Shown here: piece by piece, positions 1 to 64,000 of the stretch | Layout of the letters: every line of letters starts with the position of its first letter | Numbering within the stretch: position 1 is the stretch's first letter | Sequence record: NC_052657.1 | Reading direction: 5' to 3' (one strand) | Length of the DNA stretch: 64,000 nt | Source: Escherichia phage muut | Translations under genes and position numbers: made by a program | Notes under the pieces: model-generated | Told to the model about the DNA's origin: nothing | Seen by the model: the letters and a program-made list of their open reading frames with translations, nothing else | Databases searched by the model: none

Positions 1-1109
1 AACATTTTTACTCTCTTGCATGATAATCTCCTCTCATCGTTAGTCATCTTTCATGGCAATCATCAATCACCAACATCATACGATCAATCTTAGGGAATTA
101 CAATCGAATTATCATAGGGGATTCCTATCAATTATTCTATATATACCTATTATTTTTAACACACCCCTTTGTACATAATATAGACAAATAAATATCTATG
201 CCACAAAAATTTTCTGGTATACCCGATTTATTTCGACACACCCCCTTTTCATAAGCGTAAAGTCAATAATATCAATAACTTGCCGCAAAATACTGCTCGC
301 TTGCGAGAGGTGCTTAACGCGATTTTCAGCGCCCCGCGATTTTTCCCGACCGTCCCCCTCAAATATCAATGAGAATAATTATCATTTGCATTATCATTCA
401 ATGACTTATAAGACTTTTGATTATTTTCTGAGCAAGAAAGGTACTACTCACAACAAAACAGATAAATTCTAAGTAAATCAATGGCTTGGCAAGTCTAAAC
501 ATCTATATACACCTTGCCAAATGAAATGATCTGGCGTGAAATAGTGCTACCCGTGGAAGATAGCTGATAATGATTATCATTTGCATATTTTCTATACTAT
601 AAAACGCACTAAAAATCAAGATAATTCTGATTTATTGCGCTTTTAAGAAAGTAGGCTCAACAAATAGGCTATAACTATGCTCAACAAATAACAATAATAG
701 TATGAAAAATCATTTATTCAGATATAAATAATTTTGCGCAATAGTAGTAATATTTTTCTTGACAAGAAAGATTTCTTTGTGTTCACATAGCGCCCCCTGG
801 AAGGTGGCGCATTATGATCATCAATGTCATTATTCACCATGTTTATTATTGCATAGCTTATTATTTAGCTTATATTATAGCCAATGTTCTAAACACTAGC
901 TAATAATAACGCACCGCAACAATGTAAGGGATACAATATACCATGTATATTGTTGCGCTTGCAATTGTTGCAAGCTACATAAGCACAAATAATAACTATC
1001 GGTGATGGTTATTATGTGGGGTGTGTAGTTGCGTTATTATTAGCCGCCTATGTGTCCGGCATAGGCTGCTAATGATACGCTTGCGAATTATATTTCTTGT
1101 TATAGTTAT

Positions 1110-1173
1110 TGTATGAAATGATTACCACATGAAATGGTTACTGTATGCAATGATTACTGTATGAAATGATTAG
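1110..1173. repeat. Four tandem ~16-bp direct repeats, (t)gtatgaaatgattac(t)
   Basis: Read directly: tgtatgaaatgattacc / catgaaatggttactg / tatgcaatgattactg / tatgaaatgattag in a non-coding AT-rich region. Confidence 0.6.
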
Positions 1174-1195
1174 TTAGGTAATAAATAGGAAGGTA

Positions 1196-1455
1196 AAGGT
1201 TAGATCATAAATAGATAGGATATGAATTATTTAGTAATGTTACTAACGATTTAATAGTTACTTTGTGCAATAATTCGATAGATTATAGTTATAGTTTTAA
1301 AGGTTAGATAGATTATATTTAGCTTAGTAATGATTTATATTAGTTATTGTTGTTTAATATAAGGTTATCAATGAGATAGTAACAGTAAGTTATAAATAAA
1401 GGTTAGATAATTAGTTTTAATTTAGTTAGATAACTTATTATTTTATAGGTTAGAT
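1196..1455. repeat. Iteron-like dispersed repeat AGGTTAGAT, 4 copies (about 1196, 1301, 1400, 1447)
   Basis: Read directly; spacing about 100, 100 and 47 bp in an AT-rich ORF-free region. Confidence 0.5.
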
Positions 1456-1744
1456 GGTCATAAGTTAAGAATGATTATCATTATTGCATTATGCAGCTTA
1501 TTGCATAAATAATCAGCTATAAATAAGAATGATTATCATTTAAGAGGAAAGACAAGAAAAAGGCTGTTTTTGCCAGATAGTTGCATGAAGAAATTAAAAA
1601 TAAGCGGTCTAAAACACGTTGTAAGCGCCTTATGATCTTCATGGTATGGTTGTTCATCTGCTCCTTGATTAGCTCGATACCGCGATCTATTCACTTTTTT
1701 CGGTGAACGTTTTTGATAGGTAAAAGCTATCATCTTTATTTAGG

Positions 1745-1772
1745 TAAAAAGAAAGGGCGCAATAAGCGCCCT
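1745..1772 (-). terminator. Rho-independent terminator, hairpin GGGCGC-aataa-GCGCCC
   Basis: Perfect 6-bp GC stem followed on the minus strand by TTTCTTTTT, just downstream of the stop of the minus-strand gene ending at 1788. Same stem recurs at 2908 and 7116. Confidence 0.6.
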
Positions 1773-1787
1773 TGTTTGAAATGTTAT

Positions 1788-2171
1788 TTACTGATAAGCA
1801 GGATCGTTTGTTATATCAATCCAATGAGCTAAATTAATTTTATTTTTTGCTTTCATTTTCTCGATCAAACGTTCGGCTAATGTCTCGGAACGAATATAAA
1901 CATAATCGCTAAAATCTTGCCCCGTTTCTTCGTCGATCATTTCCCTATATTCAACCTTGCCGATAAACGCATGATTCAGCGCATAAGTTTTACCCGTGTA
2001 CCAGTTGTGTAAATGAATCTCGCATTTATAATCGTCGCTATAACCTTCGGTTGTTCTAACTTCAACCAAGTCACCTTTAAACACTGATAAGCACCACATA
2101 GGATCATGATCTACAGCGCCGTTAAAATCTTTACCGTTTACAGTCGCTGCCAGGTTGATGATATTGCTCAT
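1788..2171 (-). CDS. Hypothetical early protein (127 aa)
   Basis: ORF with GAGGAA ribosome-binding site upstream of the ATG; terminator immediately downstream. Confidence 0.55.
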   Translation of the reverse strand: MSNIINLAATVNGKDFNGAVDHDPMWCLSVFKGDLVEVRTTEGYSDDYKCEIHLHNWYTGKTYALNHAFIGKVEYREMIDEETGQDFSDYVYIRSETLAERLIEKMKAKNKINLAHWIDITNDPAYQ

Positions 2172-2246
2172 GGTGATTCCTCGTTTACCGTTTAAAATTG
2201 TTTGCCCTACACGATAACTATAAATTAACAGAGGCTATAAAGCAAG

Positions 2247-2477
2247 TTATTTTTCATAGAATTTTTCTACTGTGATATTCTTCCCAGTGGGATTAGCTAC
2301 TTTCAAAATTTTATCATGTACTGGACGCCCAAAAGAATAAGATCCGTATACAGTAAACCAATAATCGCCGTCAGGCTGTACTATTACCGCCGCATATGGT
2401 ACGCCTTTTTCGTTATTGCTGACAGAATAGATCACATTGCCGTTCAGAGCCACAGCGCGTTTAATTTGTTCGATCAT
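2247..2477 (-). CDS. Hypothetical small early protein (start trimmed to internal Met, about 76 aa)
   Basis: The track ORF 2247..2555 runs through the conserved 5-prime hairpin; the Met at 2477 lies just downstream of the hairpin with an AGGAA ribosome-binding site. Confidence 0.45.
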   Translation of the reverse strand: MIEQIKRAVALNGNVIYSVSNNEKGVPYAAVIVQPDGDYWFTVYGSYSFGRPVHDKILKVANPTGKNITVEKFYEK

Positions 2478-2496
2478 GATATGATTCCTATATTGA

Positions 2497-2555
2497 GCGG
2501 GAAACCACTTCCCGCCTACGTGATACATCTTAGTATAAGGGCGATCCGGTGTCAA
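2497..2555 (-). promoter_or_regulatory. Early promoter plus 5-prime stem-loop cassette (-35 TTGACA at 2550-2555, -10 TAAGAT, hairpin GCGGGAA/TTCCCGC at 2497-2515)
   Basis: Minus-strand reading: TTGACA-N17-TAAGAT, then transcript start, then an inverted repeat ahead of the ribosome-binding site. Confidence 0.55.
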
Positions 2556-2900
2556 TAGGTGAGATTGTAAAGATTTGATAGTTTATTTCTTTAATGTTTT
2601 GTTGTTTGATAGGTGGAAGCTATCAATATATAATAAGATCGTCCGGTGATTATCTTCCCCTGCTCCCAGGTGCCGCCCGTTCCATAATAATAATCAAAAG
2701 CAGGATAAAAGGCAAGATAAAAAGCAAATTATTTCCTATGTGCTTTAAACGCTCTAAATAGTTTTATAACAGCTTTTTCATCCTGGCAAGGTGATTAGTC
2801 ATTGTTACCTTGTTTAAGCGGTTATAATCGGTTTTAGGCTGTTTTACGCCACCTTTTACGTTTATTCTTTACGTGTTACTTCCATCGTGAAAAAAGAATA

Positions 2901-2934
2901 CAAAAAAGGGCGCTTAGTGCGCCCCTTTCTTTTA
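2901..2934 (-). terminator. Rho-independent terminator, hairpin GGGCGC-ttagt-GCGCCC
   Basis: GC stem flanked by an A-run and a T-run; downstream of the minus-strand gene ending at 2942. Confidence 0.6.
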
Positions 2935-2941
2935 CCGTGTA

Positions 2942-3331
2942 TTAATATTCGTTATAATACATTGCTAACTTTTCATCAAAAGCCGATTGACGATCTGCAT
3001 ACTCCCAAAACATTTCCTGATCCTGTTGTTCGTCATCGTCCATCATATTAAATTGCGCAACCTCCTGGTAAGTGATCGCCATATTATAACGATAGGTGAT
3101 CTCTTCTGCGATGTTTTCCGGTAAAGATGATTCTACACTGTCTAACAGCATATTTAACATCATTTCAGCCGCTTTTTCATCATTATCAAAGCAGTAAGCA
3201 GACCATGCCGCATGATGTTTATTTTTCATCTTTGCAATCAAGCCGTTGACTAAAAAAGGCGCTACGTTGTTAACGATACCCTGTAAAGATTGAAATTTTT
3301 CAACGTTAGAAACAGAAACCAGGTTGCGCAT
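2942..3331 (-). CDS. Hypothetical early protein (129 aa, start trimmed)
   Basis: The Met at 3331 follows the promoter/hairpin cassette with ribosome-binding site AAAAAGGTAAA; the track start at 3367 lies inside the hairpin. Confidence 0.5.
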   Translation of the reverse strand: MRNLVSVSNVEKFQSLQGIVNNVAPFLVNGLIAKMKNKHHAAWSAYCFDNDEKAAEMMLNMLLDSVESSLPENIAEEITYRYNMAITYQEVAQFNMMDDDEQQDQEMFWEYADRQSAFDEKLAMYYNEY

Positions 3332-3355
3332 AGTATTTACCTTTTTGATTACCTG

Positions 3356-3413
3356 GCGGGAAACCATTTCCCGCCTACGTGGTAAATAGTACCATATTGG
3401 GGATCGGTGTCAA
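3356..3413 (-). promoter_or_regulatory. Early promoter plus 5-prime stem-loop cassette (hairpin GGCGGGAAA-cca-TTTCCCGCC at 3356-3375; -35 TTGACA at 3408-3413)
   Basis: Perfect 9-bp inverted repeat; TTGACA about 17 nt upstream of a -10-like hexamer on the minus strand. Confidence 0.55.
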
Positions 3414-3419
3414 TACTTT

Positions 3420-3806
3420 TTATTCAATATAAATCAAATTATCTTCACCAATGTAAGCATGCACCGATGGCATTAATTTAGCTGCATTTGTTAGGCGGTT
3501 GGCGGTGTTAGTAGTGTATATTTCAGGGCGATCCCAAAAGCCTACGCCGTGACCGTTACGGGTGAAATGTAAGTCATTCCCGATCTGGTTTGCTGTTGCG
3601 CCGTCGCTCATTGCCTCAGAGATAGCAGCATCATTGGCATCACAATAAGCCGCTACGTCATGAATGATCCGCTGATGGGCTTGATCTGAAAAATCATAAT
3701 CGTCTAAGTTATCAATAAAATTACCTTCATGATCCCTAGCTGATTCAGCAAAAATAAAGGCTTCTTTATAACCGTTGATGATTTCAATAATGATTTCTGT
3801 TTTCAT
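3420..3806 (-). CDS. Hypothetical protein (128 aa)
   Basis: ORF; its start overlaps the stop of the upstream gene (ATGA overlap), suggesting translational coupling. Confidence 0.55.
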   Translation of the reverse strand: MKTEIIIEIINGYKEAFIFAESARDHEGNFIDNLDDYDFSDQAHQRIIHDVAAYCDANDAAISEAMSDGATANQIGNDLHFTRNGHGVGFWDRPEIYTTNTANRLTNAAKLMPSVHAYIGEDNLIYIE

Positions 3807-4036
3807 GCTGTACGCTCGACAATAATAATGGTTTGCGGTATCTCGTTTTCTACTACTAACAAGGCTTTTTTCTGTGTGATAGATATTTTAACACGTTGTA
3901 AAGTAGCGGTAAAATCTTTCATTTCATTATGCGCGGATTTAGTGCAATGCCAGATCTCAGGCTTACCTATTTGCAAGCCGCGTAAAAATTCTGTTTTACC
4001 TGTCTTATTCGTGATCATTTGATTCACCTTATCCAA
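3803..4036 (-). CDS. Hypothetical protein (77 aa)
   Basis: ORF in an operon-like arrangement with 3420..3806. Confidence 0.45.
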   Translation of the reverse strand: MDKVNQMITNKTGKTEFLRGLQIGKPEIWHCTKSAHNEMKDFTATLQRVKISITQKKALLVVENEIPQTIIIVERTA

Positions 4037-4151
4037 TACCGTGGGAAGATAGGATCATGTTAGCCATAGTTGCAACCAATCCAACCGACAACGCCAGGCC
4101 AACTATTACAACCGTGAAAATTTTCTCTAACATGATTCTACCCTCATTAAT

Positions 4152-4213
4152 GGGCGTTGCCTTATTGCCCCGCCCTATGTCGTACACTTTACCAGATAAC
4201 CGCGTATTGTCAA
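4152..4213 (-). promoter_or_regulatory. Early promoter (-35 TTGACA at 4208-4213) plus imperfect GC-rich hairpin
   Basis: aaaatagTTTGACA motif shared with the other early promoters; GC-rich inverted repeat gggcg...cgccc. Confidence 0.4.
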
Positions 4214-4214
4214 A

Positions 4215-4409
4215 CTATTTTTTATAAGGGATCAGTAAACTTCTTGCTACCGCTTCACGTAAACCTTCCCTTTTTATCAGGTCTATTGTTGCAGGGTGGC
4301 AAGTAAAAGCCTTTGACCATTTTTGATCACCTGGTTTACGGGCGAAAATGTAAACTTCTCCGTCGATTTCATCCCAACGAGTATTGCTTGTTAGTTTTTT
4401 AAGCGCCAT
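4215..4409 (-). CDS. Hypothetical small early protein (64 aa, start trimmed)
   Basis: The Met at 4409 lies downstream of the hairpin at 4431-4450. Confidence 0.45.
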   Translation of the reverse strand: MALKKLTSNTRWDEIDGEVYIFARKPGDQKWSKAFTCHPATIDLIKREGLREAVARSLLIPYKK

Positions 4410-4430
4410 GCTGATTTCTCTTTTAGTTGT

Positions 4431-4488
4431 GAGCGGCACTATTGCCGCCCTACGAAATACATTCTACCCGATTTATAATTGTTGTCAA
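4431..4488 (-). promoter_or_regulatory. Early promoter plus 5-prime stem-loop cassette (-35 TTGACA 4483-4488, -10 TAGAAT, hairpin GGGCGGCA-atag-TGCCGCTC)
   Basis: Minus-strand TTGACA-N17-TAGAAT followed by an inverted repeat. Confidence 0.55.
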
Positions 4489-4489
4489 A

Positions 4490-4759
4490 CTATTTTTTCA
4501 AGCTCGACCAGTCAAAACACGGGGCGATCTCGTTAAAACTTGTACCCTGTAAAGCACATAATTTTTTAGCAATAGCCGCCGTAACCTGGCGTTGTACGCG
4601 CGGATCTGCTACTGATTGGAGAAAATAGGCGGTTTTATATGTGATCATGCTTTCGCCTGTTTCCTTGTTAACGTGGTGCACGGTTTTAGCCTTATCATCT
4701 TTTACCAGGGTGTAACCGGATTCGATGGCCTTGATTGCAACGTCCAAAGATATTTTCAT
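4490..4759 (-). CDS. Hypothetical early protein (89 aa)
   Basis: ORF with ribosome-binding site AAAGAGGTAAAT; 5-prime hairpin GGCGGGGGA-gtatt-CCCCGCC (plus-strand 4779-4799) upstream. Confidence 0.55.
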   Translation of the reverse strand: MKISLDVAIKAIESGYTLVKDDKAKTVHHVNKETGESMITYKTAYFLQSVADPRVQRQVTAAIAKKLCALQGTSFNEIAPCFDWSSLKK

Positions 4760-4806
4760 GATTTACCTCTTTATTGACGGCGGGGAATACTCCCCCGCCT
4801 TATTAA

Positions 4807-4977
4807 TTACTCTTCATCGTCGCCGTTATAGTATTCAATGCCGTTTTCATCGGTTACGGTGATGTTAACGCCACCAATAGCAACACGATCACGGGCAAAC
4901 GTCATGGCTTCATTTAAATCTTCAGACCAAAAAATATTGTGACCTTTGCGCGATACATAAAACATAGTTGGGATCAT
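4807..4977 (-). CDS. Hypothetical small early protein (56 aa, start trimmed)
   Basis: Internal Met downstream of the hairpin at 4999-5018. Confidence 0.45.
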   Translation of the reverse strand: MIPTMFYVSRKGHNIFWSEDLNEAMTFARDRVAIGGVNITVTDENGIEYYNGDDEE

Positions 4978-4998
4978 GATTTGTTTCTCTTCTGTTAT

Positions 4999-5057
4999 GA
5001 GCGGCACTATTGCCGCCCTATGTGATAAACTTTACTACGTTGTTTGCCTAGTGTCAA
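4999..5057 (-). promoter_or_regulatory. Early promoter plus 5-prime stem-loop cassette (-35 TTGACA 5052-5057)
   Basis: Same hairpin sequence as the 4431 cassette (gagcggcactattgccgcc); TTGACA upstream on the minus strand. Confidence 0.5.
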
Positions 5058-5058
5058 A

Positions 5059-5343
5059 TTATTTTTTAATGTTTTGCCCTACAAAATTAATCACTTCCTT
5101 AAGCTGTTTCTCAGTCATGATCGTGCCTGGCAATTCTTCTTTGATTTCTTCCGGTAGATAGATATTACCGCGCCAGGTTAATAAACAACCGTTTTGATCT
5201 TCGCAGATAGAATAAGAGAAGATCCACTCATTATCATTCTCAAGCTCCCAAAAGCACAAAAAATCTTCTTTCCCCAGGTTTTCAACGGTTAAACATAAGC
5301 CGCGACGTGCTGCATAGTTGGAAAGTGCTTTTGTGATCTTCAT
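5059..5343 (-). CDS. Hypothetical early protein (94 aa)
   Basis: ORF preceded by cassette (hairpin 5363-5384, -35 at 5420-5425, -10 TATATT). Confidence 0.55.
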   Translation of the reverse strand: MKITKALSNYAARRGLCLTVENLGKEDFLCFWELENDNEWIFSYSICEDQNGCLLTWRGNIYLPEEIKEELPGTIMTEKQLKEVINFVGQNIKK

Positions 5344-5362
5344 AGCTTATCTCTTCTTTTAA

Positions 5363-5425
5363 GGCGGGGAAACCATTTCCCCGCTCTATGAGATACAATA
5401 TACTACCCGTTCGGTGTGCTGTCAA
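5363..5425 (-). promoter_or_regulatory. Early promoter plus 5-prime stem-loop cassette
   Basis: GGCGGGGAAA-cca-TTTCCCCGC inverted repeat; TTGACA-N17-TATATT on the minus strand. Confidence 0.55.
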
Positions 5426-5749
5426 TCAATAATCTTCAATATTTTCTACATTGACAAAAGCATGTTTATTTTCTAAGTTTTCGCCGTACCATTGCCCCAT
5501 GTTGATTTCTGCGGTGCGCAACCAGGACATGCCGCGCTCTATCTTTTTACTTGCAATCTCGATCCGGCTTTTGCATAGTGCTTTCGCTTGCAATGTAAAA
5601 ACACTATTGCCCTGTAATGCTTCCAGGTCATCATGTGCAAGGCGATACTCTTTAAAGCCTGATTCTATCATTTCAATCGCATCAAGGAAACGAGCGCGAT
5701 GATAGAAAAAATCAGAGTTATCCAAATAAACACCGATCACAGATTTCAT
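5426..5749 (-). CDS. Hypothetical early protein (107 aa, start trimmed)
   Basis: ORF; internal Met chosen. Confidence 0.45.
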   Translation of the reverse strand: MKSVIGVYLDNSDFFYHRARFLDAIEMIESGFKEYRLAHDDLEALQGNSVFTLQAKALCKSRIEIASKKIERGMSWLRTAEINMGQWYGENLENKHAFVNVENIEDY

Positions 5750-6078
5750 AATTTTACCCTTTTGTTTGCGGCCTTTGCCGTTTTCAAGATATAGTTTAAA
5801 GCATAACAAAAAATTGTCAAGCCTTTAAAGCGTACAACTATAAAACCTATTAAAACACAATGCATAACAACATGGCTATAGTAGCAATACAACATAAAGC
5901 CATGCTTGTTTTCCTTCCTTCCTCGTATGCTGGATTTATTACGCTATATTGTACGGGAATAATTTTCATGCTGTTTCCTTAATGTCTTAAAACGTGGTTT
6001 ACAATAGAAACAAGTATACAGAAGAAAAAAGATCCTGACAATAAGATCCCGAAAAATAAATGTAAATAGGGCATGGTT

Positions 6079-6381
6079 TTACTCCTTAAAAAAATCATTG
6101 ACAATTAAACTGATAACGCCCAGCACCAGATCACCAGGTAGCGCCGCGCTTTCGTTGTTGCTTGTTTGCACTTCCTCACTAGTACCAGCATGATAGATTG
6201 CATGGTAAGCAATAGTACAATAACCTTTCGTTATTTCTTTAAGATTAATGATTAGCACGTTATTTGTTTCATCTTGAAACAATTTAGCGGTGATAGTATT
6301 GTTTTCTTTTACACTATCGACTTTTATTGATGGATCATTTACACCAGAAAAAAGAAAAAACGTTTTAGCTATGCCGTTCAT
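6079..6381 (-). CDS. Hypothetical protein (100 aa)
   Basis: ORF; hydrophobic N-terminus. Confidence 0.45.
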   Translation of the reverse strand: MNGIAKTFFLFSGVNDPSIKVDSVKENNTITAKLFQDETNNVLIINLKEITKGYCTIAYHAIYHAGTSEEVQTSNNESAALPGDLVLGVISLIVNDFFKE

Positions 6382-6428
6382 GTAGTTCTCCTTTGTTGTG
6401 TGTATCTTATAACGTGCTTTCTATGTTG

Positions 6429-6842
6429 TCAATCTTTTATCTCGGTGCATTTTGCTAGGGTATACGTTGCAAGTGCTGACACTAGTTTTTCATTGCTACG
6501 ATCTGCGGCTGTACTGTGTACTTTTTGAATACTTTTTAACCACGGCGTAAAATTTTGAGTAGTCAGCACACTGGTAATAATTTCACATGGCACATCTTCA
6601 TTTAAGCCGTTAACAATAGACTTATCTATTTTTGCCGTTAGTTGTGTAACAGCACCATAAGCGATCATGTGTGAATCCTCCATGATTTCATCGGGGATCG
6701 CATTATTAATAAGCATGACGTTTTCCATTGCATCAACGGCGCTTAATTCTGCTACTGTGGAGGATATCGCCGCGCTAGATGTTCCAACCATGCCAAAATA
6801 GATTAAACCAGCGATCAATAAGTTTTTCATTTCTTGCCTCAT
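6429..6842 (-). CDS. Hypothetical secreted/periplasmic protein (signal-peptide-like N-terminus)
   Basis: N-terminus MKNLLIAGLIYFGMVGTSSA resembles a Sec signal peptide. Confidence 0.55.
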   Translation of the reverse strand: MRQEMKNLLIAGLIYFGMVGTSSAAISSTVAELSAVDAMENVMLINNAIPDEIMEDSHMIAYGAVTQLTAKIDKSIVNGLNEDVPCEIITSVLTTQNFTPWLKSIQKVHSTAADRSNEKLVSALATYTLAKCTEIKD

Positions 6843-7021
6843 ATATGTTTTATTGAGATTATATTGTCACTATATACAACGTTTTTCAACGTGTCAATAA
6901 AAATCTTATTGCCTTCAATCCCCAGGATCACGCCGCTAGTTATGAAGCCATATTGATCACGATATCGGGCGCATAACCTTTGCCCCTGGGCTAGTGCCTT
7001 GCTTATTTCGTCTAATTTCAT
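6839..7021 (-). CDS. Hypothetical small protein (60 aa)
   Basis: ORF overlapping the start of 6429..6842 by 4 nt. Confidence 0.45.
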   Translation of the reverse strand: MKLDEISKALAQGQRLCARYRDQYGFITSGVILGIEGNKIFIDTLKNVVYSDNIISIKHI

Positions 7022-7111
7022 TTTTAAAGCTCCTGTAAAGCTGTCTAACGTGGTTTATAGGCTTATCCTGGCGTTACCATTGCCTATGGGTAACAAGCCT
7101 CTATATAAGCT

Positions 7112-7139
7112 AAAAGGGCGCTTATTGCGCCCTTTTTTG
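7112..7139. terminator. Bidirectional rho-independent terminator, hairpin GGGCGC-ttatt-GCGCCC
   Basis: GC stem flanked by AAAA and TTTTTT. Confidence 0.6.
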
Positions 7140-7140
7140 T

Positions 7141-7278
7141 TATTCGTTCCAGTATCTTTTTGTGCTGCGATCTCTTTTTGTTTTGTTCCGCTTATCGCCT
7201 TTTTTGGTGATCTCTTCGTTCCAATTTTTACGCGCCTTGCTGCGGTTGAATTTTTCGATCTGCTGTGATGCGTTCATG
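7141..7278 (-). CDS. Possible small basic protein (45 aa)
   Basis: Hand-translated MNASQQIEKFNRSKARKNWNEEITKKGDKRNKTKRDRSTKRYWNE; ribosome-binding site AAAGGAAAA; terminator just downstream. Below the ORF-track cutoff. Confidence 0.3.
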
Positions 7279-7292
7279 TTTTTTCCTTTTAA

Positions 7293-7652
7293 TCACGCCA
7301 CGTTATGCTGTTTTGCCAGGGTTACGATCATGCTTGCAATATATAACCAATAATTTTCCCGCTCACGGGTAACGGTTGTTTCTCTGCTTGTTTCTTTTAT
7401 GTACTTCCATTCAATTAACAAGTGATCGATCTCGTTATAATCAAAAGCAATATTGATTTCTGACGGTAAACCTTGTAACCAGGAGGCTATCGCCTTGATC
7501 ATGTTATGATTGTAACGTTTTTGATTATCGGGATACCAGTATTCAGAATTAAAACGGCGCATCAGTTCGGTGATTTTTTCTTTTTCGGTTGTAGTACCAT
7601 CAAAAGAAATAGCCGACAAAATGTAAGTTTTAATTGCTTTTGCTGATTTCAT
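7293..7652 (-). CDS. Hypothetical early protein (119 aa)
   Basis: ORF preceded by hairpin 7673-7693 and -35 TTGACA at 7726-7731. Confidence 0.55.
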   Translation of the reverse strand: MKSAKAIKTYILSAISFDGTTTEKEKITELMRRFNSEYWYPDNQKRYNHNMIKAIASWLQGLPSEINIAFDYNEIDHLLIEWKYIKETSRETTVTRERENYWLYIASMIVTLAKQHNVA

Positions 7653-7672
7653 AATCTTATCTCTTTATTGAT

Positions 7673-7731
7673 GGCGGGAAACCATTTCCCGCCGTTGTTG
7701 TTACTTTACTTATAAATGATGCTACTGTCAA
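7673..7731 (-). promoter_or_regulatory. Early promoter plus 5-prime stem-loop cassette
   Basis: GGCGGGAAA-cca-TTTCCCGCC perfect inverted repeat with TTGACA upstream. Confidence 0.55.
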
Positions 7732-7738
7732 GCGAATA

Positions 7739-7909
7739 TTATTTATTTTTTAACGTTAATGTTCCCAGCTTATCAGCGTGACGCAGACCAGGAAAGATCC
7801 ATTTTCCTGATTCATCTTTCACCGGGGCTTTAAGCGTAGCGCCCAGGTTGGCGGCGTTAACTTTACGTGCAACGTTGCGAGCGGCTTCACGGGTGGCGAA
7901 AGTGATCAT
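7739..7909 (-). CDS. Possible small protein (56 aa)
   Basis: Hand-translated ORF with ribosome-binding site AGAGGAAAC, downstream of hairpin 7933-7954. Below the track cutoff. Confidence 0.3.
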   Translation of the reverse strand: MITFATREAARNVARKVNAANLGATLKAPVKDESGKWIFPGLRHADKLGTLTLKNK

Positions 7910-7932
7910 GATGTTTCCTCTTCTCTTTGTTA

Positions 7933-7993
7933 GGCGGTGGGCTATTCCACCGCCTTAATGAATATAGTTTACTGATTTTAGTTATCTTGTCAA
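7933..7993 (-). promoter_or_regulatory. Early promoter plus 5-prime stem-loop cassette
   Basis: Hairpin GGCGGTGG-aatagc-CCACCGCC; TTGACA at 7988-7993. Confidence 0.5.
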
Positions 7994-8001
7994 GATTATT
8001 T

Positions 8002-8229
8002 TTAGTTTAATCCATCCAGGCACAACAAGCGATCAACGTTTAGATCGGTTAGGCTAATCGTTGGCACCTGGTAGGATTCGATGTACTCAACGCTCGACCA
8101 TTGCCCAAAGTTAGCGACCGCCCAGCTATTCAAGGAGGAGTGAAGATCATCCCCTTTCTTCTCTGTGATAACTGCTACTACCTGAGAGATTCCAACCGTA
8201 CCGGATACGCGAACAATAACGATAGCCAT
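8002..8229 (-). CDS. Hypothetical small early protein (75 aa)
   Basis: ORF preceded by cassette 8252-8312. Confidence 0.5.
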   Translation of the reverse strand: MAIVIVRVSGTVGISQVVAVITEKKGDDLHSSLNSWAVANFGQWSSVEYIESYQVPTISLTDLNVDRLLCLDGLN

Positions 8230-8251
8230 AATGATAACCTTTCTTTGATTT

Positions 8252-8312
8252 GGCGGGAAACCATTTCCCCGCCTTATGTGATAAACTATACCAGATTAAA
8301 AAACGTTGTCAA
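8252..8312 (-). promoter_or_regulatory. Early promoter plus 5-prime stem-loop cassette
   Basis: GGCGGGGAAA-tgg-TTTCCCGCC; TTGACA at 8307-8312. Confidence 0.5.
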
Positions 8313-8321
8313 CTGCTTTTA

Positions 8322-8561
8322 TTACATTCCTACCATAGCGGCGCGGATACTGGTTTTACTGAATTTATAGCCATCTGGCGTAGTATTTTCGCCCATTTCG
8401 TTAAGTAGTGACATCATTTCACGCGCGGCGTTATCTTTATTGTTGTTCACGGCTATAAATTCTTTTGCCATATTATAAAAACCTGGATCGTTATTAATCC
8501 AAAGGCTTACATTCCAATGAGTTTTATTTTTGTGACCGTTGTACATTTTAGATTTAGCCAT
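8322..8561 (-). CDS. Hypothetical small early protein (79 aa)
   Basis: ORF preceded by cassette 8586-8644. Confidence 0.5.
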   Translation of the reverse strand: MAKSKMYNGHKNKTHWNVSLWINNDPGFYNMAKEFIAVNNNKDNAAREMMSLLNEMGENTTPDGYKFSKTSIRAAMVGM

Positions 8562-8585
8562 GATGTTAATCTCTTTTTCAGTGAG

Positions 8586-8644
8586 GCGGGAACTATTCCC
8601 GCTCTCGATGTAAACTATTATACAGTACTAAGATACTTTGTCAA
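8586..8644 (-). promoter_or_regulatory. Early promoter plus 5-prime stem-loop cassette
   Basis: GCGGGAA-tag-TTCCCGC; TTGACA at 8639-8644. Confidence 0.5.
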
Positions 8645-8647
8645 TAC

Positions 8648-8923
8648 TTAAGTATTGTAAATGTCGTGAATAGTGATAAAGTTTTTACGACCGTAAACAT
8701 GTAAATCAGTATCAATGTAGTGCTTATCAAGTACATCCTCGACGCTTAACGCGGTGTCGTGAATATCTTCGTAGAATTGAGGATCTACAATCTTACTTAA
8801 ATCATCCGGCGTTAACTTATCATTAAGCCATTGAACCGCCTGGATATCTGCTTCACGTTTCCAGTCTTCCAGGTTAGTAGTCAGTACTTGTTCGATTTCG
8901 TTAGCTGTCAGTAGAATCCGCAT
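8648..8923 (-). CDS. Hypothetical early protein (91 aa)
   Basis: ORF preceded by a consensus promoter. Confidence 0.55.
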   Translation of the reverse strand: MRILLTANEIEQVLTTNLEDWKREADIQAVQWLNDKLTPDDLSKIVDPQFYEDIHDTALSVEDVLDKHYIDTDLHVYGRKNFITIHDIYNT

Positions 8924-8956
8924 TTTAATGTTTCCTTATCAGTGGTTGATGTAAGT

Positions 8957-8984
8957 ATTATACTCGTTTACTTTCTATTGTCAA
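8957..8984 (-). promoter_or_regulatory. Consensus sigma70-type promoter (TTGACA-N16-TATAAT)
   Basis: Minus-strand TTGACAatagaaagtaaacgagTATAAT read directly. Confidence 0.6.
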
Positions 8985-9106
8985 ACTATTTTATCAGGGG
9001 GAGTTTTTCGTGTGCCTTACTCCTGGGCTACTTAACGGGGTGTTACTTCGTTCCCCCGTCCTGATATGAAACATTTTACGCTTTTTATTCGTGCTGTCAA
9101 TGCTTT

Positions 9107-9472
9107 TTATAAATCTTTTTTACGTTTAACATCGCTTGCATGGCTGTATACAGCGATCCCATTGTCACGGCAAAAACGGGAAAGATACGCGCCGCGTGAA
9201 AACTCTTTACCTTCCAGGTTGATAACCTTGCTAAACTCTTCTAGGGCAACGGTATCAAAATGATCCCCGTATCCATATTGGAACGGCACGTTTACCACTT
9301 CGATCAGTTTACCGCCGATCTCAACGTCAACCATCAAAGAGAAATAAGTATTACCATAAGACTTTTGAAACCAGCGACGGGCGCTAATATGCACCGCTTC
9401 AATGCTGGATAGTTCAATTTTAGCCGTGTTAGCCAGGGTAGCATAAGCGGAAACATTAATATTTTTAGCCAT
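9107..9472 (-). CDS. Hypothetical protein (121 aa)
   Basis: ORF. Confidence 0.5.
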   Translation of the reverse strand: MAKNINVSAYATLANTAKIELSSIEAVHISARRWFQKSYGNTYFSLMVDVEIGGKLIEVVNVPFQYGYGDHFDTVALEEFSKVINLEGKEFSRGAYLSRFCRDNGIAVYSHASDVKRKKDL

Positions 9473-9618
9473 GATTTTATTCCTTAGTAACGCTTCAATT
9501 TATATAAGCATTATAGCTTACTGATTTCAGTTGTCAAGTGATTTTTTATTTCACCTTTGAGGGGGTTGCCCCGCTCTATGTGGTACATATTACGGGGCTT
9601 GTTTGCATATGTCAAGCC

Positions 9619-10173
9619 TTACACAATGCAATTTTCATAATTTTTTAAGGCTTGTATTTTTTCCTCTTCTGTCGGCCTATATGGCTGGATCTCTTCCTCT
9701 TCCAGGGTGGGCATGATTTCTTCCTCTTCCTCCTGGTCGTCCTGGTCTTCCTCTTGCGCTATGGTAACAAGTTTATTGATCTTCTCCTGGGCTTTAATCA
9801 ATTTTGCATCTAGCACCATTTTAGCGGTGTTGTATACAGTCCATGCCATGCGCTTTTCTTCGTATGCCTTATCTAGTGCGGCTAATTTAGCGGGATACTC
9901 TTCTAACACCTTAAAAGCCGGATCAATGCTATATAAGGGATTATTTTTAGCATCATCGCTTGGATCTGCGGCGCTTGCAATGTCAGCGTTACCATTTGCC
10001 AGCCAACCAGGGCGAACGGATCGCGCCTTTGTGTTGCCGTTGCTCTTTGCCGCTCGATTTCCTATCTGCTCCCCGCTATACCCTACCATGTGATCGATCA
10101 TTTCATCTGGTATTATGCGCGGATCATTAGCGTCATGCTTTACCCATGACTGGATCACATATTCACGCCCCAT
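9619..10173 (-). CDS. Hypothetical protein with acidic C-terminal tail (184 aa)
   Basis: ORF; C-terminus rich in Glu/Asp (EEDQDDQEEEEE). Confidence 0.55.
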   Translation of the reverse strand: MGREYVIQSWVKHDANDPRIIPDEMIDHMVGYSGEQIGNRAAKSNGNTKARSVRPGWLANGNADIASAADPSDDAKNNPLYSIDPAFKVLEEYPAKLAALDKAYEEKRMAWTVYNTAKMVLDAKLIKAQEKINKLVTIAQEEDQDDQEEEEEIMPTLEEEEIQPYRPTEEEKIQALKNYENCIV

Positions 10174-10435
10174 GTTCGTTCGCCTCTTCTGTTAGTAGTT
10201 TACATACCTTAAACATGCTTGCCGCATCTTTTGACGGTAGCCAGCCTATCCGATACACTCCAGGATCTGGATTAGTTATATCAGTTAGTTGCGCGTTGCG
10301 ATGATTAAAAATAGTGTAACCGCCGCCAGCACGGGGATAAACATTATCTTTAAACCTGATAGCGTATCTCGCCAGGTCGAACGTTGTAGCATGTTCAAAA
10401 GCGATCACATTATCAAAAACTTTTAGAAAAAACAA
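10163..10435 (-). CDS. Hypothetical protein (90 aa)
   Basis: ORF overlapping the start of 9619..10173 by 11 nt. Confidence 0.45.
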   Translation of the reverse strand: MFFLKVFDNVIAFEHATTFDLARYAIRFKDNVYPRAGGGYTIFNHRNAQLTDITNPDPGVYRIGWLPSKDAASMFKVCKLLTEEANEHGA

Positions 10436-10437
10436 GA

Positions 10438-10584
10438 TTATCCTCCCCAGCGTTTAAAGCCCGTTGCACGGTTGTTTTTTAGCTCTCGTTTTAGTCTCTT
10501 GCAACGGTTTACAAGTGCAAACCGTGCCGGAGTCGTAACAGTAGCGCCGTTTTTGGTGTGAATACTCATTACATATTGTTTCAT
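10438..10584 (-). CDS. Possible small basic protein (48 aa)
   Basis: Hand-translated ORF downstream of hairpin GCGGGAA-tag-TTCCCGC at 10604-10620. Below the track cutoff. Confidence 0.3.
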   Translation of the reverse strand: MKQYVMSIHTKNGATVTTPARFALVNRCKRLKRELKNNRATGFKRWGG

Positions 10585-10766
10585 AAAGTTTTATCCTATG
10601 TAAGCGGGAACTATTCCCGCTTTAAGATAGCTTATCAGGTTTTAGTGCAACGTCAACCGTTTTTTTAATCTTTTTTCATTTCTTTTTTGCTTGCTATCTA
10701 TAAAGGAAACGGCTATTATCTTTCTACCGCGCCAACCAGGGCGCACATCAAAGAAAGGGCGATACC

Positions 10767-11033
10767 ATGACAAATACCCCTTTACATCTCATGCACTCAT
10801 TGGGCTGGCAAGGCGGCACGGTGCACCAGGTAGCAAGCGCAACGGGCTTAAAGGTTGAAACCGTTCTCAACCTGGGCGATCATAAGGTGGAAGAAATAGA
10901 TCATTTTGATACGTTCGCAAATGGTTATCTATGGGCTTGCAGTGGCGGCGGGGAAAGCAAGATCCCGCCAGGGGCGCGGGGCGACATGTATTTTTGGTTA
11001 GGTGTCCTATCCTGGCAAGAAAACAAAAAATAA
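10767..11033 (+). CDS. Hypothetical protein (88 aa), the only plus-strand ORF in the early block
   Basis: ORF with ribosome-binding site AAAGAAAGGG. Confidence 0.35.
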   Translation: MTNTPLHLMHSLGWQGGTVHQVASATGLKVETVLNLGDHKVEEIDHFDTFANGYLWACSGGGESKIPPGARGDMYFWLGVLSWQENKK

Positions 11034-11035
11034 TC

Positions 11036-11064
11036 TTGACAAGCCCAGGGATCGGGCTTATACT
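11036..11064 (+). promoter_or_regulatory. Strong sigma70-type promoter (TTGACA-N17-TATACT) driving a non-coding region
   Basis: Read directly; the downstream ~100 nt carry GC-rich inverted repeats and no ORF. Confidence 0.45.
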
Positions 11065-11296
11065 GTTTTACATACAGAAGAGGAAGCGCCACCCCCACGG
11101 CGTAAAGGCGGGGCTAACATACCAGGGCACTACTGGTTGGAAGGTTGATCGCCGGTAGCTCGTCTAAAATAAATTTGTAAAGAAATGTAAAGATAAAAAT
11201 AATCGCTTGCTTTTGTTGTTGGTTATGCTATTCTTATTGTATGGCGAGGGGATACGGGAGCGCGAGACAAACACCACCCCTGCGCGTTATTCTCTA

Positions 11297-11408
11297 AATG
11301 AGAAAATTCTTATTTGGTAATGATTCTCATTCTCTTACTGAGAATGATTATCACTTACATAATTAAATGATAATGATTCTCATTTACAAATGAGAATGAT
11401 TATCATCC
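11297..11408. repeat. Cluster of five Fur-box-like palindromic motifs (AATGAT[TA]NTCAT)
   Basis: Read directly: taatgattctcattctc, gagaatgattatcacttac, gataatgattctcatttac, gagaatgattatcatccg and one degenerate copy. Confidence 0.5.
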
Positions 11409-11430
11409 GCACACCCATAAAAACACGAAA

Positions 11431-11628
11431 TTGAACTTTTCATTTTTGATTTTTCTACGGAAAAAGGCAAAAAAACTTTAAATAAACTGGGGAATTTTTA
11501 AAAAATTGAAGTTTTCATTTTCAAAATCTGGACAGAAATACATACAAAAACTTTAAATAATTTTGACCAAACTTGAACTTTTCATTTTCAAAATTTGTAG
11601 CCAAAAATCTGTAAAAACTTTAAATAAT
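11431..11628. repeat. Three direct repeats of about 56 bp (TTGAAsTTTTCATTTT...AAAAACTTTAAATAA)
   Basis: Units at about 11431-11486, 11506-11561 and 11573-11628, read directly; ORF-free and AT-rich. Confidence 0.55.
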
Positions 11629-11845
11629 TTTATCCTTTTTATAAAAATGATTTTACTGTTCTGTTATAAATAGTAGTTAAGAGATAATGTGTCTTTTAAA
11701 AGCCAGATAGCATAGTCCAACAAACAAATTAAATAATTTATTAACAGAGTACAGAATAATATTTACTCTGGATATATTATTCAGAGGGTGGATTTCCGTA
11801 CATGAAACCCACACCCCTTTTATAAAAATAAAAATTTTCAAAATA

Positions 11846-12397
11846 TCAGGAAATATCAGATTGTGTTTTTAGATAAACAGCAAGGTCTGTATGCCATTTT
11901 CCTAAAAGATTTTGTCCTTTCCAACAATCCTTGTTTTCAACATTACGATCCCACATCCCCATTTTGATACCATAAATAGAATCATAAGGGCTTGCCTCTA
12001 CGAACTCCTTATCTGCGTAAGCAATAAGTTTATTTTTGAGATCTTCATTTTGTGTGTATTTAAGATACAAACCACGTTCGACAATCTTCTCCCGTAAAGA
12101 AGTCCAGGTATCTTCATCATAATCCTTAACTAATCTACCTAGTCGCTTATAATATGCTTGTTCTTTTTCTCCTGTATATCTTAGATCTCCGGTTAAAATA
12201 GAAGATGCAATATTGTAATCATAAAACAAACATGCTTTTCTCCACATCATATATTGTTCCACACAAGTAAATTCAACATAACTTGTAATAGAATTATTAT
12301 ACTTGGGAGCTAAAGGTTCAATAAAAGATGATAGATACCAGTTGCTAAATTCATCTTTTGCCGAAAAGAAGAACACATACTTATCAGTAATCCGCAT
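11846..12397 (-). CDS. NADAR/YbiA-like (DUF1768) domain protein
   Basis: Motifs FFFSAKDEFSNWYLSSF, ASPYDSIYGIKMG and GQNLLGKWHTDL resemble the YbiA/NADAR family pattern (FF..SNF.., SP.D..WG.G, G.N.LG). Confidence 0.5.
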   Translation of the reverse strand: MRITDKYVFFFSAKDEFSNWYLSSFIEPLAPKYNNSITSYVEFTCVEQYMMWRKACLFYDYNIASSILTGDLRYTGEKEQAYYKRLGRLVKDYDEDTWTSLREKIVERGLYLKYTQNEDLKNKLIAYADKEFVEASPYDSIYGIKMGMWDRNVENKDCWKGQNLLGKWHTDLAVYLKTQSDIS

Positions 12398-13588
12398 TTA
12401 CACCTCCTTACTGTATACTAATTTGCCACCATATTGTGTAATAATTTTTTGAAGATTTTCCAAATCAGAAACACTTACTGTTTCTGTATAACCATCTTTC
12501 AACTCTCTTTTCGTTAAAATACCAGTTTTTAATTTTTTCTTTATAGCTCTTTCAGCAGCCTTACATTGTTTCACTGTGCTAAAATCATATAAACAAATAC
12601 GCTCCATAAAAAACAGATTACGGCTATTTTGAATGTTTAATCGCCTATCACTATCTTTAGCTATACCAAACTTAAGAGCAACTATAATATTATCATCCTT
12701 AACAATATTAATATATAACTGCTGCTGACTATGACCAGCACACATAGGACAACCTCGACAGCGGCTTAATAAATTATGAGCACTCCCTATCTGCTCACCA
12801 TGCACAAGACAAAGATATTTAAACTTACCTATAGAAGAGGGTTTGGTAATCCAATCTACCCAGACATACCCTTTCCCTTCTACTTCCTTTTTTACCCTAT
12901 AGGTGATCTGGTCTTCTGTATACTGATAGTTCCCACAACGACACGGAATGTACCCTCGTTTAAGGTTATTTCCTTCAGAGTAAAATTTACCATCACAAAC
13001 ACCTGCTTGAACATATTCATCATGAGAGCAAACAGGACATTCAACCATCCAGATACTATGCCTGCGTCCTTTACTCCGTGTTCCTGTGTTAGTGAAGATA
13101 GTGCCTTCCTTAAATTTCCCTGTAGAAAAGAAATCTGCAATATGTTGATCGTCGGGCATTGTTAGTGCCTTCCTTGTATTCTCCCCCCTACATTGTGGAC
13201 AACCTCGACCGCCTTTAAATTGATGAATTGCTGTACTTTGCCATCTATTCCCACAATGGCACAACAAATCAAGTTTTGTTTTATTCCCTTTCCATTCTCC
13301 AACGTACCCTAACACCTGATACCCCTTCTTCTGTGCTATCTCTTCCAAGATCGGCAATTCTGTTTCCCATGTTAACGGCTTCTTACCAGAACAGATAGGA
13401 CAACTGTTGCCGCGCTTGAAATTACTAATACTACAAGTCTTCCATTCATGTTCCTGCCTACAGCGTAGAATCATTTTCGTATCACAACCTATAAACGGTT
13501 CAACATATCCTAGGATCTCAATCCCTTTATTATTCGCAATAGGTTGACACTCTTCTTTATATTGTTCCCATGATTTTGGTGCTGCCAT
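12398..13588 (-). CDS. Zinc-ribbon repeat protein with C-terminal T5orf172 (GIY-YIG-like) domain
   Basis: Several CxxC...CxxC pairs (CPICSG, CPQCRG, CPVCSH, CRGCPMCAGH); C-terminal KFGIAKDSDRRLNIQ...DGYTETVSV matches the T5orf172 pattern (KIGxT..RR...). Confidence 0.6.
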   Translation of the reverse strand: MAAPKSWEQYKEECQPIANNKGIEILGYVEPFIGCDTKMILRCRQEHEWKTCSISNFKRGNSCPICSGKKPLTWETELPILEEIAQKKGYQVLGYVGEWKGNKTKLDLLCHCGNRWQSTAIHQFKGGRGCPQCRGENTRKALTMPDDQHIADFFSTGKFKEGTIFTNTGTRSKGRRHSIWMVECPVCSHDEYVQAGVCDGKFYSEGNNLKRGYIPCRCGNYQYTEDQITYRVKKEVEGKGYVWVDWITKPSSIGKFKYLCLVHGEQIGSAHNLLSRCRGCPMCAGHSQQQLYINIVKDDNIIVALKFGIAKDSDRRLNIQNSRNLFFMERICLYDFSTVKQCKAAERAIKKKLKTGILTKRELKDGYTETVSVSDLENLQKIITQYGGKLVYSKEV

Positions 13589-13662
13589 CTACTACTCCTC
13601 TTATTAAATCTGGCATTAATGCAAGAAAACCCGCCGAAGCGGGTTTTTATTTGCTGGCTTAC

Positions 13663-14790
13663 TTAAAACACACTTGCCAAAGTTGCACCATTGGTGATAG
13701 TTGGTTCCAGAACAATACGGAAAGAATCTTCTGGATCATCACTAAACACAACGATTTTACCGCCTGTAATAAGATCTGCTTTCATTTTTGTCGCATTCAA
13801 TGGAATTCGAGCATCGCCTTCATCATCAAAAACCACGTAAGAGCTATTAGCAAGGGCTTCTTTAGAATCTGCATCACTTGGAGATGACAAGTACACGTCC
13901 AGTGTGCACGAACCACCTAAAAAGATTGCAGGTGTGAAGTTATGCCAACTAGATACCCAGCTAACTTTCTGAAGTTTCCCATTAATAACAACACTGCTGA
14001 TATCCCATTTATTACCACCACCTAAAGAAACACCCATCATAGAGATGCATTCTTTAAAGGATAAATCAGGGTAGAAATTAAGTTCTTCTACTATACCTTG
14101 GATCACATCAAAGGACAACTCTAAACTTACATCCCAAAGTCTTTGGAAATTATCAAAGTGTGCTTTGTTATCCAGGTTTTTATCTAAATAGTCCATCATA
14201 GTTTCTAGTGAGATTTTATCATAATTAAAATTATAAAACACACGACTAGGACGATTTAAAAAGAATTCAGAGATAAAGCCACTGTTTTTAGTCAGAATAA
14301 ACAGTTTATTACCACTGCCAGTACCATCTAACAAAGTGAGAAGTGCTTCTTGATCTTGTTTCTTCTCATATACTTTATCAAATTCATCAAAAATAATCAC
14401 TGCTTTGTCTGTGATCTTGCTAATAAGTTCAATGAAATTAGCATCACTGTAGGCTTGAGTAACCATAATAGTTGGAATACCTTCTTCTACAAGGTCACGA
14501 CTAATGAGTTTGGCTAACATAGTTTTACCACTGCCCTTAGTGCCTGTCAGGAGCAAACCTGTATTTTTACCTTGTGCACTCCGGCGATGGAATGTACGAA
14601 TAACGTGATTTGCTCGTTTTTCTGTTTCACCATACAGAACATCCGGTACACCTGTTAGATTACCACGGCTTAAAAAGTAATTGCCAAGGGGATCACGACT
14701 AACAGTATAGAATCCAGGTGGAAGATAGTTAGATTCCACGCCCATATCTTTATTTACACTTACAATATCACCATAAATCGTGTATTTCAT
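13663..14790 (-). CDS. AAA+ ATPase, paralog A
   Basis: Walker A GTKGSGKT, Walker B IIFDEFDK, sensor LTKN, NRPSR; about 45% identical in the ATPase core to 30498..31658. Confidence 0.65.
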   Translation of the reverse strand: MKYTIYGDIVSVNKDMGVESNYLPPGFYTVSRDPLGNYFLSRGNLTGVPDVLYGETEKRANHVIRTFHRRSAQGKNTGLLLTGTKGSGKTMLAKLISRDLVEEGIPTIMVTQAYSDANFIELISKITDKAVIIFDEFDKVYEKKQDQEALLTLLDGTGSGNKLFILTKNSGFISEFFLNRPSRVFYNFNYDKISLETMMDYLDKNLDNKAHFDNFQRLWDVSLELSFDVIQGIVEELNFYPDLSFKECISMMGVSLGGGNKWDISSVVINGKLQKVSWVSSWHNFTPAIFLGGSCTLDVYLSSPSDADSKEALANSSYVVFDDEGDARIPLNATKMKADLITGGKIVVFSDDPEDSFRIVLEPTITNGATLASVF

Positions 14791-14801
14791 TTTAACCCCT
14801 T

Positions 14802-15239
14802 TTATTTTTGTTGAGATGAACGAATTAAATCAGCAGCAAATTCAATCAGATACACTTTTGGTGCAATAATGATTTTTAGCCAATCAAAATTCGAAAAGAA
14901 AATAACAAATCCTAAAAAGAAAAAGAAAGCACAGACAACAAGACCAACAATAGGTAAAGCAGATACTTCACCATAGCGATCTCGTGACCACAGGCATTCT
15001 TTATCTTTAATTGCTTTTACGAGGTTCCGTACAGCAATAAAAGTAATAAACATAAAGCAAATACTAAAAAGTTGCCATAAACCTGCGGATACTGCTTTCC
15101 ACACTAATAATTGATGAATTACTTCTGGAATTTGTTGTTTTCCAAACTCTACAACATCACTCATTGTTTGAATAGTGACGTTAACCATGTTCAGAAGTAC
15201 ATCAGTTGCTTTATCTGCGATTGCGTTTGTTTTACTCAT
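14802..15239 (-). CDS. Hypothetical membrane protein (about 2 TM segments)
   Basis: Hydrophobic stretches LWQLFSICFMFITFIAV and IVGLVVCAFFFFLGFVIFF. Confidence 0.5.
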   Translation of the reverse strand: MSKTNAIADKATDVLLNMVNVTIQTMSDVVEFGKQQIPEVIHQLLVWKAVSAGLWQLFSICFMFITFIAVRNLVKAIKDKECLWSRDRYGEVSALPIVGLVVCAFFFFLGFVIFFSNFDWLKIIIAPKVYLIEFAADLIRSSQQK

Positions 15240-15253
15240 TCTTTATTCCTCAC

Positions 15254-15427
15254 TTACCTTTTAAGGAAACCAATCATAATGAAGAACCACATCCAGGCAG
15301 GAGAGATAATAAAGCCAAAGAAACCGCAAATAACCGCTTTCTTAATCTCTTCCAGACAACCCACCAGGAAAAGAACGAGTGAGACTACAATCCAGATAGC
15401 CATAAATACTGTAACAAAGAAACTCAT
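15254..15427 (-). CDS. Possible small membrane protein (57 aa)
   Basis: Hand-translated MSFFVTVFMAIWIVVSLVLFLVGCLEE...; ribosome-binding site GGGAGAAAGG. Below the track cutoff. Confidence 0.35.
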   Translation of the reverse strand: MSFFVTVFMAIWIVVSLVLFLVGCLEEIKKAVICGFFGFIISPAWMWFFIMIGFLKR

Positions 15428-15447
15428 ACCTTTCTCCCATCTGTATT

Positions 15448-15699
15448 TTAAAATTCAACCACTACTTTATCGAGATGCTCTGCTTCAACTTGATCTAAGG
15501 TTAACACCTCAACTAAACCTTTGTCAATACCTAATTTAATAACATCAACATATTGTCCAAACAGATCCTGAATAGATATCTTGTGTTCGACAACAACCAC
15601 CACTTCATTTCCTTTTGTGAATTCTCTCCATACACGTCCACATTTGAAAATAAAGTCTGCTTCGTCTTCTGTTATCATTTTAGGTTTGATACTTAACAT
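15448..15699 (-). CDS. Hypothetical protein (83 aa)
   Basis: ORF; stop overlaps the start of the downstream gene. Confidence 0.45.
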   Translation of the reverse strand: MLSIKPKMITEDEADFIFKCGRVWREFTKGNEVVVVVEHKISIQDLFGQYVDVIKLGIDKGLVEVLTLDQVEAEHLDKVVVEF

Positions 15700-16250
15700 T
15701 ATAAAACTCCGTACTCCGGCTCAAAATCATATTTTTCACAAATCATATCCCAGCGTTCGTTGCCGAAGCTGCGACCACAAATTGCATCGTAAGCGTAATG
15801 CTCTGCTAACCATTTTACAACAGTGTCTACATCGTTATCAAGTGGTAATCTGAATTCTTTGCCATATCGCATACGAAGAACAAATTCATCCCCTTCTTCA
15901 AACAAGTGCATATGGCTTTTTGCATAAGAAGCCAGGTTGAAAAAAGATACCTCTTCCCAGCATTCTTTTTCCACTGCAATCCCGTGATCAACAACTAAAG
16001 CACCGATAACGCGATACATAATAGGGCTAAACAGTGCGCTTGGGCTAGGCTGCTCTTCAACTATAGACCAACCTGTTCCCTGCCAAATTTCATTTTTGAA
16101 CCATTGTTGCATGTCATTCCCTTTTTCATCTACAATGGATCGGTTACGCATTTCAAACCATTCTCCTTCGCAAAAGTATTTATGTTTAACGCGCTTGCCT
16201 TTTAACATTGCTTCTTTGGCTTCTATCCAAGTCAGATCGGTGTTTTGCAT
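15699..16250 (-). CDS. Hypothetical protein (start trimmed to Met with GAGGAGA ribosome-binding site)
   Basis: N-terminus MQNTDLTWIEAKEAMLKGKRVKH resembles a common small phage domain (DUF2829-like F.EAl.al..GkkvrR); family assignment by recollection only. Confidence 0.5.
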   Translation of the reverse strand: MQNTDLTWIEAKEAMLKGKRVKHKYFCEGEWFEMRNRSIVDEKGNDMQQWFKNEIWQGTGWSIVEEQPSPSALFSPIMYRVIGALVVDHGIAVEKECWEEVSFFNLASYAKSHMHLFEEGDEFVLRMRYGKEFRLPLDNDVDTVVKWLAEHYAYDAICGRSFGNERWDMICEKYDFEPEYGVL

Positions 16251-16369
16251 TCGTTTATCTCCTCTCATTTGTGTATGCATTAAGATTAGCACAATAAAAC
16301 AGTATGTCAATACTTGATCTGAAATTAATTTCTGGTACTCTGTGTGTATCGTAACAAAAGAGGTTAGAT

Positions 16370-16660
16370 ATGAACATCACACTAGCAACTAAGAATATTA
16401 CAGAAACTTTTGATGGTTTTGGCATTATTATTGCTGTTCATGGGCATAACGAAAAATGGTTAGCCTCTTTTGAAGAGGACAAAGAACGCAATGTACGTTT
16501 GAATGCACCAATCAAAGTTTTACACCAGGTAGGTGAGAATAAGAAACAATGGAGATCATACAAAGAGTGGAACATTACGAACGAGTTAATACACAAACTT
16601 GACAAAGTGATAAACATGTTCGACAATGCACCAAGCAGTGCAAAACGTGTTTTACTATAA
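16370..16660 (+). CDS. Hypothetical protein (96 aa); first gene of the plus-strand block
   Basis: ORF with ribosome-binding site AAGAGG; divergent from the minus-strand cassette. Confidence 0.5.
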   Translation: MNITLATKNITETFDGFGIIIAVHGHNEKWLASFEEDKERNVRLNAPIKVLHQVGENKKQWRSYKEWNITNELIHKLDKVINMFDNAPSSAKRVLL

Positions 16661-16671
16661 AGGAGAGTGAT

Positions 16672-17025
16672 ATGAAAATTGTACACGATGAAATTCAATT
16701 TGAAGAGAGTGATCTTCTTGATCTAGATGTGACACTAAGTAAACTGATCTACAATGCACTTTCTGCATATCGTGCAAAAGTGATAGCCACAAACAATGTT
16801 AAAATTCCTAGTGGGTTACTTCGTCGGATGTACCCACACACTAAAGGTGACTATCTACCTTATATGGAAGAACGAGCAGCAGAACACTGGTTAGAAATTC
16901 TTGAAAAAATGGAGTCTTCTTTTAAGGACTCAACTCCACCAGAAGAAGTTAATGAAAAACAGCGGCAAGATCGTTTAGAAGGTCGTATTTTGTTTGCTAA
17001 GTATTTCCATAATCTGTGGATGTAA
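16672..17025 (+). CDS. Hypothetical protein (117 aa)
   Basis: ORF with ribosome-binding site AAGGAGAG. Confidence 0.55.
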   Translation: MKIVHDEIQFEESDLLDLDVTLSKLIYNALSAYRAKVIATNNVKIPSGLLRRMYPHTKGDYLPYMEERAAEHWLEILEKMESSFKDSTPPEEVNEKQRQDRLEGRILFAKYFHNLWM

Positions 17026-17038
17026 TAAGGAGAAAACT

Positions 17039-17206
17039 ATGAGCGAAACCAAGAAACCAATTCCGCGCACTTACCTACACGTTGACCCTGAAATCTTCAA
17101 GGTTTTATTTGCTGAAGCCAAGAAAAGGCAAATTATGGTCAGTGATTTGATGTTAGAAATCATTACTGAAGCAGCAGAGAACATCAAACAAAAAAAGGGT
17201 AAGTGA
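17039..17206 (+). CDS. Hypothetical small protein (55 aa)
   Basis: ATG preceded by TAAGGAGAAAA; the track ORF begins at an upstream TTG. Confidence 0.45.
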   Translation: MSETKKPIPRTYLHVDPEIFKVLFAEAKKRQIMVSDLMLEIITEAAENIKQKKGK

Positions 17207-17257
17207 TCCTCATTCACTTTAGTAGCGCATTAAGCGTGATTTATAAGGAGATTTTTA

Positions 17258-18256
17258 ATGATTAAACATACAAAACCTTTTTTAGGAATAGATTATGACT
17301 TACTAGCAATCACTTCCCTGGTGATTAACGGCAAAACAAAAGAAGTAAAACTACACCATAAGATCATTTATTCTTATTTGTTAAGTTTATCTGGCACATA
17401 CCAAAAGGTAACACCATCTTTGAAAGGTATTGGTGAGCGGTTAGGAGTAGGTACAGATCAGACGGTACGCCGTCATATCAAAGATCTTGTTTCTTTTGGA
17501 TGGTTGAAGATTGAGGAAAGGGCAGGTAGCACAAATGCTTATATTGTCCTTCCTTATGAACAAGAAGCCCAGACACAACAAGAAGCTACTGTTAAAGCTG
17601 TTCCTGATCAGCTTCCCCCTACAGAATGGAAAATGTTTAAAAAATGGTATTCACCATCTGGTAATGAATACACCGCTACACTGCCAGCCGTTGAAATCTA
17701 TAGCTATATAGCTGGATTCAATGAACAAGGGCAAGAATGTTACGCTACTCAAAAAACATTAGCTAATATTGGAATGGTTAGTGATCGTCAGGTACGCAAT
17801 ATTATAAATATGTTTGTTGATATGGGAGTTCTTTCTGTAGAGACACGCCACGGTCAAACATCACTCTATAAAGCATTACCCTTTACAGAGATGAATGTTA
17901 AAAAGCAAAAAAGAGTAAAAGAAATTCCGTACACCGAAAACCAACAATCAAATTGGTGTTTTTATATACAAAAATTGGTTTCTCCGTTTTATACCTGCTT
18001 GAAAGCAGGGATTACGGTAGATATTGATCGTAGAATCAAAGAGCAAAGTAAAAACAGCATGTTTAAGCATTATCTACTTGACAGTTTCAGTGGAGATTAT
18101 GCTACTATTTTCGCTTTGGAGAAAGAAGTTAAAAAATGTTTTAACCGCTCTTTATGCTTAAAAGAGTGGCTACCGGATGGATATACAGAAACATATAATC
18201 TAGAAGATTATGAAAATATAAAAAATTTTGTTAGTGAAAAATTGATTAAGGAGTAA
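17258..18256 (+). CDS. T5orf172 (GIY-YIG-like) domain protein with N-terminal winged-helix-like region
   Basis: C-terminal FYTCLKAGITVDIDRRIKEQ...DGYTETYNLEDYENI parallels the C-terminus of 12398..13588; N-terminus LGVGTDQTVRRHIKDLVSFGWL looks HTH-like. Confidence 0.6.
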   Translation: MIKHTKPFLGIDYDLLAITSLVINGKTKEVKLHHKIIYSYLLSLSGTYQKVTPSLKGIGERLGVGTDQTVRRHIKDLVSFGWLKIEERAGSTNAYIVLPYEQEAQTQQEATVKAVPDQLPPTEWKMFKKWYSPSGNEYTATLPAVEIYSYIAGFNEQGQECYATQKTLANIGMVSDRQVRNIINMFVDMGVLSVETRHGQTSLYKALPFTEMNVKKQKRVKEIPYTENQQSNWCFYIQKLVSPFYTCLKAGITVDIDRRIKEQSKNSMFKHYLLDSFSGDYATIFALEKEVKKCFNRSLCLKEWLPDGYTETYNLEDYENIKNFVSEKLIKE

Positions 18257-18258
18257 AC

Positions 18259-18408
18259 ATGGTTATCTACAAAAATAAGTTCACTGGCTGTCTGCGTAAA
18301 TTTATTGACAAAAAAGGGTATGTTTCTGTTGACAATGGTGTTACGTGGGTACAAAATGGCACTTCAGAACAACTGATCAAGGCTTTACCTTACTATGAGG
18401 AGGTTTAA
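18259..18408 (+). CDS. Possible small protein (49 aa)
   Basis: Hand-translated; ribosome-binding site TAAGGAG. Below the track cutoff. Confidence 0.3.
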   Translation: MVIYKNKFTGCLRKFIDKKGYVSVDNGVTWVQNGTSEQLIKALPYYEEV

Positions 18409-18732
18409 ATGTCCAACAATCTGTTTAGCGTGTCAATTGCACCGCGTGTTAATATTCGCTGTCAGTTTGTTAACTTACCAGGTGTGACACATATCACTTT
18501 AGAGTATGATCCTCGTTCACAAGAGAACCCAATTACAGGCAAGATTGATTCAGCCTACGGCGACTTTCTGATGGATCACCAAGCAATCTTATGTTGTGTG
18601 CAACGCTTACAAGCAGGGTCTTTATACATCTTCAAGAAATCTGTGTTCCAGGAGATTGCTCAAGCGGTTGAGAGTGGTATGGAAACACTTAACAACATGA
18701 TCGAAGCCGCTAACAAAAAGGAGGTTTTATGA
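18409..18732 (+). CDS. Hypothetical protein (107 aa)
   Basis: ORF with ribosome-binding site GAGGAGG. Confidence 0.55.
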   Translation: MSNNLFSVSIAPRVNIRCQFVNLPGVTHITLEYDPRSQENPITGKIDSAYGDFLMDHQAILCCVQRLQAGSLYIFKKSVFQEIAQAVESGMETLNNMIEAANKKEVL

Positions 18733-18986
18733 CACTTTATCATGTAACTACCGAAGGTGATTGCGAAGGTCGTACCACAAAAGATTTAGGGTATGTCGAA
18801 GCAGATTCGCCTGAACATGCAATTAAGTATCTGCACTCTATTGGTAAGTATGCTTATTATGAATATTATATCCATGAAATTGAGGAAAATCCTATACAAG
18901 TAGCAACACCTATGGTAGAGTTGGAACATCTTAAAGCAAAAGTTAAAACTGGCAGCACATCTGGATTTAAGGGGGTAGTACAATGA
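18729..18986 (+). CDS. Hypothetical protein (85 aa)
   Basis: ORF; ATGA overlap with the previous gene. Confidence 0.5.
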   Translation: MTLYHVTTEGDCEGRTTKDLGYVEADSPEHAIKYLHSIGKYAYYEYYIHEIEENPIQVATPMVELEHLKAKVKTGSTSGFKGVVQ

Positions 18987-19252
18987 AAATTCGTGATAAT
19001 ATTGCAGACTACATTGTAACTTGTGAAGATGGTACAGACGTTTTGCTTCCGCAACCAATTGTTTGGGAGGATGGTGAAATGTACCGTATAGCTACGGAAC
19101 ATTATAAAGGTATTGACATTAAAGCTCTTTGTGCTATGCTTGTCGAAGATCAAGAATCTGATCTCTCAGTTGTAACATATCAAGATGTGTATGAAATCTG
19201 TGAAACTTTACTACAAATGCATGAAGATGGACAAGAGGTGTTTCCAAAATGA
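18983..19252 (+). CDS. Hypothetical protein (89 aa)
   Basis: ORF; ATGA overlap with the previous gene. Confidence 0.5.
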   Translation: MKIRDNIADYIVTCEDGTDVLLPQPIVWEDGEMYRIATEHYKGIDIKALCAMLVEDQESDLSVVTYQDVYEICETLLQMHEDGQEVFPK

Positions 19253-19449
19253 CAGAATGGGTAAAAGTAGAAGACCCATACGATATCCCACTAGGTGAGT
19301 ATGTGGTGGTAATGGAAGATGGTGGAAAAGGGTATTGTGAAGTGCATAAAAGTATGTCTGGTAAGATTATTGTGGTGAACCATCATTTTCACTTTGATTA
19401 CCCTCCTATTGTGGCATATATGCCTTTACCTAAATATGAAGGGGATTAA
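19249..19449 (+). CDS. Hypothetical protein (66 aa)
   Basis: ORF; ATGA overlap with the previous gene. Confidence 0.5.
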   Translation: MTEWVKVEDPYDIPLGEYVVVMEDGGKGYCEVHKSMSGKIIVVNHHFHFDYPPIVAYMPLPKYEGD

Positions 19450-19596
19450 ATGTTATTCTTTAGACTTAATATTGCTTTTTGTTTGTTTGCAAACATTGCA
19501 TTCTGGGTATTGGGTAGTGTAAAATTAGGCTACTTCTTTATTGTACTACAAGCTATTTGTTTAGCTGGTCAAATAATCACTAAGGGGCGAGTATGA
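19450..19596 (+). CDS. Possible small membrane peptide (48 aa)
   Basis: Hand-translated MLFFRLNIAFCLFANIAFWVLGSVKLGYFFIVLQAICLAG...; fills the gap between tightly packed genes. Confidence 0.3.
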   Translation: MLFFRLNIAFCLFANIAFWVLGSVKLGYFFIVLQAICLAGQIITKGRV

Positions 19597-20021
19597 CACA
19601 ACAAATCCAAGATAAATTTAATGAACTCTATCCAGCAAGCGAAAGCGGCACTCATAACGTGCGTAAATCGCTCTATAACGTCTTTAAAGCAGGATGGGAG
19701 GCTTGCCTTCAGGCTCAAGAAAAACCAGTGTCAGGGACGCGTAACGGCTTTTATATCCCGATTGTTGAAAGTGAGGAAGGATGGGGTAGCAAACATGATG
19801 GTTATATGGTAGGATTCACCATAGAAGATCTTGAAGAACGCCGTAAAGTCTTTGAGGCAGCTAATACAGAAAAGTATGGCTACTATTATGAACGACCTGT
19901 TCGTTACATTCCTGTTGTGCTTAGTCCTAAAGCTGTTGAAACAATGTCTGCAACAGAAAAAGAAAGGACTCGCCATTGTGTATGGTTTGATGATATTGAC
20001 GATTTTCGATTTGGAGAATAA
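19593..20021 (+). CDS. Hypothetical protein (142 aa)
   Basis: ORF. Confidence 0.55.
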   Translation: MTQQIQDKFNELYPASESGTHNVRKSLYNVFKAGWEACLQAQEKPVSGTRNGFYIPIVESEEGWGSKHDGYMVGFTIEDLEERRKVFEAANTEKYGYYYERPVRYIPVVLSPKAVETMSATEKERTRHCVWFDDIDDFRFGE

Positions 20022-20024
20022 TTT

Positions 20025-20297
20025 ATGAAAAATAAACACCCTTACTATCAACTATTGCATGTACTGCGCCGATTGCGCAATAAGCAGATTGAAGATTTCC
20101 GTCACTTCAAGCGTGATCGTGTGAATCGTCAATGGATGGATCATCGTTTCTTCTCTTTAACTGTACGTAAGTTCCGTGAAGAGATTAAGAAGACAGACCA
20201 GGTAATTGCAGGTGCTAAACGTGCAATCTCTATGTCAAAAATCACAGGTGTAAATCATATGTACGACTTCAAAACAGATTCTGTTGTACCTATGTAA
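20025..20297 (+). CDS. Hypothetical basic protein (90 aa)
   Basis: ORF. Confidence 0.5.
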   Translation: MKNKHPYYQLLHVLRRLRNKQIEDFRHFKRDRVNRQWMDHRFFSLTVRKFREEIKKTDQVIAGAKRAISMSKITGVNHMYDFKTDSVVPM

Positions 20298-20461
20298 AAG
20301 TATTTTGTAAAGTTTTGTGGAGAGTATTGACTTTTTCAGAAAAACATGCTACCCTAAACCTGAAAGGTGACGAGCGAAGCGAGTTAGTATTCTCTATAGA
20401 TATTGTTCCTGTCACTCATGGAGGGGCAGGAACAGAGTATATTACTGTATAGGAGAATACT

Positions 20462-20728
20462 ATGGATGTTACTACACTAAGGTTTATACTTCTCTTCTTA
20501 CTTATAGTTATAGGTTTAATTGTTATACCATATCTATATGTCTACATGTTATCTCGTAAGTATGGTTATGATCGTATACCATTTTACTATTTAATACCTG
20601 TCTTAGTTATCTATCTATTTCTCTTTTGTAGATATTGTCCTGAACTAGTTCCTGAACACTGGAAGTTAGAACCTGTTGAAGTTTACCATTGTGAATGGAA
20701 GACAGAATACAGATCTAACAGTAATTAG
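20462..20728 (+). CDS. Hypothetical membrane protein (88 aa)
   Basis: Hydrophobic segments LRFILLFLLIVIGLIVIPYLYVYML and LIPVLVIYLFLF. Confidence 0.5.
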   Translation: MDVTTLRFILLFLLIVIGLIVIPYLYVYMLSRKYGYDRIPFYYLIPVLVIYLFLFCRYCPELVPEHWKLEPVEVYHCEWKTEYRSNSN

Positions 20729-20788
20729 TTATTGACTCTATCTACTAAATAATCTAGACTCTATGTAAAATTTACTAAGGAGACTACT

Positions 20789-20953
20789 ATGCAAAACATT
20801 TCTATCACTAAAACAAAAAGATCTGTACCTAAACTTACTCACTCTACATATCCTGTTATCATCCGTAAAGGAAAAGAATGGATTAAAGATGATCATGGTG
20901 GTTATGTAGAAGTGTCAAAGCTGAAAGAAGCAGAAGTTAACTTTGTACGCTAA
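20789..20953 (+). CDS. Possible small protein (54 aa)
   Basis: Hand-translated; ribosome-binding site AAGGAGA. Below the track cutoff. Confidence 0.35.
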   Translation: MQNISITKTKRSVPKLTHSTYPVIIRKGKEWIKDDHGGYVEVSKLKEAEVNFVR

Positions 20954-20963
20954 GGAGTAGATT

Positions 20964-21245
20964 ATGACCGAAGAATTTAAGCAATGGTTTGATAAAACCT
21001 TCCCACCACATATGTGGCCTAACGAAGAAGAACGTCAAGAAGTGATGATCTACACTTGGCTTGCTTGGCGGGATGGTATCCGTAGCAAAGAAGCCCAGGA
21101 AGAGGAACCTATTGCTTACATCTTTAAACATCCAGCAGGTAAGTTGTTTTGGGCTTTAACAGATGAAAGTAATAAAGATCACAATGATGTTATTCCTGTG
21201 TATGCCAAGAACAATGTAAAGGATCAATCAGATGATAATGTATAG
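20964..21245 (+). CDS. Hypothetical protein (93 aa)
   Basis: ORF with ribosome-binding site AAGGAG. Confidence 0.55.
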   Translation: MTEEFKQWFDKTFPPHMWPNEEERQEVMIYTWLAWRDGIRSKEAQEEEPIAYIFKHPAGKLFWALTDESNKDHNDVIPVYAKNNVKDQSDDNV

Positions 21246-21564
21246 CATATGGGGTAGAATGGGCGAAGACCATGATTACTATTGTTTGAAAAGTAATGTT
21301 GAACAGACAGATGTTGATAAAATCATAAAGCACTACCTGAAAACATGGCGTGAAGTGGAGTTTAGAGAGTTTGCTATCCTCCATAGTCAAGAAGGAGAAA
21401 AGGAGATAGACATGAGTACACTAACTAAAGCAGTACAAACGCATAAAGAATATGAGGAAGCAGTTAAAGATGAAGTAAACCACGAGGATCAACTATACAA
21501 AGATATAAAGAGTGGTTGTGGGAACAAATTCGTTGTGGTAAAATCACTCTTGAGGGTTTGTTAG
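21232..21564 (+). CDS. Hypothetical protein (110 aa)
   Basis: ORF. Confidence 0.45.
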   Translation: MIMYSIWGRMGEDHDYYCLKSNVEQTDVDKIIKHYLKTWREVEFREFAILHSQEGEKEIDMSTLTKAVQTHKEYEEAVKDEVNHEDQLYKDIKSGCGNKFVVVKSLLRVC

Positions 21565-21734
21565 AATTAGAAGGGAAAGACTTAGTTTGCTTCTGCGCAC
21601 CTCAACCTTGTCATGGTGATGTGTTGGTAGCAGCGGTTGCTTGGGCTAGAACAGAGTGGGATAAAAGGCATCCTACTTACACAGATGATTATTGGATTTG
21701 GGAGGATATTTATGAAGACTACACAAGAAATTAA
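21516..21734 (+). CDS. Hypothetical Cys/His-containing protein (72 aa); track start is a TTG
   Basis: Overlaps the previous ORF by 49 nt in another frame; contains CFCAPQPCHGD. Confidence 0.35.
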   Translation: MWEQIRCGKITLEGLLELEGKDLVCFCAPQPCHGDVLVAAVAWARTEWDKRHPTYTDDYWIWEDIYEDYTRN

Positions 21735-22077
21735 CGTATTTGATCTGTCAGGTTTAGATATGGAAAAAGCAACCCTGTATCATCACGATAAAGATAACAT
21801 TACGTACATCTACATCGGAGCAGATAAATATAACATTCCTGAAAACTCCTTGGCAGTAGCGAAGAAAGGGAATATGCCTTTGCAAGAGAAGATGATTGGT
21901 TTTTCCTTTCGTCAAGATGTTAAGCTGGATGGCGTTATTGCTATCTTCCAGGTGGACGAGTTTTATATGGTTACTTTTGTCACACCAAATTTCACCAATA
22001 TCAATGGGGAAGAGGCAGCAAACGATGTTATTGTTCTAAATTTGGGTAATGCCTTAAAAGATTTAGAAAACGTTTAA
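21712..22077 (+). CDS. Hypothetical protein (121 aa, start trimmed)
   Basis: ATG preceded by GGAGGA. Confidence 0.45.
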   Translation: MKTTQEINVFDLSGLDMEKATLYHHDKDNITYIYIGADKYNIPENSLAVAKKGNMPLQEKMIGFSFRQDVKLDGVIAIFQVDEFYMVTFVTPNFTNINGEEAANDVIVLNLGNALKDLENV

Positions 22078-22098
22078 TAAACCAATAAGGAAAATATA

Positions 22099-22614
22099 AT
22101 GTTTTTTGATGCTCAATCTCCACTTGTTGACTCTGTAAGCAGAGCGGTAATATACCCAGACTTTGATGAAAGAGAAATATGGCTTAAGGAACACCACTAT
22201 GATCCAGAAAATGTCAACTGGTGTAATCTGGATGTTGGTAAGTATCCGCGAGATAAGGGCATCTTGAAATATTATGCTTGCTACACGGTGGATAACATCT
22301 ATGAATACTACGTGTTTCGTAGTTTGATTATCCATCTAAATAAATTGGGTGCTCTAACAGGGGATTCTCAATTCACTCTAGGCCACTATAAACCATTTAA
22401 AAAAGGTGGAGAGCACTTTCCAAGCAATTGGATTATACAAACATTAAAAGATAATTCTCGTGCTAGTGATGTTATACCGGACAAAAAAGAAAAGTGGACA
22501 TGGCATGAGCAAATGGAGTATATTATACAACATATGCCACAACGTGTATTGTACGAGGAAAAGTTGGTCAACCGTTGTGCCGAGTTAATACAAATTGTTA
22601 AGGGGTTTTACTAG
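22099..22614 (+). CDS. Hypothetical protein (171 aa)
   Basis: ORF with ribosome-binding site AAGGAAAA. Confidence 0.55.
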   Translation: MFFDAQSPLVDSVSRAVIYPDFDEREIWLKEHHYDPENVNWCNLDVGKYPRDKGILKYYACYTVDNIYEYYVFRSLIIHLNKLGALTGDSQFTLGHYKPFKKGGEHFPSNWIIQTLKDNSRASDVIPDKKEKWTWHEQMEYIIQHMPQRVLYEEKLVNRCAELIQIVKGFY

Positions 22615-22622
22615 GGGGAAAT

Positions 22623-23099
22623 ATGTCTAAACGTTTTGGTCGTAATCAAAAAAGAAAGTTAAGTGCTCAACTAGCAGCTTTGCAAAAAGAGGTTAACACT
22701 TTACAAAAAAGTGTTTGTGAACTTAAGGAACAAAACCAACTTGAAAAAGAGTGTATCCAGCTTACACAGGAAGTTATTGGTGAGTATTTTCCTTCACTAG
22801 TTCCTAAGAAGGTGGCTCTTAGGGAAAATCTACCTTTTACCTTGTCCTTGATGCAAGCAAATAATAGATTCCAAACTGAAACTGATGATTTGATGTTTGC
22901 AATGCATCAATTACATGGTTTAGAATATACAGCACAAGTGGATAAACTTCGTAACATGTTATATGTGCGGGTAGAAACACCTAAAGGTGAGACAGTAGCT
23001 TTTAATTATAATTTCCAACAGCTACCTGATCATATTATTGAACAAATTTTAAAACGAGATTTTGTTCCTATGCTTGTTAAACAAATTAAGAGAGGTTGA
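22623..23099 (+). CDS. Hypothetical coiled-coil protein (158 aa)
   Basis: ORF with heptad-like N-terminus. Confidence 0.5.
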   Translation: MSKRFGRNQKRKLSAQLAALQKEVNTLQKSVCELKEQNQLEKECIQLTQEVIGEYFPSLVPKKVALRENLPFTLSLMQANNRFQTETDDLMFAMHQLHGLEYTAQVDKLRNMLYVRVETPKGETVAFNYNFQQLPDHIIEQILKRDFVPMLVKQIKRG

Positions 23100-23100
23100 A

Positions 23101-25875
23101 ATGGCTAAGAAAGAGTTGAGCTTCACTCCAACAGAAGAGCAAACAGCTATTAAGGAGGCTTTTCCAGACCATCGCTTTTTAACTATCCAAGCTAAATCTG
23201 GATCAGGCAAAACGTCAACACTTTATTTGCTGGCTAACAGTACAGAAGATCGCATTCTTTACTTAGCTTTCAATAAAAGCATGGCAGAAGAAGCACGACG
23301 TAAGATGCCACCAAATGTAGAATGCCGTACATTGCATTCTATTTGCTATCAATTCCTGGATCATCGTTTACGTGCAAAACTGTCACGACCAGAAGGACAG
23401 TATGTTAACGTTGCAGGTACAGGTAGTGAGATAGCAAAGAAATTTAAGATTAATAATCTTATTGATAAACGAGGGAAAACACTTTTAACTCGTGCCATGA
23501 TTGGTTTAATGATCAAGCAAACAGTAGGTAAGTTTGAATTTTCGGATGATCCTTTTATCAGCCGTAAACATTTTCCTAGTGTACATCTTGCAGATATTAA
23601 AAGAAAAGGTATTAACGAACACAAACTAATTACAGAAGTAGTTAAGTATGCAAAACAATTGTGGCGAGAGCGCATTGATCCTAATACAGATACTTTGATG
23701 ACGCATGACACCTATGTAAAATTGTTTGAATTGTCTGGTGCTGATCTTGGTTATGATATTATTTTTGGTGATGAATTCCAGGATGTTAACCCTGCATTCT
23801 TGTCTATTTTGCGAAATGCTAAATCTGCAAAACAAATTGTGGTAGTTGGCGATGAATTCCAATGTGTGTCAGAAAACACGGTACTTAATACCGAGAATGG
23901 TCAGGTTACAATGAAAGACCTGCAAATCGGTGATAAGGTAGAGTCTTATTCTAATGGTAAAGTTACATTTAGAAAAGTAACAAATAAAACTTTATCTACA
24001 CGTACAAAAGGTAGGAATATTATTACTACTAAAGGTAAAACTTTAGATATGACACATAATCATCGTATTTGGGCTTCACCTTATGTTCTGAAAGATGATC
24101 AAATGGTGGTATATCTAATGTGGAGGAAAGATTTAGGTTTCCGAGTAGGAATTACTAACAAATTCGATGATAAAGAAGGTTTTTCTAAACTGGGGCAACG
24201 TACACGTTCTGAAAAAGCACAGAAATTATGGGTGTTGGATATTGTTGAAAATCGCGAAGCTGCTATGGAAAAAGAAATGGCATACAGTTTACAATATGGC
24301 ATTCCTACTTGTGTATTTGAAGCAAGTTCACGCGGCATTAATCAAGAAAGGATCAATAACATCTTTGAACAATTCGGACAAAATGGTTTTAAACTTTTAG
24401 AGGATAAAGATTATCATTTTGCTTATCCACACTGGCACAGCATCAATTGTGCAGTAGATGAAAGAAAAATGCTAACAGTGACTTTGCGAGCACAAGGTTG
24501 TAAAGGAACACAAGTTAGTTTTGAGTGGACAGAAAGTGAAATGCCGATCTATTCTTCACTGATTAAAGCAGGTGTAAGCGTAAGTGCTGCTAAATTGGAA
24601 GGTCGTTACCGTGTACGTAAATATTTCAATTCTTATCGTGAAGCATTGAGTTTTGCACAAAAGATCCTTGAAATAGTTCCGTTTGCATCTTTAAAAGAAT
24701 GCATGTCCTCTGTGAACAGTGCCAAATATAACTTAATTCCGGCAGCGGGTTTGTTTAAAGGCATGTCTGTGTTGGTAAAAGATGGTGATACTGTAACGGC
24801 AGAAGAGATTGTGGACATTGTAGATAGTGAGGGTATCTATTATGATATTGAAGTAGAGGATACTGCTAACTTCTTTGGCAATGAAATTCTTAGCCACAAC
24901 TGCATTTATCAATTTAGAGGTAGCTCTAATATGATGATTGAAACAGCTAAGTATGGGGCAGAACTTCCATTAACTGCTTGCTTCCGTTTTGGCCCCAAAG
25001 TGGCAAACATTGCCAATATGATTTTAAGCGATAAAGAACCTTTGCGTCATCCTTTGGTTGGTAAAGGCTTTGATACTGTAGTAGGTAGCTACAAATCAGA
25101 TGTTGTAGACTATACAAAACCTTACACTATCATCTTTCGCAAGAATTTAACCTTGCTTATGGAGGCAATGGATCGTATTGCAGATGGGGAAGAAATTATT
25201 ATTAACGTAGATACCAGGGATTTTATCTCTATGGTAGATAGTGTTAATGCTCTTCGGAGAGGAGATATTGAGAAAGTAAAACATGAAACTGTATTACCTT
25301 ACGCAGACTGGGATGAATTTGTTGAGTGTGCAGAGGCTGATCCAGATGCTAAACGCTTGTTAAACATCGTAGTTTCTGGTAAGGCGAACACTATAGCACA
25401 TACACTTAGAACGCATAGAAATTCTCCTACAGCAAAAGTCACACTTACTACAGCACACAAGTCTAAAGGTTTGGAGTGGGATCAGGTTATTGTTGCTAAT
25501 GATTTTCCTTCCAACTATGATAAAAAGACTGGTGAATGGGTAGGACTGGAAGAGGCAGAGCGAAACCTACTGTATGTAGCGCATACCCGTTGTGTTAAAT
25601 GCTTACAATGGAACACAACCGTACAGGAGATTATAGATATCAATCGTGTTGCAACAGAGAAAGTACCAACAAGCACCACTTTACCGATCAATGGTATTAA
25701 ACTTGGTGTATTTGGCGCTGGCACATCTCGAAAAACTGTAGAAAAATTTGTTGCAGATTCTTTTGATGGTAACTATAATCATGCACAAGCATATGAGAGT
25801 TGGCTAGAGGAAGGTGAAGGTGATTTCTTAGGTGAAATAAATCTTTTACCAGACATAAATAAACTGGTAAACTAA
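23101..25875 (+). CDS. UvrD/PcrA-like SF1 DNA helicase precursor interrupted by an intein
   Basis: Walker A AKSGSGKT, motif II FGDEFQDVN, motif III split as GDEFQ | intein | CIYQFRG, C-terminal TLTTAHKSKGLEWDQVIV. Start trimmed to MAKKEL (ribosome-binding site AAGAGAGG). Confidence 0.75.
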   Translation: MAKKELSFTPTEEQTAIKEAFPDHRFLTIQAKSGSGKTSTLYLLANSTEDRILYLAFNKSMAEEARRKMPPNVECRTLHSICYQFLDHRLRAKLSRPEGQYVNVAGTGSEIAKKFKINNLIDKRGKTLLTRAMIGLMIKQTVGKFEFSDDPFISRKHFPSVHLADIKRKGINEHKLITEVVKYAKQLWRERIDPNTDTLMTHDTYVKLFELSGADLGYDIIFGDEFQDVNPAFLSILRNAKSAKQIVVVGDEFQCVSENTVLNTENGQVTMKDLQIGDKVESYSNGKVTFRKVTNKTLSTRTKGRNIITTKGKTLDMTHNHRIWASPYVLKDDQMVVYLMWRKDLGFRVGITNKFDDKEGFSKLGQRTRSEKAQKLWVLDIVENREAAMEKEMAYSLQYGIPTCVFEASSRGINQERINNIFEQFGQNGFKLLEDKDYHFAYPHWHSINCAVDERKMLTVTLRAQGCKGTQVSFEWTESEMPIYSSLIKAGVSVSAAKLEGRYRVRKYFNSYREALSFAQKILEIVPFASLKECMSSVNSAKYNLIPAAGLFKGMSVLVKDGDTVTAEEIVDIVDSEGIYYDIEVEDTANFFGNEILSHNCIYQFRGSSNMMIETAKYGAELPLTACFRFGPKVANIANMILSDKEPLRHPLVGKGFDTVVGSYKSDVVDYTKPYTIIFRKNLTLLMEAMDRIADGEEIIINVDTRDFISMVDSVNALRRGDIEKVKHETVLPYADWDEFVECAEADPDAKRLLNIVVSGKANTIAHTLRTHRNSPTAKVTLTTAHKSKGLEWDQVIVANDFPSNYDKKTGEWVGLEEAERNLLYVAHTRCVKCLQWNTTVQEIIDINRVATEKVPTSTTLPINGIKLGVFGAGTSRKTVEKFVADSFDGNYNHAQAYESWLEEGEGDFLGEINLLPDINKLVN
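23863..24900 (+). mobile_element. Intein (about 346 aa) inserted in helicase motif III
   Basis: Begins with Cys (CVSENTVLNT), has a block-B-like T-x-x-H (MTHNH), ends in SHN followed by extein Cys+1; excision restores GDEFQ-CIYQFRG. No LAGLIDADG recognised by eye. Confidence 0.6.
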
Positions 25876-25885
25876 GGGGGTTAAA

Positions 25886-26137
25886 GTGGCAGGGTATCAT
25901 CTGAAGGAGATTAGCAAAGAGGAATATGGTTCTGTTGCTAAGATTCAAGAAGAGCTTTATGAACTTCAGGATGCTATTGATCAAGATTGCAAGCTGATGC
26001 AACTTATTGAGTTATCAGATATTGTAGGCGCTGTTGAAGGTGTTCTTGAACAGCATTTTCCTGATATGACGCTTCAAGATTTGATCACTATGTCGAACAT
26101 TACTAAACGTGCATTCCGCAATGGAGGTCGCTCATGA
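25886..26137 (+). CDS. MazG-like nucleotide pyrophosphohydrolase (small all-alpha type)
   Basis: EExxE...ExxD arrangement (QEELYELQD ... IELSDIVGAVEGV). Confidence 0.45.
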   Translation: MAGYHLKEISKEEYGSVAKIQEELYELQDAIDQDCKLMQLIELSDIVGAVEGVLEQHFPDMTLQDLITMSNITKRAFRNGGRS

Positions 26138-26706
26138 ATGTTGAAGTAATAGCTCAAGCTATTGATTACTATGGTCGGTTTGCACAAATGTTGGAAGTTC
26201 CATATCTCGTGGATGCTGATATACTGGCGTACACACTACCAGAAAATAAAGAGGATCGCCCATTAGGGCATCCTAACGGTAAATATTATGTAGCCAGTGC
26301 AGAACAATCTTTCCTGCAAATGGAGAAGGATGGTTTTGAATTTGCAGCAGGTAATCCTTATATGGCACTAACACCATGTTACCGTACAGAAGAAAATTTA
26401 GATGATACTCATTTTAATATTTTCTTGAAATTGGAGTTGATTGAGTTCTATCCTGATGCTACAATTGAAGAGTATGCTAACTCTATGCGCTGTTTCTTCT
26501 CTACTTACTATGGAGTTAAAACATATTTAGTACCCACTAATATTGGGGTTGACGTAGAAGATGAATATGGTTTAGAATTAGGTTCATTCGGTATAAGGGA
26601 GTCTCCAAAAGGTCATCCTTATATCTATGCAACAGGTATTGCGGAGCCTAGGGCTTCACTGGCAATAAACCGTGTTGTAAATAAGATTCAAAGCATTAGC
26701 AAATAA
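26134..26706 (+). CDS. Hypothetical protein (190 aa)
   Basis: ORF; ATGA overlap with the previous gene. Confidence 0.5.
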   Translation: MNVEVIAQAIDYYGRFAQMLEVPYLVDADILAYTLPENKEDRPLGHPNGKYYVASAEQSFLQMEKDGFEFAAGNPYMALTPCYRTEENLDDTHFNIFLKLELIEFYPDATIEEYANSMRCFFSTYYGVKTYLVPTNIGVDVEDEYGLELGSFGIRESPKGHPYIYATGIAEPRASLAINRVVNKIQSISK

Positions 26707-26718
26707 GAGGAGAATAGA

Positions 26719-27153
26719 ATGTCTATTGTGACACAAATGAAAGCAGATCGTATCTTAGCACGTACAACCGATAAGGGTGCTTTTGCTTTGTTAACTAATA
26801 TTATTGGTGAGTTTGACCTTGCTCGTACTCAAAAGGCAAATCTAAATAAATCAGAAGATGATATTATGATTAACATTGTTAAGATTGGTATTGCACACGC
26901 TAAAGAGGAACTAGACTCGCTTAAGAAAGTTAATGCCTCCATTAGCAAATGTGAGCGAGCTATGCGTGATATCACCATTCTGGAAAAATATTTGCCAGAA
27001 ATGCTATCTGAAGATGATCTTCGAGCTATTGCTGAAGAATTTGCCTTGACAGGCAAGAAAATGCCAGATATGATGAAACACCTTAAAGCAGAGTATCCGA
27101 ATCAATATGATGGAAAACTTGCTTCTACCATTGCAAAAGAAATTTTAAACTAA
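26719..27153 (+). CDS. Hypothetical protein (144 aa)
   Basis: ORF with ribosome-binding site GAGGAGAA. Confidence 0.5.
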   Translation: MSIVTQMKADRILARTTDKGAFALLTNIIGEFDLARTQKANLNKSEDDIMINIVKIGIAHAKEELDSLKKVNASISKCERAMRDITILEKYLPEMLSEDDLRAIAEEFALTGKKMPDMMKHLKAEYPNQYDGKLASTIAKEILN

Positions 27154-27170
27154 TTTAGAAGGAGAACATA

Positions 27171-28121
27171 ATGATTGCATTTTACGCTAATAAACTGGAA
27201 GTTAAAAAAGCAGCAGAAGAGATGGGTATCCTGCATATTCTTAACGAAGCAATTCACAAGAGTTTTGGTTACACAACTGAAGCAGAAATCAATGATCTGA
27301 TTCACAGTGTTAATGATTTGTTCTTCTACCCTAACTTTCTACAGCAGTTAGATGGTTGTGGATTTGAATATATGGAGCTTCATCCTGAATATACATTTAT
27401 GGAAGTAACACCTGAAGGTTTTCTGGAGATTATTCGTACTGAATATCTTGCTAAAGAGGATAAAGAAAAAGATATGGCTGAAAAAGTACAACTGACTGTG
27501 CATAATACGTGTTTCCTGGATACTGAGGCCACGGAAGAAAATATTAATTATCTGCTTTCCGTTTGTAATCCTCGTTGTCCACAACCACATTGGAAAAATG
27601 CAGATCATTATCTAATGTATTCAACTGAAGAAAACATTACTTTCTTCGATGAAAACAGTGGTATTAATGGTGCACATAAGAATTCTCCATATAGGAAAGA
27701 TCGGTTTGTAGTTGATGTAAAAACATTTACTAAACTGTTTGAGGAGTATTATTCAAAAAATGAAAGTAAGACTGAATCTTCACCAAAACCACGTTTTCGC
27801 CGACCGCGTAAACCTGTGCCTACTCGTTCTGTAAGTTATGTTCGTATCATTTACACTACGCAGCAGGTATATACTCTTAAGAACGTAAGCACTCTTACTG
27901 TACAAGAAGATGTAATTAATATTGTGCGTAATAATGTTATTACAGAGGGTATTGAGGAAAAGATTATGTCTGTTATCGATCCTAAACTTGTTATGGCAAT
28001 CATTATTAATGAACCAAAAGGTGTAACAACATTGTTCCGAAATATTCATGGTACTTGGGAAACTCAAGTTGACGGTTTGACTTCTGACGGTTGTACACGT
28101 ATTACCAAAAACCTTGACTAA
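27171..28121 (+). CDS. Hypothetical protein (316 aa)
   Basis: ORF with ribosome-binding site GAAGGAGAA. Confidence 0.55.
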   Translation: MIAFYANKLEVKKAAEEMGILHILNEAIHKSFGYTTEAEINDLIHSVNDLFFYPNFLQQLDGCGFEYMELHPEYTFMEVTPEGFLEIIRTEYLAKEDKEKDMAEKVQLTVHNTCFLDTEATEENINYLLSVCNPRCPQPHWKNADHYLMYSTEENITFFDENSGINGAHKNSPYRKDRFVVDVKTFTKLFEEYYSKNESKTESSPKPRFRRPRKPVPTRSVSYVRIIYTTQQVYTLKNVSTLTVQEDVINIVRNNVITEGIEEKIMSVIDPKLVMAIIINEPKGVTTLFRNIHGTWETQVDGLTSDGCTRITKNLD

Positions 28122-28168
28122 GATCAAGGACAATCTTACGAAAAAGATTTAAAATAAAGATCCACCCT

Positions 28169-28198
28169 AAAGCCAGCTTAATGCTGGCTTTTATTTTC
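28169..28198 (+). terminator. Rho-independent terminator (AAGCCAGC-ttaa-TGCTGGCTT + T-run)
   Basis: Perfect stem followed by TTTATTTT. Confidence 0.6.
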
Positions 28199-28210
28199 CA
28201 CGGAGGATTA

Positions 28211-30010
28211 ATGACCCAAAAACTATATGAGGATGTAATCGGATTCCTCGAACAAACATCCGAAGAATTTACTCGTGAAAATGCAAACAAACCTGCAATG
28301 ATTGTTAATACTCACCGAGACTTACTAGCAGGTATCCTAAGCAAGCACATGGCAATGACCCATATTTTACCGGAAGATCTAGCAGAATGGCATAAAAGTG
28401 GGTATGGTCACATTCACGATTTAGATTATTTACTCTCACCTCTAACTAATTGTTGCCTGGTAAATTACCAAGATATGCTTGAGAACGGTTTCCGTATTGG
28501 TAATGCACATATTGAAAAACCAAAATCTATTGGCGTAGCAACTACTGTCCTAACTCAAATTATTCAAGCAGTAGCTTCTAGCCAATATGGTGGACAAACT
28601 TGTGCACATATTGATACTGGGCTTAGTCAATACGTTAAAGCAAGTTTTAACAAAATATATGCCGATGTTGGCGATTATGATATTGCTATGCGTATGGTAG
28701 ATAAACAGGTTTACGATGCAATGCAAACTTTAATCTACCAGGTGAACACCCTAATGAGTGTAAATGGTCAGTCACCTTTTATAACAATTAGTTTAGGTTT
28801 GGATACCTCTGCTTTTGGTAGAATGATCACTAAAAACTACCTAATGGTGCACAAACAAGGATTAGGAAAAGATAGGGTAACTCCTGTGTTTCCTAAAGTT
28901 ATCTTCTTCTTGGAAGATGGTGTTAACATGAAAGCTGGCGATCCAAACTATGATTTGAAGCAACTGGCAATGGAGTGTTGTGCTGAACGCATTTATCCTG
29001 ATTTTATCTCTGTACCTTTAAACAAAGAAGTTACAGGATCTTCAGATGGTCGCGTCACAAGCATGGGTTGCCGTAGTTTCTTGTCATACTATGCAACAGA
29101 GCAAGGTGAAAAATATGATGGTCGTTTCAATTTAGGCGTAGTTTCTTTAAACTTACCTATCATTGCAGCAGAGTCCCGTGAAAAGGGCATCTTATTTACT
29201 GAACTGTTGGAACAACATATGGAGATGGCGTATAAGGCACATATGCTACGTGTTAACCGTATTAGACATACCAAAGCATCTCAAAACCCTACATTGTTTA
29301 TGGAAGGGGCTTTAGCTCGACTAGAAGCTAATGAAGAGATTGGTAAACTATTCGAAGGTGGTTATGCCTCTATTAGTATCGGTTATGTAGGTTTAGCAGA
29401 AGCTATGGAGATTTTATACCCAGGTAACACCAATCCAAAAGCAATGGGTAAAAACATCCTTCAATATATGAAGGATATCTGTGGCACATTTAAAGAACGT
29501 TCTGGTTTAGCTTTTAGTTTGTATGGAACACCAGCAGAATCCTTGTGCTATAAATTTGCCAAAGCATTAAATGATCGCTATCCTGGTTCTATTGATCGTG
29601 ACTACTTGACAAACTCTTTCCATCAACCTGTGTGGATGCACACTACCCCGTTCCAAAAGTGGGATTATGAGGAAGGTTTTGCACAAATCAGTAATGGTGG
29701 GAACATAGGTTATGTAGAAACACCAAACCTTAAAAATAACTTGCAAGCACTGGAAACTCTTGTAGATTATGCCTACAACAAAATTCCTTATTTTGGCGTG
29801 AACCAACCTGTAGATCAGTGTTTCAAATGTGGTTTTCATGGTGAATTTAAGGCAACAGCTAAAGGCTTCGAGTGTCCAAGTTGTGGCAATCATGAGGAAG
29901 AATCTATATCTGTAATCAGAAGAGTGTCAGGATATCTTTCTGCCCCTAACTCTCGCCCTTATAATAAAGGTAAAATGCAAGAGGTATTAGAAAGGGAGAA
30001 ACATTTTTGA
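28211..30010 (+). CDS. nrdD: Anaerobic ribonucleoside-triphosphate reductase (class III)
   Basis: C-terminal glycyl-radical motif RVSGYLS and zinc ribbon CFKCGF...CPSCG; size consistent; followed by nrdG. Confidence 0.8.
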   Translation: MTQKLYEDVIGFLEQTSEEFTRENANKPAMIVNTHRDLLAGILSKHMAMTHILPEDLAEWHKSGYGHIHDLDYLLSPLTNCCLVNYQDMLENGFRIGNAHIEKPKSIGVATTVLTQIIQAVASSQYGGQTCAHIDTGLSQYVKASFNKIYADVGDYDIAMRMVDKQVYDAMQTLIYQVNTLMSVNGQSPFITISLGLDTSAFGRMITKNYLMVHKQGLGKDRVTPVFPKVIFFLEDGVNMKAGDPNYDLKQLAMECCAERIYPDFISVPLNKEVTGSSDGRVTSMGCRSFLSYYATEQGEKYDGRFNLGVVSLNLPIIAAESREKGILFTELLEQHMEMAYKAHMLRVNRIRHTKASQNPTLFMEGALARLEANEEIGKLFEGGYASISIGYVGLAEAMEILYPGNTNPKAMGKNILQYMKDICGTFKERSGLAFSLYGTPAESLCYKFAKALNDRYPGSIDRDYLTNSFHQPVWMHTTPFQKWDYEEGFAQISNGGNIGYVETPNLKNNLQALETLVDYAYNKIPYFGVNQPVDQCFKCGFHGEFKATAKGFECPSCGNHEEESISVIRRVSGYLSAPNSRPYNKGKMQEVLEREKHF

Positions 30011-30477
30011 ATTACGCCGGATATGAACCTGTTGACATGCTCAACGGTGACGGTGTAAGATGCTCTTTGTGGGTGAGCGGTTGTAGCCACGGTTGCCGTG
30101 GCTGCTTTAACCAGAAAGCCTGGTCGTATAACTACGGACAAGAGTTCACTACTGAAACATTAGATCTTATCTTGAAAGATTTATCTCGACCTTTCATTAA
30201 AGGATTAACAGTTTTAGGTGGTGAACCTCTTGACAAAGAGAACATTGACACTGTAGCGTATGTTCTTGAGAAGGTAAGAGATTGTTTTGGAAACAAAAAA
30301 GATATTGTCTTATACACAGGATATCTTTTTGAAGAAATTCCAGAGAAAATTAAAAAACTGGTTGACATAGTGATAGATGGTAAGTATGATATGAATCAAC
30401 CAACAACGAAACGTTATAGAGGCTCAGATAATCAACGAATGTGGGTTAAGAAAGACAACATTTGGGAATCTGACTAA
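30007..30477 (+). CDS. nrdG: Anaerobic ribonucleotide reductase activating protein (radical SAM)
   Basis: N-terminus (M)NYAGYEPVDMLNGDGVRCSLWVSGCSHGCRGCFN closely parallels E. coli NrdG; TTG start overlaps the nrdD stop. Confidence 0.8.
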   Translation: MNYAGYEPVDMLNGDGVRCSLWVSGCSHGCRGCFNQKAWSYNYGQEFTTETLDLILKDLSRPFIKGLTVLGGEPLDKENIDTVAYVLEKVRDCFGNKKDIVLYTGYLFEEIPEKIKKLVDIVIDGKYDMNQPTTKRYRGSDNQRMWVKKDNIWESD

Positions 30478-30497
30478 ATTAAATAGAGGAGAAAACT

Positions 30498-31658
30498 ATG
30501 TTTACAGTATTCGGCAATCAAATCTTCCTGCGTCAGAAATCTGGTACAGATATTGAAGAAATTCCAGCAGGAACTTTTGGTGTAGGTGTTACTCAAAGTG
30601 GTGAGTTCTTCCTGTATCCTAAAAACGATATGGAAGTGCCTTCAGTAACATACGGTGATACTGATGATAAATCAGAACGTATTATCAAAACGTTCCTTAG
30701 CCGCAAAGGTAAAAACACAGGTGTTCTCCTTGAGGGTACGAAAGGTAGCGGTAAAACTTTGCAAGCTAAAATGCTGTCTTCTGCTCTTCGTGAAATGGGT
30801 ATTCCTACTATTTCTATCGGCAGTGCTTTTAATGGCGAAGGTTTTATCAATTTTATGTCTAAAATCACACAACCTGTGATGATTATGATCGATGAATTTG
30901 ATAAACTGTATGCTGAAAAAGATGCACAAGATGGTTTGCTTACCCTGTTGGATGGTGTTGGTGGCTACGACAAACTGTTTGTATTGACTAAAAATGATGG
31001 TTATGTATCAGAATTTTTGCGTAATCGTCCTAGCCGTATTTTCTACAGTTTTAGCTATAAGAAACTACCTAAAGCTACTATGGATGATTATCTGGCTAAA
31101 AATCTGGAGAACAAAGCCTTCTTACCAGATTTTGAAACGCTTTATAATCTCTCCGTGGATTTGAACTTTGATATTGTTCAGTCATTAGTAGAAGAACTTA
31201 ACCGTTACCCTAATGACAAATTCTCTGATGCACTTGCATTGATGGGTATCAGTATTACTGAACACCGCTATGCTGCAAAAGAGGTTAAACTTCTGAAAGT
31301 TAACGGTGTAGATCGTACAGGAGATGTTTCGTCAGATACCGATATTGACGGTATGACAGCACAAGGTTTGTTTAGCGGTAATCGTTATGTTGTAGCTGTA
31401 GACCATAAACTAGGTGAAGAGCATCTTCCTGAAATGGAAGGGATTGTTACCGTAGAAGATAAAGATGAAGAAGGTGACTACTACTGGGGTGTAGACCGTA
31501 TCTTGCTAACGTATGATGAAAAACACATTCGTACAATGGGTGGTGACGGTTATCACTTTATGTTCACCGATGATAAAGGTAACAACATTGAAGTTGTTAT
31601 TAAAAACAAAGAACGTAAAAACTACACAGAGTATGTGTTTGGTGGTCGTTCTTACTAA
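30498..31658 (+). CDS. AAA+ ATPase, paralog B
   Basis: GTKGSGKT, IMIDEFDK, LTKN, NRPSR; paralog of 13663..14790 with a divergent C-terminal domain. Confidence 0.65.
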   Translation: MFTVFGNQIFLRQKSGTDIEEIPAGTFGVGVTQSGEFFLYPKNDMEVPSVTYGDTDDKSERIIKTFLSRKGKNTGVLLEGTKGSGKTLQAKMLSSALREMGIPTISIGSAFNGEGFINFMSKITQPVMIMIDEFDKLYAEKDAQDGLLTLLDGVGGYDKLFVLTKNDGYVSEFLRNRPSRIFYSFSYKKLPKATMDDYLAKNLENKAFLPDFETLYNLSVDLNFDIVQSLVEELNRYPNDKFSDALALMGISITEHRYAAKEVKLLKVNGVDRTGDVSSDTDIDGMTAQGLFSGNRYVVAVDHKLGEEHLPEMEGIVTVEDKDEEGDYYWGVDRILLTYDEKHIRTMGGDGYHFMFTDDKGNNIEVVIKNKERKNYTEYVFGGRSY

Positions 31659-31663
31659 GTGAT

Positions 31664-31690
31664 AAAAGGAGGCGAAAGCCTCCTTTATTT
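31664..31690 (+). terminator. Rho-independent terminator (AAAGGAGGC-gaaa-GCCTCCTTT)
   Basis: Perfect stem followed by ATTT. Confidence 0.5.
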
Positions 31691-31692
31691 AT

Positions 31693-31896
31693 ATGGAGGG
31701 TATTATGGATCATTATTTTGTTTTTAAAGATAAAGTTGATACCGCAGGTGGTCACGTTGCTAAAAATGATCGTGACATTAAAGAAGTATTAGGAGATCTG
31801 ATTAACATTTTAGAACAAAAAGAGTTGCTTTTAGATAAGGATATTGCTAGACTTCTGGGTGTGGGGATAAGTGACATACAAAGATTACCATTCTAA
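31693..31896 (+). CDS. Hypothetical small protein (67 aa)
   Basis: ORF. Confidence 0.4.
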   Translation: MEGIMDHYFVFKDKVDTAGGHVAKNDRDIKEVLGDLINILEQKELLLDKDIARLLGVGISDIQRLPF

Positions 31897-31907
31897 AGGG
31901 GAAGAAA

Positions 31908-32063
31908 ATGCTTACAGATGATGAATATAAAGCTATCCAGGAAAAACTAACGGAGCTTGAAATTCTTGCTGTCAATATTAAAGATCAATCACATGCTGGA
32001 AAGTTACTACAGCAAGAGATCAATAAAATTAAGCAGATGATATTCTTTTGGACGGAGGATTAA
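31908..32063 (+). CDS. Possible small coiled-coil protein (51 aa)
   Basis: Hand-translated; ribosome-binding site GGGGAAGAAA. Below the track cutoff. Confidence 0.3.
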   Translation: MLTDDEYKAIQEKLTELEILAVNIKDQSHAGKLLQQEINKIKQMIFFWTED

Positions 32064-32065
32064 AA

Positions 32066-32722
32066 ATGACTGTTAAGCATATTTCTTTTGATGTATGGAA
32101 TACTCTTATTACTGCTAATCCTTTGTATGCAGAAGAACGCAACAAGGTTATTGCCGAGTATGCCTCTTGTTCTGAGGTAGAAGCAGCTACCGTATATAAA
32201 GAGGTAAAAACTCTCCTGGATTTAAAAGCAGAAAAAGGTATTTGTGGAACATCTAGGCATGCTTGGGAAACACTTTCTGCTCATTTGAACATTGATCTTG
32301 ATAAGGTGGATGGGTTAAAAAGAGACTGTTTAGCAATGTTTATAAAACATCCTCCAACATTAAACCCTGAACTTTGCAAGAAGTTGGAAGAGCTAAGTTC
32401 AACCTATTCTTTGAGTATTAAAAGCAATACTAATTTTGTACCTGGTAGTTTTTTAGCTGTATATTCTGGCTTGACAAAATTACCATTCGACTTTATGCAT
32501 TTTTCTGACGAGTTTTGCTTGTGTAAACCAGATCCTAGGTTTTTTAAACTCTCTTTTGATGAAATGGTAACGTTTGATCTCGCACCAGAGGAGATCTTAC
32601 ACGTTGGAGATAGTTTGATCTATGATGGAAAAGCTGTTGACATAGGGATGAAGTTCTGTCATATTATTAATCCAGAAGACTTGTTGGCTAAACTTAAAAA
32701 AGAGGAACTTATTAATGCGTAA
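32066..32722 (+). CDS. HAD-superfamily hydrolase/phosphatase-like protein
   Basis: N-terminal SFDVWNTLI (motif I-like) and C-terminal HVGDSLIYDGK (motif IV-like); start trimmed to MTVKH. Confidence 0.5.
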   Translation: MTVKHISFDVWNTLITANPLYAEERNKVIAEYASCSEVEAATVYKEVKTLLDLKAEKGICGTSRHAWETLSAHLNIDLDKVDGLKRDCLAMFIKHPPTLNPELCKKLEELSSTYSLSIKSNTNFVPGSFLAVYSGLTKLPFDFMHFSDEFCLCKPDPRFFKLSFDEMVTFDLAPEEILHVGDSLIYDGKAVDIGMKFCHIINPEDLLAKLKKEELINA

Positions 32723-33572
32723 TCAAATTCAACATTTTGCTAATACTTTTACTAACCTGAAGGAAGCAAAATTTAACATTGCAGATTATTCCAAGCTAAA
32801 GTTTGGTAGTAACCAGGCAGCAAAAAGAATGGGGCGCATTCTGGCTGAAAGTTTCTTTTCCAAGTATGAAGAACGACTGGTAAATGAAAGTTTTGTTGTT
32901 ATTCCATCTCCATATAACTATGTGAAAAATGCAGCTACAGTGTTATCTGAACATTTTGTAGATCACCTCAACTACCTAATCTCTATCAAAGGAGGTAAAG
33001 CAGTGGAGTGGGATATCGTTCATCGTAAAGTGAGCTATATCAATGATTATGGATTTCTTAGCAAAGAAGATCGTAAGGCTTTGATCGATGGTGACACTTT
33101 CTCTATCAATCGTGATTTCTGGGGTAATAAAACTCTGATTTTCATTGATGATGTTAATATTACAGGAACGCACGAAGAAAAACTTATTGAAATTTTAGAC
33201 AAAGAAGGTGTTGAAAACGATACGTTTTTCCTGTACTTTGCAAAGTATGAAGGTACAGAAGCCAATACCGAAGCTGCACTTAACTTCAACTATATCAATA
33301 ACCTGGCAGCTTTTATTAAAATGATTAAACAAGAAACTGATGCTAAATGTTTGGTTCGTCCTATTAAGTATCTAATGAGTCAAAGCGAAGTTGATTTTAA
33401 AATTGCACTTTCACAGCTTCCTTTGTATTATGTAGAACAACTGTTCTTTGGTTGCCTTGCAGAAGGCTACAATAACATTGAAAAATATAAAGAGAACTTT
33501 GATTTCCTACGTCAATTTTTTGAAAGCAACATTATCAACAAATCTAATGTTAAAGGGGATTATTATGTCTAA
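32715..33572 (+). CDS. Phosphoribosyltransferase (type I PRTase)-like protein
   Basis: PRPP-binding-like motif LIFIDDVNITGTH (compare VLIVDD.ITTGTT). Confidence 0.55.
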   Translation: MRNQIQHFANTFTNLKEAKFNIADYSKLKFGSNQAAKRMGRILAESFFSKYEERLVNESFVVIPSPYNYVKNAATVLSEHFVDHLNYLISIKGGKAVEWDIVHRKVSYINDYGFLSKEDRKALIDGDTFSINRDFWGNKTLIFIDDVNITGTHEEKLIEILDKEGVENDTFFLYFAKYEGTEANTEAALNFNYINNLAAFIKMIKQETDAKCLVRPIKYLMSQSEVDFKIALSQLPLYYVEQLFFGCLAEGYNNIEKYKENFDFLRQFFESNIINKSNVKGDYYV

Positions 33573-34281
33573 TAAAGTAATGACTTTCGGAGATCCTATC
33601 ACCAATATTACAGAAAAAGATTTTGGGCGTGTAGCAACAGATAAAGATGGTGTCTTAAGAATTCGTGTACAAGGTATTACAGCACAGGATGAATATGCTG
33701 TGTATGTTTCAGGTCTTAACTATATTGATGATCGCATTACACAAAACTTTGCACTGATCGGTGGTGTAGAGAAAATGTATTGGGAAGATGAAATTGTAAC
33801 AAGTTATCCGGCAGGTATCATTGAGGTATACGGTGATCTTTTAGCAGCAGCCGAGAGAGGCGATATAGACGCTATAGCACACTGCTGTAACTGTTTTTGC
33901 ACTATGGGTAGTGGTATTGCACCAAAAATTAAAAGCAAGTGGCCTGGTGCGTTTAAAGCAGATTGTGCCACTAAACGTGGTGATTATAAAAAATTAGGTA
34001 CGTTTACCAAATATATAGAAAACAATTTGACAATTTATAATTTATATGGACAATATGGTTATAGTCGTCGTGAGGAAGGTAAGCGTGACCTGAATTATGA
34101 AGCTATCTACAATGCGTTAGATAGTATGGGAGACGATGTTGTATCTTCAGGCGGTAAAATTGTAGGTTTACCAATGCTTGGTTGTGGTTTGGCTGGAGGT
34201 TCTTGGAGTATTGTAAAACTTATGATCGAAGAAACTCTAGTAAACAAAGGTTTAAATGTAATTGTTTACAAACTGAAATAA
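33565..34281 (+). CDS. Macro-domain (ADP-ribose binding/hydrolase, OARD1/TARG1-like) protein
   Basis: AIAHCCNCFCTMGSGIAPKIKSKWPG resembles the OARD1-type macro motif (LAHCISEDCRMGAGIA); start trimmed to MSNKV. Confidence 0.55.
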   Translation: MSNKVMTFGDPITNITEKDFGRVATDKDGVLRIRVQGITAQDEYAVYVSGLNYIDDRITQNFALIGGVEKMYWEDEIVTSYPAGIIEVYGDLLAAAERGDIDAIAHCCNCFCTMGSGIAPKIKSKWPGAFKADCATKRGDYKKLGTFTKYIENNLTIYNLYGQYGYSRREEGKRDLNYEAIYNALDSMGDDVVSSGGKIVGLPMLGCGLAGGSWSIVKLMIEETLVNKGLNVIVYKLK

Positions 34282-34290
34282 GGAGAAAGT

Positions 34291-34497
34291 ATGGCAGGTG
34301 TTTTAGCAGTATTAGGTTGTTTTATTGTTGTGTTTTTGATTGTGTTAATCCCTAGTTGGCTACTGCTTTTAGCATACAACTATATGATTGACATTATCGG
34401 CTTAGACTGGCATCATGTTCCTGTAACGTTTTGGAGTGTAGTCTGTGTGACGTTCATTCTTGCGGTACTTCGTGGTATCTTTCAATCTAACAAATAA
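34291..34497 (+). CDS. Hypothetical small membrane protein (68 aa)
   Basis: Two hydrophobic segments. Confidence 0.45.
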   Translation: MAGVLAVLGCFIVVFLIVLIPSWLLLLAYNYMIDIIGLDWHHVPVTFWSVVCVTFILAVLRGIFQSNK

Positions 34498-34511
34498 GAG
34501 AGGATTTTTAT

Positions 34512-34760
34512 ATGCGTAAAGTAAATGTTGAAGTGCTTGAAAAATTTAGAAACACTCGTGATTGTACTATCGGCAAGGTTTACGAGGCTATTCTCCTTGA
34601 AGATGGAGATCAAGTTCCTGCCCCGTATCACGCCTTTAATGGTCAAATCAGCAAAGTGGAAGGTGGTCTTGCTATTTGCTTTATTGATGACGTAGGTGAT
34701 GCTGTAGCTTTCCCTGTCATTAACAAAGAAGATAAACTTAAAATTACAGAACTGAACTAG
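34512..34760 (+). CDS. Hypothetical protein (82 aa)
   Basis: ORF with ribosome-binding site AAGAGAGGA. Confidence 0.5.
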   Translation: MRKVNVEVLEKFRNTRDCTIGKVYEAILLEDGDQVPAPYHAFNGQISKVEGGLAICFIDDVGDAVAFPVINKEDKLKITELN

Positions 34761-34819
34761 TTGACTTTCTTTAAAAACAGTTTATAGTATAAGACATAGA
34801 GCGGAGGATTGTCCTCCGC
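34761..34819 (+). promoter_or_regulatory. Promoter (TTGACT-N16-TATAGT) plus 5-prime stem-loop (GCGGAGGA-ttgt-CCTCCGC) ahead of the TerC-like gene
   Basis: Read directly; same promoter-then-hairpin architecture as the early cassettes but on the plus strand. Confidence 0.5.
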
Positions 34820-34837
34820 ATTAAAGAGGAGAAAAGA

Positions 34838-35815
34838 ATGCAACTGGGTTTCCCAATTATTGATGTGGTTGTTTTAGTGGGTATTTTAGTCTTGTCGATT
34901 TGTATTGACTTCTTTGGACACAGAGAAAACAAAGAAATTTCATTTAAATCTGCAATTGGCTGGTCAATTTTCTGGATTGGGGTATCATTAGCCTACTATG
35001 GTTTTGTATACTTCCAACACGGTGCTGATTTTGCGAGCTTGTTCTTGAGTGGGTATGTGTTGGAGAAATCTCTTTCTGTAGATAACTTAGTAGTATTTGT
35101 AGCAGTATTCGCAAGTTTTGGTATTAAAAGCACACACTTGCAGCACAAGATTCTACTTTGGGGTATTGCAGGTGCGATTGTCTTCCGAGGTGTGTTTGTA
35201 GCAGTAGGCACTTACTTGTTGAGTTTGGGCTGGTATGTTAATATCTTCTTCGGTGCTGTCATCCTTTTCTGTGCGGCTAAAATGGTATTCGCTGGAGATA
35301 ATGATGCAGAAGTTGATTACTCTAAACACTGGGCTACTCGCATTGTTCGTAAGCTGTTCCCTGTATCTGATCAGATGGATGGTGAGAAGTTCTTCACAAT
35401 CAAAAATGGTGTTCGTGTAGCAACTCCGGCTCTGGTTTGTGTGTTTGTAATGGAAATGGTTGACGTAATCTTTGCAGTAGACTCTGTTCCAGCAGTAATT
35501 GCAGTGACACAAGAACCTCTGCTTGTATTTTCTTCAATGCTGTGTGCAATTTTAGGTCTACGTGCTCTGTTCTTTGTACTTAGTGTTGCACTGAAATATT
35601 TGGTTCATCTGGAGAAAGCAGTTATCGTAGTCCTGGTGTTTGTGGGTGTAAAACTGATGTATCATCCGTTTGCAGAAACTCTGCACGCAAAAGTGAGTTT
35701 CCTACCAGCACACATTGATCCGACGATCAGTATGTATATTGTGTTAGGTACTCTTGGGTTGGGTGTTATTGCAAGTTTAATCTTCCCTGAAAAAGAAGAC
35801 CAGACTGTTGCTTAA
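34838..35815 (+). CDS. TerC-family integral membrane protein
   Basis: Multi-pass hydrophobic profile with TerC-like motifs DNLVVFVAVF and VDVIFAVDSVPAVIAVT. Confidence 0.6.
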   Translation: MQLGFPIIDVVVLVGILVLSICIDFFGHRENKEISFKSAIGWSIFWIGVSLAYYGFVYFQHGADFASLFLSGYVLEKSLSVDNLVVFVAVFASFGIKSTHLQHKILLWGIAGAIVFRGVFVAVGTYLLSLGWYVNIFFGAVILFCAAKMVFAGDNDAEVDYSKHWATRIVRKLFPVSDQMDGEKFFTIKNGVRVATPALVCVFVMEMVDVIFAVDSVPAVIAVTQEPLLVFSSMLCAILGLRALFFVLSVALKYLVHLEKAVIVVLVFVGVKLMYHPFAETLHAKVSFLPAHIDPTISMYIVLGTLGLGVIASLIFPEKEDQTVA

Positions 35816-35819
35816 TTCA

Positions 35820-35843
35820 TTAAGCCCCTTCGGGGGCTTTGTT
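35820..35843 (+). terminator. Rho-independent terminator (AAGCCCC-ttcg-GGGGCTT)
   Basis: Perfect stem followed by TGTT. Confidence 0.5.
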
Positions 35844-35854
35844 GAGGTGATCTG

Positions 35855-36061
35855 ATGGTGGTTTTACGTGTTCTTTGGATTCTGTTTGAAAATATTTGTT
35901 TTGCTCTAGGGTTGTTTTGTTTGATTTTTATCTTGACAACATATATTGATAACCATACAATTACTATCAACAGGAACGGAGAACAGATGTATTGTTTCTC
36001 TAGGGATTTTAAAAATTGTGTTGAGACTTTAAATGAGAGGGTTACAAATGAAAAACATTAA
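35855..36061 (+). CDS. Hypothetical small membrane protein (68 aa)
   Basis: Hydrophobic N-terminus. Confidence 0.35.
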   Translation: MVVLRVLWILFENICFALGLFCLIFILTTYIDNHTITINRNGEQMYCFSRDFKNCVETLNERVTNEKH

Positions 36062-36638
36062 ATCTTTTATTGTTGCAGTTGTTTTAGGTAGTGTATTGCT
36101 GGTAGGTTGTGATGATTCTGAAAATGTACAAAATCAACGTTACCAGCAAACACCAAATCAGATGGTAGATGAGCAATATGTAAATCAACCTGCACCTCAA
36201 GTTGTTCAAGCAGCACCTGCACAACCTTCAACAGTTGTTGTTCAAGGAGGCGGCAGTGGTTCTTCTGGCGTAGGTGAGTTCGCTACAGGTATGCTTCTTG
36301 GTCATATGTTGAGTGGTAATAGTGGCGGTGGTGGTTATAGAGATGGCGGTAGCAATACAACAATTATCAATAACAACGCTGCTCCTACAACTAATAGTAA
36401 AGCATATACAACACAAAAGCATAGTTTTTATGATAAACAAGGAAATACATATACAACCACTAAACAAAACACAATTAAGCAGCAAAGTGTACAAACGTAT
36501 TCACGCCCATCAACAACAAAAGTGAATAGTAATTACTCTGCTCGTAAGTCTTACTCAAGCCCTATTAGCTCTTATAGTAAGTCTTCGAAAAGTTATTCTT
36601 CGTCGAAACGTAGTTTTAGTAGCTCACGTCGTCGTTAA
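36048..36638 (+). CDS. Putative lipoprotein with low-complexity Ser/Thr/Gly-rich and basic tail
   Basis: Signal peptide with lipobox MKNIKSFIVAVVLGSVLLVGC; C-terminus KSYSSPISSYSKSSKSYSSSKRSFSSSRRR. Confidence 0.5.
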   Translation: MKNIKSFIVAVVLGSVLLVGCDDSENVQNQRYQQTPNQMVDEQYVNQPAPQVVQAAPAQPSTVVVQGGGSGSSGVGEFATGMLLGHMLSGNSGGGGYRDGGSNTTIINNNAAPTTNSKAYTTQKHSFYDKQGNTYTTTKQNTIKQQSVQTYSRPSTTKVNSNYSARKSYSSPISSYSKSSKSYSSSKRSFSSSRRR

Positions 36639-36673
36639 TAATTTAATACAGATTAAATAAGAAGGAGAAACAG

Positions 36674-37525
36674 ATGAAACTAGAAGTTGGTAAAGTATAT
36701 CGCCTGGAAGGTTGGATCTTTAATCAAGAAATTCTTGAGAAGAATAAAGATGGTTTTGAGTTTGTTGGTACTACCAAGGAAAGTATGCACAATGACGAAT
36801 ACTGTAAATTCGTTGGTAAAAATACAGGTCAAGAACAATTTTGCTTTAAGAGCGCAATCGGTGATTATGCTTCTGTAATGCCAACACCAGAAAAAACTCC
36901 GAAGCAATATACTGTCTTTGGTGTAAAACTTGAAGAACTTGTAGAACACCCACGTTTTGAAGAGTTCAAGGTTGCTGCAATGCGCAAGCATTCTGAAATT
37001 AAAATACATAATTTGTTTGATTTAGAAGATCGGTTTGATATCTTTATGTATGATCGCAGGGAAAAGCATTTTGATGCAACGACTTCAAAATTTGCTGCAA
37101 CAGAGGATATTAAAATCCTTGATGTTGATACCTTTCTTCACAATGTATCGTTTGTATTCATTCCTAAATACAAAAAACGTAGTGATCATAAACGTGTGAA
37201 AGGAACTCCTCGTAAAAAACGTACTGTAAACAAAGCAACTTTGCACTTCACTTCTGGTGATAAGTATACTCTCAAAGGGTTTGAAAGTGTTTTGTATGAT
37301 GCTGGAACGGGTAATATCAAGTTTATCATTAAGGCAACCTACAAAGGTACGGTATTGCACGAAGAGGCTGTTACACTACCTGTATTCGATATCTCTCGTG
37401 TTGAGGTACGGGGTGTTAAAGAGTCCTTCGATCTGGATTTCTTAACCACTAATGCTACTGGTTATGTTAATCTGGAAGCAGATGGAGCCTTTATTACTAC
37501 AAATTATTTAGATATGTTTGTTTAA
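36674..37525 (+). CDS. Hypothetical protein (283 aa)
   Basis: ORF with ribosome-binding site AAGGAGAAA. Confidence 0.55.
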   Translation: MKLEVGKVYRLEGWIFNQEILEKNKDGFEFVGTTKESMHNDEYCKFVGKNTGQEQFCFKSAIGDYASVMPTPEKTPKQYTVFGVKLEELVEHPRFEEFKVAAMRKHSEIKIHNLFDLEDRFDIFMYDRREKHFDATTSKFAATEDIKILDVDTFLHNVSFVFIPKYKKRSDHKRVKGTPRKKRTVNKATLHFTSGDKYTLKGFESVLYDAGTGNIKFIIKATYKGTVLHEEAVTLPVFDISRVEVRGVKESFDLDFLTTNATGYVNLEADGAFITTNYLDMFV

Positions 37526-37593
37526 TACTTAATTTGTGTTATGATGGTGGTACAGAGGTATCACCATCTACTAAAGAATATGGAGGAAATTGA

Positions 37594-38697
37594 ATGTCCA
37601 GTCCTTTTATCAGTGCCGTAAAAAGCAAACCGTCTGAAATGAGTGTATTCACGGCAACAACAGAAAAAAGTAAGTCTTTGTTTGCTCCAAGTGCTATGGA
37701 TGCAAGCCCTGTATATGCCCCTGCTGTTGCACGACCTGTACAAATGCTGCCTCCAATGTCTCGTGAAGAGATTGAACAAGTTGGTGCTGATGCAGGACTT
37801 ACTCTTCGTAACCTTAATGCTGAAGTGCTTAAACACCAGCGTTCATCTCAGGGGGATGAAATGAGTGAACGTTTAACTGCACTTATTAAGCAAGCAAAGC
37901 AACTTGATCCTAACTCTATTAAACAATCTAAAGGCTTAGGTAAACTAGTTAAGAAAGTATTAGGTATGAAAGAAGATTTGTTTGGTGAATTTGACACCAT
38001 CAATAATCGTATTGAAGGTTTGGTAAAGACACTACAAACAGACTTGAAAAAAGAAGAAGATTCTTTACGATATCTGCAACGTTTAGAAGAGGCTATTGCA
38101 AAATATGCTCTTAGCTTAAACAGGGATATAGAGCTTCTAACAGCTACTTATGAAAAAGAAGAAGTTCGCCTTAATACACTACCTGAAAATGAAGTAGAAG
38201 AGCGTCAACGTACTCGTGATACTATGGATCTGCTTGAAATTCGTATTGCAGACCTGAAAGCCTTGCGTTTACTGTGTGTTCAGATGGGGCCACGTGTACA
38301 AAGTATGCAGAAAGTATCTGCAAGTTTGATGCGATCAGCCCGTAATATTGTGAATAATGTTATCCCTGCTTACTCTGCAAACTTTTCTATGTATATTGAA
38401 AGTCTACGCCAGAAGAAAGCAGCCGATACACAGAACAATGTGCTGAATGAATTTAATGCTGCTATTGCAATGGGTAGTGATCTGGCTGCACAAAACCAAA
38501 TTGAAGCTACACAACTTGCTAATCGTCAAGTATTGGATATTGAAACATTACGTCGCGATCAAGAAAACTTAGTTAAAATGTTGGAAGAAACTAACCGAAT
38601 CAACACTGAAGCCCGTGCTGCGCGTATTGATTACATTCAAGAAGTGCAATCTCTTGAAGATGGTATGATTCAAACTGTTAAACGTGGTCTACTTTAA
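37594..38697 (+). CDS. TelA-like (toxic anion resistance / KlaB-like) coiled-coil protein
   Basis: Size and coiled-coil layout; central GLGKLVKKVLGMKEDLFGEFDTINNRIEGL...EKEE parallels the TelA family by eye. Confidence 0.45.
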   Translation: MSSPFISAVKSKPSEMSVFTATTEKSKSLFAPSAMDASPVYAPAVARPVQMLPPMSREEIEQVGADAGLTLRNLNAEVLKHQRSSQGDEMSERLTALIKQAKQLDPNSIKQSKGLGKLVKKVLGMKEDLFGEFDTINNRIEGLVKTLQTDLKKEEDSLRYLQRLEEAIAKYALSLNRDIELLTATYEKEEVRLNTLPENEVEERQRTRDTMDLLEIRIADLKALRLLCVQMGPRVQSMQKVSASLMRSARNIVNNVIPAYSANFSMYIESLRQKKAADTQNNVLNEFNAAIAMGSDLAAQNQIEATQLANRQVLDIETLRRDQENLVKMLEETNRINTEARAARIDYIQEVQSLEDGMIQTVKRGLL

Positions 38698-38710
38698 GGA
38701 GAAATATATT

Positions 38711-38917
38711 ATGAATATTAAAATTTACAAACTGTCTGGTTCTATGATTGCTGTTCAGTATGACAATGAAGATCGTTATGTTCTCCTCCAGGATGCTTGG
38801 TTAGATGATCCTAATGTATTCACTGTCCTGCGAGAACTACGCTCTGTCTATACCTATTCTTCTAAAGATGGTTTTGATAGTTCAACGATGGAATTGGTAA
38901 AAGAGGAGAATGTGTAA
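38711..38917 (+). CDS. Hypothetical small protein (68 aa, start trimmed)
   Basis: ATG preceded by TAAGGAGAAA. Confidence 0.45.
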   Translation: MNIKIYKLSGSMIAVQYDNEDRYVLLQDAWLDDPNVFTVLRELRSVYTYSSKDGFDSSTMELVKEENV

Positions 38918-39117
38918 TGAGTAAAGATATTCACTTAACTCGTGAAGAATTGCAAACCATTATGGAAGATGCTTTCATTGATGGTTGGAAACAAGGTCAA
39001 GAATCAGATTGGTATGATGCCGAAGATTTTTTGTATTATCATATGACTGCACCTGTAGACGAGCAAACACACTCTGAAACAACTTTGGCTTTAATTGATC
39101 TTAAGGCTGGTGTATAA
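38917..39117 (+). CDS. Hypothetical small acidic protein (66 aa)
   Basis: ORF, translationally coupled. Confidence 0.45.
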   Translation: MSKDIHLTREELQTIMEDAFIDGWKQGQESDWYDAEDFLYYHMTAPVDEQTHSETTLALIDLKAGV

Positions 39118-39680
39118 TGGGGTGTTTTAGTTTCTTGTGCAAAGAGTCTGGTAATGCTGCTCTTTCTACCTCTTTCGATGGCTCTCCTTGCTACCTATTT
39201 CTTTTGAAAGGTGGTAAGGTTGTCGAAGAGATGTATGGGAATTATGATAGCTATGGTAGTGTTTTCTCTAACGAAGAAGATAAACATGGCAATCGTAAAA
39301 GATTCAAGTGGTCTATGCCTTGGGAAGAAGTTTGTAATTTGATGTTCTCTTCCGATCTTGGAGATGGGATTGCTCTGGTATTAGAAGAACACTTTACAGG
39401 TGAGATCCCAACAGAAAGATCTGAAGAAGACCCTAACCAGGGTTGGGGTGATGGAGAAGAAGATCCAGATTGCTTCTTCAGCACTGAAAATAATAAATTT
39501 AAACGTGTTGACAATCCTTACCACAAAGTGCATAATACTTGCATTGAGACAGAAGAAGACTCAAAGCTAGAAATTGAAGATGATTTAGTTGTAACTATCT
39601 CTTTAAACGATTTGCAAAAAATCACTAGAGAGGCTTTCTATTTAGGCTTGAGAGCAGGTAAAGGAGAAGACAGTGCTTAA
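39117..39680 (+). CDS. Hypothetical acidic protein (187 aa)
   Basis: ORF. Confidence 0.5.
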   Translation: MGCFSFLCKESGNAALSTSFDGSPCYLFLLKGGKVVEEMYGNYDSYGSVFSNEEDKHGNRKRFKWSMPWEEVCNLMFSSDLGDGIALVLEEHFTGEIPTERSEEDPNQGWGDGEEDPDCFFSTENNKFKRVDNPYHKVHNTCIETEEDSKLEIEDDLVVTISLNDLQKITREAFYLGLRAGKGEDSA

Positions 39681-39942
39681 ATTTAATATCAAAGACGACA
39701 AATCAGATGAACCTAAATGTTTTGGAGAACTTGACACAGGTGATACATTCGTATATTATGTTGCCTATCGAGATGCTGGTTTAGATACGTTCAGAAACTT
39801 AGTGTTTATTAAGGTTAATACAAACCAAGCAATGTGTCTTAACGGTTCACAAAGAGGTCAACTTAACTGTATTTTATATGATACAGAAGTGGTAGAAGTG
39901 GATTTAGAAGTTACTAACATTACAGTCAGAAAGGAGAAATAA
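39673..39942 (+). CDS. Hypothetical protein (89 aa)
   Basis: ORF. Confidence 0.45.
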   Translation: MLKFNIKDDKSDEPKCFGELDTGDTFVYYVAYRDAGLDTFRNLVFIKVNTNQAMCLNGSQRGQLNCILYDTEVVEVDLEVTNITVRKEK

Positions 39943-39943
39943 T

Positions 39944-40738
39944 ATGTCCAATAAAATCAGTCTTAAAAAACGTCAAGAAACTCTTACTGTATCCCTGCGT
40001 AAGAAAAAGATTAACGATGTTGTTCTTCGTGTAGGTAGCGCCTTAGATATTTCGGGTAGTATGTGTGAGCTGTATCGTGATGGCACTGTTAGCGATTTTG
40101 TAGGTAAACTGCTGCCGTTTGGTATGAAGTTTGATGATAATGCACAGATTGACATGTGGGCTTTCAATAGTTCTTCTTTTGAACTGCCTCCTGCAACGGC
40201 TGATGTGTATGATGATTATGTCGGCTCTTGCATGTCTAATGTTTGCATCAACGGTGGTACTGCTTATGCTCCAGTAATGCAAGAGATCTATGATACATAC
40301 TTCGGTAGTGTACCTATGAAAAATATTACACGCGAAGTCGTTGAGTATGAAGAAGTTCCGGCTAAAGGTTTCCTTGCTAAACTAACTGGTAAAAAAGAAC
40401 TTGTAGAAGTAACACGTACTGTTGTAGAACAGGTTGTAGATACTGATGCACAAGTTGATCGTACTCCTGCAATGATTTTCTTCCAAACTGACGGGGAGAA
40501 CATGGATACTTCAGCAGTACGTAGCTTACTGAACAAACACCGCAATACGCCTGTTTACTGGTTTATGGTTGGTGTAGGTAATGCAAACTTTAAATTCCTG
40601 AAAGACTTGGCAAAAGAATACGATAATGTTGATTTTATCGGTATTGCAGATTTGTCCTTGTCTGACGAAGAACTTTACGATAAACTGCTATCTGAAGAGT
40701 TTGGTGAGTGGGTTAAAAAATTTGGAGCAAAAGCGTAA
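39944..40738 (+). CDS. von Willebrand factor A (vWA) domain protein, TerY-like
   Basis: MIDAS-like motif VGSALDISGSM; N-terminus (ISLKKRQETLTVSL) resembles the start of the adjacent TerD protein. Confidence 0.55.
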   Translation: MSNKISLKKRQETLTVSLRKKKINDVVLRVGSALDISGSMCELYRDGTVSDFVGKLLPFGMKFDDNAQIDMWAFNSSSFELPPATADVYDDYVGSCMSNVCINGGTAYAPVMQEIYDTYFGSVPMKNITREVVEYEEVPAKGFLAKLTGKKELVEVTRTVVEQVVDTDAQVDRTPAMIFFQTDGENMDTSAVRSLLNKHRNTPVYWFMVGVGNANFKFLKDLAKEYDNVDFIGIADLSLSDEELYDKLLSEEFGEWVKKFGAKA

Positions 40739-40810
40739 AAAACGCTTGACTTTGTAGAAAAGATTAGTAAAATAGACAACGTAAATTAACAACAAAGGAG
40801 ATAATAAATT

Positions 40811-41407
40811 ATGACTCAGAAAATTTCCCTGAAAAAAGGTTCTAGCGAAAAAGTTTCTCTGAAAAAGATTGCACCAGCACTGAAACGCATTCGTCTGGAA
40901 TTCTCTTGGAAATCTAACGAAAAACTGGATCTGGATGTTAGTGCTCTGATTTGCCGACACAATGCATCTGGTCTGCCGGAACTGTTGTCTCCTCGTCACC
41001 TGGTGTGCTACGCGCAGAAATTTGATCCTGAACGTTCTACTTTTGCAGGTGAAGATGTTCGTGATGGTGTAGGACAGATGGAGCAGATTGATGTTACACT
41101 GGATAATATCTCTGCTGAAGCACAGGAAATTGCATTCGTAATTACTATTGATGACGAAACGGGTAAGAAACGCCTTGGTCACGCTACCGAAGGTTTCCTT
41201 AAAATCTTCGATGATGAACGTAATGTTGAACTGCTGGACTTTGACTTCTTGGCTCCAGAACTTGCAGGTAACACCATTTGCCACGTTGCCTCCCTGGTGC
41301 GAGAAGATAGCGAATGGAAACTGAAAGCATATGGTGTGGGTAAAGCTGGGCTTGACATTTACGATGTAGTTAAAGCGTTTGGCGCTGGCGACGATTGGTT
41401 CGAGTAA
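40811..41407 (+). CDS. TerD-domain protein (TerD/TerE/TerZ family)
   Basis: ISLKKGSSEKVSLKK...LDLDVSALI...DGVGQMEQIDVTLDNI...WKLKAYGVG matches the TerD pattern (ISL.KG..V.L...DLD.S...GDDE.I.....W...A.G.G). Confidence 0.65.
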   Translation: MTQKISLKKGSSEKVSLKKIAPALKRIRLEFSWKSNEKLDLDVSALICRHNASGLPELLSPRHLVCYAQKFDPERSTFAGEDVRDGVGQMEQIDVTLDNISAEAQEIAFVITIDDETGKKRLGHATEGFLKIFDDERNVELLDFDFLAPELAGNTICHVASLVREDSEWKLKAYGVGKAGLDIYDVVKAFGAGDDWFE

Positions 41408-41414
41408 TAAATCA

Positions 41415-41440
41415 TAGCGCCCTTCGGGGCGCATATTTTA
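41415..41440 (+). terminator. Rho-independent terminator (GCGCCC-ttcg-GGGCGC)
   Basis: Perfect GC stem followed by an AT-rich tract. Confidence 0.45.
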
Positions 41441-41459
41441 AATAAAAGAGGAGAAAACA

Positions 41460-42062
41460 ATGGGTATTACTTTAGAAGGTCAAAAACTTATTCGTAGCGG
41501 CAATTTTCTTGTGGATGTTGACAACAATCAAGATTATGCTGTAGAAGTTAGTGATGTACTGTTTGATGCTTTGCAGTCTGGTTTCAATTTTGAAGTTTAT
41601 GAAGTAATCCGTGGAACTAAACTCAGAGAAACCCTTGGATCAACTAGTGATGTTTATTCTGCGATCTGGCAATATTTCGGGTTAATGGATGGTAAGACAT
41701 ACCTTACTGATAGTTATTCTGAAGATGTTGTTTATCTTGATATGGAAGAGTTTCGTCGTCTGTTCAAAAGTGAAGAAAATGAAGAAGAGGGTGAACTTTT
41801 TGAAGGAATTATTCTCGAAGGTAATGTTGAAATTGTGTACAAAGCAGGAAAAACATTCCACCTACGCGAAAACGGTAAAGCGAAAGTTGATTTTGTAAAC
41901 AAGACAGTGACAACCGAACATAATTATCTTAAAGATGGTCAACCAGCTTTTGAACGTGTAAAAATTAAATTTAAAGTGTTGTCTGCACTAGTTACGGATC
42001 AAGAACGTATTGATTTTGTAGAAGATGGTGTAGTAACTCATACGAAGGTTTACAATATCTAA
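41460..42062 (+). CDS. Hypothetical protein (200 aa)
   Basis: ORF with ribosome-binding site AAGAGGAGAAAA. Confidence 0.55.
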   Translation: MGITLEGQKLIRSGNFLVDVDNNQDYAVEVSDVLFDALQSGFNFEVYEVIRGTKLRETLGSTSDVYSAIWQYFGLMDGKTYLTDSYSEDVVYLDMEEFRRLFKSEENEEEGELFEGIILEGNVEIVYKAGKTFHLRENGKAKVDFVNKTVTTEHNYLKDGQPAFERVKIKFKVLSALVTDQERIDFVEDGVVTHTKVYNI

Positions 42063-42154
42063 CAGAGTGTAAGAGGGGGATAATCCTCCTCCACTTGCAA
42101 AACAGCCTCTTCTGTGTTACAATAAAAGTTCGTTTAACAAAATAGGAGGCAAGT

Positions 42155-42664
42155 TTGTCAATAAAAACCTTTGTCGCAATTGCGTTACTATCCTTAACTG
42201 CTTTTACATTTACACCTGTTGTGGCGCAAGCCGAAGCTGCAAACGTAAAAACTGCTAAAGTAGTTCACAAGTGTACAAAGCGTGATAGTAAAGAAAATCT
42301 ATTAGCTTGTGCAATCTATGCAGAAAGTCGTAATCAAGGAAAGCGCGGTATGTCTGCTGTTGGTAATGTAGTATTGAATAGGGCTAGAGATTCATATTTC
42401 CCTGATACTATAAAAGAAGTTTTGTTTCAAAAAGGACAATTCTCTTACACAAAGACATTCAACGTTATGGAACGTGATAAGTGGAAGGAAGCTAAGGCTA
42501 TAGCAGAACGTCTACTTTATCTCGATACGCATTTTCCAGAATTACGAATTGCATTAGATATTACAAAAGGAGCATTATACTTTAAAAAATCTACAATAAG
42601 AGCACACTGGGAAAAAGATATGGTTCTAGTGTACCGCTACAAAGAACATCAATTCTATCGCTAA
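42155..42664 (+). CDS. Secreted SleB/CwlJ-like cell-wall hydrolase (candidate endolysin)
   Basis: Signal peptide (SIKTFVAIALLSLTAFTFTPVVAQA) then ACAIYAESRNQ...GNVVLNRA...QFSY, which resembles the Hydrolase_2 family; TTG start after GGAGG. Confidence 0.55.
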   Translation: MSIKTFVAIALLSLTAFTFTPVVAQAEAANVKTAKVVHKCTKRDSKENLLACAIYAESRNQGKRGMSAVGNVVLNRARDSYFPDTIKEVLFQKGQFSYTKTFNVMERDKWKEAKAIAERLLYLDTHFPELRIALDITKGALYFKKSTIRAHWEKDMVLVYRYKEHQFYR

Positions 42665-42674
42665 GGAGATATAG

Positions 42675-42953
42675 ATGAAAGATGGCGTTATCGTTGCAAG
42701 TTATCTTGTTATTGGTCTTACAGAAGAGGATGTACATTACATTAGGAAACATTTAGAACAGTTTGCAATGATGTTCATCGAAGACGAAGACAATGTGGAT
42801 GTTTATTCAATTGAAATGATCAATGATAACGTCTATCCTTGTATAGCTTTACGAGTCGATGAAGATGTTTGGGAACGTTTTTCACGTAGTCACGATAATG
42901 TTGAATGTTCTATGGTTATGTCACAAAGCAACATACTGGGAGTGTTACACTGA
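42675..42953 (+). CDS. Hypothetical protein (92 aa)
   Basis: ORF. Confidence 0.45.
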   Translation: MKDGVIVASYLVIGLTEEDVHYIRKHLEQFAMMFIEDEDNVDVYSIEMINDNVYPCIALRVDEDVWERFSRSHDNVECSMVMSQSNILGVLH

Positions 42954-43183
42954 TGGCTGATGTTATTGAAGTTAACTTTAAAACAAAAAAGAAAGTTGAT
43001 AAGTATACAATCTTAAAAAATATTTGCGTTGTGTGCTTCAATTCTGTAATATATGACTCACGTAAGGGCGAAAATGAAAATGAACCTTACATCCAGATTT
43101 CTAAAGGTAAAGGGCAGTGTATCTGCAAAAACTGTGCTGTAGCAATTAAGGAGGTTGTAGATGAAAACCATTGGGATCAATGA
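42953..43183 (+). CDS. Hypothetical zinc-ribbon protein (76 aa, start trimmed)
   Basis: CVVCFNS...CICKNCAV. Confidence 0.45.
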   Translation: MADVIEVNFKTKKKVDKYTILKNICVVCFNSVIYDSRKGENENEPYIQISKGKGQCICKNCAVAIKEVVDENHWDQ

Positions 43184-43355
43184 TACTGGTGAAGTTGTAA
43201 AATCTTGGGATGATCTTAGTGGTATCCCTACAGATAAACTGATTAAACTGCGTGATGTTTGTCGTGATCATCTTAATGAAACATATAAAGAGTATATGGA
43301 AGCACGAGATCACAGTTTAGCTATCCAAATGGAACTCGCAAAACGTAATCAATAG
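43161..43355 (+). CDS. Hypothetical small protein (64 aa)
   Basis: ORF. Confidence 0.4.
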   Translation: MKTIGINDTGEVVKSWDDLSGIPTDKLIKLRDVCRDHLNETYKEYMEARDHSLAIQMELAKRNQ

Positions 43356-43412
43356 GTAAAACCATTTGGACTTTTTAGTCTAAAAATGCTAAAGTAATAA
43401 TACGGAGGGAGT

Positions 43413-43976
43413 ATGATATTTCACATAACTCCCTATCTTTCTGGAGATATTGGAAAAGGTATCAATGACACAATAAGTGTCTTACCAGAAGATAGTTGGA
43501 TTTGCCTAAGAGACATTGATACAATGTTTCTTCTTCCAGAACAACCTGCTTGGCTGGAATCAATTGTCCGTTCAAATCCTGATTTTGATGTTCTTGGTGC
43601 ATCTTGTAACAGATTGGGATCAACATATCAATTATTTAATAATGAAAGAAGTGAAGATCCGAATATATTACACCACATTGAGATTGCAAAAAGAGCACAT
43701 CTAGAATGGGGAAACTCAATAGAGGAAGTACCTACAGATGCTATCTTAGCAGGATTCTTTCTTCTCTTTCGTAAGAGTCTGTGGAATGAAATTCCTTTTG
43801 AGGAAAGATCAATACAGTTTGATATAATTTTCTCTAAAGCATTGCACGCTAACAATAAAAGGCTAGGTTTACTACGTGGGTTATATTTATTTCACACATA
43901 CCGTTTAGGTAATGATGATCCTAGAAAAGCTGTTTCACACCTTTTACATTGTCAAGACATGAATAAAATTATTTAA
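43413..43976 (+). CDS. Hypothetical protein, possibly glycosyltransferase-like (187 aa)
   Basis: ORF; weak resemblance only. Confidence 0.4.
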   Translation: MIFHITPYLSGDIGKGINDTISVLPEDSWICLRDIDTMFLLPEQPAWLESIVRSNPDFDVLGASCNRLGSTYQLFNNERSEDPNILHHIEIAKRAHLEWGNSIEEVPTDAILAGFFLLFRKSLWNEIPFEERSIQFDIIFSKALHANNKRLGLLRGLYLFHTYRLGNDDPRKAVSHLLHCQDMNKII

Positions 43977-43985
43977 GGAGTTATT

Positions 43986-44672
43986 TTGGAAAATACAAAA
44001 ATTGGTGTTGGTGTTATTACTGTAGGTAAGCGTCCTCTTAAAGATTATCTTGTGACTGATCCTAGTGCTACTTTTGTTGTACAGTATGATCGGGAACGAA
44101 AAGGTGTTGCATATGCTCGTAATGAACTGATGAAAAAGTTTTATGATGAAGGATATGATTACTGGTTTATTTTTGATGATGATTGCTATCCTGTTGTTCA
44201 AGGTTGGGAAACATATTTTGTAAAACAGGCGAAGGAAAATGGTTGGGATTTCTTTGGTATGCCTGAATACTTTAAAGATAAAGTAAAAGGTATTGAAGGG
44301 GAAGTGGTTATTTGGGAGCTAGGAATGTGCCAGTTTGGTATGTATTCCCGTGCAGTTATTGAGAAAGCTGGCTATTTCCGCTCATACACCCACGGCTATG
44401 GGTATGAAGATGCAGAGTGGATTCATCGCGTCCCACTGGCAGGTTTGAACCGAGGTATTCAAGGCGTACCATGTCCTATTCGAATTATGGCGTTTATCCA
44501 TCCTGATGATGTATTTGGAGACAATCCTTTACCTTTTGCGAATCTGTCAAAAGAAGAGAAAGAACAGGGGATTGGTGTAAACTGGGAACAATATAAACAA
44601 TCCCTGGAGGATCTTCGCAATGGTAAAACTTTTATCTCTTATGAGGAGGCTCAAAAATATGGTAAATCCTAA
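43986..44672 (+). CDS. Glycosyltransferase-like protein (GT-A-like DxD motif)
   Basis: WFIFDDDCYP acidic motif; TTG start. Confidence 0.45.
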   Translation: MENTKIGVGVITVGKRPLKDYLVTDPSATFVVQYDRERKGVAYARNELMKKFYDEGYDYWFIFDDDCYPVVQGWETYFVKQAKENGWDFFGMPEYFKDKVKGIEGEVVIWELGMCQFGMYSRAVIEKAGYFRSYTHGYGYEDAEWIHRVPLAGLNRGIQGVPCPIRIMAFIHPDDVFGDNPLPFANLSKEEKEQGIGVNWEQYKQSLEDLRNGKTFISYEEAQKYGKS

Positions 44673-45633
44673 TACTCCTGTACTTAAGTGTGATAATAAG
44701 TTAGGCAGTGGTTGTGATTACCATCGTATTGTAATGCCATTTGCTGGAAATACGTTTAAACCTAAGAAAGACGTTTTAGTTTTTAATAGAGTGTATTCTC
44801 GTGGATCAGACGAAGTTAAACGCCTGAAGGCACAAGGTGTTAAGATTATTGTTGATTTAGATGATTTTTATTCGCTTAATCCTGAACATTATATGGCTGG
44901 CGTATTTACTAATCACTCAAAGACTATTGTAGAGATGATTAAGTTAGCAGATGTGGTTACTGTAACAACAGAATACCTAGCTTACAAAATTCGTCATTTA
45001 AATCGTAATGTTGTCGTTATTAGAAACGCACTACCTTACGACGAAGGTCAATTTACTTTGACAAAAGACCGTTATTCTGACACGCCTATTATTTGGGCGG
45101 GAGGAGCAAGCCATGAACCTGATTTATCTCTTGTAGCTAATACATTTGATGATACGCTATTGACAATTGCAGGGTATGAAGTGTATCCTTCTGCACCTGT
45201 TGGAAATAATAGTCAGTATCTAACTACTGCGGAGTGGGTTAAAGTAAAACGTAAAATTCCAAATGCACAGTATAAACCAGCTATTAAAAATTTAGGTGAG
45301 TATATGTCTGTGTATGACGGTCACAGTATTGCAATTGCTCCTCTGGTAGATAATGACTTCAACAACTGTAAAAGCAATTTGAAGATTTTGGAAGCAGGTG
45401 CAAAGGGTCTTCCTATTATCTGTTCTCCTGTGCTGCCGTACTTCAATCCGGTAGATGCAAAGGCTGTTATCTATGCAGACTCTAAAGCATCTTGGCATTA
45501 TGAAGTTGTCAAGCTAATGAGGAACCCTAGATACACAGAAGATCGTGGTATGATGCTTGCAGAACACGTTCGTCTTAATTATAATCTTGCAGATGCTAAT
45601 GAACTGCGTCGTCAAGTTATTGAAAGTCTTTAA
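44659..45633 (+). CDS. Glycosyltransferase-like protein, tandem paralog 1
   Basis: Shares LTKDRYSDTPIIWAGGASHEPDL and NNCKSNLKILEAGAKGLPIICSP with the next gene; start trimmed to Met after GAGGAGG. Confidence 0.55.
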   Translation: MVNPNTPVLKCDNKLGSGCDYHRIVMPFAGNTFKPKKDVLVFNRVYSRGSDEVKRLKAQGVKIIVDLDDFYSLNPEHYMAGVFTNHSKTIVEMIKLADVVTVTTEYLAYKIRHLNRNVVVIRNALPYDEGQFTLTKDRYSDTPIIWAGGASHEPDLSLVANTFDDTLLTIAGYEVYPSAPVGNNSQYLTTAEWVKVKRKIPNAQYKPAIKNLGEYMSVYDGHSIAIAPLVDNDFNNCKSNLKILEAGAKGLPIICSPVLPYFNPVDAKAVIYADSKASWHYEVVKLMRNPRYTEDRGMMLAEHVRLNYNLADANELRRQVIESL

Positions 45634-45644
45634 TAAGGAGCTAT

Positions 45645-46589
45645 ATGCCTAATATTATTCTTGACACACGCGGAAATGAAAAGTATAGTGTATGTGATTT
45701 TCATAGAATCATTTTGCCATATAAACGCAAACTGACCATTAATCCTAAGCATAATATTTTTGTGTTCAATGGAGTACCAACACGTGGAAAGCCAGGTTTC
45801 CTGGCTCTTAAACAACTTGGGTTTAAATTGGTAATGGATCTGGATGATTCTTTAATTATTCCTGAAGGGCATATGCTTGAAGGATTATTTGAAAATCAAA
45901 TCCGAGATGACCTAAAATGGTTCCTTGAAAGAAGTGATCTTGTAACTACAACAACTCCGGCATTAAAGGTTGAATTAAGCCAATACAATGATAATGTACA
46001 TATTGTGCCTAACGGACTACCTTTTGATGAAGGACAGTTTGTTCTTACTAAAGATCGTTATTCTAAAAGTCCACTGGTTTGGGCGGGAAGTGAAACACAT
46101 AAACATGATTTAGCAATTCTTCCTGATTTTGGTAAAGATTTAACTTTATGTGGATTTCGTAGAGATCACGAAGAGTTGAGTAGTGCTCAATGGTTGCAAA
46201 TTAAAGAAGATATTCAACCAGATTGTGTTTATGAAGGTATTCGTCCTTATGAGTGTTATATGGAAGCATACGATGGTCATCAAATCTCCATAGCTCCGTT
46301 AGTAAATAATCATTTTAATAATGCCAAAAGTAATTTAAAAATTCTTGAAGCTGGTGCTAAAGGTTTGCCACTCGTTTGTTCACCACGAGAGAACTACTAT
46401 ACTGAAGAATTTAAAGATCTAATCTTCTTTGCTGATTCAGTTAAAGAGTGGAAAGATATTGTAGAATACTTAATCGAATCTCCTGATGTTTGTATTGAGA
46501 AAGGATTAGCTCTTGCTAAGTATGTAAGAGATAACTACAATATTGATGATTTAAATGAAACCCGCAGACTGCTTATCGAGGATTTATAA
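45645..46589 (+). CDS. Glycosyltransferase-like protein, tandem paralog 2
   Basis: LTKDRYSKSPLVWAGSETHKHDL and NNAKSNLKILEAGAKGLPLVCSP. Confidence 0.55.
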   Translation: MPNIILDTRGNEKYSVCDFHRIILPYKRKLTINPKHNIFVFNGVPTRGKPGFLALKQLGFKLVMDLDDSLIIPEGHMLEGLFENQIRDDLKWFLERSDLVTTTTPALKVELSQYNDNVHIVPNGLPFDEGQFVLTKDRYSKSPLVWAGSETHKHDLAILPDFGKDLTLCGFRRDHEELSSAQWLQIKEDIQPDCVYEGIRPYECYMEAYDGHQISIAPLVNNHFNNAKSNLKILEAGAKGLPLVCSPRENYYTEEFKDLIFFADSVKEWKDIVEYLIESPDVCIEKGLALAKYVRDNYNIDDLNETRRLLIEDL

Positions 46590-46858
46590 TGAACACTTTT
46601 GATTTTGAGTATAAACAAGATAATAAAGAACCTATTATTGTTGAAGTAGATTACTATTATGAAGAACCTAACCCTTTCTCACGAGAAAGTGATTGGGATT
46701 ATTATGGTGGTCTTATTGTTGATGGTATTAGATTTTATTCTGGTACAAAAGAACTTTTTGATATAGATATTTCCCCATCGGAAATTGTTTACCAATTTAA
46801 GAAACATATGGAAGATTTGGAAATGCAATATATTATGGAGACAAACGAATCATTTTAG
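46589..46858 (+). CDS. Hypothetical protein (89 aa)
   Basis: ORF, translationally coupled. Confidence 0.45.
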   Translation: MNTFDFEYKQDNKEPIIVEVDYYYEEPNPFSRESDWDYYGGLIVDGIRFYSGTKELFDIDISPSEIVYQFKKHMEDLEMQYIMETNESF

Positions 46859-46870
46859 TAGGAGAATCCT

Positions 46871-48643
46871 GTGTCTTATGTTGTAAATAAATATGGGTAT
46901 AACATTGATCTAAGTCAAGAAGGACATACTGGGTGTCCTCGTTGTATGAAAGGAGGGCGTGATCGATCACAAAACAATTTGATGGTATATGGCTTAGATG
47001 CCGATGAAGACCATCGAGGCGCACATTGTTTTTCTTGTGGCTTTACTATCCCTGATCAAAAATGGTTAAATGCGCACGGCGAAGAAATTGAAGAGGAGGA
47101 TATCTTGGGTAGTGAGTTTAATCCAGAAGTACATGATAAACTAAAAGCCAGCACTGGAACTAATCCAAAAGGTTATCGCGGTATTCGTGAAGATATCTCT
47201 AAGCCTTTCGGTGTACGCTATATGTACGATGAAGCTACTGGCGAAGTAATTTCAACACTATACCCTACAACTAAAGATTACAATATTGCTGGGTATAAAC
47301 AACGTATCGATCCAAAAGATTTCTCACATCCTATCGGTGAAACAGGAAAGGATTGTGATCTTTTTGGGGAGTTTAAATATCGTAACCACAGCGGTACTAT
47401 TCTAATCGTTGGTGGTGAACACGATATGCTGGCTGCAACACAGATGCTAAAAGATTATAACAAGGGTGGTAAATATCCTGTTCCTGCTGTAGTATCTGGT
47501 ACTTGTGGCGAAACATCTCTGCATAAGCAGCTTCAACATCGTTATAAATTCTTAGATCAATTTAAAAAGATTGTTCTATGTATGGATAATGATGAAGCTG
47601 GACGTGCAGCAGTTGAGAAATGTGTTAAAATCTTACCACGTAATAAAGTTTACGTGATGGAACTAACGGATGTTAAAGATCCTAACCAGGCACTAGTAGA
47701 AGGAAAAATTGATCATTTTATTGATCGCTTTTTCAAAGCTAAATTGTACACACCTGCTGGTGTTTACGCTTCTAACGTACTGTATGAAGCAGCCTTGGAA
47801 TGCCTGGAAGCTAAAATGATCACCCTTCCTCCATTCATGCGTGTTGCTTCTAATATGTTAGGTGGAGGCTTGGTAGAAGAAGAAATTACTGTTATACTTG
47901 CAAAAACAAGTATCGGTAAGACACTGTTGGTTAACGAGATTACAAAGCACATTATTCTTGCACATCCAGAACATACTCTTGGTATTTTATCTTTGGAGGC
48001 AACGTATAAGAAGTATTCTCGTAACTTACTGTCTTCATTCTTGCATATCCCTCTTCACCGTAAAACGAAAGAAGAGAAGGAAAAGATTTTAAAAGATAAT
48101 GAAGAAAAGATTCGTGATTTTTACGAACGAGAAGATGGAACACCACGTTTCTATGTTTGTGATGATCGTGGAGCTAACGTAGATGTGATTAAAGAGAAGG
48201 TTCTGGAAATGATTATTTATTTCGGAGTAACCATTCTTGTTATCGACCCTTATTCTGATTTGCTTTCTGGTATGGACGTGTCACAACAAGAGGAACTTGC
48301 GACGTGGCTGAAACGCATTATGAAAGAGTATGCAATAACCATTGTTGTAATTTCACACGTTAAAAAGTCTTCTAACAATAGTAATGAACATATTGTAGAA
48401 GATGATGCAATGGGTAGTAGCTTCCTTGCTAAAGGTGCTGGTATCACAATTGCGCTGGAGCGTGATAAACAAGCTGAAGATCCTATGGAACGTAACCGCA
48501 CATATTGCTACATTCTAAAGAACCGTGAGTTCTCAGAGACTGGTGCAGCAGGTAGTTTCTTCTATGAGATTAAAACAGCTACACTTCACGATTACGATCA
48601 ATACACAAGTAACCCAGAGAACATCTCTGCTGGTTCTTATTAA
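46871..48643 (+). CDS. DNA primase-helicase (T7 gp4-like: zinc-binding primase plus DnaB-like helicase)
   Basis: N-terminal CPRCMKGG...CFSCGF zinc finger; C-terminal P-loop AKTSIGKT; GTG start after GGAGAA. Confidence 0.7.
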   Translation: MSYVVNKYGYNIDLSQEGHTGCPRCMKGGRDRSQNNLMVYGLDADEDHRGAHCFSCGFTIPDQKWLNAHGEEIEEEDILGSEFNPEVHDKLKASTGTNPKGYRGIREDISKPFGVRYMYDEATGEVISTLYPTTKDYNIAGYKQRIDPKDFSHPIGETGKDCDLFGEFKYRNHSGTILIVGGEHDMLAATQMLKDYNKGGKYPVPAVVSGTCGETSLHKQLQHRYKFLDQFKKIVLCMDNDEAGRAAVEKCVKILPRNKVYVMELTDVKDPNQALVEGKIDHFIDRFFKAKLYTPAGVYASNVLYEAALECLEAKMITLPPFMRVASNMLGGGLVEEEITVILAKTSIGKTLLVNEITKHIILAHPEHTLGILSLEATYKKYSRNLLSSFLHIPLHRKTKEEKEKILKDNEEKIRDFYEREDGTPRFYVCDDRGANVDVIKEKVLEMIIYFGVTILVIDPYSDLLSGMDVSQQEELATWLKRIMKEYAITIVVISHVKKSSNNSNEHIVEDDAMGSSFLAKGAGITIALERDKQAEDPMERNRTYCYILKNREFSETGAAGSFFYEIKTATLHDYDQYTSNPENISAGSY

Positions 48644-48653
48644 GGAGAAAAAT

Positions 48654-49049
48654 ATGAAAGACAACGAAAACATCCTCTATGGGGTATGCCCTTCTGCTTT
48701 AGCGTATGATTATACGAAAACTATTGCTAAGTTTAAATTTCAAGACGGATCAGAATTAGAACCATACGGTTATGCTTATGGTGAACATTTGTGGTTTGAG
48801 GATGGTTGTCTATACCTTCTCATTCAAACTACCAGTGGTTTTGTGGGAGAGCTTGTAGATCGTATGTTGAAAAATGTCAGTGATAAAGTTATTCTTGATA
48901 TCACTAGTAAGGATGAAAACATTAATAACATTGTTTCCACTTTTAATGGTTTGACAGGCACTGTTAAAATTGAACGTGTAGGCTTGAGAAATACCAATGG
49001 TGTCCCTAATTGCCTTATTAAAGTACAACTAAGTGCTGACAATAAATAA
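48654..49049 (+). CDS. Hypothetical protein (131 aa, start trimmed)
   Basis: ATG after AAGGAGAAAAAT. Confidence 0.5.
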   Translation: MKDNENILYGVCPSALAYDYTKTIAKFKFQDGSELEPYGYAYGEHLWFEDGCLYLLIQTTSGFVGELVDRMLKNVSDKVILDITSKDENINNIVSTFNGLTGTVKIERVGLRNTNGVPNCLIKVQLSADNK

Positions 49050-49052
49050 CAA

Positions 49053-49073
49053 GAAGGGGCGAAAGCCCCTTTA
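49053..49073 (+). terminator. Hairpin/terminator (AGGGGC-gaaa-GCCCCT)
   Basis: Perfect stem with a weak T-run. Confidence 0.4.
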
Positions 49074-49139
49074 CAAAACAATTAATTTGTGGTACAGTAT
49101 TAACAAATTAAGACTTTAGAAATATTTTAAGGAGGGAGA

Positions 49140-51719
49140 ATGGGAGCTTTTACTTTCGACATTGAAAGTAACAACTTGCTTAATGACGAAAGTGTAGATT
49201 ACTTGGCAAGTCCATATCGTTTAAAAGATAGTTTTGCAATGCACTGTATTGTGTGCGAAAGTCATGATACTGGAGAGATTATTGCTTTCCATGATGGTGA
49301 TAAATATCTTTTCGATGGTCGTCCGTATGTTGAGACTGACGGAAAGTATGAATACCGACTGGAGGAATATGAGCATTTAGAATATACCCATTTCCCTCTT
49401 AAAGATTTTCCTGATTTTGTAAATGGAACAGGTAAATTTAAAGGTAATTCAAACTATAAAATTACCAAAGTAGTTGGACATAACATCATTAACTTTGACT
49501 TACTGGCAATTAAATTATTTTTTAAACTCAACTACAGTATTAAGTACAATACTTGGGGTAATAGTAACATTGAAATTTGTGATACTATGATCTTAAGCAA
49601 GACACTAAACCCTGATCGCTTCGGTGGTCATAGTCTGGCAGAGTTATCTAAGAAAGCTGGAGGGGATGTTAAAATTGATTTTAGAAAAAACATCCCTGAA
49701 ACTGAAAGATTTAAAACATTTGCAGCAGATATGCTGTATTACTGTATTTACGATAACAAAGCTAACACCGCAGTGTTCCGTTATTTGATGGAAGAGTGGG
49801 GTGATTATAATAAGTGGTCTGAACCATTTAACTTAGAACAACGTGTAGCTGATATTATTACACGTCAAGAGCACCGTGGCTTTGCTTTCAATATGAAACA
49901 AGCAGAAGATAATATTCGTGATCTGGATGCTCGAATGGAAGCATGTCGTTTAGAGGCAGAACCTGTGCTACCTCCTAAACCTGCTACCAAAGGTTATTTG
50001 AAATCATTCATTCCACCTAAACTACAGTTTAAAAAGAATGGTGAACCTTCAAGTAACATGATAAAGTTTGCAGAGAAACATTCTGGTGAACTTGTACAAA
50101 AAGAAGATGGTTGGTGGTTATTTGCACTAGGTAAAGAGTTTAAACTACCTATTCCAGCAGAAGAACCTATTTGTGATCCTACAGTACCTGCTACTTTAGA
50201 CGACACTACACATATTAAAAACTGGTTAGTTGGTTTAGGTTGGAGTCCATCTGAATATAAAGATAAAGATATCACTCTTAAATCTGGCACTAAGATTAAG
50301 AAAGATGAAGCACAAATGGAGAAAGCTATTCGTGACTATGTTGATCAAACGTTAGCATCTAATTTCTGCCAGGACAGATGTGATCATCTGGAGTGCACAC
50401 CAGAAACTTTGGAATGGAAACTAAGAGATCGTATTGCTAAAGCTAAAGGTCGTGGTGTTAAAGTGCTTACTAACCCTTCCTTTACAAAAGGGCAAGAGAA
50501 AGATATTTGTCCTAACTTGGAAGCACTAGGTGAAAAGTTTCCTTATGCTACGCAGATTGTGCAGTATCTTACGTATAAACACCGTAGGAACTCTATTCTA
50601 GGGGGTGGTGCTGATTGGGAAGAAGATGAAGAGGATTATGATAAAGGTTATCTGGCAGCAGTAAGGGCTGATGGTCGTATACCAACTCCTGCTGCAACGT
50701 GTGATGCAGCTACATCTCGTATGAAACATAGGTTAGTAGCAAATATCCCACGTGTAACATCTCTGTACGGATATGAAATGCGTAACTTATTTGGTGTAGA
50801 AGTTCCAAAATACTTCCAAATTGGTTATGACTTTGATTCTCTTGAGGCAAAAATAGAATCACACTACTGTTGGCGGTACGAGCAGGAACCACACGAATAT
50901 TGTAATGCTCTATTATTGGAAAAACCTAATGATGTTCATACAATGATGGCTCGACGTATTTCTGATACTATTGGGCGTAAGTTTGAACGAAGCCCTGCTA
51001 AATCTGTTAAGTATGGTATTACTTATGGTGCTCAAGCTGCAAAAGTAGCAAAAACTATAGGTAGTGATATGTATACAGGACAGCTTGTATACGATGCTTT
51101 CTGGGAAGCTGCAAAACCTCTTGCACTTCTTAAAGAACGTCTGCATGATTTTTGGGTTAAAACAGGTAAGAAATACATTCTTGGTATTGATGGTAGAAAA
51201 GTACCTACACGATCTGCACACGCAATACTTAACTCTCTGTTTCAGAGTGGTGGTGTTATTTGTGCAAAAAGAGCAATGGTTATCTACGACGATCTTATCG
51301 AAGAAGAAGGATTAGCTGTTGACTTTTTTGTTGATGACTGGAAAAATAAGTCATTCGTTCAACAAATGATTGCATATCACGATGAAGCACAGCTTGAAGT
51401 AACTCGTGATCTGGTGCATTTTAAATGGTTCTCTAAAGAATCTTTAGGTTGGACTCAAGTTGATGATCCAGATGAACAAAAGAAAATTGATAAAGAATGT
51501 TTGGATAAAGTTAATGCCTGGAAAGAAGAGGAAGAGAAACGTACTGGCAAGATTTGGGCTAACGTACATGAGTCTCCAAAAGGTGGTTGGTTTACAGCCT
51601 ACAGTCGTGCTGGAGAATTAGCATCTATCGCTGTTAATAAAGCTGGTGAGTATTACAATCTTAATGTACCTCTCACTGCTGGTTACGATGTTGGTAACTC
51701 ATGGGCCAGTTGTCACTAG
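49140..51719 (+). CDS. Family A DNA polymerase (Pol I / T7-like)
   Basis: Motif A-like YDFDSLEAKIESH, motif B KSVKYGITYGAQAAKVAK, motif C AYHDEAQLEV. Confidence 0.8.
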   Translation: MGAFTFDIESNNLLNDESVDYLASPYRLKDSFAMHCIVCESHDTGEIIAFHDGDKYLFDGRPYVETDGKYEYRLEEYEHLEYTHFPLKDFPDFVNGTGKFKGNSNYKITKVVGHNIINFDLLAIKLFFKLNYSIKYNTWGNSNIEICDTMILSKTLNPDRFGGHSLAELSKKAGGDVKIDFRKNIPETERFKTFAADMLYYCIYDNKANTAVFRYLMEEWGDYNKWSEPFNLEQRVADIITRQEHRGFAFNMKQAEDNIRDLDARMEACRLEAEPVLPPKPATKGYLKSFIPPKLQFKKNGEPSSNMIKFAEKHSGELVQKEDGWWLFALGKEFKLPIPAEEPICDPTVPATLDDTTHIKNWLVGLGWSPSEYKDKDITLKSGTKIKKDEAQMEKAIRDYVDQTLASNFCQDRCDHLECTPETLEWKLRDRIAKAKGRGVKVLTNPSFTKGQEKDICPNLEALGEKFPYATQIVQYLTYKHRRNSILGGGADWEEDEEDYDKGYLAAVRADGRIPTPAATCDAATSRMKHRLVANIPRVTSLYGYEMRNLFGVEVPKYFQIGYDFDSLEAKIESHYCWRYEQEPHEYCNALLLEKPNDVHTMMARRISDTIGRKFERSPAKSVKYGITYGAQAAKVAKTIGSDMYTGQLVYDAFWEAAKPLALLKERLHDFWVKTGKKYILGIDGRKVPTRSAHAILNSLFQSGGVICAKRAMVIYDDLIEEEGLAVDFFVDDWKNKSFVQQMIAYHDEAQLEVTRDLVHFKWFSKESLGWTQVDDPDEQKKIDKECLDKVNAWKEEEEKRTGKIWANVHESPKGGWFTAYSRAGELASIAVNKAGEYYNLNVPLTAGYDVGNSWASCH

Positions 51720-51855
51720 TATCTATTTGATTTTAAAGGAGTTTTATGTGGAACAATCTGTGATTGCCAAGGTTGTTCCGCACTTTTAAACCATTTCATA
51801 ATTAGATGTTTGAACATCTAGAATAACGCAAAGACCATAAGAGATAGGAGAAAAT

Positions 51856-52449
51856 ATGAATATTGAAGATCAAAAAGTACGAGCTTTAGAAGTATTACGT
51901 ATGTGCCAACTGGTAGATCCGTTTGCAATTGTAGCTGGCGGCGCTGTACGTGATTGGCGATTAGAGAAACCTGCGCAAGATATTGATATTTACTTGCGTA
52001 TGCCTAACCACAATACACTCGTACTAGTAGAGAAATTTTTGATGTTGGGTGTTGGTGCACGTAATGTTAAACAACTTACTAAGCAAACAGAACACACTTA
52101 TGCCGAACTACCACATTTGAAATGGGTATTTGAAGCATACTATAAAGATCTTAAGTTTAACTTTATGATCATGGAAGAAGGTGTACGCAGTGAAATCGTA
52201 TGGAACTTTGATGTAGCTATTTGCCTGTGTTACTGGGATGGTCAAAATTATGTATATCATCCAGATTTTGAATTTGCACTGAAAACTAATATTTGTACTA
52301 TTAATCACCGCTACACAGGTAAAGAAGCACACGTCCGTAAAATGGCAGAACGTTTCCCTATGTTCCGCTTTGTAAAAGACGTTTTCATTCCCAAAGAACC
52401 AGAAGTACGTACACTGGATTCATTTAACAACGAAGAATTTAAGATTTAA
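51856..52449 (+). CDS. Pol-beta-superfamily nucleotidyltransferase (CCA-adding/poly(A)-polymerase-head-like)
   Basis: VAGGAVRDWRLEKPAQDIDIYL matches the GGxVRD...DxD head motif of tRNA nucleotidyltransferases. Confidence 0.5.
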   Translation: MNIEDQKVRALEVLRMCQLVDPFAIVAGGAVRDWRLEKPAQDIDIYLRMPNHNTLVLVEKFLMLGVGARNVKQLTKQTEHTYAELPHLKWVFEAYYKDLKFNFMIMEEGVRSEIVWNFDVAICLCYWDGQNYVYHPDFEFALKTNICTINHRYTGKEAHVRKMAERFPMFRFVKDVFIPKEPEVRTLDSFNNEEFKI

Positions 52450-52492
52450 GTGTTGACAAACATTATAATTATGTGTTATTATGAGGACTTGA

Positions 52493-52891
52493 ATGACAGA
52501 TAATCGTTCTAAAATCTTAGTCGAGACGTTCTACAGTAGAGAAACTAATCGTCTTGAGCTAACTAAAAAAGATGTTGAACCTCAAGATAATACCTTTTTT
52601 ATTCAAATACTATGTCTCTTTGGTGGATACAATCGTTTAACAGTGAGAGTAGAAAACAAAGAGATATCTGAAACCACTATCACAAAACGTGAACTAATGC
52701 TACTACAGGATACAATACGAGATGTTTTGGATAATCCTGGAAAAGCAAAAGTAATTAACCTTGGTGGAGAAAAGATACAAATCCTCCATTTCGAAAGTGG
52801 TGAAATAGGATTTGGTATTGGTCTTGGTAAATACCTGTTGGAAGAAACTGACGCTACTCTTTTACGAGAGTTTTGTGTTAAAGTAATGTAA
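52493..52891 (+). CDS. Hypothetical protein (132 aa)
   Basis: ORF. Confidence 0.5.
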   Translation: MTDNRSKILVETFYSRETNRLELTKKDVEPQDNTFFIQILCLFGGYNRLTVRVENKEISETTITKRELMLLQDTIRDVLDNPGKAKVINLGGEKIQILHFESGEIGFGIGLGKYLLEETDATLLREFCVKVM

Positions 52892-52907
52892 TTATAGAGG
52901 AGAATTT

Positions 52908-53855
52908 ATGCCAGTAATTAATTCTGAAATCGACCGTCGTACTAAAAAAGAAGCATTCTGGGCTGAAGGTATCGTTGAATATGTCAAACTAGATAAGTTT
53001 GATGAAATGAAAGTCTCTTATATTAAGGTTGCAGGTCAGCCAGATAAGAAAATTGAATCAACTCACAAAGCATCCCTGCTTATTAAAGAGAAAGGTGCTG
53101 GTGCTGATGATAAAGGTGTTTGGGTTAGCCTAGGTGAAGTTAAACTGCACCCAGAACATGAAAACCTGCAAGTTAAAGATGGTGATAAGTGGATTACTAT
53201 CGAAAAAGGTGTAGAAGTAACTATGGATGTTAAACCTTCCGAATGGAATGGCAAAACATACTACAACTCCTCTAAAGGTAAAATCACTGTTCTTTCAACA
53301 GAAGGTGTTCAGCAAGCACAATCTTCTTCAAAAGGTGGAAATAAGCCATCTAATAACGAAGGTAGCAAGCCTAACTACAAAAAACGTGATACCGTAGGGA
53401 TTGAAACAGGACACGCTGTAAACGGCGCTCTGGAGCTTCTACGTGCTGGTGTGAAAGGTGATGCTTTCGACTTGGCTGGTGTGGTACAATCTGCAACTGT
53501 TACTCTGAAAGCAGAAATTGCTAAAGATCGTGGCGTTGATGTGACTGACTATGATCTTGGTGCTTCAGTTGGACACGCAATTCTTAACGCTTGTCGTGAT
53601 CATACAGGTAAAACTGTAACGGCAGAAGAGATTATTGAAGCTGCTCGTGAAGTTCTTGCTTTGTCTGATAAAGTAGCTGCTGCTATCCGTGGAATGTCTA
53701 CCCCAGTACAAGAAGTTAAGAAAGAAACTAAAAAAGTAGAGAAAAAAGAGCCAGCACCGAAAGAACCAGAACCTGTTGTTCAAGATTTCGATGATGATAT
53801 CCCATTTGCTCCTATTGGTTTGCAGTATGGTCGAAATTTCCTGCACTGTTTCTAA
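52908..53855 (+). CDS. Hypothetical protein (possible ssDNA-binding protein; 315 aa)
   Basis: Position among replication genes and an acidic C-terminal tail (QDFDDDIPF); no diagnostic motif. Confidence 0.4.
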   Translation: MPVINSEIDRRTKKEAFWAEGIVEYVKLDKFDEMKVSYIKVAGQPDKKIESTHKASLLIKEKGAGADDKGVWVSLGEVKLHPEHENLQVKDGDKWITIEKGVEVTMDVKPSEWNGKTYYNSSKGKITVLSTEGVQQAQSSSKGGNKPSNNEGSKPNYKKRDTVGIETGHAVNGALELLRAGVKGDAFDLAGVVQSATVTLKAEIAKDRGVDVTDYDLGASVGHAILNACRDHTGKTVTAEEIIEAAREVLALSDKVAAAIRGMSTPVQEVKKETKKVEKKEPAPKEPEPVVQDFDDDIPFAPIGLQYGRNFLHCF

Positions 53856-53875
53856 TAGTTAAATATTGTGTGAAT

Positions 53876-53903
53876 ATAAGGAGCCTAACGGCTCCTTTTC
53901 TTT
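53876..53903 (+). terminator. Rho-independent terminator (AAGGAGCC-taac-GGCTCCTT + T-run)
   Basis: Perfect stem followed by TTCTTTG. Confidence 0.55.
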
Positions 53904-53915
53904 GAAGGAGATATA

Positions 53916-54647
53916 ATGAGCGAATTTGTAAACAACACCGCATTAAACTACCTGCAAACCCTCGAAAGCAATAGTGTAGATTTGATTCTTACTGACCCAC
54001 CATATGCTATTTCTCGTGACACAAATTTTCAGTCTGGAGAGCCTACTGGAAAAGATACGGATAGATTCCGTGTATCTTACAACTTCGGTGATTGGGATGT
54101 TGTAGATATTCCTTACTTTAAAGAAGTATTCAAAGAAGCCTACAGGGTGCTTAGAAAAGGTGGTACTTGCATAGTTTGGTATGATATCTGGAAGATCCAG
54201 GAACTACGTGAAATCCTTGAACCGCTTGGTTTTCGTATGTTCCGTACCATCGAATGGATTAAAACAAACCCTGTACCCATCAACAGTGGTGTTAACTACC
54301 TTAGTAACGCTAAAGAGATGGCTATTGTTTGTGTTAAAGGTTCGAAACCAACCTTCAATGCTTCCTACCATAAGGGTGTGTTTGAGTATCCTATCTATCA
54401 AGGAGCAGATCGTTTTCATCCAACACAAAAACACTTGACTTTGTTTTGTGACCTTATTAATATACACACCAACGAAGGAGATGTAGTCTTAGACTTCTTC
54501 TCTGGAAGTGCAACAACACAAGTTGCGGCACTTTTAACAGGTAGAGAATACTTAGGCTGTGAAGCCGATGTAAATATTTTTAAGCAAGCGGAGGAACGAC
54601 TAAATGAGTACACTGAACAGCAAAATCACCCTGAAAGCACTGATTAA
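53916..54647 (+). CDS. DNA methyltransferase (N6-adenine or N4-cytosine, beta class)
   Basis: DPPY motif (LILTDPPYAI) upstream of the SAM-binding motif VLDFFSGSATT. Confidence 0.7.
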   Translation: MSEFVNNTALNYLQTLESNSVDLILTDPPYAISRDTNFQSGEPTGKDTDRFRVSYNFGDWDVVDIPYFKEVFKEAYRVLRKGGTCIVWYDIWKIQELREILEPLGFRMFRTIEWIKTNPVPINSGVNYLSNAKEMAIVCVKGSKPTFNASYHKGVFEYPIYQGADRFHPTQKHLTLFCDLINIHTNEGDVVLDFFSGSATTQVAALLTGREYLGCEADVNIFKQAEERLNEYTEQQNHPESTD

Positions 54648-55035
54648 CAATGGTATGAACCTGGACTCTGGTCTGTCTCCAAAGATTTCTATGGCACGAC
54701 TGGAACAAGTTACTGGTCTTCGTCAAGTAAGTAATGGCGGTAAGATTATTCGTGATGACGCTGTACCTTTTAATAAGTTTCAGATTGAACGTCATTACGA
54801 TCCTGTAACTGCAAGCCTCACTGGTGTAACTTTCTCAGGTTATCGTACTGCCGGATACCAGCGTAAAGTTGTAGCTGAACGTATTAAGAGTCGCAAACAG
54901 AAAATTGCGACATTGAAGAAACTGGTAGAGAAAGATGTTTCAGAACTTCTTAACCTGTATGAAACTCTTGAGACAAAAGGTGAAGATCATAAACTCTTCT
55001 CTAAAGAAGATGTAAGCGTAATTTTCACTGATTAA
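54604..55035 (+). CDS. Hypothetical protein (143 aa)
   Basis: ORF with GGAGGA ribosome-binding site; overlaps the methyltransferase 3-prime end by 44 nt. Confidence 0.45.
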   Translation: MSTLNSKITLKALINNGMNLDSGLSPKISMARLEQVTGLRQVSNGGKIIRDDAVPFNKFQIERHYDPVTASLTGVTFSGYRTAGYQRKVVAERIKSRKQKIATLKKLVEKDVSELLNLYETLETKGEDHKLFSKEDVSVIFTD

Positions 55036-55039
55036 GATA

Positions 55040-55072
55040 AAAGAAAAGGAGCCTAATGGCTCCTTTTTGTTT
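55040..55072. terminator. Bidirectional terminator between convergent gene blocks (AAGGAGCC-taat-GGCTCCTT)
   Basis: Perfect stem flanked by an A-run and a T-run; lies between the last plus-strand gene and the first minus-strand tail gene. Confidence 0.6.
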
Positions 55073-56957
55073 ATGTAACATTGACTGTAAATCTGACAAG
55101 AGGTGATAACACGTCATTATCAGCATCATAGTGTGCAACATCAAACACTGTTGTACCTGCTGCAAATCCATATTGTTCAACCTGATCTGCATAAGTAAAT
55201 GTGTAAGTGTTAGTATCCAGGGTTTGTTCTGTAAGAATTGCTGCTGTGAGGACGTTTACATTTCGGAAGTAATGTTTAGTATATCCTGCTGGTTCCCAAG
55301 AGACAATTGCATCTTGGTTAGCTTGTCTTACAGCGGCTCCTCCTGTTGGAACAGACATATCAACCCAAACAGGTGACGCTGATGTTAAGTCTGTACCGTC
55401 TGCTGCCGATTTAGCAAGTTTTGTAGCTGCTGTTTGATATACAGAAGAAATATAATGGATACGACCATCAATACCTTCTTCATAAACATAACCACTGTAA
55501 CGTTCAGCACCATCTACCCAAGAACCAATTATAACATCATCACGTGCTGTAGAGATGGTTCTTTGTACATTTCTGTACTTCTGCCAATCCACACCATTAA
55601 CTTCTACACCATATAAATAAGAACGTCCTAGGATCTGCCAAACAATTTTTGCTTGAGAAGCAGGAACTATTGTACGCATCTTATCAAAGATAGCTATCGT
55701 AGCATCATGGTAACGTGTAGTGTTACTGTACCTACCTGCAACAGTCGAAGATGCTGATACAGCATCATTTTCACCTTGTCCCCAAATAATTGCTTTAACC
55801 TTACTTGCATAAGGTGTGACTTTAGTGATAAAGTTAGTTAAGCATGGCCCATCTGCTGTGTTATCCAGATCATACCAGTAGTTGTCTGGTGTTCCTGTTC
55901 CGGCTTTATCATCTGCATATTTATCTGCTGCTGATGATCCAGAAGCTGCATTTAACGGAAGAACTTCAGCATTTGCTAAACCACGTTGCGTAGCATATGC
56001 ATTACGGGCTGTTGTGCTACTCATTGCTGCTTTATTTGCACCAGATAGTTCTGTAAAGTGTGCATTTACGTTATCTTGTCCAGCAAAGACAATAACTTCT
56101 TTAATGAATGAATCATCTGTAGCTATTGAGCTATTAAAGATAACGGCTGCTGCTTTGGTGCTCTTAACGCTAATTTTAAGGTATGTTGGAGCAAACCCAT
56201 AAAGAGGAATAGAGTCAGAGATATCAAAGTAGGCGTAAGTATTTGTGGTTGTTGTAGTCCACTGGACACTATTATCACTTAAATCTAATACTTCTACAGT
56301 ATAAGTATCACCATCTAGCGGATCAGTTACATCCCAAGCAACACGAACGTCTCCATAACTGTTTGCCACGGCTGTTACATTAGAAATAACAGGAATAGCA
56401 TTAACACCTAAATAAGAACTATCAGAGGCCACAACTGTTCCTTGATACGTTGCAGTACAACCTATACGGCAATTGCCATCTTTAAGAGCAGTTATTAATC
56501 CTGTAGGGCTTACAGTAGCTACTTCTGGATCTGTTGTGGTGTATGTAATTACCATATCTGGAAGGTCTTTAGCACCTTCTGGACTGATTGTAGCAACCAA
56601 CTGTTGAGTAGTGCCTACATCCATAGCCGATAGACTTTCAGTGTACACACTTAATTCTGAAGCATAACCACCAGATTGATCAGTTAAGACAGCACCTAAA
56701 TTATTTTTAGCTGTCATTATTGCATCAAAACCACCTTCGGCAACAAACTCCATCATACCACTATTATCTATAACCATTTTGGTATTATCTGAAGATGAAA
56801 AAGCTATATCAAATAACGCACCATCTTCGGGTGTAACTGTGTATGTCAGTTGTTTTTTACTACCAACTATGGCAATACCAATAGAGGAAGTAGTTATAGA
56901 TGTAGCTGTTACTACTGAAGCTGATGTTGTTGACATAAATAAAGGAATAGGATACAT
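55071..56957 (-). CDS. Tail fibre/tailspike protein with possible carbohydrate-esterase-like region
   Basis: 628 aa, Thr/Ser/Ala-rich beta-type sequence; VFAGQDNVNAHF and IWGQGENDA are reminiscent of SGNH/GDSL esterase blocks (weak). Confidence 0.5.
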   Translation of the reverse strand: MYPIPLFMSTTSASVVTATSITTSSIGIAIVGSKKQLTYTVTPEDGALFDIAFSSSDNTKMVIDNSGMMEFVAEGGFDAIMTAKNNLGAVLTDQSGGYASELSVYTESLSAMDVGTTQQLVATISPEGAKDLPDMVITYTTTDPEVATVSPTGLITALKDGNCRIGCTATYQGTVVASDSSYLGVNAIPVISNVTAVANSYGDVRVAWDVTDPLDGDTYTVEVLDLSDNSVQWTTTTTNTYAYFDISDSIPLYGFAPTYLKISVKSTKAAAVIFNSSIATDDSFIKEVIVFAGQDNVNAHFTELSGANKAAMSSTTARNAYATQRGLANAEVLPLNAASGSSAADKYADDKAGTGTPDNYWYDLDNTADGPCLTNFITKVTPYASKVKAIIWGQGENDAVSASSTVAGRYSNTTRYHDATIAIFDKMRTIVPASQAKIVWQILGRSYLYGVEVNGVDWQKYRNVQRTISTARDDVIIGSWVDGAERYSGYVYEEGIDGRIHYISSVYQTAATKLAKSAADGTDLTSASPVWVDMSVPTGGAAVRQANQDAIVSWEPAGYTKHYFRNVNVLTAAILTEQTLDTNTYTFTYADQVEQYGFAAGTTVFDVAHYDADNDVLSPLVRFTVNVT

Positions 56958-56996
56958 TTAATCTCCTTAAACAATAAGCCCCCGAAGGGGCTTTGA

Positions 56997-58958
56997 TTAT
57001 GTGCGTTTAGCAACAATAGCATCCACGTAATCACCAACACCACAATATGTTAGTTGTAGTATTGTTACTCCGTTAGGATCTGTATTAATATCACTAGAAC
57101 CAATTACTTTGTAAGATGGATCTAAAGTAACAGTACGACCCCCAGTGGCATCTTGGATAAGATAAACTATTGCAGAGAATGGTTTAGGTTTTGTGCTATC
57201 TTCGACACCAGGCCATGCTTTTATAGTAGAGTTACCAGTAAGATTCAACACATTCATGTTATGTGTTCCTGGAGGTGTCCAGTCCCCTGTAACAGATTTG
57301 TTGGTGTATGCTGTAACCTCTATAAAATTAGTTGTTACTTTTGTTGGAACTATATCTTGACCATCTACAGAACTAGTGAGTTCTTCCCATGCTCCATCTT
57401 TACGAGCATAGATTTTACCATCACTAGGTGCATCTGTGATGCTAGGTAGTGTACCTTGAGAAGTCCAGACAGTTGCAGATGTTTTTAAGAACACCTCGCC
57501 AGTGGAGATATTAAAGGCATAATCCCCTTGTTTACCATCACTAGAGATTGGATCTGTTGTTTTAACAATCCAAGTTGCACCATCCGTACCGTTAGTACCA
57601 GCGTCACCTTTCTCACCCTTATCACCTTTCAAGCTACCCATATCTACATATTCAGCAGTTTGAGTTTGTTCATCATAGGTGTAAATGTAAAGATGACCTG
57701 TATCTTCCGTCAGATAAGCATCACCGTAATTGGATGTAGGAGGAAGTGCACTTGCAGACGCAACGTGTCCTTTTGCAGTGATTGGAGTACCAGCTAAACG
57801 ACCAACATTTGTCCACTGTGTGGCTCCTTGCAACCAAACCCAAAGTTCATTATTGATCAGATAACCATCACCATCTTCTCCAGTTTGTGGTAGTTCAGAA
57901 GTGTCAGTCAGAATATCAATAATGGTCAACCCTGCACCAGTTGGCCCCGTCAAGCCTTGTATACCCTGCTCACCTTGATCACCCTTGTCTCCCTTATCAC
58001 CTTTTTCTCCTTTCAGAGAGGCAATATATTCGTCAATAGTACCAACGTTACCAGCGTTTAACCAGACTTGATAAGCTGAATCACCAGTGTTACCCTTATC
58101 TCCTTTGTCGCCTTTATCTCCTTTTGGCCCCACTATAGCGCCCATATTGATCCATTCTACACCGTTTGACACGTATAGATATGTACCAATACTCCATGCT
58201 TGAGATGTGTTTCCAGGAGATGCAGAAGGAAGATCTGAAACGGAATTAGCTGCACCTTGGTAATCAAAACCATTAGCATTGTTACCTGGCACACCTTGTG
58301 GCCCCTCTGGGCCAGGCTCCCCTTTATCACCTTTAATTGAAGCAAGATAATCTAGTTCTGTACCTTGGTTTCCTGCTGCAAGCCAAACTTGATAAGCTGA
58401 TTTACCTTCTGGCCCCTGTGAGTTTACTTTTCTCCAAGCAGTACCATCCCAAGCATACATATTCTCGCCTACAATCCATGCATCTCCTGCATTGTTTCCA
58501 GTTGTAGGTAATTGGTTGGTATTAGATAGCGTCCCTAGCAGCTTTAATGGAGCACCTGGATCACCTTTTAAAGAAGCCAACCAGTCTGTCTCAGTGCCTT
58601 GGAAACCATTGTCTACGGCAATCTGGTAAGCTGATTTACCAGCTTCTGGAATGGATTCTCTAAGATCTTCAATTTCAGCTTCAATAGCATCTAATTCTGA
58701 TTCTATTTGAGCAATGTCATCTGCATTACCCACATTTTTCCAAGCTGTATCTGAAATCCCTCCAGTAGATGTAGGAGTAGAGTTAGCAGGTACAACTTTA
58801 GGTAGAGAACCTTTCCACTGATAGTAGTTACCGTCAGTTTCAAAGAGCAATGCTTCACGAGCATCTCTTAAGGTAAAACCACTTGCAAAACTTCTACGCT
58901 TTCTATAGCGAGACTCTACCATGTCTGCAATGGCACTATTTGGACGTGTTAAAATCAC
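56997..58958 (-). CDS. Tail fibre protein with collagen-like Gly-X-Y repeats
   Basis: GDKGDKGDKGNTG, GEKGDKGDKGDQGEQGIQGLTGPTG and GDKGEPGPEGPQGVPG read directly. Confidence 0.65.
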   Translation of the reverse strand: MILTRPNSAIADMVESRYRKRRSFASGFTLRDAREALLFETDGNYYQWKGSLPKVVPANSTPTSTGGISDTAWKNVGNADDIAQIESELDAIEAEIEDLRESIPEAGKSAYQIAVDNGFQGTETDWLASLKGDPGAPLKLLGTLSNTNQLPTTGNNAGDAWIVGENMYAWDGTAWRKVNSQGPEGKSAYQVWLAAGNQGTELDYLASIKGDKGEPGPEGPQGVPGNNANGFDYQGAANSVSDLPSASPGNTSQAWSIGTYLYVSNGVEWINMGAIVGPKGDKGDKGDKGNTGDSAYQVWLNAGNVGTIDEYIASLKGEKGDKGDKGDQGEQGIQGLTGPTGAGLTIIDILTDTSELPQTGEDGDGYLINNELWVWLQGATQWTNVGRLAGTPITAKGHVASASALPPTSNYGDAYLTEDTGHLYIYTYDEQTQTAEYVDMGSLKGDKGEKGDAGTNGTDGATWIVKTTDPISSDGKQGDYAFNISTGEVFLKTSATVWTSQGTLPSITDAPSDGKIYARKDGAWEELTSSVDGQDIVPTKVTTNFIEVTAYTNKSVTGDWTPPGTHNMNVLNLTGNSTIKAWPGVEDSTKPKPFSAIVYLIQDATGGRTVTLDPSYKVIGSSDINTDPNGVTILQLTYCGVGDYVDAIVAKRT

Positions 58959-58976
58959 TTTACTACTCCTTTTATA

Positions 58977-58997
58977 AAGGGGCTTTCGCCCCTTTTT
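58977..58997 (-). terminator. Intergenic hairpin/attenuator between tail genes (AAAGGGGC-tttc-GCCCCTTT)
   Basis: Perfect stem followed on the minus strand by TTTATAAAAGGAG (T-run then ribosome-binding site). Confidence 0.45.
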
Positions 58998-58999
58998 AA

Positions 59000-61414
59000 T
59001 TAAGCATTATTGACAGTAACAAAAGTAACAGGGTTCAGAGCTTTAATTTGTGTATTCTCTGCTGTAGGTGTTACAATTGGATCTGCAATATCTATTGTGT
59101 ACAAACTATTTGTCACGTATGTAGCACGTGCTATAGTTGTCACAAGATCGCCGCCATTTGCACCTGCACCTGGAATAACAATCTTAGTACCTGCTGCTTT
59201 AGCGTAGCCATTACTAGCCCAGTTTAAAGCATTAGACTGTAGATAGGTTTGACCTGTAACAGTTGCTTTTATTTTCTCGTTGGCACTAAAGAAAGCACCA
59301 CCTACTGTAACAACATGTTTTTTACCGCTTGCACAATGAATAACTGTTCCAGTAGGGAATTCACGCCCACCTGGGAATTCATCATAAGCTGTAAAATATT
59401 GTTCAGAAATAGTAGTTAAAACTGGCCCACGATGACCTGTACCATCAACAGCAGTTGGAACACCAAAGTTATTTCCAACCTGATCGCAACGATCCGTGTA
59501 GATTTTAGCAAAAGAAACTGTTGTTTCATCTCCGCTAAGTGCTGTACATCCTACCCACTTCATATACGTGAATTGGCTGCGAGTATAGAAACCGCCACCA
59601 CTTCCTTCTCCGCTTCCATGTTGACCAATAAAGTCAATACTACGGCAACGAATATTATTAAAGGTAGAGCTAGATGGTAGTCCACGCCATTTAAAAACAT
59701 TACAATTGATATTACTAACAATTGTAGAGTTTTCCCAGGCATCTGATCCAGATGTTGCAATCTCAATTGAAGATTCTGGAATATCCAAATTCTTAATTGT
59801 AAAGTTAATTGGTGGCCCCGCATATCTGCCACTGTTAACACCCCAATCAATAAAGACCATGCGTGTTGAAACAGACGGATCATTAAGCAGATAACCAGTT
59901 AAACCATCAACTTCAAAATCTTGGCATCCGTATAATGCAACACCACAAGTAGTTAAACCTGTACCTGTTGAAACTGCTGTGTTAGGATAAACTTCATTAT
60001 CACGTATTGTGAAGTTTTTACCCATTTCAACGTGTAAACATTGACGGCAATTGTAAACCCTATTCCCAACGATACTGAAGTTACGTACATATTGTGAATC
60101 AGGAACATCAACACCATATGGGCCACTACCTGCTACACCAATACCAATACCCCAGTTTGCACCTTGTCCAGAAGCATCTACGTTAGCAATGTGGTTATTC
60201 TCGATAATCAAACCTTCAGTGTAGTGTTTTTGAACTACGTTAAGTTCAATAGCATCACCTTTGATATCGTGAATATAGTTGTTAGAGTAACGCCCGTAGG
60301 TCATTACTTCTCCAGTACCTTGTTGCAGGATCGCATATTTACAACCATACATTTCGTTGTAACTGAAGTCCAACGTACCTTCACTTGTCATTGCTTGCAT
60401 TAAGAATGCTGCTGTAGATGTTGCGTTGGAGAAGATATTACGATAGAATCGGCAATCACCACCTAACATCTTAACATAACATTTTTCAAAGCGAACGTTT
60501 TCCATCCAACAGGACACAGTAGAAATCATTGTTCCACCGTTACCAGTGAATGTACCTCCATACCAACGAATACCAGACATAGCAATTGAGCTTGTGAATC
60601 TATAATTCTTATCTGCACGTACTTGAATGTTATTCGTGTTAGCGAAAGTAATGGTTTTTAAAATTGCTTGAGTATCATCGGTAACTCCATCACCAATTGC
60701 ACCAAACTGCTCAGGCGTTACAAAGTATTGAGCTTGTAACAGGTTGCCTCCAGATGGAAGACCAACCATTGCTGCACCAGTGGTAGATGACAAAAGGTTT
60801 TTCTCTACGTAAGAAGTAGAGGCTGTTGTTTTACCAATAAAAGCAAACAATTTGTTAGGTAGACCAGTAGACGGATCTAAACCTAATGGTTCTGCCAGAA
60901 TAATTTTACTATCTTTGATAGTAAATGCTTCACCTTGAATCTGAATTACACCGTTAATGGTGACAATAGCATTATCAAAGATATAAGGAGGACTGATTTC
61001 TGTTTCGTATCCTGTAGCACCTTTAAAATACCAAGGATACACATCTGAAGCTAACTGTTCAGTTTTAAGAGCGTACAGAGTCCAGTTACTGTCTCCTACA
61101 GGTGTACCCTGCATAGGTACAGGGTTCGCAGTAGTGGCAGATGGGGCATAATAGTACCCACTCAAGATACCGTTTTCAAAATAACGTAACTGGTTAAATA
61201 CAGTTTCAGTTGATCCTGCTGACCAAGCAACAGGACTCTTAAAGAAGAAGTTATCAACAAGTGCTTTACGCAGTGTAGGTATTAAACCTGTTTCGGTTTC
61301 TACAGTTGCTGTAGCATCTCCATTAATAACATCATGCATCTGGTTAGACGAGAATATAACCAGATCAACACCTTGTTCTAGTGTCGTAGCAGGATATGTT
61401 GGAAAATTCGCCAT
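59000..61414 (-). CDS. Tailspike with pectate-lyase-like right-handed beta-helix (putative depolymerase)
   Basis: FGAIGDGVTDDTQAI motif typical of the pectate-lyase superfamily; 804 aa. Confidence 0.65.
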   Translation of the reverse strand: MANFPTYPATTLEQGVDLVIFSSNQMHDVINGDATATVETETGLIPTLRKALVDNFFFKSPVAWSAGSTETVFNQLRYFENGILSGYYYAPSATTANPVPMQGTPVGDSNWTLYALKTEQLASDVYPWYFKGATGYETEISPPYIFDNAIVTINGVIQIQGEAFTIKDSKIILAEPLGLDPSTGLPNKLFAFIGKTTASTSYVEKNLLSSTTGAAMVGLPSGGNLLQAQYFVTPEQFGAIGDGVTDDTQAILKTITFANTNNIQVRADKNYRFTSSIAMSGIRWYGGTFTGNGGTMISTVSCWMENVRFEKCYVKMLGGDCRFYRNIFSNATSTAAFLMQAMTSEGTLDFSYNEMYGCKYAILQQGTGEVMTYGRYSNNYIHDIKGDAIELNVVQKHYTEGLIIENNHIANVDASGQGANWGIGIGVAGSGPYGVDVPDSQYVRNFSIVGNRVYNCRQCLHVEMGKNFTIRDNEVYPNTAVSTGTGLTTCGVALYGCQDFEVDGLTGYLLNDPSVSTRMVFIDWGVNSGRYAGPPINFTIKNLDIPESSIEIATSGSDAWENSTIVSNINCNVFKWRGLPSSSTFNNIRCRSIDFIGQHGSGEGSGGGFYTRSQFTYMKWVGCTALSGDETTVSFAKIYTDRCDQVGNNFGVPTAVDGTGHRGPVLTTISEQYFTAYDEFPGGREFPTGTVIHCASGKKHVVTVGGAFFSANEKIKATVTGQTYLQSNALNWASNGYAKAAGTKIVIPGAGANGGDLVTTIARATYVTNSLYTIDIADPIVTPTAENTQIKALNPVTFVTVNNA

Positions 61415-61755
61415 TAATTTTTGTCCTTACTTTGTGTGCGCTTTGTAATCTCCTCTAGCATTAATTGAACAGGAGCATTTTTTAAATCCATTATTTTTTC
61501 AATCTTCTGTTCTAAGGCAGTATTATTTGCCATTAATGTAGAGTTGATCTGGTTAAGCATTTGAGCAAGTTCTGCTTTGGTAGCATAAGTGGATTCAACA
61601 AACACCAACTTCTTTTCTAGTTCGCGGTATTTGTCTTCCATTTTATCCAAATCACTTGCCATATCATCTATCTTCTGTTTGAAGACCACCCAGATTACGC
61701 CAATAAGAGGGATAATCGCCTCTTTAGCGATATCCCATACTTCTGTTAGCTCCAT
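61414..61755 (-). CDS. Hypothetical membrane/coiled-coil protein (113 aa)
   Basis: One hydrophobic segment (IIPLIGVIWVVF) followed by a charged coiled-coil. Confidence 0.45.
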   Translation of the reverse strand: MELTEVWDIAKEAIIPLIGVIWVVFKQKIDDMASDLDKMEDKYRELEKKLVFVESTYATKAELAQMLNQINSTLMANNTALEQKIEKIMDLKNAPVQLMLEEITKRTQSKDKN

Positions 61756-61764
61756 ACATTGCCC

Positions 61765-62316
61765 CTATTTCTTAGGTCTTGTAGGCCAAGTTATATTAGG
61801 TGCATCTTCAACGTTAATTTGAATTAATGTTGCACGATAGAGTTTAACTTTTCCTAACCAATCTTTTTGTTCTTCAGATAAACCTTGTAATTCCTCTAAA
61901 TCTTGAATCGCAGACACTTGATTCGTAGCCCAAGTTAGCTCCTTTTCTAACTTAAGAGTAGCATCTTCAATAGCAAGATTATTGTGAGGAACAAACTTAC
62001 CTTCAACATATTGCCAAGAGCCAATATTACTTTCATCTTCTATTTTATCTGGTACATTATATGTAACTAAAATAGATTGTCCGGCAGGGAAATAGGTAGT
62101 AACATCTTTAGTAGCACCACGTACAATATTATTATCATCTAAGGTAATAAAATAAGCATCTGGATATTCTACCATCAAAGTTTTTTGAAGCTGATACCAG
62201 TCGTTACCATCTTTGTCTTGCAAAAAACCACCACCAACAGAAAGATAAAGAATATTTTCTTCTGTTAATTCTGGTTCATACAATTCAAAACCTGTAAAAA
62301 TAACGTCTTTTTTCAT
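61765..62316 (-). CDS. Hypothetical tail-associated protein (possible tail fibre assembly protein)
   Basis: Position between tail fibre genes; no diagnostic motif. Confidence 0.45.
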   Translation of the reverse strand: MKKDVIFTGFELYEPELTEENILYLSVGGGFLQDKDGNDWYQLQKTLMVEYPDAYFITLDDNNIVRGATKDVTTYFPAGQSILVTYNVPDKIEDESNIGSWQYVEGKFVPHNNLAIEDATLKLEKELTWATNQVSAIQDLEELQGLSEEQKDWLGKVKLYRATLIQINVEDAPNITWPTRPKK

Positions 62317-62325
62317 AGACTCTCC

Positions 62326-63309
62326 TTACGAAACGTTGGTTACTGTTATCCAGCTACCATTAATATAATATTGTAGCGGAGCTGACCAATACCAAGCACC
62401 ACGAAGTTCTTTCTTGTCACCAAAACCCCAACCTGTGATCACGTGACCAGCATAGAAACGAGACTCAGACACACCAGCTTGGATACGTGTTCCAAGACGG
62501 ATAGCAGACACAACAGAAGAAACTCTATTGTTAATGCTATTAATTTGGCCTTGCAAGTTACTATTAACGTTGTTAATATTATTTTGCAGTGTGCTTTGCA
62601 ATGAGTTTAGTCTGGAGTTAAGATAGTCTAATCTTACAAGAGCATTACCATTACCAGTATCTTGACCAGAATTAGAACGAGGGTTGTCTATTAAAACATA
62701 ACCTGCATCATATAAACGGACTGCACAAGATGTTCCTCCAGTTGATGGGTTCATTCTATAAATATAGAGTTGACCACCTGCACCTGGTTCAGAGGACATA
62801 TTACCTACTGTTTGTCCGTTGTAGTTTCTAAAAAATAATGTTGCAGGATCTGTAGCACCTGTACCACAGGTATAAATATCGCCTGCATAGATAGCACCAC
62901 CATTATCACGCTTAACAAGGACATTCCCTACAACTTGGTTTGATGTTGCGTCTGTAATGTTAGCTGATAAGTGATTATGGCTGTTATCTACGACTTGAAT
63001 AGATAATGTTACAGCAGCATTACCATTCCATGTAACTTCACCTGTAGCATCACCTGCCATTGTAATTTTAGTACCGACTATAGGAAGATATGTAGTAGGC
63101 AATGTTGGGAAGAATTCATCTTGCATATAGCGAATCCAAGACCCAATATTGTTTAAGATCCAGTTCATTTCTTCACAAGTCATAATCTGACCAAAGTCCA
63201 TACCAACATTACGGATGGTTTCTTTTGGTCTAATCTTGTTTGTGTTTCCCGTTCCTGGGAGGGTTACTGTTTGTGTCGCCCAGTCAGGGTAGTATTGTGG
63301 CTTTGCCAT
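62326..63309 (-). CDS. Tail fibre protein (Gly/Asn/Thr-rich)
   Basis: Composition and context. Confidence 0.5.
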   Translation of the reverse strand: MAKPQYYPDWATQTVTLPGTGNTNKIRPKETIRNVGMDFGQIMTCEEMNWILNNIGSWIRYMQDEFFPTLPTTYLPIVGTKITMAGDATGEVTWNGNAAVTLSIQVVDNSHNHLSANITDATSNQVVGNVLVKRDNGGAIYAGDIYTCGTGATDPATLFFRNYNGQTVGNMSSEPGAGGQLYIYRMNPSTGGTSCAVRLYDAGYVLIDNPRSNSGQDTGNGNALVRLDYLNSRLNSLQSTLQNNINNVNSNLQGQINSINNRVSSVVSAIRLGTRIQAGVSESRFYAGHVITGWGFGDKKELRGAWYWSAPLQYYINGSWITVTNVS

Positions 63310-63322
63310 TAAGAGTAACTCC

Positions 63323-63952
63323 TTATTCTATTTGAGCTATCAGCATAGTCATTCGCCCTGTATCATCTCCTTCAGCCTCTGTGTAAAGAGAACCTAAACC
63401 ACCTATACCATGAGGTGGAGTTGTGGCATAATAGGAAGTGAAACCAAAGGCTGCACCCGCTTTCGCACCTAAGCGATAACTACTTAGGATCGGGAAAACG
63501 TTAAGTAACTGTGCTACTGCCTGATCGGATTGTAGACACAAATTATAAAAGAATACGTCGAATGTTTTATTTAATCCAACGTATGTATTAATCGTTTCTT
63601 TTTCTGTTCCTGTAAAACGAGCGAACATATCAATGATATCATCTCGCGTACCAGAAGACGCAACACGATAAGCCCTGATTTTTAATATTGTACGATACTC
63701 TTCATCTGTAGCACCATTTCTTTCCATCCCCATCTCTTCACCAATAAGATCTAAATACTTACCAGTTGCAGTAGAGATTAAGCGGTGTTTGGCAAGATAG
63801 ATCATTGCCTGATCTATCTTTTGTTTTTCGCTAGAAATGATATAGAGTAGTTTGACAATGTTCGGAGAAGATTTAAAATCTTCAATCAGTAGGTCTTTAA
63901 CATCTTCATTGATACTATCCCACGTTGTCACATGGTCAACACTCACTGCCAT
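63323..63952 (-). CDS. Hypothetical structural (baseplate/tail) protein
   Basis: Context only. Confidence 0.4.
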   Translation of the reverse strand: MAVSVDHVTTWDSINEDVKDLLIEDFKSSPNIVKLLYIISSEKQKIDQAMIYLAKHRLISTATGKYLDLIGEEMGMERNGATDEEYRTILKIRAYRVASSGTRDDIIDMFARFTGTEKETINTYVGLNKTFDVFFYNLCLQSDQAVAQLLNVFPILSSYRLGAKAGAAFGFTSYYATTPPHGIGGLGSLYTEAEGDDTGRMTMLIAQIE

Positions 63953-64000
63953 TTTTAGACTCCGTACTCGTAGGAAATATTATCAAGGTCAAAGGATGGT

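Follow-up and report, generated by a model that had tools for sequence, protein, structure and literature searches.

The right-terminal region of Escherichia phage muut raises the question of why a virulent phage should carry, in non-coding DNA, palindromes that resemble the binding sites of the host iron sensor Fur. The window analyzed here was a stretch of 64,000 nucleotides (NC_052657.1), and a preceding sequence-only reading had counted four copies of such a motif in 366-1545 and five in 11297-11408. This count held, with one of the five copies being decayed. Matches to AATGATTATCATT with up to two mismatches amounted to 29 strand-hits in the 64-kb window, versus 5.7 +/- 2.5 in shuffles, and were clustered at 366-398, 565-581, 1466-1482, 1524-1540 and 11319-11407. 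When the sites were re-scored against the Fur 7-1-7 motif TGATAATnATTATCA (Fur consensus and 7-1-7 model as given in PMC11353095), eight well-formed boxes (one perfect, four with one mismatch and three with two) and one degenerate box were obtained (Table 1). Box 1 is continued by overlapping hexamers up to approximately position 398, boxes 3 and 4 form an exact 17-nt repeat pair, and the four boxes of the array follow each other with start-to-start steps of 24, 29 and 23 bp.

Table 1. Boxes and surrounding features, with their positions in the window
Feature	Position	Strand	Description
Direct terminal repeat, single copy (physical genome ends)	315-657		343 bp; contains boxes 1 and 2
Fur box 1, TGAGAATAATTATCA	370-384		1 mismatch to 7-1-7; 27.6 bits (PWM)
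Fur box 2, TGATAATGATTATCA	565-579		0 mismatches to 7-1-7; 17/19 versus GATAATGATAATCATTATC
Fur box 3, TAAGAATGATTATCA	1466-1480		2 mismatches to 7-1-7; 16/19 on 19-mer
Fur box 4, TAAGAATGATTATCA	1524-1538		2 mismatches to 7-1-7; 30.3 bits (PWM)
Right-terminal early block (phi92 gp225-gp248)	1536-10660	-	~25 small genes, read towards genome end
88-aa gene (phi92 gp224)	10767-11033	+	only plus-strand gene of the region
Promoter P1, TTGACA-17-TATACT	11036-11064	+	11/12 positions; reads away from genome end, towards array
Promoter P2, TTGCTT-16-TGcTATTCT, extended -10	11207-11234	+	two TGTAAAGA repeats upstream
Conserved ~55-nt element, GGCGAGGGG..GAGACAAACACC..CCTGCGCG	11241-11296	+	between P2 and first box
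Decayed first array box	11300-11314		centre base deleted; intact in 8/8 other phages compared, distance from P2 fixed
Four-box array	11315-11405		27% GC; 22-33 bits (PWM)
Array box	11315-11329		2 mismatches to 7-1-7
Array box	11339-11353		1 mismatch to 7-1-7
Array box	11368-11382		1 mismatch to 7-1-7
Array box	11391-11405		1 mismatch to 7-1-7
Three AT-rich direct repeats	11427-11631		63 nt; immediately after array

By their sequence, the phage sites are Fur boxes. On the 19-mer GATAATGATAATCATTATC they scored 14-17/19, versus 14-16/19 for the entS, entC, fecI and fur operators in the same scan. When 88 kb of E. coli K-12 were searched with a position weight matrix (PWM) derived solely from the eight phage sites, the ten best matches were all located in the fecI, entC/fepB, fhuA, fecA, cirA, fepA/fes and fepD/entS control regions. 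The close match to the Fur box claimed by the sequence-only reading was borne out both by this retrieval of Fur operators and by the one perfect 7-1-7 site. The phage boxes have the 19-bp and 7-1-7 consensus, including the TGAGAAT variant, in common with the E. coli operators of fhuA, fecI, entC/fepB, cirA and iucA, and as in these operators overlapping or adjacent copies leave room for several dimers. E. coli operators cover the -35/-10 elements of the promoter that they repress. The phage boxes, by contrast, occupy stretches devoid of promoters where transcription units end, as well as part of the terminal repeat, and their arrays are longer and regularly spaced (23-29 bp). Examination of the whole related genome revealed no encoded Fur homologue.

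The box regions are AT-rich (27-38% GC), as would suit chance palindromes or neutral repeats devoid of function. Dinucleotide-preserving shuffles (n=2000) of the local AT-rich non-coding DNA alone, however, contained on average 0.006 sites with at most one mismatch in 60-1545, where two were observed, and 0.001 in 10436-11845, where three were observed. The observed box counts were reached in 0/2000 local shuffles. Furthermore, the boxes were kept while the spacers drifted across subfamilies, and the two regions are held by ~210 and ~531 records of a phage collection, belonging to two unrelated groups. Shuffle counts and box-versus-spacer conservation effectively refute a functionless origin, the probability of which we regard as negligible. 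The search for further copies, which had been proposed with the original motif, confined sites with at most one mismatch to the two homologous regions in the related complete genome A145 (146 kb). In the window one other good site was encountered at 24402-24416, within a 937-aa ORF, and is probably due to chance.

Among phAPEC8, two Klebsiella phages, Serratia phage Kashira and Cronobacter phage CR3, the boxes were 81% identical versus 38% for the spacers, and the 29-bp register was retained. In nine phages, with hosts from six genera, the distance between P2 and the first array box was constant. Phapecoctavirus retained two boxes in the terminal region within diverged flanking DNA; a box was retained at the position equivalent to box 1, and box 2 was conserved in Phapecoctavirus as well as ZCKP1. 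Boxes were present in at least three lineages (Stephanstirmvirinae, Vequintavirinae and T5-like Demerecviridae), in phi92/rV5-like myoviruses as well as T5-like siphoviruses, with Escherichia, Salmonella, Klebsiella and Vibrio as hosts. No published description of these phage Fur-box arrays was found in the searchable literature.

Both annotated copies of the phi92 direct terminal repeat align to window positions 657..315 (97.7%), and in the UAB_1 annotation this stretch is the right terminal repeat. In phi92, the distance of box 1 to the right genome end is 55 bp and to the left one 274 bp; box 2 is 79 bp away from the left end. Two boxes reside in the terminal repeat, two past the last early gene (box 4 directly downstream of this minus-strand gene and its terminator at 1773-1753) and five downstream of P1/P2, with the array positioned between convergent units at 11.5 kb (7.8%) from the phi92 right genome end. 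Most genes of the early block have their own TTGACA-N17-TAnnnT promoter, then a GC hairpin. None of the ~20 canonical sigma-70 promoters of 1536-10660 carried a Fur box, and the block contained no PWM hit above 10 bits. Fur usually represses by covering -35/-10 elements, and because no convincing promoter overlapping any of the boxes was found, the defining feature of a classical operator is absent. The earlier proposal that early transcription is coupled to host iron status fails in its simple form on these grounds. With boxes in the terminal repeat and along the inner edge of the early block, the phage DNA may be acted on by the host iron sensor at these places.

The two sigma-70 promoters preceding the array are themselves conserved. 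The P1 hexamers were kept in 8/9 phages with a variable spacer, the exception being Salmonella phage GEC_vB_MG with a degenerate -35, and those of P2 were kept, again with a variable spacer, in nine phages of two subfamilies. No ORF was detected downstream of P1 or P2. The first array box follows ~55 nt downstream of the P2 start, and the conserved element in between exhibited many invariant columns and a consensus fold that is only weak (-7.2 kcal/mol). At the position after the array, three repeats of another sequence are present in other genera. Cumulative GC skew tracked the direction of transcription only, with no extreme at the array.

The same boxes are also present in T5 (9472-9637), where they constitute Repeat Region 3 of the injection-stop (iss) region, annotated as 'direct repeat C copies 1-4 / palindromes E-I' (AY587007 9468-9637; palindrome G is AAATGAGAATCATTATCATTT), as well as in the T5-like phage EC100 and a Vibrio T5-like contig. 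The function of the T5 injection-stop repeats has been called unknown (10.1101/866236). In T5 as in the phi92-like phages, convergent units flank the long non-coding stretch that contains the array, and the array borders a terminal block of small sigma-70-driven genes read towards the end; in contig L081 the array is likewise placed between convergent units. The T5 array is located ~7.9% from the genome end and that of phi92 7.8%, a near-equal fractional distance that may be a coincidence. The two systems differ in that the T5 array is part of a 10-kb terminal repeat, whereas the repeat in the phi92-like window measures 343 bp, and in the order of the flanking elements. The T5 array furthermore adjoins paired DnaA boxes (eight, in inverted repeats) and a strand nick; DnaA boxes are present in EC100 and T5, while no perfect DnaA box (TTWTNCACA) was found in 10400-11900 or 1-1800 of the window. 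A tblastn comparison of 16 T5 ORFs, A1, A2 and dmp among them, all located within ~8.6 kb at the start of the left terminal repeat, gave no match below E = 0.4 in either the related genome or the window. With the same boxes making up the T5 injection-stop cluster, the array looks like a shared border element using a host factor.

With a probability of about one half, we favor the interpretation that the nine motifs are selected binding sites for host holo-Fur in non-coding DNA, acting as a border or barrier element. Sequence likeness to Fur operators, conservation, placement and the T5 parallel are observed, and from these we infer Fur occupancy in vivo and barrier function. The boxes would mark the borders of the 11.5-kb right-terminal early block instead of serving as operators over early promoters. 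P1 and P2 would fire from the early block towards the genome interior and into the five-box array, where holo-Fur dimers loaded side by side could form a nucleoprotein barrier that halts RNA polymerase at the inner border, while the barrier at the outer border would halt read-through from the early block. Passage past the border would then be tied to host iron status or to later removal of Fur. The dependent step might be uptake of the remaining DNA driven by transcription, or else transcription entering the AT-rich triple repeats, which may be an origin. A host factor is the best reading in view of the missing Fur homologue and of T5-like phages sharing the boxes without detected shared pre-early proteins. 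Several points count against a barrier: to our knowledge no roadblock mechanism has been established for Fur, a virulent phage has no evident reason to tie a border to iron, the usual T5 receptor FhuA is expressed when Fur is inactive, which is awkward with a need for holo-Fur, and the 23-29-bp spacing followed by AT-rich repeats would also be compatible with origin iterons.

This last point leads to a possible, if rather unlikely, alternative in which the sites serve a phage-encoded protein as operators or as origin or packaging iterons, with a palindrome that resembles or mimics the Fur box and no selected role for Fur. A phage-encoded repressor had been among the original suggestions and still stands as a rival, although neither a Fur homologue nor a pre-early protein common to T5-like and phi92-like phages, which share the boxes, was detected. 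The regular array and the three AT-rich direct repeats behind it in every genus give an origin-like layout, and the boxes lie off promoters. Lambda-type origin iterons similarly form a set of four to five palindromic sites, spaced by about two helical turns, with adjoining AT-rich DNA and nearby promoters firing towards the sites; unlike these, the array has no identified initiator gene, its box also occurs in the terminal repeat and its sequence is that of a host repressor's site. In Stephanstirmvirinae the array adjoins gp224, a conserved small protein with an HTH-like stretch and a confident, all-helical predicted structure. This gene, however, is missing from three Vequintavirinae loci (Salmonella, Erwinia and Cronobacter phages) that retain the box, and a structural search with its model gave no significant match. 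In addition, no lineage has a motif outside the Fur consensus, and the matrix built from it finds Fur operators of the host; therefore Fur would compete for the sites anyway.

Classical Fur repression of unrecognized weak promoters, for instance a leftward one driving an iron-regulated non-coding or antisense RNA, appears doubtful. A -35/-10-like pair (TTGAAT-N18-CAGAAT) does flank the first array box in four Vequintavirinae phages, and weak TTCTCA-18-TATCAT matches occur on both strands within the array, but such matches were not above shuffle expectation, the Erwinia phage has lost the candidate -10, Stephanstirmvirinae have no -35, and neither a downstream ORF nor a strongly folded RNA was found. 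Multicopy Fur boxes are known to titrate Fur (FURTA assay), and E. coli contains a few thousand Fur molecules. Nine boxes in hundreds of genome copies would be of the order of this number, so replicating genomes with 9-11 strong boxes each could act as a decoy that de-represses the iron-uptake and RyhB regulon. This titration, also considered in the sequence-only reading, is quite improbable: a decoy would work from any position, yet in nine phages the first box keeps its place beside the conserved P2, and other boxes are placed at the termini. It also fits poorly with the boxes in T5, which destroys host DNA early and which de-repression of host genes therefore could not help.

Fur boxes are familiar as operators in the promoters of host genes and of a few prophage genes, while the conserved, regularly spaced arrays described here are found at borders and termini of virulent phage genomes, in DNA without promoters. 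Enterobacterial hosts also harbor a phage-borne Fur box at the stx1 promoter of Shiga-toxin prophages, but this is a single operator at one toxin gene promoter of a temperate phage. PhoB boxes upstream of cyanophage pstS/phoA are also host nutrient-sensor sites in lytic phages; these are part of auxiliary metabolic gene promoters, whereas the Fur boxes have no obvious controlled gene. If Fur indeed acts at these borders, lytic phages would have a new means of sensing host physiology, which might matter for phage therapy in host tissues where iron is limited.

Fur also becomes a concrete and cheaply testable candidate for the function of the T5 injection-stop repeats. A speculative extension, which we consider improbable, would make host Fur the trans-acting factor still lacking at T5-type injection-stop borders, in T5-like and phi92/rV5-like phages alike. 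An array of Fur dimers on the incoming DNA would halt RNA polymerase or the DNA itself at ~8% of the genome, separating the pre-early phase from later infection, with commitment set by the host iron state. Two-step injection is a T5 trait not known for phi92-like phages. Under such a mechanism, the phi92/rV5-like myoviruses would have a T5-like two-step entry or commitment program, which could relate to the tendency to persist in bacterial isolates that has been reported for these families (10.1101/2024.12.31.630880).

Nine Fur-box-like palindromes had been described in two non-coding regions by a sequence-only reading, and scoring in the 7-1-7 form TGATAATnATTATCA (Fur consensus and 7-1-7 model summarised in PMC11353095) resolved these into eight well-formed sites and one decayed copy. 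The 13-mer motif, which is the centre of the Fur box, gave 29 strand-hits with up to two mismatches in the window versus 5.7 +/- 2.5 in shuffles. When dinucleotide-preserving shuffles were restricted to the local AT-rich non-coding DNA, the observed box counts were reached in none of 2000 (means 0.001-0.09). One further good 7-1-7 site was present in the window (24402-24416, within a 937-aa ORF). The genome-wide search for additional copies that the same reading had proposed showed that, in the complete related genome A145 (146 kb), sites with at most one mismatch were confined to the two regions homologous to those of the window. The motif AAAGGGGTGTG, located near both box regions, was not above chance (8/100 shuffles).

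Fur-like sites and array promoters in window coordinates, with the match of each box to the 7-1-7 model
Feature	Position	Strand	Description
Fur box 1	370-384		1 mismatch to 7-1-7
Fur box 2	565-579		perfect 7-1-7
Fur box 3	1466-1480		2 mismatches to 7-1-7
Fur box 4	1524-1538		2 mismatches to 7-1-7
P1	11036-11064	+	TTGACA-17-TATACT
P2	11207-11234	+	TTGCTT-16-TGcTATTCT
Array, ninth copy	11300-11314		centre base missing in window, intact in relatives
Array box	11315-11329		2 mismatches to 7-1-7
Array boxes	11339-11353, 11368-11382, 11391-11405		1 mismatch each to 7-1-7

Compared with the 19-bp Fur consensus, the phage boxes matched at 14-17 of 19 positions; the entS, entC/fepB, fecI and fur operators, scanned in the same way, did no better. 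For a reciprocal test, a symmetrised matrix derived from the eight phage sites alone was used to scan 88 kb of E. coli K-12 (ent, fhu, cir, fec and fur loci). Its ten best matches all fell into Fur-regulated control regions, those of fecI, entC/fepB (three), fhuA, fecA, cirA, fepA/fes and fepD/entS, while non-Fur DNA began only at 9 bits. A reader of the phage sites would therefore also read host Fur operators and vice versa, which upholds the proposed Fur-box resemblance; by the criterion of sequence, the phage sites are Fur operators. ARG, Zur, SlmA and TyrR boxes were considered and discarded, as either the spacing of their symmetry or their inner bases did not fit. A Fur homologue was not found in the related phage genome (tblastn, best E = 3.6), and a BLAST search of 5,426 E. 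coli genomes with the array gave only matches with E >= 1, the query being too short and AT-rich to be informative.

The first 12 kb of the window exhibited 94-96% identity over approximately 95% of their length to genomes of Justusliebigvirus (phi92-like, Stephanstirmvirinae), with 98.4% identity to phi92 in 11150-11700. phi92 has a 343-bp direct terminal repeat (DTR), both annotated copies of which aligned to window 657..315 at 97.7%, and in Salmonella phage UAB_1 the stretch matching the window DTR is annotated as right terminal repeat. The window thus spans the genome ends, with the right physical end at 315. Left-end genes lie below this position (phi92 gp1 starts near window 21, minus strand), and the minus-strand genes of the early block (1536-10660) correspond to phi92 gp225-gp248, with transcription running towards the right end. 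The inner DTR boundary (315) is located inside the block AAAATCGCGTTAAGCAC (301-335), a candidate terminase cutting region that is kept even in Phapecoctavirus ZCKP1. Between the DTR and the early block we observed three to four copies of ATGAAATGATTAC-containing units and several AGGTTAGAT units (1102-1181 and 1194-1460) as well as a perfect 15-nt inverted repeat (899-913/1030-1044); these repeats may be packaging or terminase signals. A145 and the near-identical genomes A110a and A150 (L013-L015; UNVERIFIED) were deposited as 'Campylobacter phage', host labels that are likely wrong given their 95% identity to E. coli Justusliebigvirus.

Closer examination of their placement revealed that the boxes bracket the early block and sit at borders, not over promoters. 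Boxes 1 and 2 are within the DTR (in phi92, box 1 lies 55 bp from the right and 274 bp from the left end, box 2 250 bp and 79 bp, respectively), boxes 3 and 4 are immediately 3' of the last early gene and its terminator, and the array occupies the inner border of the block, 11.5-11.6 kb (7.8%) from the right end. Nearly every gene in the block is served by a separate promoter of the canonical TTGACA-N17-TAnnnT type, with a GC hairpin and a ribosome-binding site downstream of it. Fur boxes were absent from all of these promoters, which speaks against the suggestion that early transcription is coupled to iron through them. The GC hairpin (e.g. GGCGGGGAAATGGTTTCCCCGCC) is present in the 5' leader of most small early genes (2170-10660, minus strand), and its form is conserved. 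A TTGAAT-N18-CAGAAT pair flanking the first box in Vequintavirinae is retained neither in the Erwinia phage nor in Stephanstirmvirinae.

The array is preceded by the plus-strand sigma-70 promoters P1 and P2. Their hexamers were conserved in 8/9 (P1) and 9/9 (P2) phages from two subfamilies while the spacers varied, so both carry the signature of real promoters. No ORF is present downstream; P2 is followed by a conserved element of ~55 nt, the boxes, three 63-nt AT-rich direct repeats and the 3' end of a convergent operon comprising a NADAR-domain gene (11846-12397) and a CapR/HNH endonuclease gene. The consensus RNA fold of the element between P2 and the boxes was weak (-7.2 kcal/mol), and a structured Fur-controlled sRNA is thus unsupported. 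An Rfam scan of 1-13000 (E <= 1) gave no match in either non-coding region, and no tRNAs were found. A small ORF from the P2 start site was dismissed, its frame not being conserved among the compared phages.

Several additional elements were apparent in this region. An element of ~90 nt following P1 (11071-11160, plus strand; ..CGCCACCCCACGGCGAAAAGGCGGGGCTAAC..GGAAGGTnnATCGCCGGTAG) is conserved across two subfamilies (nine phages), and its sequence would allow an H-type pseudoknot to form (CGCC:GGCG plus CCCC:GGGG, the latter being CCAA:TTGG in the Erwinia phage). It contains no conserved ORF, had no Rfam match at E <= 1 and may be a new phage non-coding RNA. Two direct TGTAAAGA repeats (11175-11195, plus strand) directly 5' of the P2 -35 are common to both subfamilies and may represent an activator site or UP-like element. 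The three 63-nt repeats (11427-11631) each end in AAAAACTTTAAATAA, resembling a T4-type late promoter, and may be an origin or another cis element. The proteins adjoining the non-coding region (11846-13588, minus strand) are a NADAR-domain protein, whose gene is labelled N-glycosidase in some GenBank records, and a CapR-domain/HNH-type endonuclease.

The module of P1, P2 and boxes was also found in phAPEC8, phiWec181, two Klebsiella Stephanstirmvirinae, Salmonella GEC_vB_MG, Serratia Kashira, Erwinia SNUABM01 and Cronobacter CR3, with one to five boxes at a constant distance from P2 to the first box, and the phi92/rV5-type array region is represented in ~210 phage records. Between five genera the 29-bp register is preserved, with 81% identity in box columns versus 38% in spacer columns. 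The terminal region of Phapecoctavirus retains two boxes ~180 bp apart, while most of the flanking sequence is unalignable. The boxes are under selection. In every genus the array is followed by three direct repeats, 63-75 bp long and different in sequence from genus to genus.

A weak BLAST match connected the array to Tequintavirus EC100, in which five such boxes are located at the terminal-repeat border beside paired DnaA boxes. The boxes of T5 (AY587007; comparison locus L145) span 9472-9637 and fall on the features annotated in Repeat Region 3 as 'direct repeat C copies 1-4' and 'palindromes E-I', beside the 7.9% nick; palindrome G is AAATGAGAATCATTATCATTT. Judged by their sequence, the boxes are common to the window phage and the T5 injection-stop region. 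The comparative study by Davison (10.1101/866236) places the T5 first-step-transfer shear point at ~9618 and declares it impossible to guess what these conserved repeats do; DnaA boxes are discussed, iron is unmentioned. About 531 phage records contain the T5 array region in conserved form, a Vibrio T5-like contig contains ten boxes, and further IMG/VR contigs unrelated to T5-like or phi92/rV5-like references carry arrays of three to six. In T5 as in the phi92-like phage, small sigma-70-driven genes form a terminal block with transcription directed to the end, and the array lies between convergent units in an extended non-coding stretch, at a position of 7.8-7.9% of the genome. In contrast, the DTR comprises 343 bp in the phi92-like phage and 10 kb in T5, the flanking elements around the array differ in order, and no perfect DnaA box is present in 10400-11900 or 1-1800 of the window, where IHF-like sites occur only at 270 and 476. 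None of 16 ORFs from the first ~8.6 kb of the T5 left terminal repeat (A1, A2 and dmp included) had a tblastn match in a phi92-like genome. A common cis element with no detectable common trans protein, and only hosts in common, points to a host factor. T5 also carries a perfect 7-1-7 site, TGATAATCATTATCA, at 233-247 inside dmp, 233 bp from the left terminus, paralleling the perfect site of phi92 79 bp from the left end.

We give a probability of roughly 0.5 to the reading that the boxes are selected host-Fur sites with a cis-acting border function. Holo-Fur would occupy the boxes and build a barrier of several dimers at the early-block borders, which would halt RNA polymerase arriving from P1/P2 or reading through out of the block; iron status or Fur removal would then determine whether the AT-rich repeats or further DNA can be entered. 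This specific roadblock is considered considerably less probable than border function as such. Binding by a phage-encoded protein, or a role of the boxes as origin iterons, is a tentative alternative that draws on the origin-like layout. The sole gene embedded in the module lies upstream of the array and encodes the 88-aa protein gp224 (phi92 numbering; phrog_19316; 10767-11033, plus strand), predicted to form five helices (pLDDT 94) with an HTH-like N-terminal stretch. It was rejected as box binder, since this confident model has no significant structural match (best PDB match E = 0.77) and the gene is missing at three loci that retain a box; lacking such a match, the modeled gp224 may be a new small fold. 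Cumulative GC and AT skew of a related whole genome turned only at changes of transcription direction and therefore gave no origin call.

That the boxes belong to hidden classical Fur-repressed promoters appears unlikely, and no convincing promoter overlapping any box emerged from the scan. Still less probable is a Fur decoy, the titration by the phage that had been suggested from sequence, which fits poorly with both the fixed box positions and T5. Chance occurrence is very improbable.

The searchable full-text literature yielded no publication that connects Fur with these phage families or with the T5 region, and the rV5 genome paper describes the region merely as a 'non-coding' box. Within the literature searched, Fur-box arrays in these phages are undescribed, a known type of site in a new setting. 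A preprint (10.1101/2024.12.31.630880) found Vequintavirinae and the Phapecoctavirus/Justusliebigvirus cluster over-represented among virulent phages persisting in bacterial isolates; a host-state gate would agree with this persistence, as a lead only.

The palindrome AATGAGAATNATTCTCATT was present in at least 120 IMG/VR viral contigs (L023-L142), 105 of them without nucleotide similarity to T5-like or phi92/rV5-like references. It was enriched near the ends of whole contigs (12/42 within 300 bp versus 3.6 expected, P ~2e-4), reflecting either genome termini or assembly breaks at repeats.

What the first reader, a model, noticed from the sequence alone, without database searches (positions are those of the whole stretch)
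1110..1455. Iteron-like repeats in a 1.5-kb ORF-free AT-rich region: candidate origin or terminal region
Positions 1-1530 lack any ORF but contain four tandem 16-bp repeats (1110-1173), four dispersed AGGTTAGAT copies (1196-1455), short GC-rich palindromes (about 950-975 and 1043-1063) and a twice-repeated CACACCCCTTTT motif (about 161 and 240, also at about 11808). This organisation is typical of replication origins, packaging sites or terminal repeats.
Basis: seen in the sequence. Interest (0 to 1): 0.5.

Follow-up and report, generated by a model that had tools for sequence, protein, structure and literature searches.

The report
Phage genome-end junction with variable repeats
The ORF-free stretch is where the two physical ends of a phi92-like coliphage genome meet; its real terminal repeat lies at 315-657, and the flagged "iterons" are lineage-specific, copy-number-variable repeats in an AT-rich spacer next to it, so the finding is largely ordinary.

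Summary
The repeats are real: a 16-bp array at 1106-1172 and four exact AGGTTAGAT copies at 1197-1455. The window is a phi92-like myovirus (Justusliebigvirus).

The 343-bp direct terminal repeat (DTR) annotated in phi92 maps exactly to window 315-657. The ORF-free stretch (23-1787) is therefore the junction of the two genome ends. "Terminal region" is right, but about 450 bp away from the flagged coordinates.

The flagged repeats lie in the right subterminal arm.
- The 16-bp array has 1-4 copies among congeners and is absent from sister genera.
- The AGGTTAGAT copies are no better conserved than their flanks.
- Each genus has its own enriched short motifs here. What is shared is composition: AT-rich and C-poor on the + strand.
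- There are no DnaA boxes, no GC-skew inflection and no adjacent initiator gene, so an origin is not supported.

The conserved, sequence-specific elements lie elsewhere in the region:
- DTR boundaries sharing GCT|YAAC.
- A ~170-nt structured element (895-1071, + strand) with 12 compensatory pairs and no Rfam family.
- Near-consensus host Fur boxes in the DTR and at 1466-1545. One shares 16 contiguous bases with the E. coli entC Fur operator.

Verdict: ordinary as an iteron or origin candidate. The neighbouring elements are moderately interesting.

The parts
1..22 (-). 5' end of the first left-end gene (phi92 gp001 side); it runs off the window
   Evidence: ATG at 22-20 preceded by GAGGAG (sequence). 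The start and RBS block is conserved across genera. Minus-strand genes continue upstream in relatives.
23..314 (.). Left-end leader between the DTR and the first gene; holds the two CACACCCC(T)TT copies (160, 237)
   Evidence: Conserved blocks at about 107-165 and 236-247. Within-genus diversity 0.024.
315..657 (.). Direct terminal repeat (343 bp), present as a single collapsed copy in this assembly
   Evidence: phi92 DTR-L equals DTR-R, and both align ungapped to 315-657. Only one copy in the window. BME3 has a 342-bp DTR. Schickermooser has an exact 329-bp DTR with the same boundaries.
310..321 (.). Left DTR boundary, GGTGCT|TAACGCG (physical end between 314 and 315)
   Evidence: phi92 and Schickermooser record ends. 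TGCTTAACGCGA is invariant in 5 lineages.
651..664 (.). Right DTR boundary, GTAGGCT|CAACAAA (physical end between 657 and 658)
   Evidence: phi92 DTR end and VEcB record end. Schickermooser has TTGCT|CAAC. GCTCAACA is conserved in 5 lineages.
370..388 (-). Fur-box-like palindrome inside the DTR (15/19 to the E. coli consensus)
   Evidence: conserved across genera.
566..584 (-). Fur-box-like palindrome inside the DTR (17/19 to consensus; 16 contiguous bases identical to entC Fur box 2)
658..898 (.). Most variable part of the right subterminal arm
   Evidence: Within-genus diversity 0.077 against 0.106 at third codon positions of the gp248 homologue.
895..1071 (+). Conserved structured element: a 14-15-bp closing stem (899-913 with 1030-1044), inner hairpins and a 3' hairpin (1046-1063). 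It contains both 'GC-rich palindromes' of the finding.
   Evidence: Fold z-score -7.7 on + and -5.6 on -. 51 pairs, 12 with compensatory changes, 98% of cells paired; shuffle and slide controls are far lower. Covariance model scores 174 bits on + against 27 on -. No Rfam family.
1106..1172 (.). 16-bp tandem array (unit TGTATGAAATGATTAC, 4.2 copies): a variable-number tandem repeat
   Evidence: Copy number is 4, 4, 3, 3, 2, 2, 2, 1, 1, 1, 1 in 11 congeners. Record length differences come in multiples of 16. Absent from other genera.
1176..1465 (.). AT-rich, C-depleted spacer with internally degenerate repeats. It holds the four AGGTTAGAT copies (1197, 1301, 1400, 1447).
1466..1545 (.). Conserved palindromic block: two Fur-box-like palindromes (1470-1482, 1528-1540) flanking TATGCA-N6-TGCATA
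   Evidence: Only 1 of 13 columns is variable in each box.
1753..1773 (-). Intrinsic terminator after the last right-end gene
   Evidence: GGGCGC...GCGCCC plus a T-run is conserved in 5 lineages. Annotated as a terminator in PATM and Schickermooser.
1788..2171 (-). Homologue of phi92 gp248 (Gp30.8-like), the last gene before the right end

Best explanation
Shown by homology: the ORF-free stretch 23-1787 is the junction of the two physical ends of a linear phi92-like (Justusliebigvirus) genome, assembled through one collapsed copy of its 343-bp DTR (315-657). The ends are cut at two sites that share GCT|YAAC. To the left (23-314) lies the leader of the first left-end gene. To the right (658-1787) lies the non-coding arm between the last right-end gene, with its terminator, and the right DTR copy.

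Shown by comparison: the flagged repeats sit in that right arm. The 16-bp array is a slippage-type variable-number repeat (1-4 copies) within an insertion specific to this genus. The AGGTTAGAT copies are decayed 20-30-bp duplications. Across genera the spacer keeps its place, a length of 240-420 bp and its composition (22-30% GC, C-poor on the + strand), but not its repeats.

Inferred: the flagged stretch works through composition rather than through specific sites. Read in the direction of the upstream operon (minus strand), it gives an untranslated, G-poor, C>G transcript, followed by strong hairpins. This is the anatomy of a Rho-dependent stop. Such a stop would back up the intrinsic terminator and keep read-through transcription out of the packaging-proximal elements and the DTR. 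The sequence-specific work in the region is done by its neighbours: the DTR cut sites, the structured element at 895-1071, and the Fur-box-like operators.
For: Identity and ends
- 95.7% identity to vB_EcoM_ZYD; 209 related records.
- phi92 DTR annotation and exact mapping.
- Record ends of VEcB, PHB05, W22, PD114 and phi92 fall at 657/658 or 315.
- Exact 329-bp DTR in Schickermooser with the same boundary motifs.
- Published DTRs of 342 bp and 328 bp.

Variable-number repeat
-.

Lineage specificity
- The cross-genus alignment has a gap over about 1110-1270 in four other lineages.
- Each lineage has its own enriched k-mers.
- 6 of 36 motif columns are variable against 31 of 254 in the rest of the spacer.

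Composition
-.
- The minus-strand transcript has 12-17 C against 2-4 G per 78 nt over 1478-1167.
- A conserved intrinsic terminator lies upstream.
- The downstream structure folds on the minus strand too (-64.5 kcal/mol, z -5.6).

Partial constraint
- Within-genus diversity 0.046 against 0.106 at third codon positions.

Precedent
- In T7 and T3, packaging recognition lies near the termini. [quoted passage not shown]
Against: - The functional role of the spacer is inferred from composition only. No transcript, Rho or packaging data exist for this phage group in what I could search.
- C content of the putative Rho loading (rut) RNA is only 14-20%. It is G-poor rather than C-rich.
- Diversity below the synonymous proxy could reflect a sequence-specific function that I did not recognise.
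- Lineage-specific repeats are also what is expected of sites co-evolving with a lineage-specific DNA-binding protein, such as a small terminase or an initiator.
- The DTR is placed by homology, not from reads of this isolate.
- G-U evidence puts the neighbouring structured element on the + strand, not the strand of the proposed read-through transcript.
Confidence: 0.6

Rival explanations
1. Packaging or terminus-processing signal. The 16-bp units and GGTTAGAT-type repeats are binding sites for the small terminase subunit or another lineage-specific DNA-binding protein. That protein marks the right end, where packaging of DTR genomes of the T7 type starts.
For: - The repeats lie 450-800 bp from the right DTR.
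- Each genus has its own over-represented short motif in the homologous spacer, as expected for co-evolving protein-site pairs.
- Diversity is below the synonymous proxy.
- In T7 and T3, packaging specificity maps near the termini and to the right side of the junction.
Against: - Four of eleven congeners have a single 16-bp unit.
- The motif copies are not better conserved than their flanks.
- There is no regular spacing (104, 99 and 47 bp) and no helical phasing.
- The truly conserved candidates for recognition lie elsewhere: the DTR boundaries and 895-1109.
Confidence: 0.2
2. Replication origin. The tandem 16-mers are iterons for a phage initiator, and 1176-1465 is the DNA unwinding element.
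For: - Direct repeats sit next to the most AT-rich 290 bp of the window.
- The region is non-coding.
Against: - Copy number is not conserved (1-4), and the array is absent from sister genera that keep the rest of the region.
- Units are head-to-tail at 16 bp, not helically phased.
- There are no DnaA boxes.
- No initiator gene is adjacent; the neighbours are small hypothetical genes.
- Cumulative GC skew of a complete congener turns only where gene orientation switches, not here.
- A more origin-like layout exists at 11319-11640.
Confidence: 0.1
3. Neutral filler. The spacer is tolerated junk between functional elements, and its repeats are pure by-products of slippage with no role.
For: - The array is a variable-number repeat.
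- Motifs are lineage-specific.
- The motif copies carry no extra conservation.
- There is an insertion or deletion of about 200 bp between genera.
Against: - A spacer of 237-416 bp with the same unusual composition is kept in all five lineages, although sequence identity is only about 62%.
- Within-genus diversity is less than half the third-codon-position value.
Confidence: 0.15

Closest known systems
Terminal region of Escherichia phage phi92 (FR775895.2), 343-bp direct terminal repeats
   Same: The window 315-657 aligns ungapped to the annotated DTR. The layout is the same: last gene gp248, about 1.1 kb of non-coding DNA, then DTR-R; and DTR-L, about 350 bp, then gp001.
   Different: phi92 has 2 units of the 16-bp repeat where this phage has 4. 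The DTR here is seen once because the assembly runs through the junction.
T7/T3 concatemer junction (short terminal repeat with packaging and pause signals on its right side)
   Same: A short DTR of a few hundred bp sits in a non-coding junction. Non-coding elements are concentrated on the right-end side. Packaging recognition lies near the termini (PMC3276506). From my own knowledge, T7's repeat is also flanked by arrays of short repeats (Dunn and Studier 1983).
   Different: There is no phage RNA polymerase promoter or class II pause signal here. The repeats lie 450 bp from the DTR rather than abutting it. No experimental packaging data exist.
Iteron origins (lambda ori, plasmid oriV)
   Same: Direct repeats lie next to an AT-rich stretch.
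   Different: Copy number is variable, including a single copy. Period is 16 bp, head to tail. There are no DnaA boxes and no adjacent initiator gene, and the array is absent in sister genera.
[quoted passage not shown]
   Same: Window 566-584 read on the minus strand (GCAAATGATAATCATTATC) matches 17 of 19 consensus positions. It shares AAATGATAATCATTAT with entC Fur box 2. In 5406 of 5426 E. coli genomes the query has a match; the match examined lies in the fepB-entC intergenic region next to entC.
   Different: These boxes are not the flagged repeats. The 16-bp units carry only an AATGATTA half-site and fall below the 14/19 cut-off (about 9 of 19 by eye). There is no extended homology to the entC promoter. 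Binding is untested.
Variable-number tandem repeats (slippage minisatellites)
   Same: A perfectly phased 16-bp unit, with copy-number differences of whole units among near-identical genomes.
   Different: Nothing notable; this is the simplest description of the array.

Membership tests
Short direct terminal repeat (DTR) genome ends | The same sequence is present at both physical ends of the virion DNA | tested here: met
   Met by homology only. phi92 DTR-L equals DTR-R (343 bp) and maps to 315-657. Schickermooser carries an exact 329-bp repeat at both record ends with the same boundaries.
Short direct terminal repeat (DTR) genome ends | Read-start pile-ups and doubled coverage over the repeat in this isolate | not testable with these tools
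   No reads are available. The window holds a single collapsed copy.
Iteron-type replication origin | Several initiator-binding direct repeats whose number and spacing are conserved among relatives | tested here: not met
   1-4 copies in 11 congeners. Absent in four other lineages.
Iteron-type replication origin | Adjacent AT-rich unwinding element | tested here: met
   1176-1465 has 21.7% GC, the lowest in 64 kb.
Iteron-type replication origin | Host-factor sites (DnaA boxes) and/or an adjacent or enclosing initiator gene | tested here: not met
   No DnaA box, even with 1 mismatch. Flanking genes are small hypothetical proteins in annotated relatives.
Iteron-type replication origin | Skew or marker-frequency signature of initiation | tested here: inconclusive
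   Cumulative GC skew of phage inny turns only at gene-orientation switches (about 4, 40, 83 and 121 kb), not at 137-139 kb. In phages, skew mostly follows transcription. Marker frequency could not be tested.
Variable-number tandem repeat | Copy-number polymorphism in whole units among close relatives | tested here: met
Fur box (applies to 370-388, 566-584, 1466-1545; not to the flagged repeats) | Close match to the 19-bp consensus GATAATGAT(A/T)ATCATTATC and similarity to a validated operator | tested here: met
   15-17 of 19 matches. 16 contiguous bases identical to entC Fur box 2. All but five of the >=15/19 matches in a 147-kb congener, including every site scoring 16-17, fall in 3 non-coding clusters.
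Fur box (applies to 370-388, 566-584, 1466-1545; not to the flagged repeats) | Fe-Fur binding and iron-dependent regulation | not testable with these tools
   Needs gel shift, footprinting or ChIP, and infection of fur mutants or iron-starved cells.
Rho-dependent terminator (rut region plus pause) | Untranslated, unstructured, C>G RNA of at least about 80 nt, followed by pause sites | tested here: inconclusive
   The minus-strand RNA over 1478-1167 has C 12-17 against G 2-4 per 78 nt. Hairpins follow. Absolute C content is low, and there is no functional test.
Any Rfam RNA family (for 895-1071) | Score at or above a family's gathering threshold | tested here: not met
   No match at gathering thresholds in 64 kb. 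Only chance-level hits at E up to 5 in 1-1800.

The most novel reading that the evidence does not exclude
The junction region of phi92-like virulent phages carries two features I found described neither in Rfam nor in the papers I could search.

(1) Near-consensus host Fur operators: two inside the terminal repeat, two at 1466-1545 and four or five at 11316-11410. These would tie early transcription to host iron status, or titrate Fur.

(2) A conserved structured RNA of about 170 nt (895-1071), or possibly single-stranded DNA. It lies on the strand opposite to all neighbouring genes, about 240-410 bp from the right DTR, and is flanked by GCTAAT(A/G)AT boxes. It could be a non-coding RNA or a packaging or processing signal.

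On this reading the flagged repeats are only the variable spacer between the structured element (895-1071) and the Fur-box block at 1466-1545.
Probability: 0.4. Interest if true: 0.65.

Novelty: new member of a known kind. Interest (0 to 1): 0.33.

Why it matters
For annotation, it fixes the physical ends of this genome at 314/315 and 657/658. It also explains why gene callers litter the region with spurious small ORFs. It warns against reading tandem repeats next to AT-rich DNA as iterons. If confirmed, the shared GCT|YAAC boundaries would give a simple marker for termini in Stephanstirmvirinae assemblies.

The neighbouring features could matter more. Fur operators in a virulent phage would make iron-dependent control of early infection directly testable, which bears on phage therapy in iron-limited sites such as urine and gut. 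The conserved structured element is a candidate packaging signal or non-coding RNA in a phage group widely used therapeutically.

Tried and rejected
- Sigma-70 promoter scan of 1-2300: 14 sites against 13.4 expected, so no enrichment. Inspection of the cross-genus alignment gave no consistently conserved -35/-10 pair for either strand around the Fur-like boxes, the structured element or the CACACCCC motifs.
- DnaA boxes: none. IHF-like consensus: two weak hits only.
- Intrinsic curvature: no AA/TT periodicity near 10-11 bp in the spacer of any lineage; all peaks fall below the shuffle levels.
- AGGTTAGAT as a conserved binding site: rejected. Copies are no more conserved than their flanks and are absent from other genera.
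- CACACCCCTTT as a significant repeat: not significant.
- Rfam and tRNA/tmRNA scans: nothing.
- Covariance model of the structured element against more distant gp248-encoding phages (L008-L011): no hits. The element seems confined to Stephanstirmvirinae-like phages.
- Extended homology between the DTR and the entC promoter (host capture): rejected. Flank similarity has P = 0.28.
- Coding potential of the small ORFs at 1517-1733 that some records annotate: the ATG of the 46-aa ORF is ACG in ZCKP1 (alignment), and the array indels come in steps of 16 bp, not 3. I treat them as non-coding.
- Similarity of the spacer to other parts of the window: only internal degenerate repeats.
- The phi92 genome paper (Schwarzer et al. 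2012) could not be retrieved.

Full report
**What the window is.** Bases 1-2400 are 93-96% identical to many Escherichia phages of the genus Justusliebigvirus (phi92-like myoviruses, Stephanstirmvirinae, about 147 kb). The best hit is vB_EcoM_ZYD at 95.7%. The window is in the reverse orientation of the phi92 record. On the minus strand, ORF 1788-2171 is the homologue of phi92 gp248, the last gene of that genome. Another minus-strand gene starts at 22 and runs off the window. The non-coding stretch is therefore 23-1787.

**Check of the observation.**
- Tandem Repeats Finder finds a 16-bp array at 1106-1172: 4.2 copies, 78% matches. Three units are near-identical and one is divergent.
- AGGTTAGAT occurs exactly at 1197, 1301, 1400 and 1447, and only once more in 64 kb. 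With one mismatch allowed it is not enriched window-wide. The signal is a local cluster.
- The copies sit within decayed direct repeats of 21-31 bp.
- The two 'GC-rich palindromes' exist and belong to a larger structure.
- CACACCCCTTT is present at 160, 237 and 11810 but is not significant.
- The stretch 1176-1465 has the lowest GC (21.7%) and the strongest GC skew (+0.65, C 3.8%) of the window.

**Where the genome ends are.**
- phi92 carries annotated left and right direct terminal repeats of 343 bp. They are identical to each other and align without gaps to window 315-657.
- Records of VEcB, PHB05, W22, PD114 and PD06 begin or end at 657/658. phi92 ends at 315.
- Published DTR lengths are 342 bp for BME3 and 328 bp for Schickermooser, a member of another genus. 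A recent paper states that Stephanstirmvirinae genomes end in DTRs.
- I checked Schickermooser directly. Its record has an exact 329-bp repeat at both ends.
- In window orientation its boundaries are AAGTGCT|TAACGCG and ACTTGCT|CAACATT. In phi92 and this window they are GGTGCT|TAACGCG and TAGGCT|CAACAAA. The two cut sites thus share GCT|YAAC. Both boundary blocks are among the most conserved in a five-lineage alignment.
- The window holds one DTR copy. The assembly runs through the junction of the two ends.
The flagged repeats, however, are 450-800 bp inside the right end and outside the repeat.

**The flagged repeats among relatives.**
- In eleven Justusliebigvirus genomes the 16-bp array has 4, 4, 3, 3, 2, 2, 2, 1, 1, 1 and 1 units. 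Lengths of the homologous stretch differ in steps of 16 bp.
- The whole non-coding region is collinear at 61-65% identity with Phapecoctavirus (ZCKP1), the phiWec181 type, phi1_175008 and KP2025. In that alignment the stretch of about 1110-1270 is an insertion of the Justusliebigvirus lineage. It holds the array and the first AGGTTAGAT.
- Of the four AGGTTAGAT copies, two are largely kept within the genus. The others read AGATTAGAT or AGTGAGAT in most congeners.
- 6 of 36 motif columns vary, against 31 of 254 in the rest of the spacer. The motif is under no special constraint.
- Each lineage has its own over-represented short words in the homologous spacer: AAGGTTAGA here, GTTATC and TTAGTT in Phapecoctavirus, and ATTGT in phi1_175008 and KP2025.
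- What is shared is the position, a length of 237-416 bp, low GC (22-30%) and a G>C skew of +0.23 to +0.55 on the + strand.
- Within-genus diversity is 0.046. That is below third codon positions of the neighbouring gene (0.106) but above the strongly conserved neighbours (0.009-0.018).

**Origin hypothesis.**
- There are no DnaA boxes and no helical phasing of A/T tracts.
- No initiator-like gene is adjacent in annotated relatives.
- Copy number is not conserved.
- I assembled the full genome of the congener inny from three fetches. Its cumulative GC skew turns only where gene orientation switches (about 4, 40, 83 and 121 kb). It runs straight through the terminal region at 137-139 kb.
- Skew in phages mostly tracks transcription, so this is weak negative evidence. 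Nothing positive supports an origin here.

**What else is in the region.**

(a) A structured element at 895-1071.
- The + strand folds to -81.6 kcal/mol (z -7.7). The minus strand folds to -64.5 kcal/mol (z -5.6).
- An alignment of 14 sequences from five lineages gives a consensus of 51 pairs. Twelve pairs show compensatory double changes and 98% of cells are paired. Shuffles give 6.9 +/- 1.2 such pairs and slid controls give 0-4.
- Examples: the inner closing stem is AACGCA/TGCGTT here, AAGCCA/TGGCTT in Phapecoctavirus, ACCGCA/TGCGGT in phi1_175008 and AACACA/TGTGTT in KP2025. The 3' hairpin changes GCCTATG/CATAGGC to CGCTACG/CGTAGCG.
- Every one-sided change keeps a G-U pair on the + strand and none gives A-C.
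- A covariance model scores 174 bits on + against 27 on -.
- This points to a function of the + strand as a single strand, most simply an RNA made against the direction of all neighbouring genes.
- There is no Rfam family. I found no convincing conserved promoter or terminator for it, so RNA versus single-stranded DNA stays open.

(b) Fur-box-like palindromes.
- AATGATTATCATT with up to 2 mismatches occurs 29 times against 5.7 expected. It clusters at 370-388 and 566-584 (inside the DTR), at 1466-1545 and at 11316-11410.
- In the complete inny genome, the sites scoring 16-17 of 19 against GATAATGATAATCATTATC, and all but five of those at 15 or more, fall in the three homologous non-coding places.
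- The boxes are kept in all lineages although the flanks have diverged.
- A search of 5,426 E. coli genomes with window 558-592 finds a match in 5,406 of them. In the representative rows listed it aligns the same 26 query bases at 92.3% identity. The one match I opened lies in the fepB-entC intergenic region, about 30 bp from entC.
- The phage box shares AAATGATAATCATTAT with the validated entC Fur box 2 (PMC5020551).
- There is no wider homology to that promoter.
- Fur binding is therefore plausible but untested.
- The 16-bp units of the flagged array carry only the half-site AATGATTA. They do not reach the 14/19 cut-off used in the scans; by eye the best alignment matches about 9 of 19.

**How the flagged stretch most likely works.**
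- Shown: it is a lineage-variable, slippage-prone, AT-rich and C-depleted spacer in the right subterminal arm. It lies between a conserved palindromic block (1466-1545) and the structured element.
- Inferred: its conserved property is composition.
- The upstream operon is transcribed on the minus strand and ends with a conserved intrinsic terminator (1753-1773). Any read-through RNA is untranslated and, over 1478-1167, has 12-17 C against 2-4 G per 78 nt. It then meets strong hairpins. That is the anatomy of a Rho-dependent stop placed before the packaging-proximal elements and the DTR.
- In T7 and T3, events at the right side of the concatemer junction, including polymerase pausing, start maturation (PMC3276506). 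Control of transcription at this spot therefore has a precedent.
- I give the whole explanation 0.6. Identity of the region and the 'not iterons' verdict are high. The Rho or insulator role is about 0.3.
- Rivals: a lineage-specific protein-binding array for packaging (0.2), an origin (0.1) and plain filler (0.15).

**Novelty and interest.** DTRs of phi92-like phages are known and annotated. The flagged repeats are an ordinary variable-number repeat plus decayed duplications. As an iteron or origin candidate the finding is weak. The shared cut-site motif, the conserved structured element and the Fur operators of a virulent phage are not described in Rfam or in the papers I could search. They deserve follow-up and raise the interest of the locus, though not of the flagged repeats.

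Noticed in passing
window 895-1071 (+): Conserved structured element of about 170 nt: a closing stem, inner hairpins and a 3' hairpin. It has 12 compensatory pairs across five phage lineages and G-U pairs only on the + strand. It is flanked by GCTAAT(A/G)AT boxes and has no Rfam family. RNA versus single-stranded DNA is unresolved, and no clear promoter was found.
   Followed up: yes
window 370-388, 566-584, 1467-1485, 1524-1542, 11316-11410: Near-consensus E. coli Fur boxes (15-17 of 19). The one at 566-584 shares 16 contiguous bases with entC Fur box 2. In a complete congener, the sites scoring 16-17 of 19 and most of those at 15 or more occur in these three non-coding clusters. This suggests iron/Fur control, or Fur titration, by a virulent phage.
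   Followed up: yes
window 310-321 and 651-664: Both DTR boundaries share GCT|YAAC (GTGCT|TAACGCG and AGGCT|CAACAAA). The same holds in Schickermooser, which belongs to another genus. This is a candidate terminase cut-site motif, in direct rather than inverted orientation.
   Followed up: yes
window 10950-11870: A second large non-coding region. It holds four or five Fur-like palindromes at 23-29-bp spacing (11316-11410), next to a very AT-rich stretch with a 67-bp x 1.9 tandem repeat (11502-11631). It also has a near-consensus + strand promoter (TTGACA-17-TATACT, 11036-11064) followed by GC-rich hairpins. This looks more origin-like (lambda-ori-like layout) or early-promoter-like than the flagged locus.
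   Followed up: partly
window 1466-1545: The two Fur-like boxes flank an inverted repeat, TATGCA-N6-TGCATA, kept in all five lineages (TATGCA-N5-9-TGCATA). This may be an operator for another, possibly phage-encoded, regulator.
   Followed up: partly
window 1066-1109: The short stretch between the 3' hairpin and the 16-bp array is the most conserved part of the non-coding region within the genus (diversity 0.009). It contains a perfect TATAAT on the minus strand (1092-1087) with only a weak -35.
   Followed up: partly
L004 (BME3, PP239276.1, record end) against window 1061/243: The BME3 record joins the equivalent of window 1061, in the loop of the 3' hairpin, to window 243. It thereby holds three copies of the DTR sequence. 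This is probably an assembly or rearrangement artefact of the deposited record.
   Followed up: partly
hits H11, H12, H14, H15 (MG065639, MG065656, MG065645, MG065689): Records named 'Campylobacter phage', with Campylobacter jejuni given as host, are about 94% identical to this coliphage region. This suggests mislabelled hosts or contaminating coliphages in that collection.
   Followed up: no
window about 16000 and about 55000: Cumulative GC skew has its minimum and maximum where gene orientation switches (minus to plus, then plus to minus). In the congener inny the global minimum is at about 121 kb, some 5 kb from the second Fur-box cluster.
   Followed up: partly
window 1581-1706 (+): A 41-codon ORF (TTG start) with a hydrophobic core lies on the + strand in the non-coding arm. 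ZCKP1 has a different short hydrophobic ORF at the same place behind an AGGAGG. It may be chance.
   Followed up: no

What the first reader, a model, noticed from the sequence alone, without database searches (positions are those of the whole stretch)
2497..10656. Repeated promoter plus 5-prime stem-loop cassette in front of at least 12 early genes
On the minus strand a near-identical unit recurs: aaaatagTTTGACA, a 16-17 nt spacer, a TATAAT-like hexamer, about 7 nt, then a perfect inverted repeat of the type GGCGGGAAA-nnn-TTTCCCGCC, about 20 nt, then a ribosome-binding site and ATG. Hairpin positions on the plus strand are 2497, 3356, 4431, 4779, 4999, 5363, 7673, 7933, 8252, 8586, about 9561 and 10604. 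The hairpin is not followed by a U-run, so it is not an intrinsic terminator. It may stabilise the 5-prime end, act as an RNase III processing site, or bind a regulator. Several track ORFs are artificially extended through the hairpin.
Basis: seen in the sequence. Interest (0 to 1): 0.6.

Follow-up and report, generated by a model that had tools for sequence, protein, structure and literature searches.

The report
Promoter–hairpin cassettes before phage early genes
A phi92-like E. coli phage places the same small unit (a strong host-type promoter, a short GC-rich hairpin at the start of the transcript, and a ribosome-binding site) in front of about 14 small early genes; the units probably stabilise the messages and also mark the points where genes have been swapped, even with unrelated phage families.

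Summary
The window is a Stephanstirmvirinae (phi92/phAPEC8-like) myovirus. Between 2475 and 10656 on the minus strand there are 13 promoter-plus-hairpin cassettes and one hairpin without a promoter. One more cassette lies on the plus strand at 34761. A strict definition finds 10, against 0.07 in shuffles.

The geometry is tight. The stem starts 10-11 nt after the -10 hexamer, so it lies inside the transcript 2-4 nt from the inferred start. The start codon follows 17-24 nt after the stem. The hairpins have no U-run, are too short for RNase III, and leave the ribosome-binding site open. Pairing is kept through compensatory changes (98% paired across 45 distinct copies).

The best reading is a 5'-terminal stabiliser hairpin inside a modular early-gene cassette. 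Transcript starts and half-lives are not measured, so this is inferred.

The cassettes are also recombination joints. 22 of 33 homology breakpoints fall in them, and a ~500-bp module shared with jumbo phage 121Q is bounded by two of them. The closest known kind is the PeSL of T4-like phages. There the stem-loop sits inside the promoter; here it is transcribed. I rate it a new variant of a known kind. The conserved U-R-G loop is unexplained.

The parts
10582..10656 (-). Cassette 1. -35 TTGACG at 10651-10656, -10 TAAGCT at 10629-10634, hairpin AAGCGGGAA-tag-TTCCCGCTT at 10602-10622, ATG at 10584.
9559..9615 (-). Cassette 2. -35 at 9610-9615, -10 TAATAT at 9587-9592, bulged hairpin GAGCGGGGcaaCCCCCTC at 9559-9576. 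A second, hairpin-less consensus promoter follows at 9510-9537, before the ATG at 9472.
9035..9100 (-). Cassette 3. -35 at 9095-9100, -10 TAAAAT at 9073-9078, hybrid hairpin ACGGGGGAA...CCCCGT at 9035-9059 with a 13-nt loop. Only the left arm matches the intact hairpin of phage ZYD, so this is a recombination joint.
8559..8644 (-). Cassette 4. -35 at 8639-8644, -10 TATAAT at 8617-8622, hairpin GAGaGCGGGAA-tag-TTCCCGCCTC at 8583-8606, ATG at 8561. The promoter, including its spacer, is identical to a cassette of jumbo phage 121Q.
8227..8312 (-). Cassette 5. -35 at 8307-8312, -10 TATAGT at 8285-8290, hairpin at 8252-8273, ATG at 8229.
7907..7993 (-). Cassette 6. -35 at 7988-7993, -10 TAAACT at 7966-7971, hairpin AGGCGGTGG-aatagc-CCACCGCCT at 7932-7955, ATG at 7909.
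7650..7731 (-). Cassette 7. -35 at 7726-7731, -10 TAAAGT at 7703-7708, hairpin GGCGGGAAA-tgg-TTTCCCGCC at 7673-7693, ATG at 7652.
5341..5425 (-). Cassette 8. -35 at 5420-5425, -10 TATATT at 5397-5402, hairpin at 5364-5384, ATG at 5343.
4975..5057 (-). Cassette 9. -35 at 5052-5057, -10 TAAAGT at 5029-5034, hairpin GGGCGGCA-atag-TGCCGCTC at 4999-5018, ATG at 4977.
4757..4799 (-). Hairpin without a recognisable promoter. GGCGGGGGA-gta-TTCCCCGCC at 4779-4799, 7 nt after the stop codon of the upstream gene and 19 nt before the ATG at 4759.
4407..4488 (-). Cassette 10. -35 at 4483-4488, -10 TAGAAT at 4461-4466, hairpin at 4431-4450, ATG at 4409.
4131..4213 (-). Cassette 11. -35 at 4208-4213, -10 TAAAGT at 4186-4191, hairpin with an internal loop GGGCGGGGCAATAAGGCAACGCCC at 4152-4175, ATG at 4133.
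3329..3413 (-). Cassette 12. -35 at 3408-3413, -10 TACTAT at 3386-3391, hairpin at 3355-3375, ATG at 3331. The hairpin apex contains a spurious ATG at 3365-3367.
2475..2555 (-). Cassette 13. -35 at 2550-2555, -10 TAAGAT at 2527-2532, hairpin at 2496-2516, ATG at 2477.
34761..34840 (+). Plus-strand cassette before a TerC-family membrane protein gene. -35 TTGACT at 34761-34766, -10 TAGTAT at 34785-34790, hairpin GCGGAGGA-ttg-TCCTCCGC at 34801-34819, ATG at 34838.
7112..7136 (-). For contrast: a true intrinsic terminator from a different hairpin family (AAAAGGGCGC-n5-GCGCCCTTTT, with flanking A/T runs). Similar ones lie at 2902-2930 and 1753-1773.

Best explanation
Each unit is a self-contained early-gene expression cassette.

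Promoter. A near-consensus sigma-70 promoter (A-rich upstream tract, TTGACA, 16-17 nt, TAnnnT) is read by unmodified host RNA polymerase.

Hairpin. Transcription is inferred to start at the A that lies 8 nt (or 6 nt) after the -10 hexamer. The mRNA would then begin with 2-4 unpaired bases followed at once by a 7-10 bp G+C-rich hairpin of -11 to -19 kcal/mol. The Shine-Dalgarno sequence and the AUG, 17-24 nt downstream, stay unpaired. The hairpin most likely works like the 5'-terminal stem-loops of ompA, papA and T4 gene 32 mRNAs. It would hide the 5' end from RppH and from the 5'-end-dependent entry of RNase E, so that short monocistronic early messages last longer. In read-through transcripts, including the promoter-less copy at 4779, it would cap the downstream fragment after cleavage in the AU-rich promoter RNA.

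Recombination. Because the roughly 85-nt unit is repeated with high similarity, it also serves as a homology patch. Recombination within it inserts, deletes or swaps single ORFan genes, both within this phage lineage and between unrelated coliphage families.

What is shown: the anatomy, non-randomness, conservation of pairing, orientation with the genes, the absence of terminator and RNase III features, and the breakpoint association.

What is inferred: the transcription start, early timing, and the stabilising effect.
For: - Count against chance: 10 strict copies versus 0.07 in shuffles.
- Fixed geometry: the gap from -10 to the stem is 10-11 nt in 50 of 69 copies, and the stem-to-ATG distance is 17-24 nt.
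- Folding: minimum free energy is -10.6 to -18.7 kcal/mol with z-scores of -1.9 to -5.2, and the SD/AUG is unpaired in nearly all leaders.
- Pairing: on a covariance-model alignment of 45 distinct copies, 98.2% of cells are paired, 5 of 9 pairs change on both sides, and 0 of 500 shuffles reach the observed value.
- Orientation: cassettes follow gene direction on both strands.
- Promoter-less copies keep the hairpin-SD-ATG spacing. This ties the hairpin to the downstream cistron rather than to initiation.
- The initial transcribed sequence (ITS) between the -10 and the stem is conserved, while the -35/-10 spacer is not.
- There is no sense-strand U-run, whereas the region's real terminators have one.
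- Breakpoints: 22 of 33 clusters lie in cassette spans that cover 16% of the region (p = 1.6e-10). 22 lie at hairpin-bearing gene junctions and 4 at hairpin-less ones.
- Explicit joints lie in a hairpin loop and in a promoter spacer.
- Window 8570-8929 is 93.7% identical to jumbo phage 121Q and ends at cassettes.
- The 5'-hairpin principle comes from established work cited in PMC3997798 (Emory, Bouvet and Belasco 1992; Bricker and Belasco 1999) and in PMC8948821 (Gorski et al. 1985).
Against: - No transcript 5' ends or half-lives exist for this phage group.
- With the likely start, 2-4 nt stay unpaired. That is borderline, because RppH needs only 2-3 unpaired bases (PMC3997798).
- A hairpin that is not at the extreme 5' end does not stop RNase E scanning (PMC9943677).
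- The loop (U-R-G closed by A-U pairs) is more conserved than the lower stem across three phage lineages. A purely thermodynamic cap does not need that.
- Five strong promoters in the same array lack the hairpin.
- The covariation alignment was fitted to the model, and the copies are related by descent and by transfer.
- Breakpoints would tend to fall at gene boundaries in any case.
Confidence: 0.5

Rival explanations
1. The hairpin is a sequence-specific tag on early transcripts, read by a phage-encoded or host protein (or RNA). The reader could act as an early-mRNA shut-off nuclease or translational repressor, an activator, or an antitermination factor. The stem would only present the conserved A-URG-U apex.
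For: About 46 of 59 distinct sense-strand hairpins from Stephanstirmvirinae, Vequintavirinae and Asteriusvirus carry a UAG or UGG loop closed by A-U pairs, while the lower stem varies (per-pair table). The loop always reads URG in the direction of transcription. The sequence between the -10 and the stem is also conserved.
Against: The cassettes are demonstrably exchanged between these phages: one promoter spacer is identical in the window and in 121Q. Loop conservation may therefore be shared descent. About a fifth of the loops differ (GUA, UGU, AAC, ACAAG, CGG). No boxA-like partner element is enriched, and there is no Rfam match. No candidate binding protein was identified.
Confidence: 0.2
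2. The hairpin is a transcription attenuator or terminator for polymerases arriving from upstream cassettes. This is the function proposed for PeSL stem-loops, and it is how the phage Paula record labels them.
For: One RB49 PeSL stem-loop, which also lacks an obvious U-run, lowered lacZ expression as much as rrnB T1 (PMC2839356). The Paula GenBank record annotates these hairpins as terminators. Upstream genes end 0-12 nt before each -35 box with no other terminator, so read-through does reach each hairpin.
Against: No U-run follows the hairpin on the sense strand, whereas real terminators in the same region have one. The hairpin lies downstream of its own promoter, so an efficient terminator would abort that promoter's transcripts at about +25. 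Several of the Paula 'terminators' are annotated on the strand opposite to the genes.
Confidence: 0.1
3. The inverted repeat acts at the DNA level. It would be either an operator for a dimeric repressor that shuts off early promoters (its position, about +4 to +24, resembles lacO), or the target of a dedicated recombinase or endonuclease that moves the cassettes.
For: The repeat is palindromic and overlaps the initial transcribed region. Six of 33 breakpoint clusters lie in the hairpin itself, which covers 4.7% of the region (p = 0.004). One joint lies exactly in a loop. Arbiol et al. speculated about such a protein for GGGG...CCCC stems (PMC2839356).
Against: Arm sequence, arm length (6-10 bp) and arm spacing (3-6 nt) all vary while complementarity is kept, which is unlike half-sites of a dimeric binding protein. 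Promoter-less copies exist, where there is nothing to repress. BLAST segment ends are drawn to the most conserved patch, which is the hairpin. Homologous recombination suffices and needs no dedicated enzyme.
Confidence: 0.1
4. The hairpin is an RNase III processing site.
For: Only the general precedent of RNase III sites between phage T7 early genes (from my own knowledge).
Against: The stems are 7-10 bp. E. coli RNase III substrates are about two helical turns long (established knowledge). There is no internal-loop architecture like the T7 R sites.
Confidence: 0.02

Closest known systems
PeSLs (promoter-early stem-loops) of T4-like phages RB49/phi1, PST/T4 and nt-1/KVP40 (Arbiol et al. 2010, PMC2839356; Comeau et al. 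2014, PMC4122927)
   Same: Both are repeated composite units: an A-rich tract, a near-consensus sigma-70 promoter, a G-run...C-run stem-loop, and the SD/ATG of a small ORFan. Both are concentrated in a hyperplastic early region. Insertion, deletion and replacement joints between related phages fall in the units.
   Different: I scanned RB49 directly. Of 19 consensus promoters scanned, 12 had a detectable GC stem-loop. 11 of those 12 lie inside the promoter, either in the -35/-10 spacer or across the -10, and so are not in the promoter's own transcript. Only one lies downstream. In this window the stem always starts 9-14 nt after the -10, so it forms the 5' end of the cassette's own mRNA. The host lineages also differ (Stephanstirmvirinae, Vequintavirinae and Asteriusvirus, not Straboviridae). 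BLAST finds no sequence similarity to RB49. Here sharing crosses phage families.
5'-terminal stem-loop mRNA stabilisers (ompA and papA 5' UTRs; T4 gene 32 leader)
   Same: A stable hairpin lies at or within a few nucleotides of the (inferred) mRNA 5' end, with an accessible ribosome-binding site downstream.
   Different: Those are single, experimentally proven elements. This one is a family of more than 14 copies per genome with a conserved loop, and its effect on half-life is untested.
Lambdoid nut sites (boxA + boxB) and HK022 put RNA
   Same: A promoter-proximal RNA hairpin on early transcripts.
   Different: The loop is a U-R-G triloop, not a GNRA-like pentaloop. No boxA is present. There are 14 or more copies rather than two. 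The put RNA is a much larger two-stem element.
Morons and integron gene cassettes
   Same: Single genes move together with their own expression signals. Repeated boundary elements containing inverted repeats mark the joints.
   Different: No integrase and no attC-type site are present. No terminator closes each unit, unlike morons. The genes lie in the same orientation as their neighbours.

Membership tests
PeSL (promoter-early stem-loop cassette) | A repeated composite motif: an AT-rich tract, a sigma-70-like promoter, a G/C stem-loop, and the SD/start of the downstream gene | tested here: met
PeSL (promoter-early stem-loop cassette) | Concentrated in a hyperplastic region, upstream of small genes of unknown function | tested here: met
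   In the whole genome of the close relative ZYD, copies lie at 77.9-87.3 kb plus one or two elsewhere. All genes tested are PHROGs of unknown function, and one belongs to the T4 gp30.8 family.
PeSL (promoter-early stem-loop cassette) | Indel and replacement joints between related phages coincide with the motif | tested here: met
   22 of 33 breakpoint clusters lie in cassettes (p = 1.6e-10). Explicit joints are shown. A module shared with 121Q is bounded by cassettes.
PeSL (promoter-early stem-loop cassette) | The stem-loop lies within or upstream of the promoter, or just before the start site, so that it acts on transcripts from upstream | tested here: not met
   Here the stem starts 9-14 nt after the -10. 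In RB49, 11 of the 12 detected stem-loops lie at -24..-6 or -16..+5 relative to the end of the -10.
PeSL (promoter-early stem-loop cassette) | The stem-loop terminates or attenuates transcription (shown for one RB49 PeSL) | not testable with these tools
   The sequence shows no sense-strand U-run.
PeSL (promoter-early stem-loop cassette) | The host genome is a T4-like phage | tested here: not met
   The closest records are Justusliebigvirus and Phapecoctavirus.
Intrinsic (Rho-independent) terminator | A G+C-rich hairpin followed directly by a U-run, at the end of a transcription unit | tested here: not met
   The sense-strand tails are A-rich, for example ATCAATAAAGAG. The scan flags only 4779 and 7673, both weakly and both on the antisense strand. 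The position is between a promoter and an SD.
5'-terminal stem-loop mRNA stabiliser | A stable hairpin in the 5' UTR with the ribosome-binding site left free | tested here: met
5'-terminal stem-loop mRNA stabiliser | No more than about 2-4 unpaired nucleotides between the 5' end and the stem | tested here: inconclusive
   This is inferred from the 10-11 nt gap between the -10 and the stem and from the conserved CA/CA start context. The transcription start is not mapped.
5'-terminal stem-loop mRNA stabiliser | Removing the hairpin shortens mRNA half-life in an RNase E/RppH-dependent way | not testable with these tools
   This needs an experiment.
RNase III processing site | A double-stranded stem of about two helical turns | tested here: not met
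   The stems are 7-10 bp.
nut site (N-type antitermination) | A boxA element plus a boxB hairpin with a GNRA-like pentaloop | tested here: not met
   CGCTCTTA with at most 1 mismatch occurs 35 times against 33.8 expected, and is not associated with the cassettes. The loops are U-R-G triloops.

The most novel reading that the evidence does not exclude
The hairpin may be more than a passive cap. It would be a shared, sequence-specific signal (apex A-URG-U), carried by the early genes of at least three unrelated families of large coliphages. It could be read by a common host or phage factor that controls the fate of early mRNAs, or by a dedicated recombination function. In the second case these cassettes would form an integron-like system that moves early genes between virulent phage families.
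Probability: 0.15. Interest if true: 0.75.

Novelty: new variant of a known kind. Interest (0 to 1): 0.45.

Why it matters
Phages like phi92, phAPEC8 and rV5 are widely isolated and are used as therapy candidates, yet their early regions are annotated as strings of hypothetical proteins. In the public records I looked at, the hairpins are unannotated (phi92), labelled as terminators, some on the wrong strand (Paula), or translated as part of a CDS (ZYD).

Recognising the cassette has four practical consequences:
- It fixes gene starts.
- It predicts the early transcription units.
- It offers compact parts (a strong promoter plus a 5' hairpin plus an RBS) for expression design.
- It gives a concrete, testable mechanism for how small host-takeover or anti-defence ORFans are exchanged between unrelated phages infecting the same host.

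It also extends the PeSL idea beyond T4-like phages, and separates a transcribed-hairpin variant from the in-promoter variant.

Tried and rejected
- MAFFT plus RNAalifold on 36 leaders gave no consensus structure, because stem and loop lengths differ. I replaced it with a covariance model built on 7 gap-free seeds and its alignment.
- I tested whether G-U wobbles outnumber A-C mismatches, which would prove RNA-level pairing in the sense strand. The count was 9 versus 5, with few independent events, so this is inconclusive and not used.
- Exact-pattern scans of IMG/VR for the hairpin and for leader plus hairpin returned only a few true relatives among chance hits.
- Rfam has no family for the element.
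- There is no boxA enrichment.
- I looked for an Srd-like or other RNA-decay factor near the array with PHROGs and Pfam and found none.
- Literature searches found no description of promoter-adjacent hairpins and no transcript mapping for Stephanstirmvirinae, Vequintavirinae or Asteriusvirus.
- The hairpin at 30085-30103 that follows a promoter-like match is rejected as a cassette. It lies inside the coding sequence of the anaerobic ribonucleotide reductase small subunit.
- My first breakpoint statistic used three slightly wrong hairpin coordinates. I recomputed it with corrected ones.

Full report
CONTEXT

The 8.6-kb region matches 282 phage records. The best matches are at 95-97% identity over 92-95% of its length, to Escherichia phages of the phi92 group (Justusliebigvirus). 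Coverage falls to about 35-45% in Phapecoctavirus and to single genes in Vequintavirus and jumbo phages. The window is therefore a Stephanstirmvirinae myovirus. The region corresponds to phi92 gp226-gp248, a run of small hypothetical genes. All ten gene products I scanned belong to PHROG families of unknown function. One is a member of the T4 gp30.8 family.

OBSERVATION CHECK

It also adds three copies:
- 4152-4175, with an interrupted stem.
- 9035-9059, with a 13-nt loop.
- A plus-strand copy at 34801-34819, in front of a TerC-family membrane protein gene.

In total there are 13 promoter-plus-hairpin cassettes and one hairpin without a recognisable promoter (4779-4799) between 2475 and 10656. 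A strict definition finds 10 copies in the 64-kb window, against 0.07 per dinucleotide shuffle.

Five other strong promoters in the array have no typical hairpin: 9537, 8984, 6897, 6432 and 5820.

The mechanical ORF list does run through the elements. ORF 2247-2555 starts at the TTG of a -35 box. ORF 2942-3367 starts at an ATG created by the hairpin apex AAATGG. The curated phi92 and Paula records start the genes at the downstream ATG that has a Shine-Dalgarno sequence, whereas the ZYD record uses the hairpin ATG. The hairpins are therefore not parts of longer conserved proteins.

ANATOMY

I pooled 69 distinct copies from the window and relatives. Each unit has these parts in order:
- An A-rich tract.
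- An almost invariant TTGACA.
- A 16-17 nt spacer of low information content.
- A TAnnnT hexamer.
- A moderately conserved 10-11 nt stretch (consensus GTATCACATAG).
- The stem.
- An A/C-rich linker.
- A purine-rich Shine-Dalgarno sequence and the ATG.

The gap from the -10 to the stem is 10 or 11 nt in 50 of 69 copies (range 8-14). The distance from the stem to the start codon is mostly 17-22 nt.

The stop codon of the upstream gene lies 0-12 nt before the -35 box, so nothing else separates the genes.

Folded as RNA from the inferred start to the ATG, the 14 leaders have minimum free energies of -10.6 to -18.7 kcal/mol (z-scores -1.9 to -5.2). The Shine-Dalgarno sequence and the start codon are unpaired in nearly all of them.

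DISTRIBUTION

In the complete genome of the close relative ZYD, the element occurs only in the homologous 77.9-87.3 kb early region, plus the TerC-gene copy and one looser copy.

The same architecture, with the same spacing, is present in:
- Phapecoctavirus genomes.
- A Vequintavirus, NHEP1.
- Klebsiella phage FBKp34 and Pectobacterium phage phiTE.
- Jumbo phage 121Q, with at least a dozen copies in 14 kb.

Rfam has no matching family.

STRUCTURE RATHER THAN SEQUENCE IN THE LOWER STEM

MAFFT plus RNAalifold failed, because stems and loops differ in length. I then built a covariance model from seven gap-free seeds. It found 64 sense-strand copies in 332 kb, of which 45 are distinct. On its alignment:
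- 98.2% of cells form standard pairs.
- Five of nine pairs show changes on both sides.
- No shuffle out of 500 reached the observed pairing or covariation.
- All slid registers are far worse.

Two caveats apply. The alignment is fitted to the model, and the copies are related.

The arms range over GGCGGG, GCGGGG, GGGCGG, GUGGGG, GGGGAG and AGGGG, each with a matching partner. A test for an excess of G-U over A-C mismatches, which would have shown RNA-level pairing in the sense strand, was inconclusive (9 versus 5).

UNEXPLAINED: THE CONSERVED APEX

About 46 of 59 distinct sense-strand hairpins from all lineages have a UAG or UGG loop closed by A-U pairs. Typical forms are GAA-UAG-UUC, AAA-UGG-UUU and GCA-AUGG-UGC. 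The loop always reads this way in the direction of transcription. Shared descent through transfer of cassettes can explain this, but a sequence-specific reader cannot be excluded.

WHAT IT IS NOT

- It is not an intrinsic terminator. The sense-strand tails are A-rich. The loose scan flags only two copies, both on the antisense strand. The real terminators of the region belong to another hairpin family with T-runs, at 1753, 2902 and 7112. A terminator just downstream of its own promoter would also be self-defeating.
- It is not an RNase III site, because the stems are 7-10 bp.
- It is not a nut site. There is no boxA enrichment and no pentaloop.

MOST LIKELY MECHANISM (INFERRED)

E. coli RNA polymerase usually starts 7-8 nt after the -10 hexamer, at a purine preceded by a pyrimidine (established knowledge). 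In the consensus G1-T2-A3-T4-C5-A6-C7-A8-T9-A10, followed by GGGCGG, position 8 (or position 6) fits that rule. This leaves about 3 (or 5) unpaired bases before the stem.

That is the arrangement of the 5'-terminal stem-loops that stabilise ompA, papA and T4 gene 32 messages against 5'-end-dependent attack. The primary references are listed in PMC3997798 and PMC8948821.

Promoter-less copies keep the hairpin-SD-ATG spacing. This links the hairpin to the downstream cistron. It also fits a role as the protected 5' end after cleavage in the AU-rich RNA upstream.

There are weak points. RppH needs only 2-3 unpaired bases (PMC3997798). A hairpin that is not terminal does not block RNase E scanning (PMC9943677). 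The model therefore stands or falls with the true start site, which has not been mapped for any phage of these groups.

RECOMBINATION ROLE (SHOWN BY COMPARISON)

I compared the window with nine related loci. 22 of 33 distinct homology-block ends lie inside cassette spans that cover 16% of the region (p = 1.6e-10). 22 lie at gene junctions with a hairpin, 4 at junctions without one, and 7 inside genes. Only 12 of the 26 gene starts carry a hairpin.

At window 9035-9100 three genomes differ in an informative way:
- The window and ZYD are identical up to GGACGGGGGAA, and then diverge in the loop.
- Paula has lost the intervening gene, through a joint inside the promoter spacer.

The segment 8570-9079 is related to jumbo phage 121Q. 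It is 93.7% identical over 363 nt and 88.6% over 140 nt, and it ends in two cassettes. The promoter of the 8644 cassette, including its otherwise unconserved spacer, is identical to a 121Q cassette, and the encoded 91-aa protein is nearly identical. Cassettes therefore flank modules that move between unrelated phage families.

The caveat is that BLAST segment ends are drawn to shared repeats and to gene boundaries.

COMPARISON WITH THE KNOWN KIND

PeSLs of T4-like phages are composite sigma-70 promoter plus stem-loop motifs in hyperplastic regions. They mediate modular shuffling, and their stem-loops are regarded as terminators (PMC2839356, PMC4122927). I scanned the RB49 hyperplastic region directly. 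Of 19 consensus promoters scanned, 12 had a detectable GC stem-loop. 11 of those 12 lie in the -35/-10 spacer or across the -10 hexamer, and only one lies downstream. In the window the stem is always downstream of the -10 and is therefore transcribed from its own promoter. No sequence similarity to RB49 was found.

The element meets the compositional, locational and evolutionary criteria of a PeSL. It does not meet the positional criterion, and it comes from other phage lineages.

STATE OF ANNOTATION AND LITERATURE

- The phi92 record annotates only CDS and RBS features.
- The Paula record labels the hairpins as terminators, several on the wrong strand.
- The FBKp34 record annotates the promoters but not the hairpins.
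- The rV5 genome paper lists promoters and terminators without mentioning promoter-adjacent hairpins.
- I found no paper describing this element in the searchable library. The library lacks most subscription journals.

VERDICT

This is a real, highly non-random, conserved regulatory cassette. The best explanation is an early promoter with a 5'-terminal protective hairpin, doubling as a recombination linker. My confidence is about 0.5 for the full statement, and higher for the cassette and linker part. I rate it a new variant of a known kind and of moderate interest. The conserved loop and the sharing across phage families are the features most worth following up.

Noticed in passing
window 11100-11850: A ~750-bp non-coding stretch lies next to the cassette array. 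It holds three ~63-nt direct repeats (11427-11631). It also holds palindromes that resemble the E. coli Fur box as I recall it, TGAGAATGATTATCA / ATGATAATGATTCTCATTT (11315-11406; 19-nt arms, 95% complementary). It could be an origin or iteron region, or a binding-site cluster. A replication-initiator-like ORF lies at 17258-18256.
   Followed up: partly
window 11036-11064 (+): A plus-strand promoter, TTGACA-agcccagggatcgggct-TATACT, carries a GC hairpin inside its -35/-10 spacer. This is the arrangement typical of RB49 PeSLs, so both arrangements occur in this genome.
   Followed up: no
window 8570-9079: This block (a promoter plus a 91-aa gene, MRILLTANEIEQ...) is 88-94% identical to jumbo phage 121Q (Asteriusvirus). 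It is absent from the close relatives ZYD and Paula. This points to recent gene flow between phage families.
   Followed up: yes
window 5746-7136 (especially 6255-6780): A sub-block between terminator 7112-7136 and cassette 8 uses strong promoters without the hairpin (6897, 6432, 5820). Its 137-aa gene is about 90% identical at the DNA level to several ~350-kb jumbo coliphages.
   Followed up: no
window 3365-3367; L008 3645-4070: The hairpin apex AAATGG creates an ATG. It is used as the CDS start in the ZYD GenBank record (141 aa), whereas the Paula record gives 129 aa. This is likely a mis-annotation recurring across records.
   Followed up: partly
window 8986-9100 and 9510-9615: There are two tandem-promoter arrangements. 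In each, a hairpin-bearing promoter is followed 80-115 nt later by a perfect-consensus promoter without a hairpin. The spacer at 8986-9072 folds at -22.6 kcal/mol (z = -2.4) and has relatives in 121Q. It could be a short leader RNA.
   Followed up: partly
public records: Nineteen records named 'Campylobacter phage' (MG0656xx) are about 96% identical to this coliphage region. The ZYD record is filed under Vequintavirus although it is about 96% identical to Justusliebigvirus genomes. These look like labelling problems in the databases.
   Followed up: no
window 11846-13588 (-) and 34838-35815 (+): Neighbouring genes encode a NADAR-domain protein, a CapR-homology/T5orf172-type endonuclease and a TerC-family membrane protein. 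The TerC gene is the only gene outside the array that carries the cassette.
   Followed up: partly
window 30085-30103: A perfect 8-bp GC hairpin follows a promoter-like match, but it lies inside the coding sequence of the anaerobic ribonucleotide reductase small subunit. It is not a cassette.
   Followed up: yes
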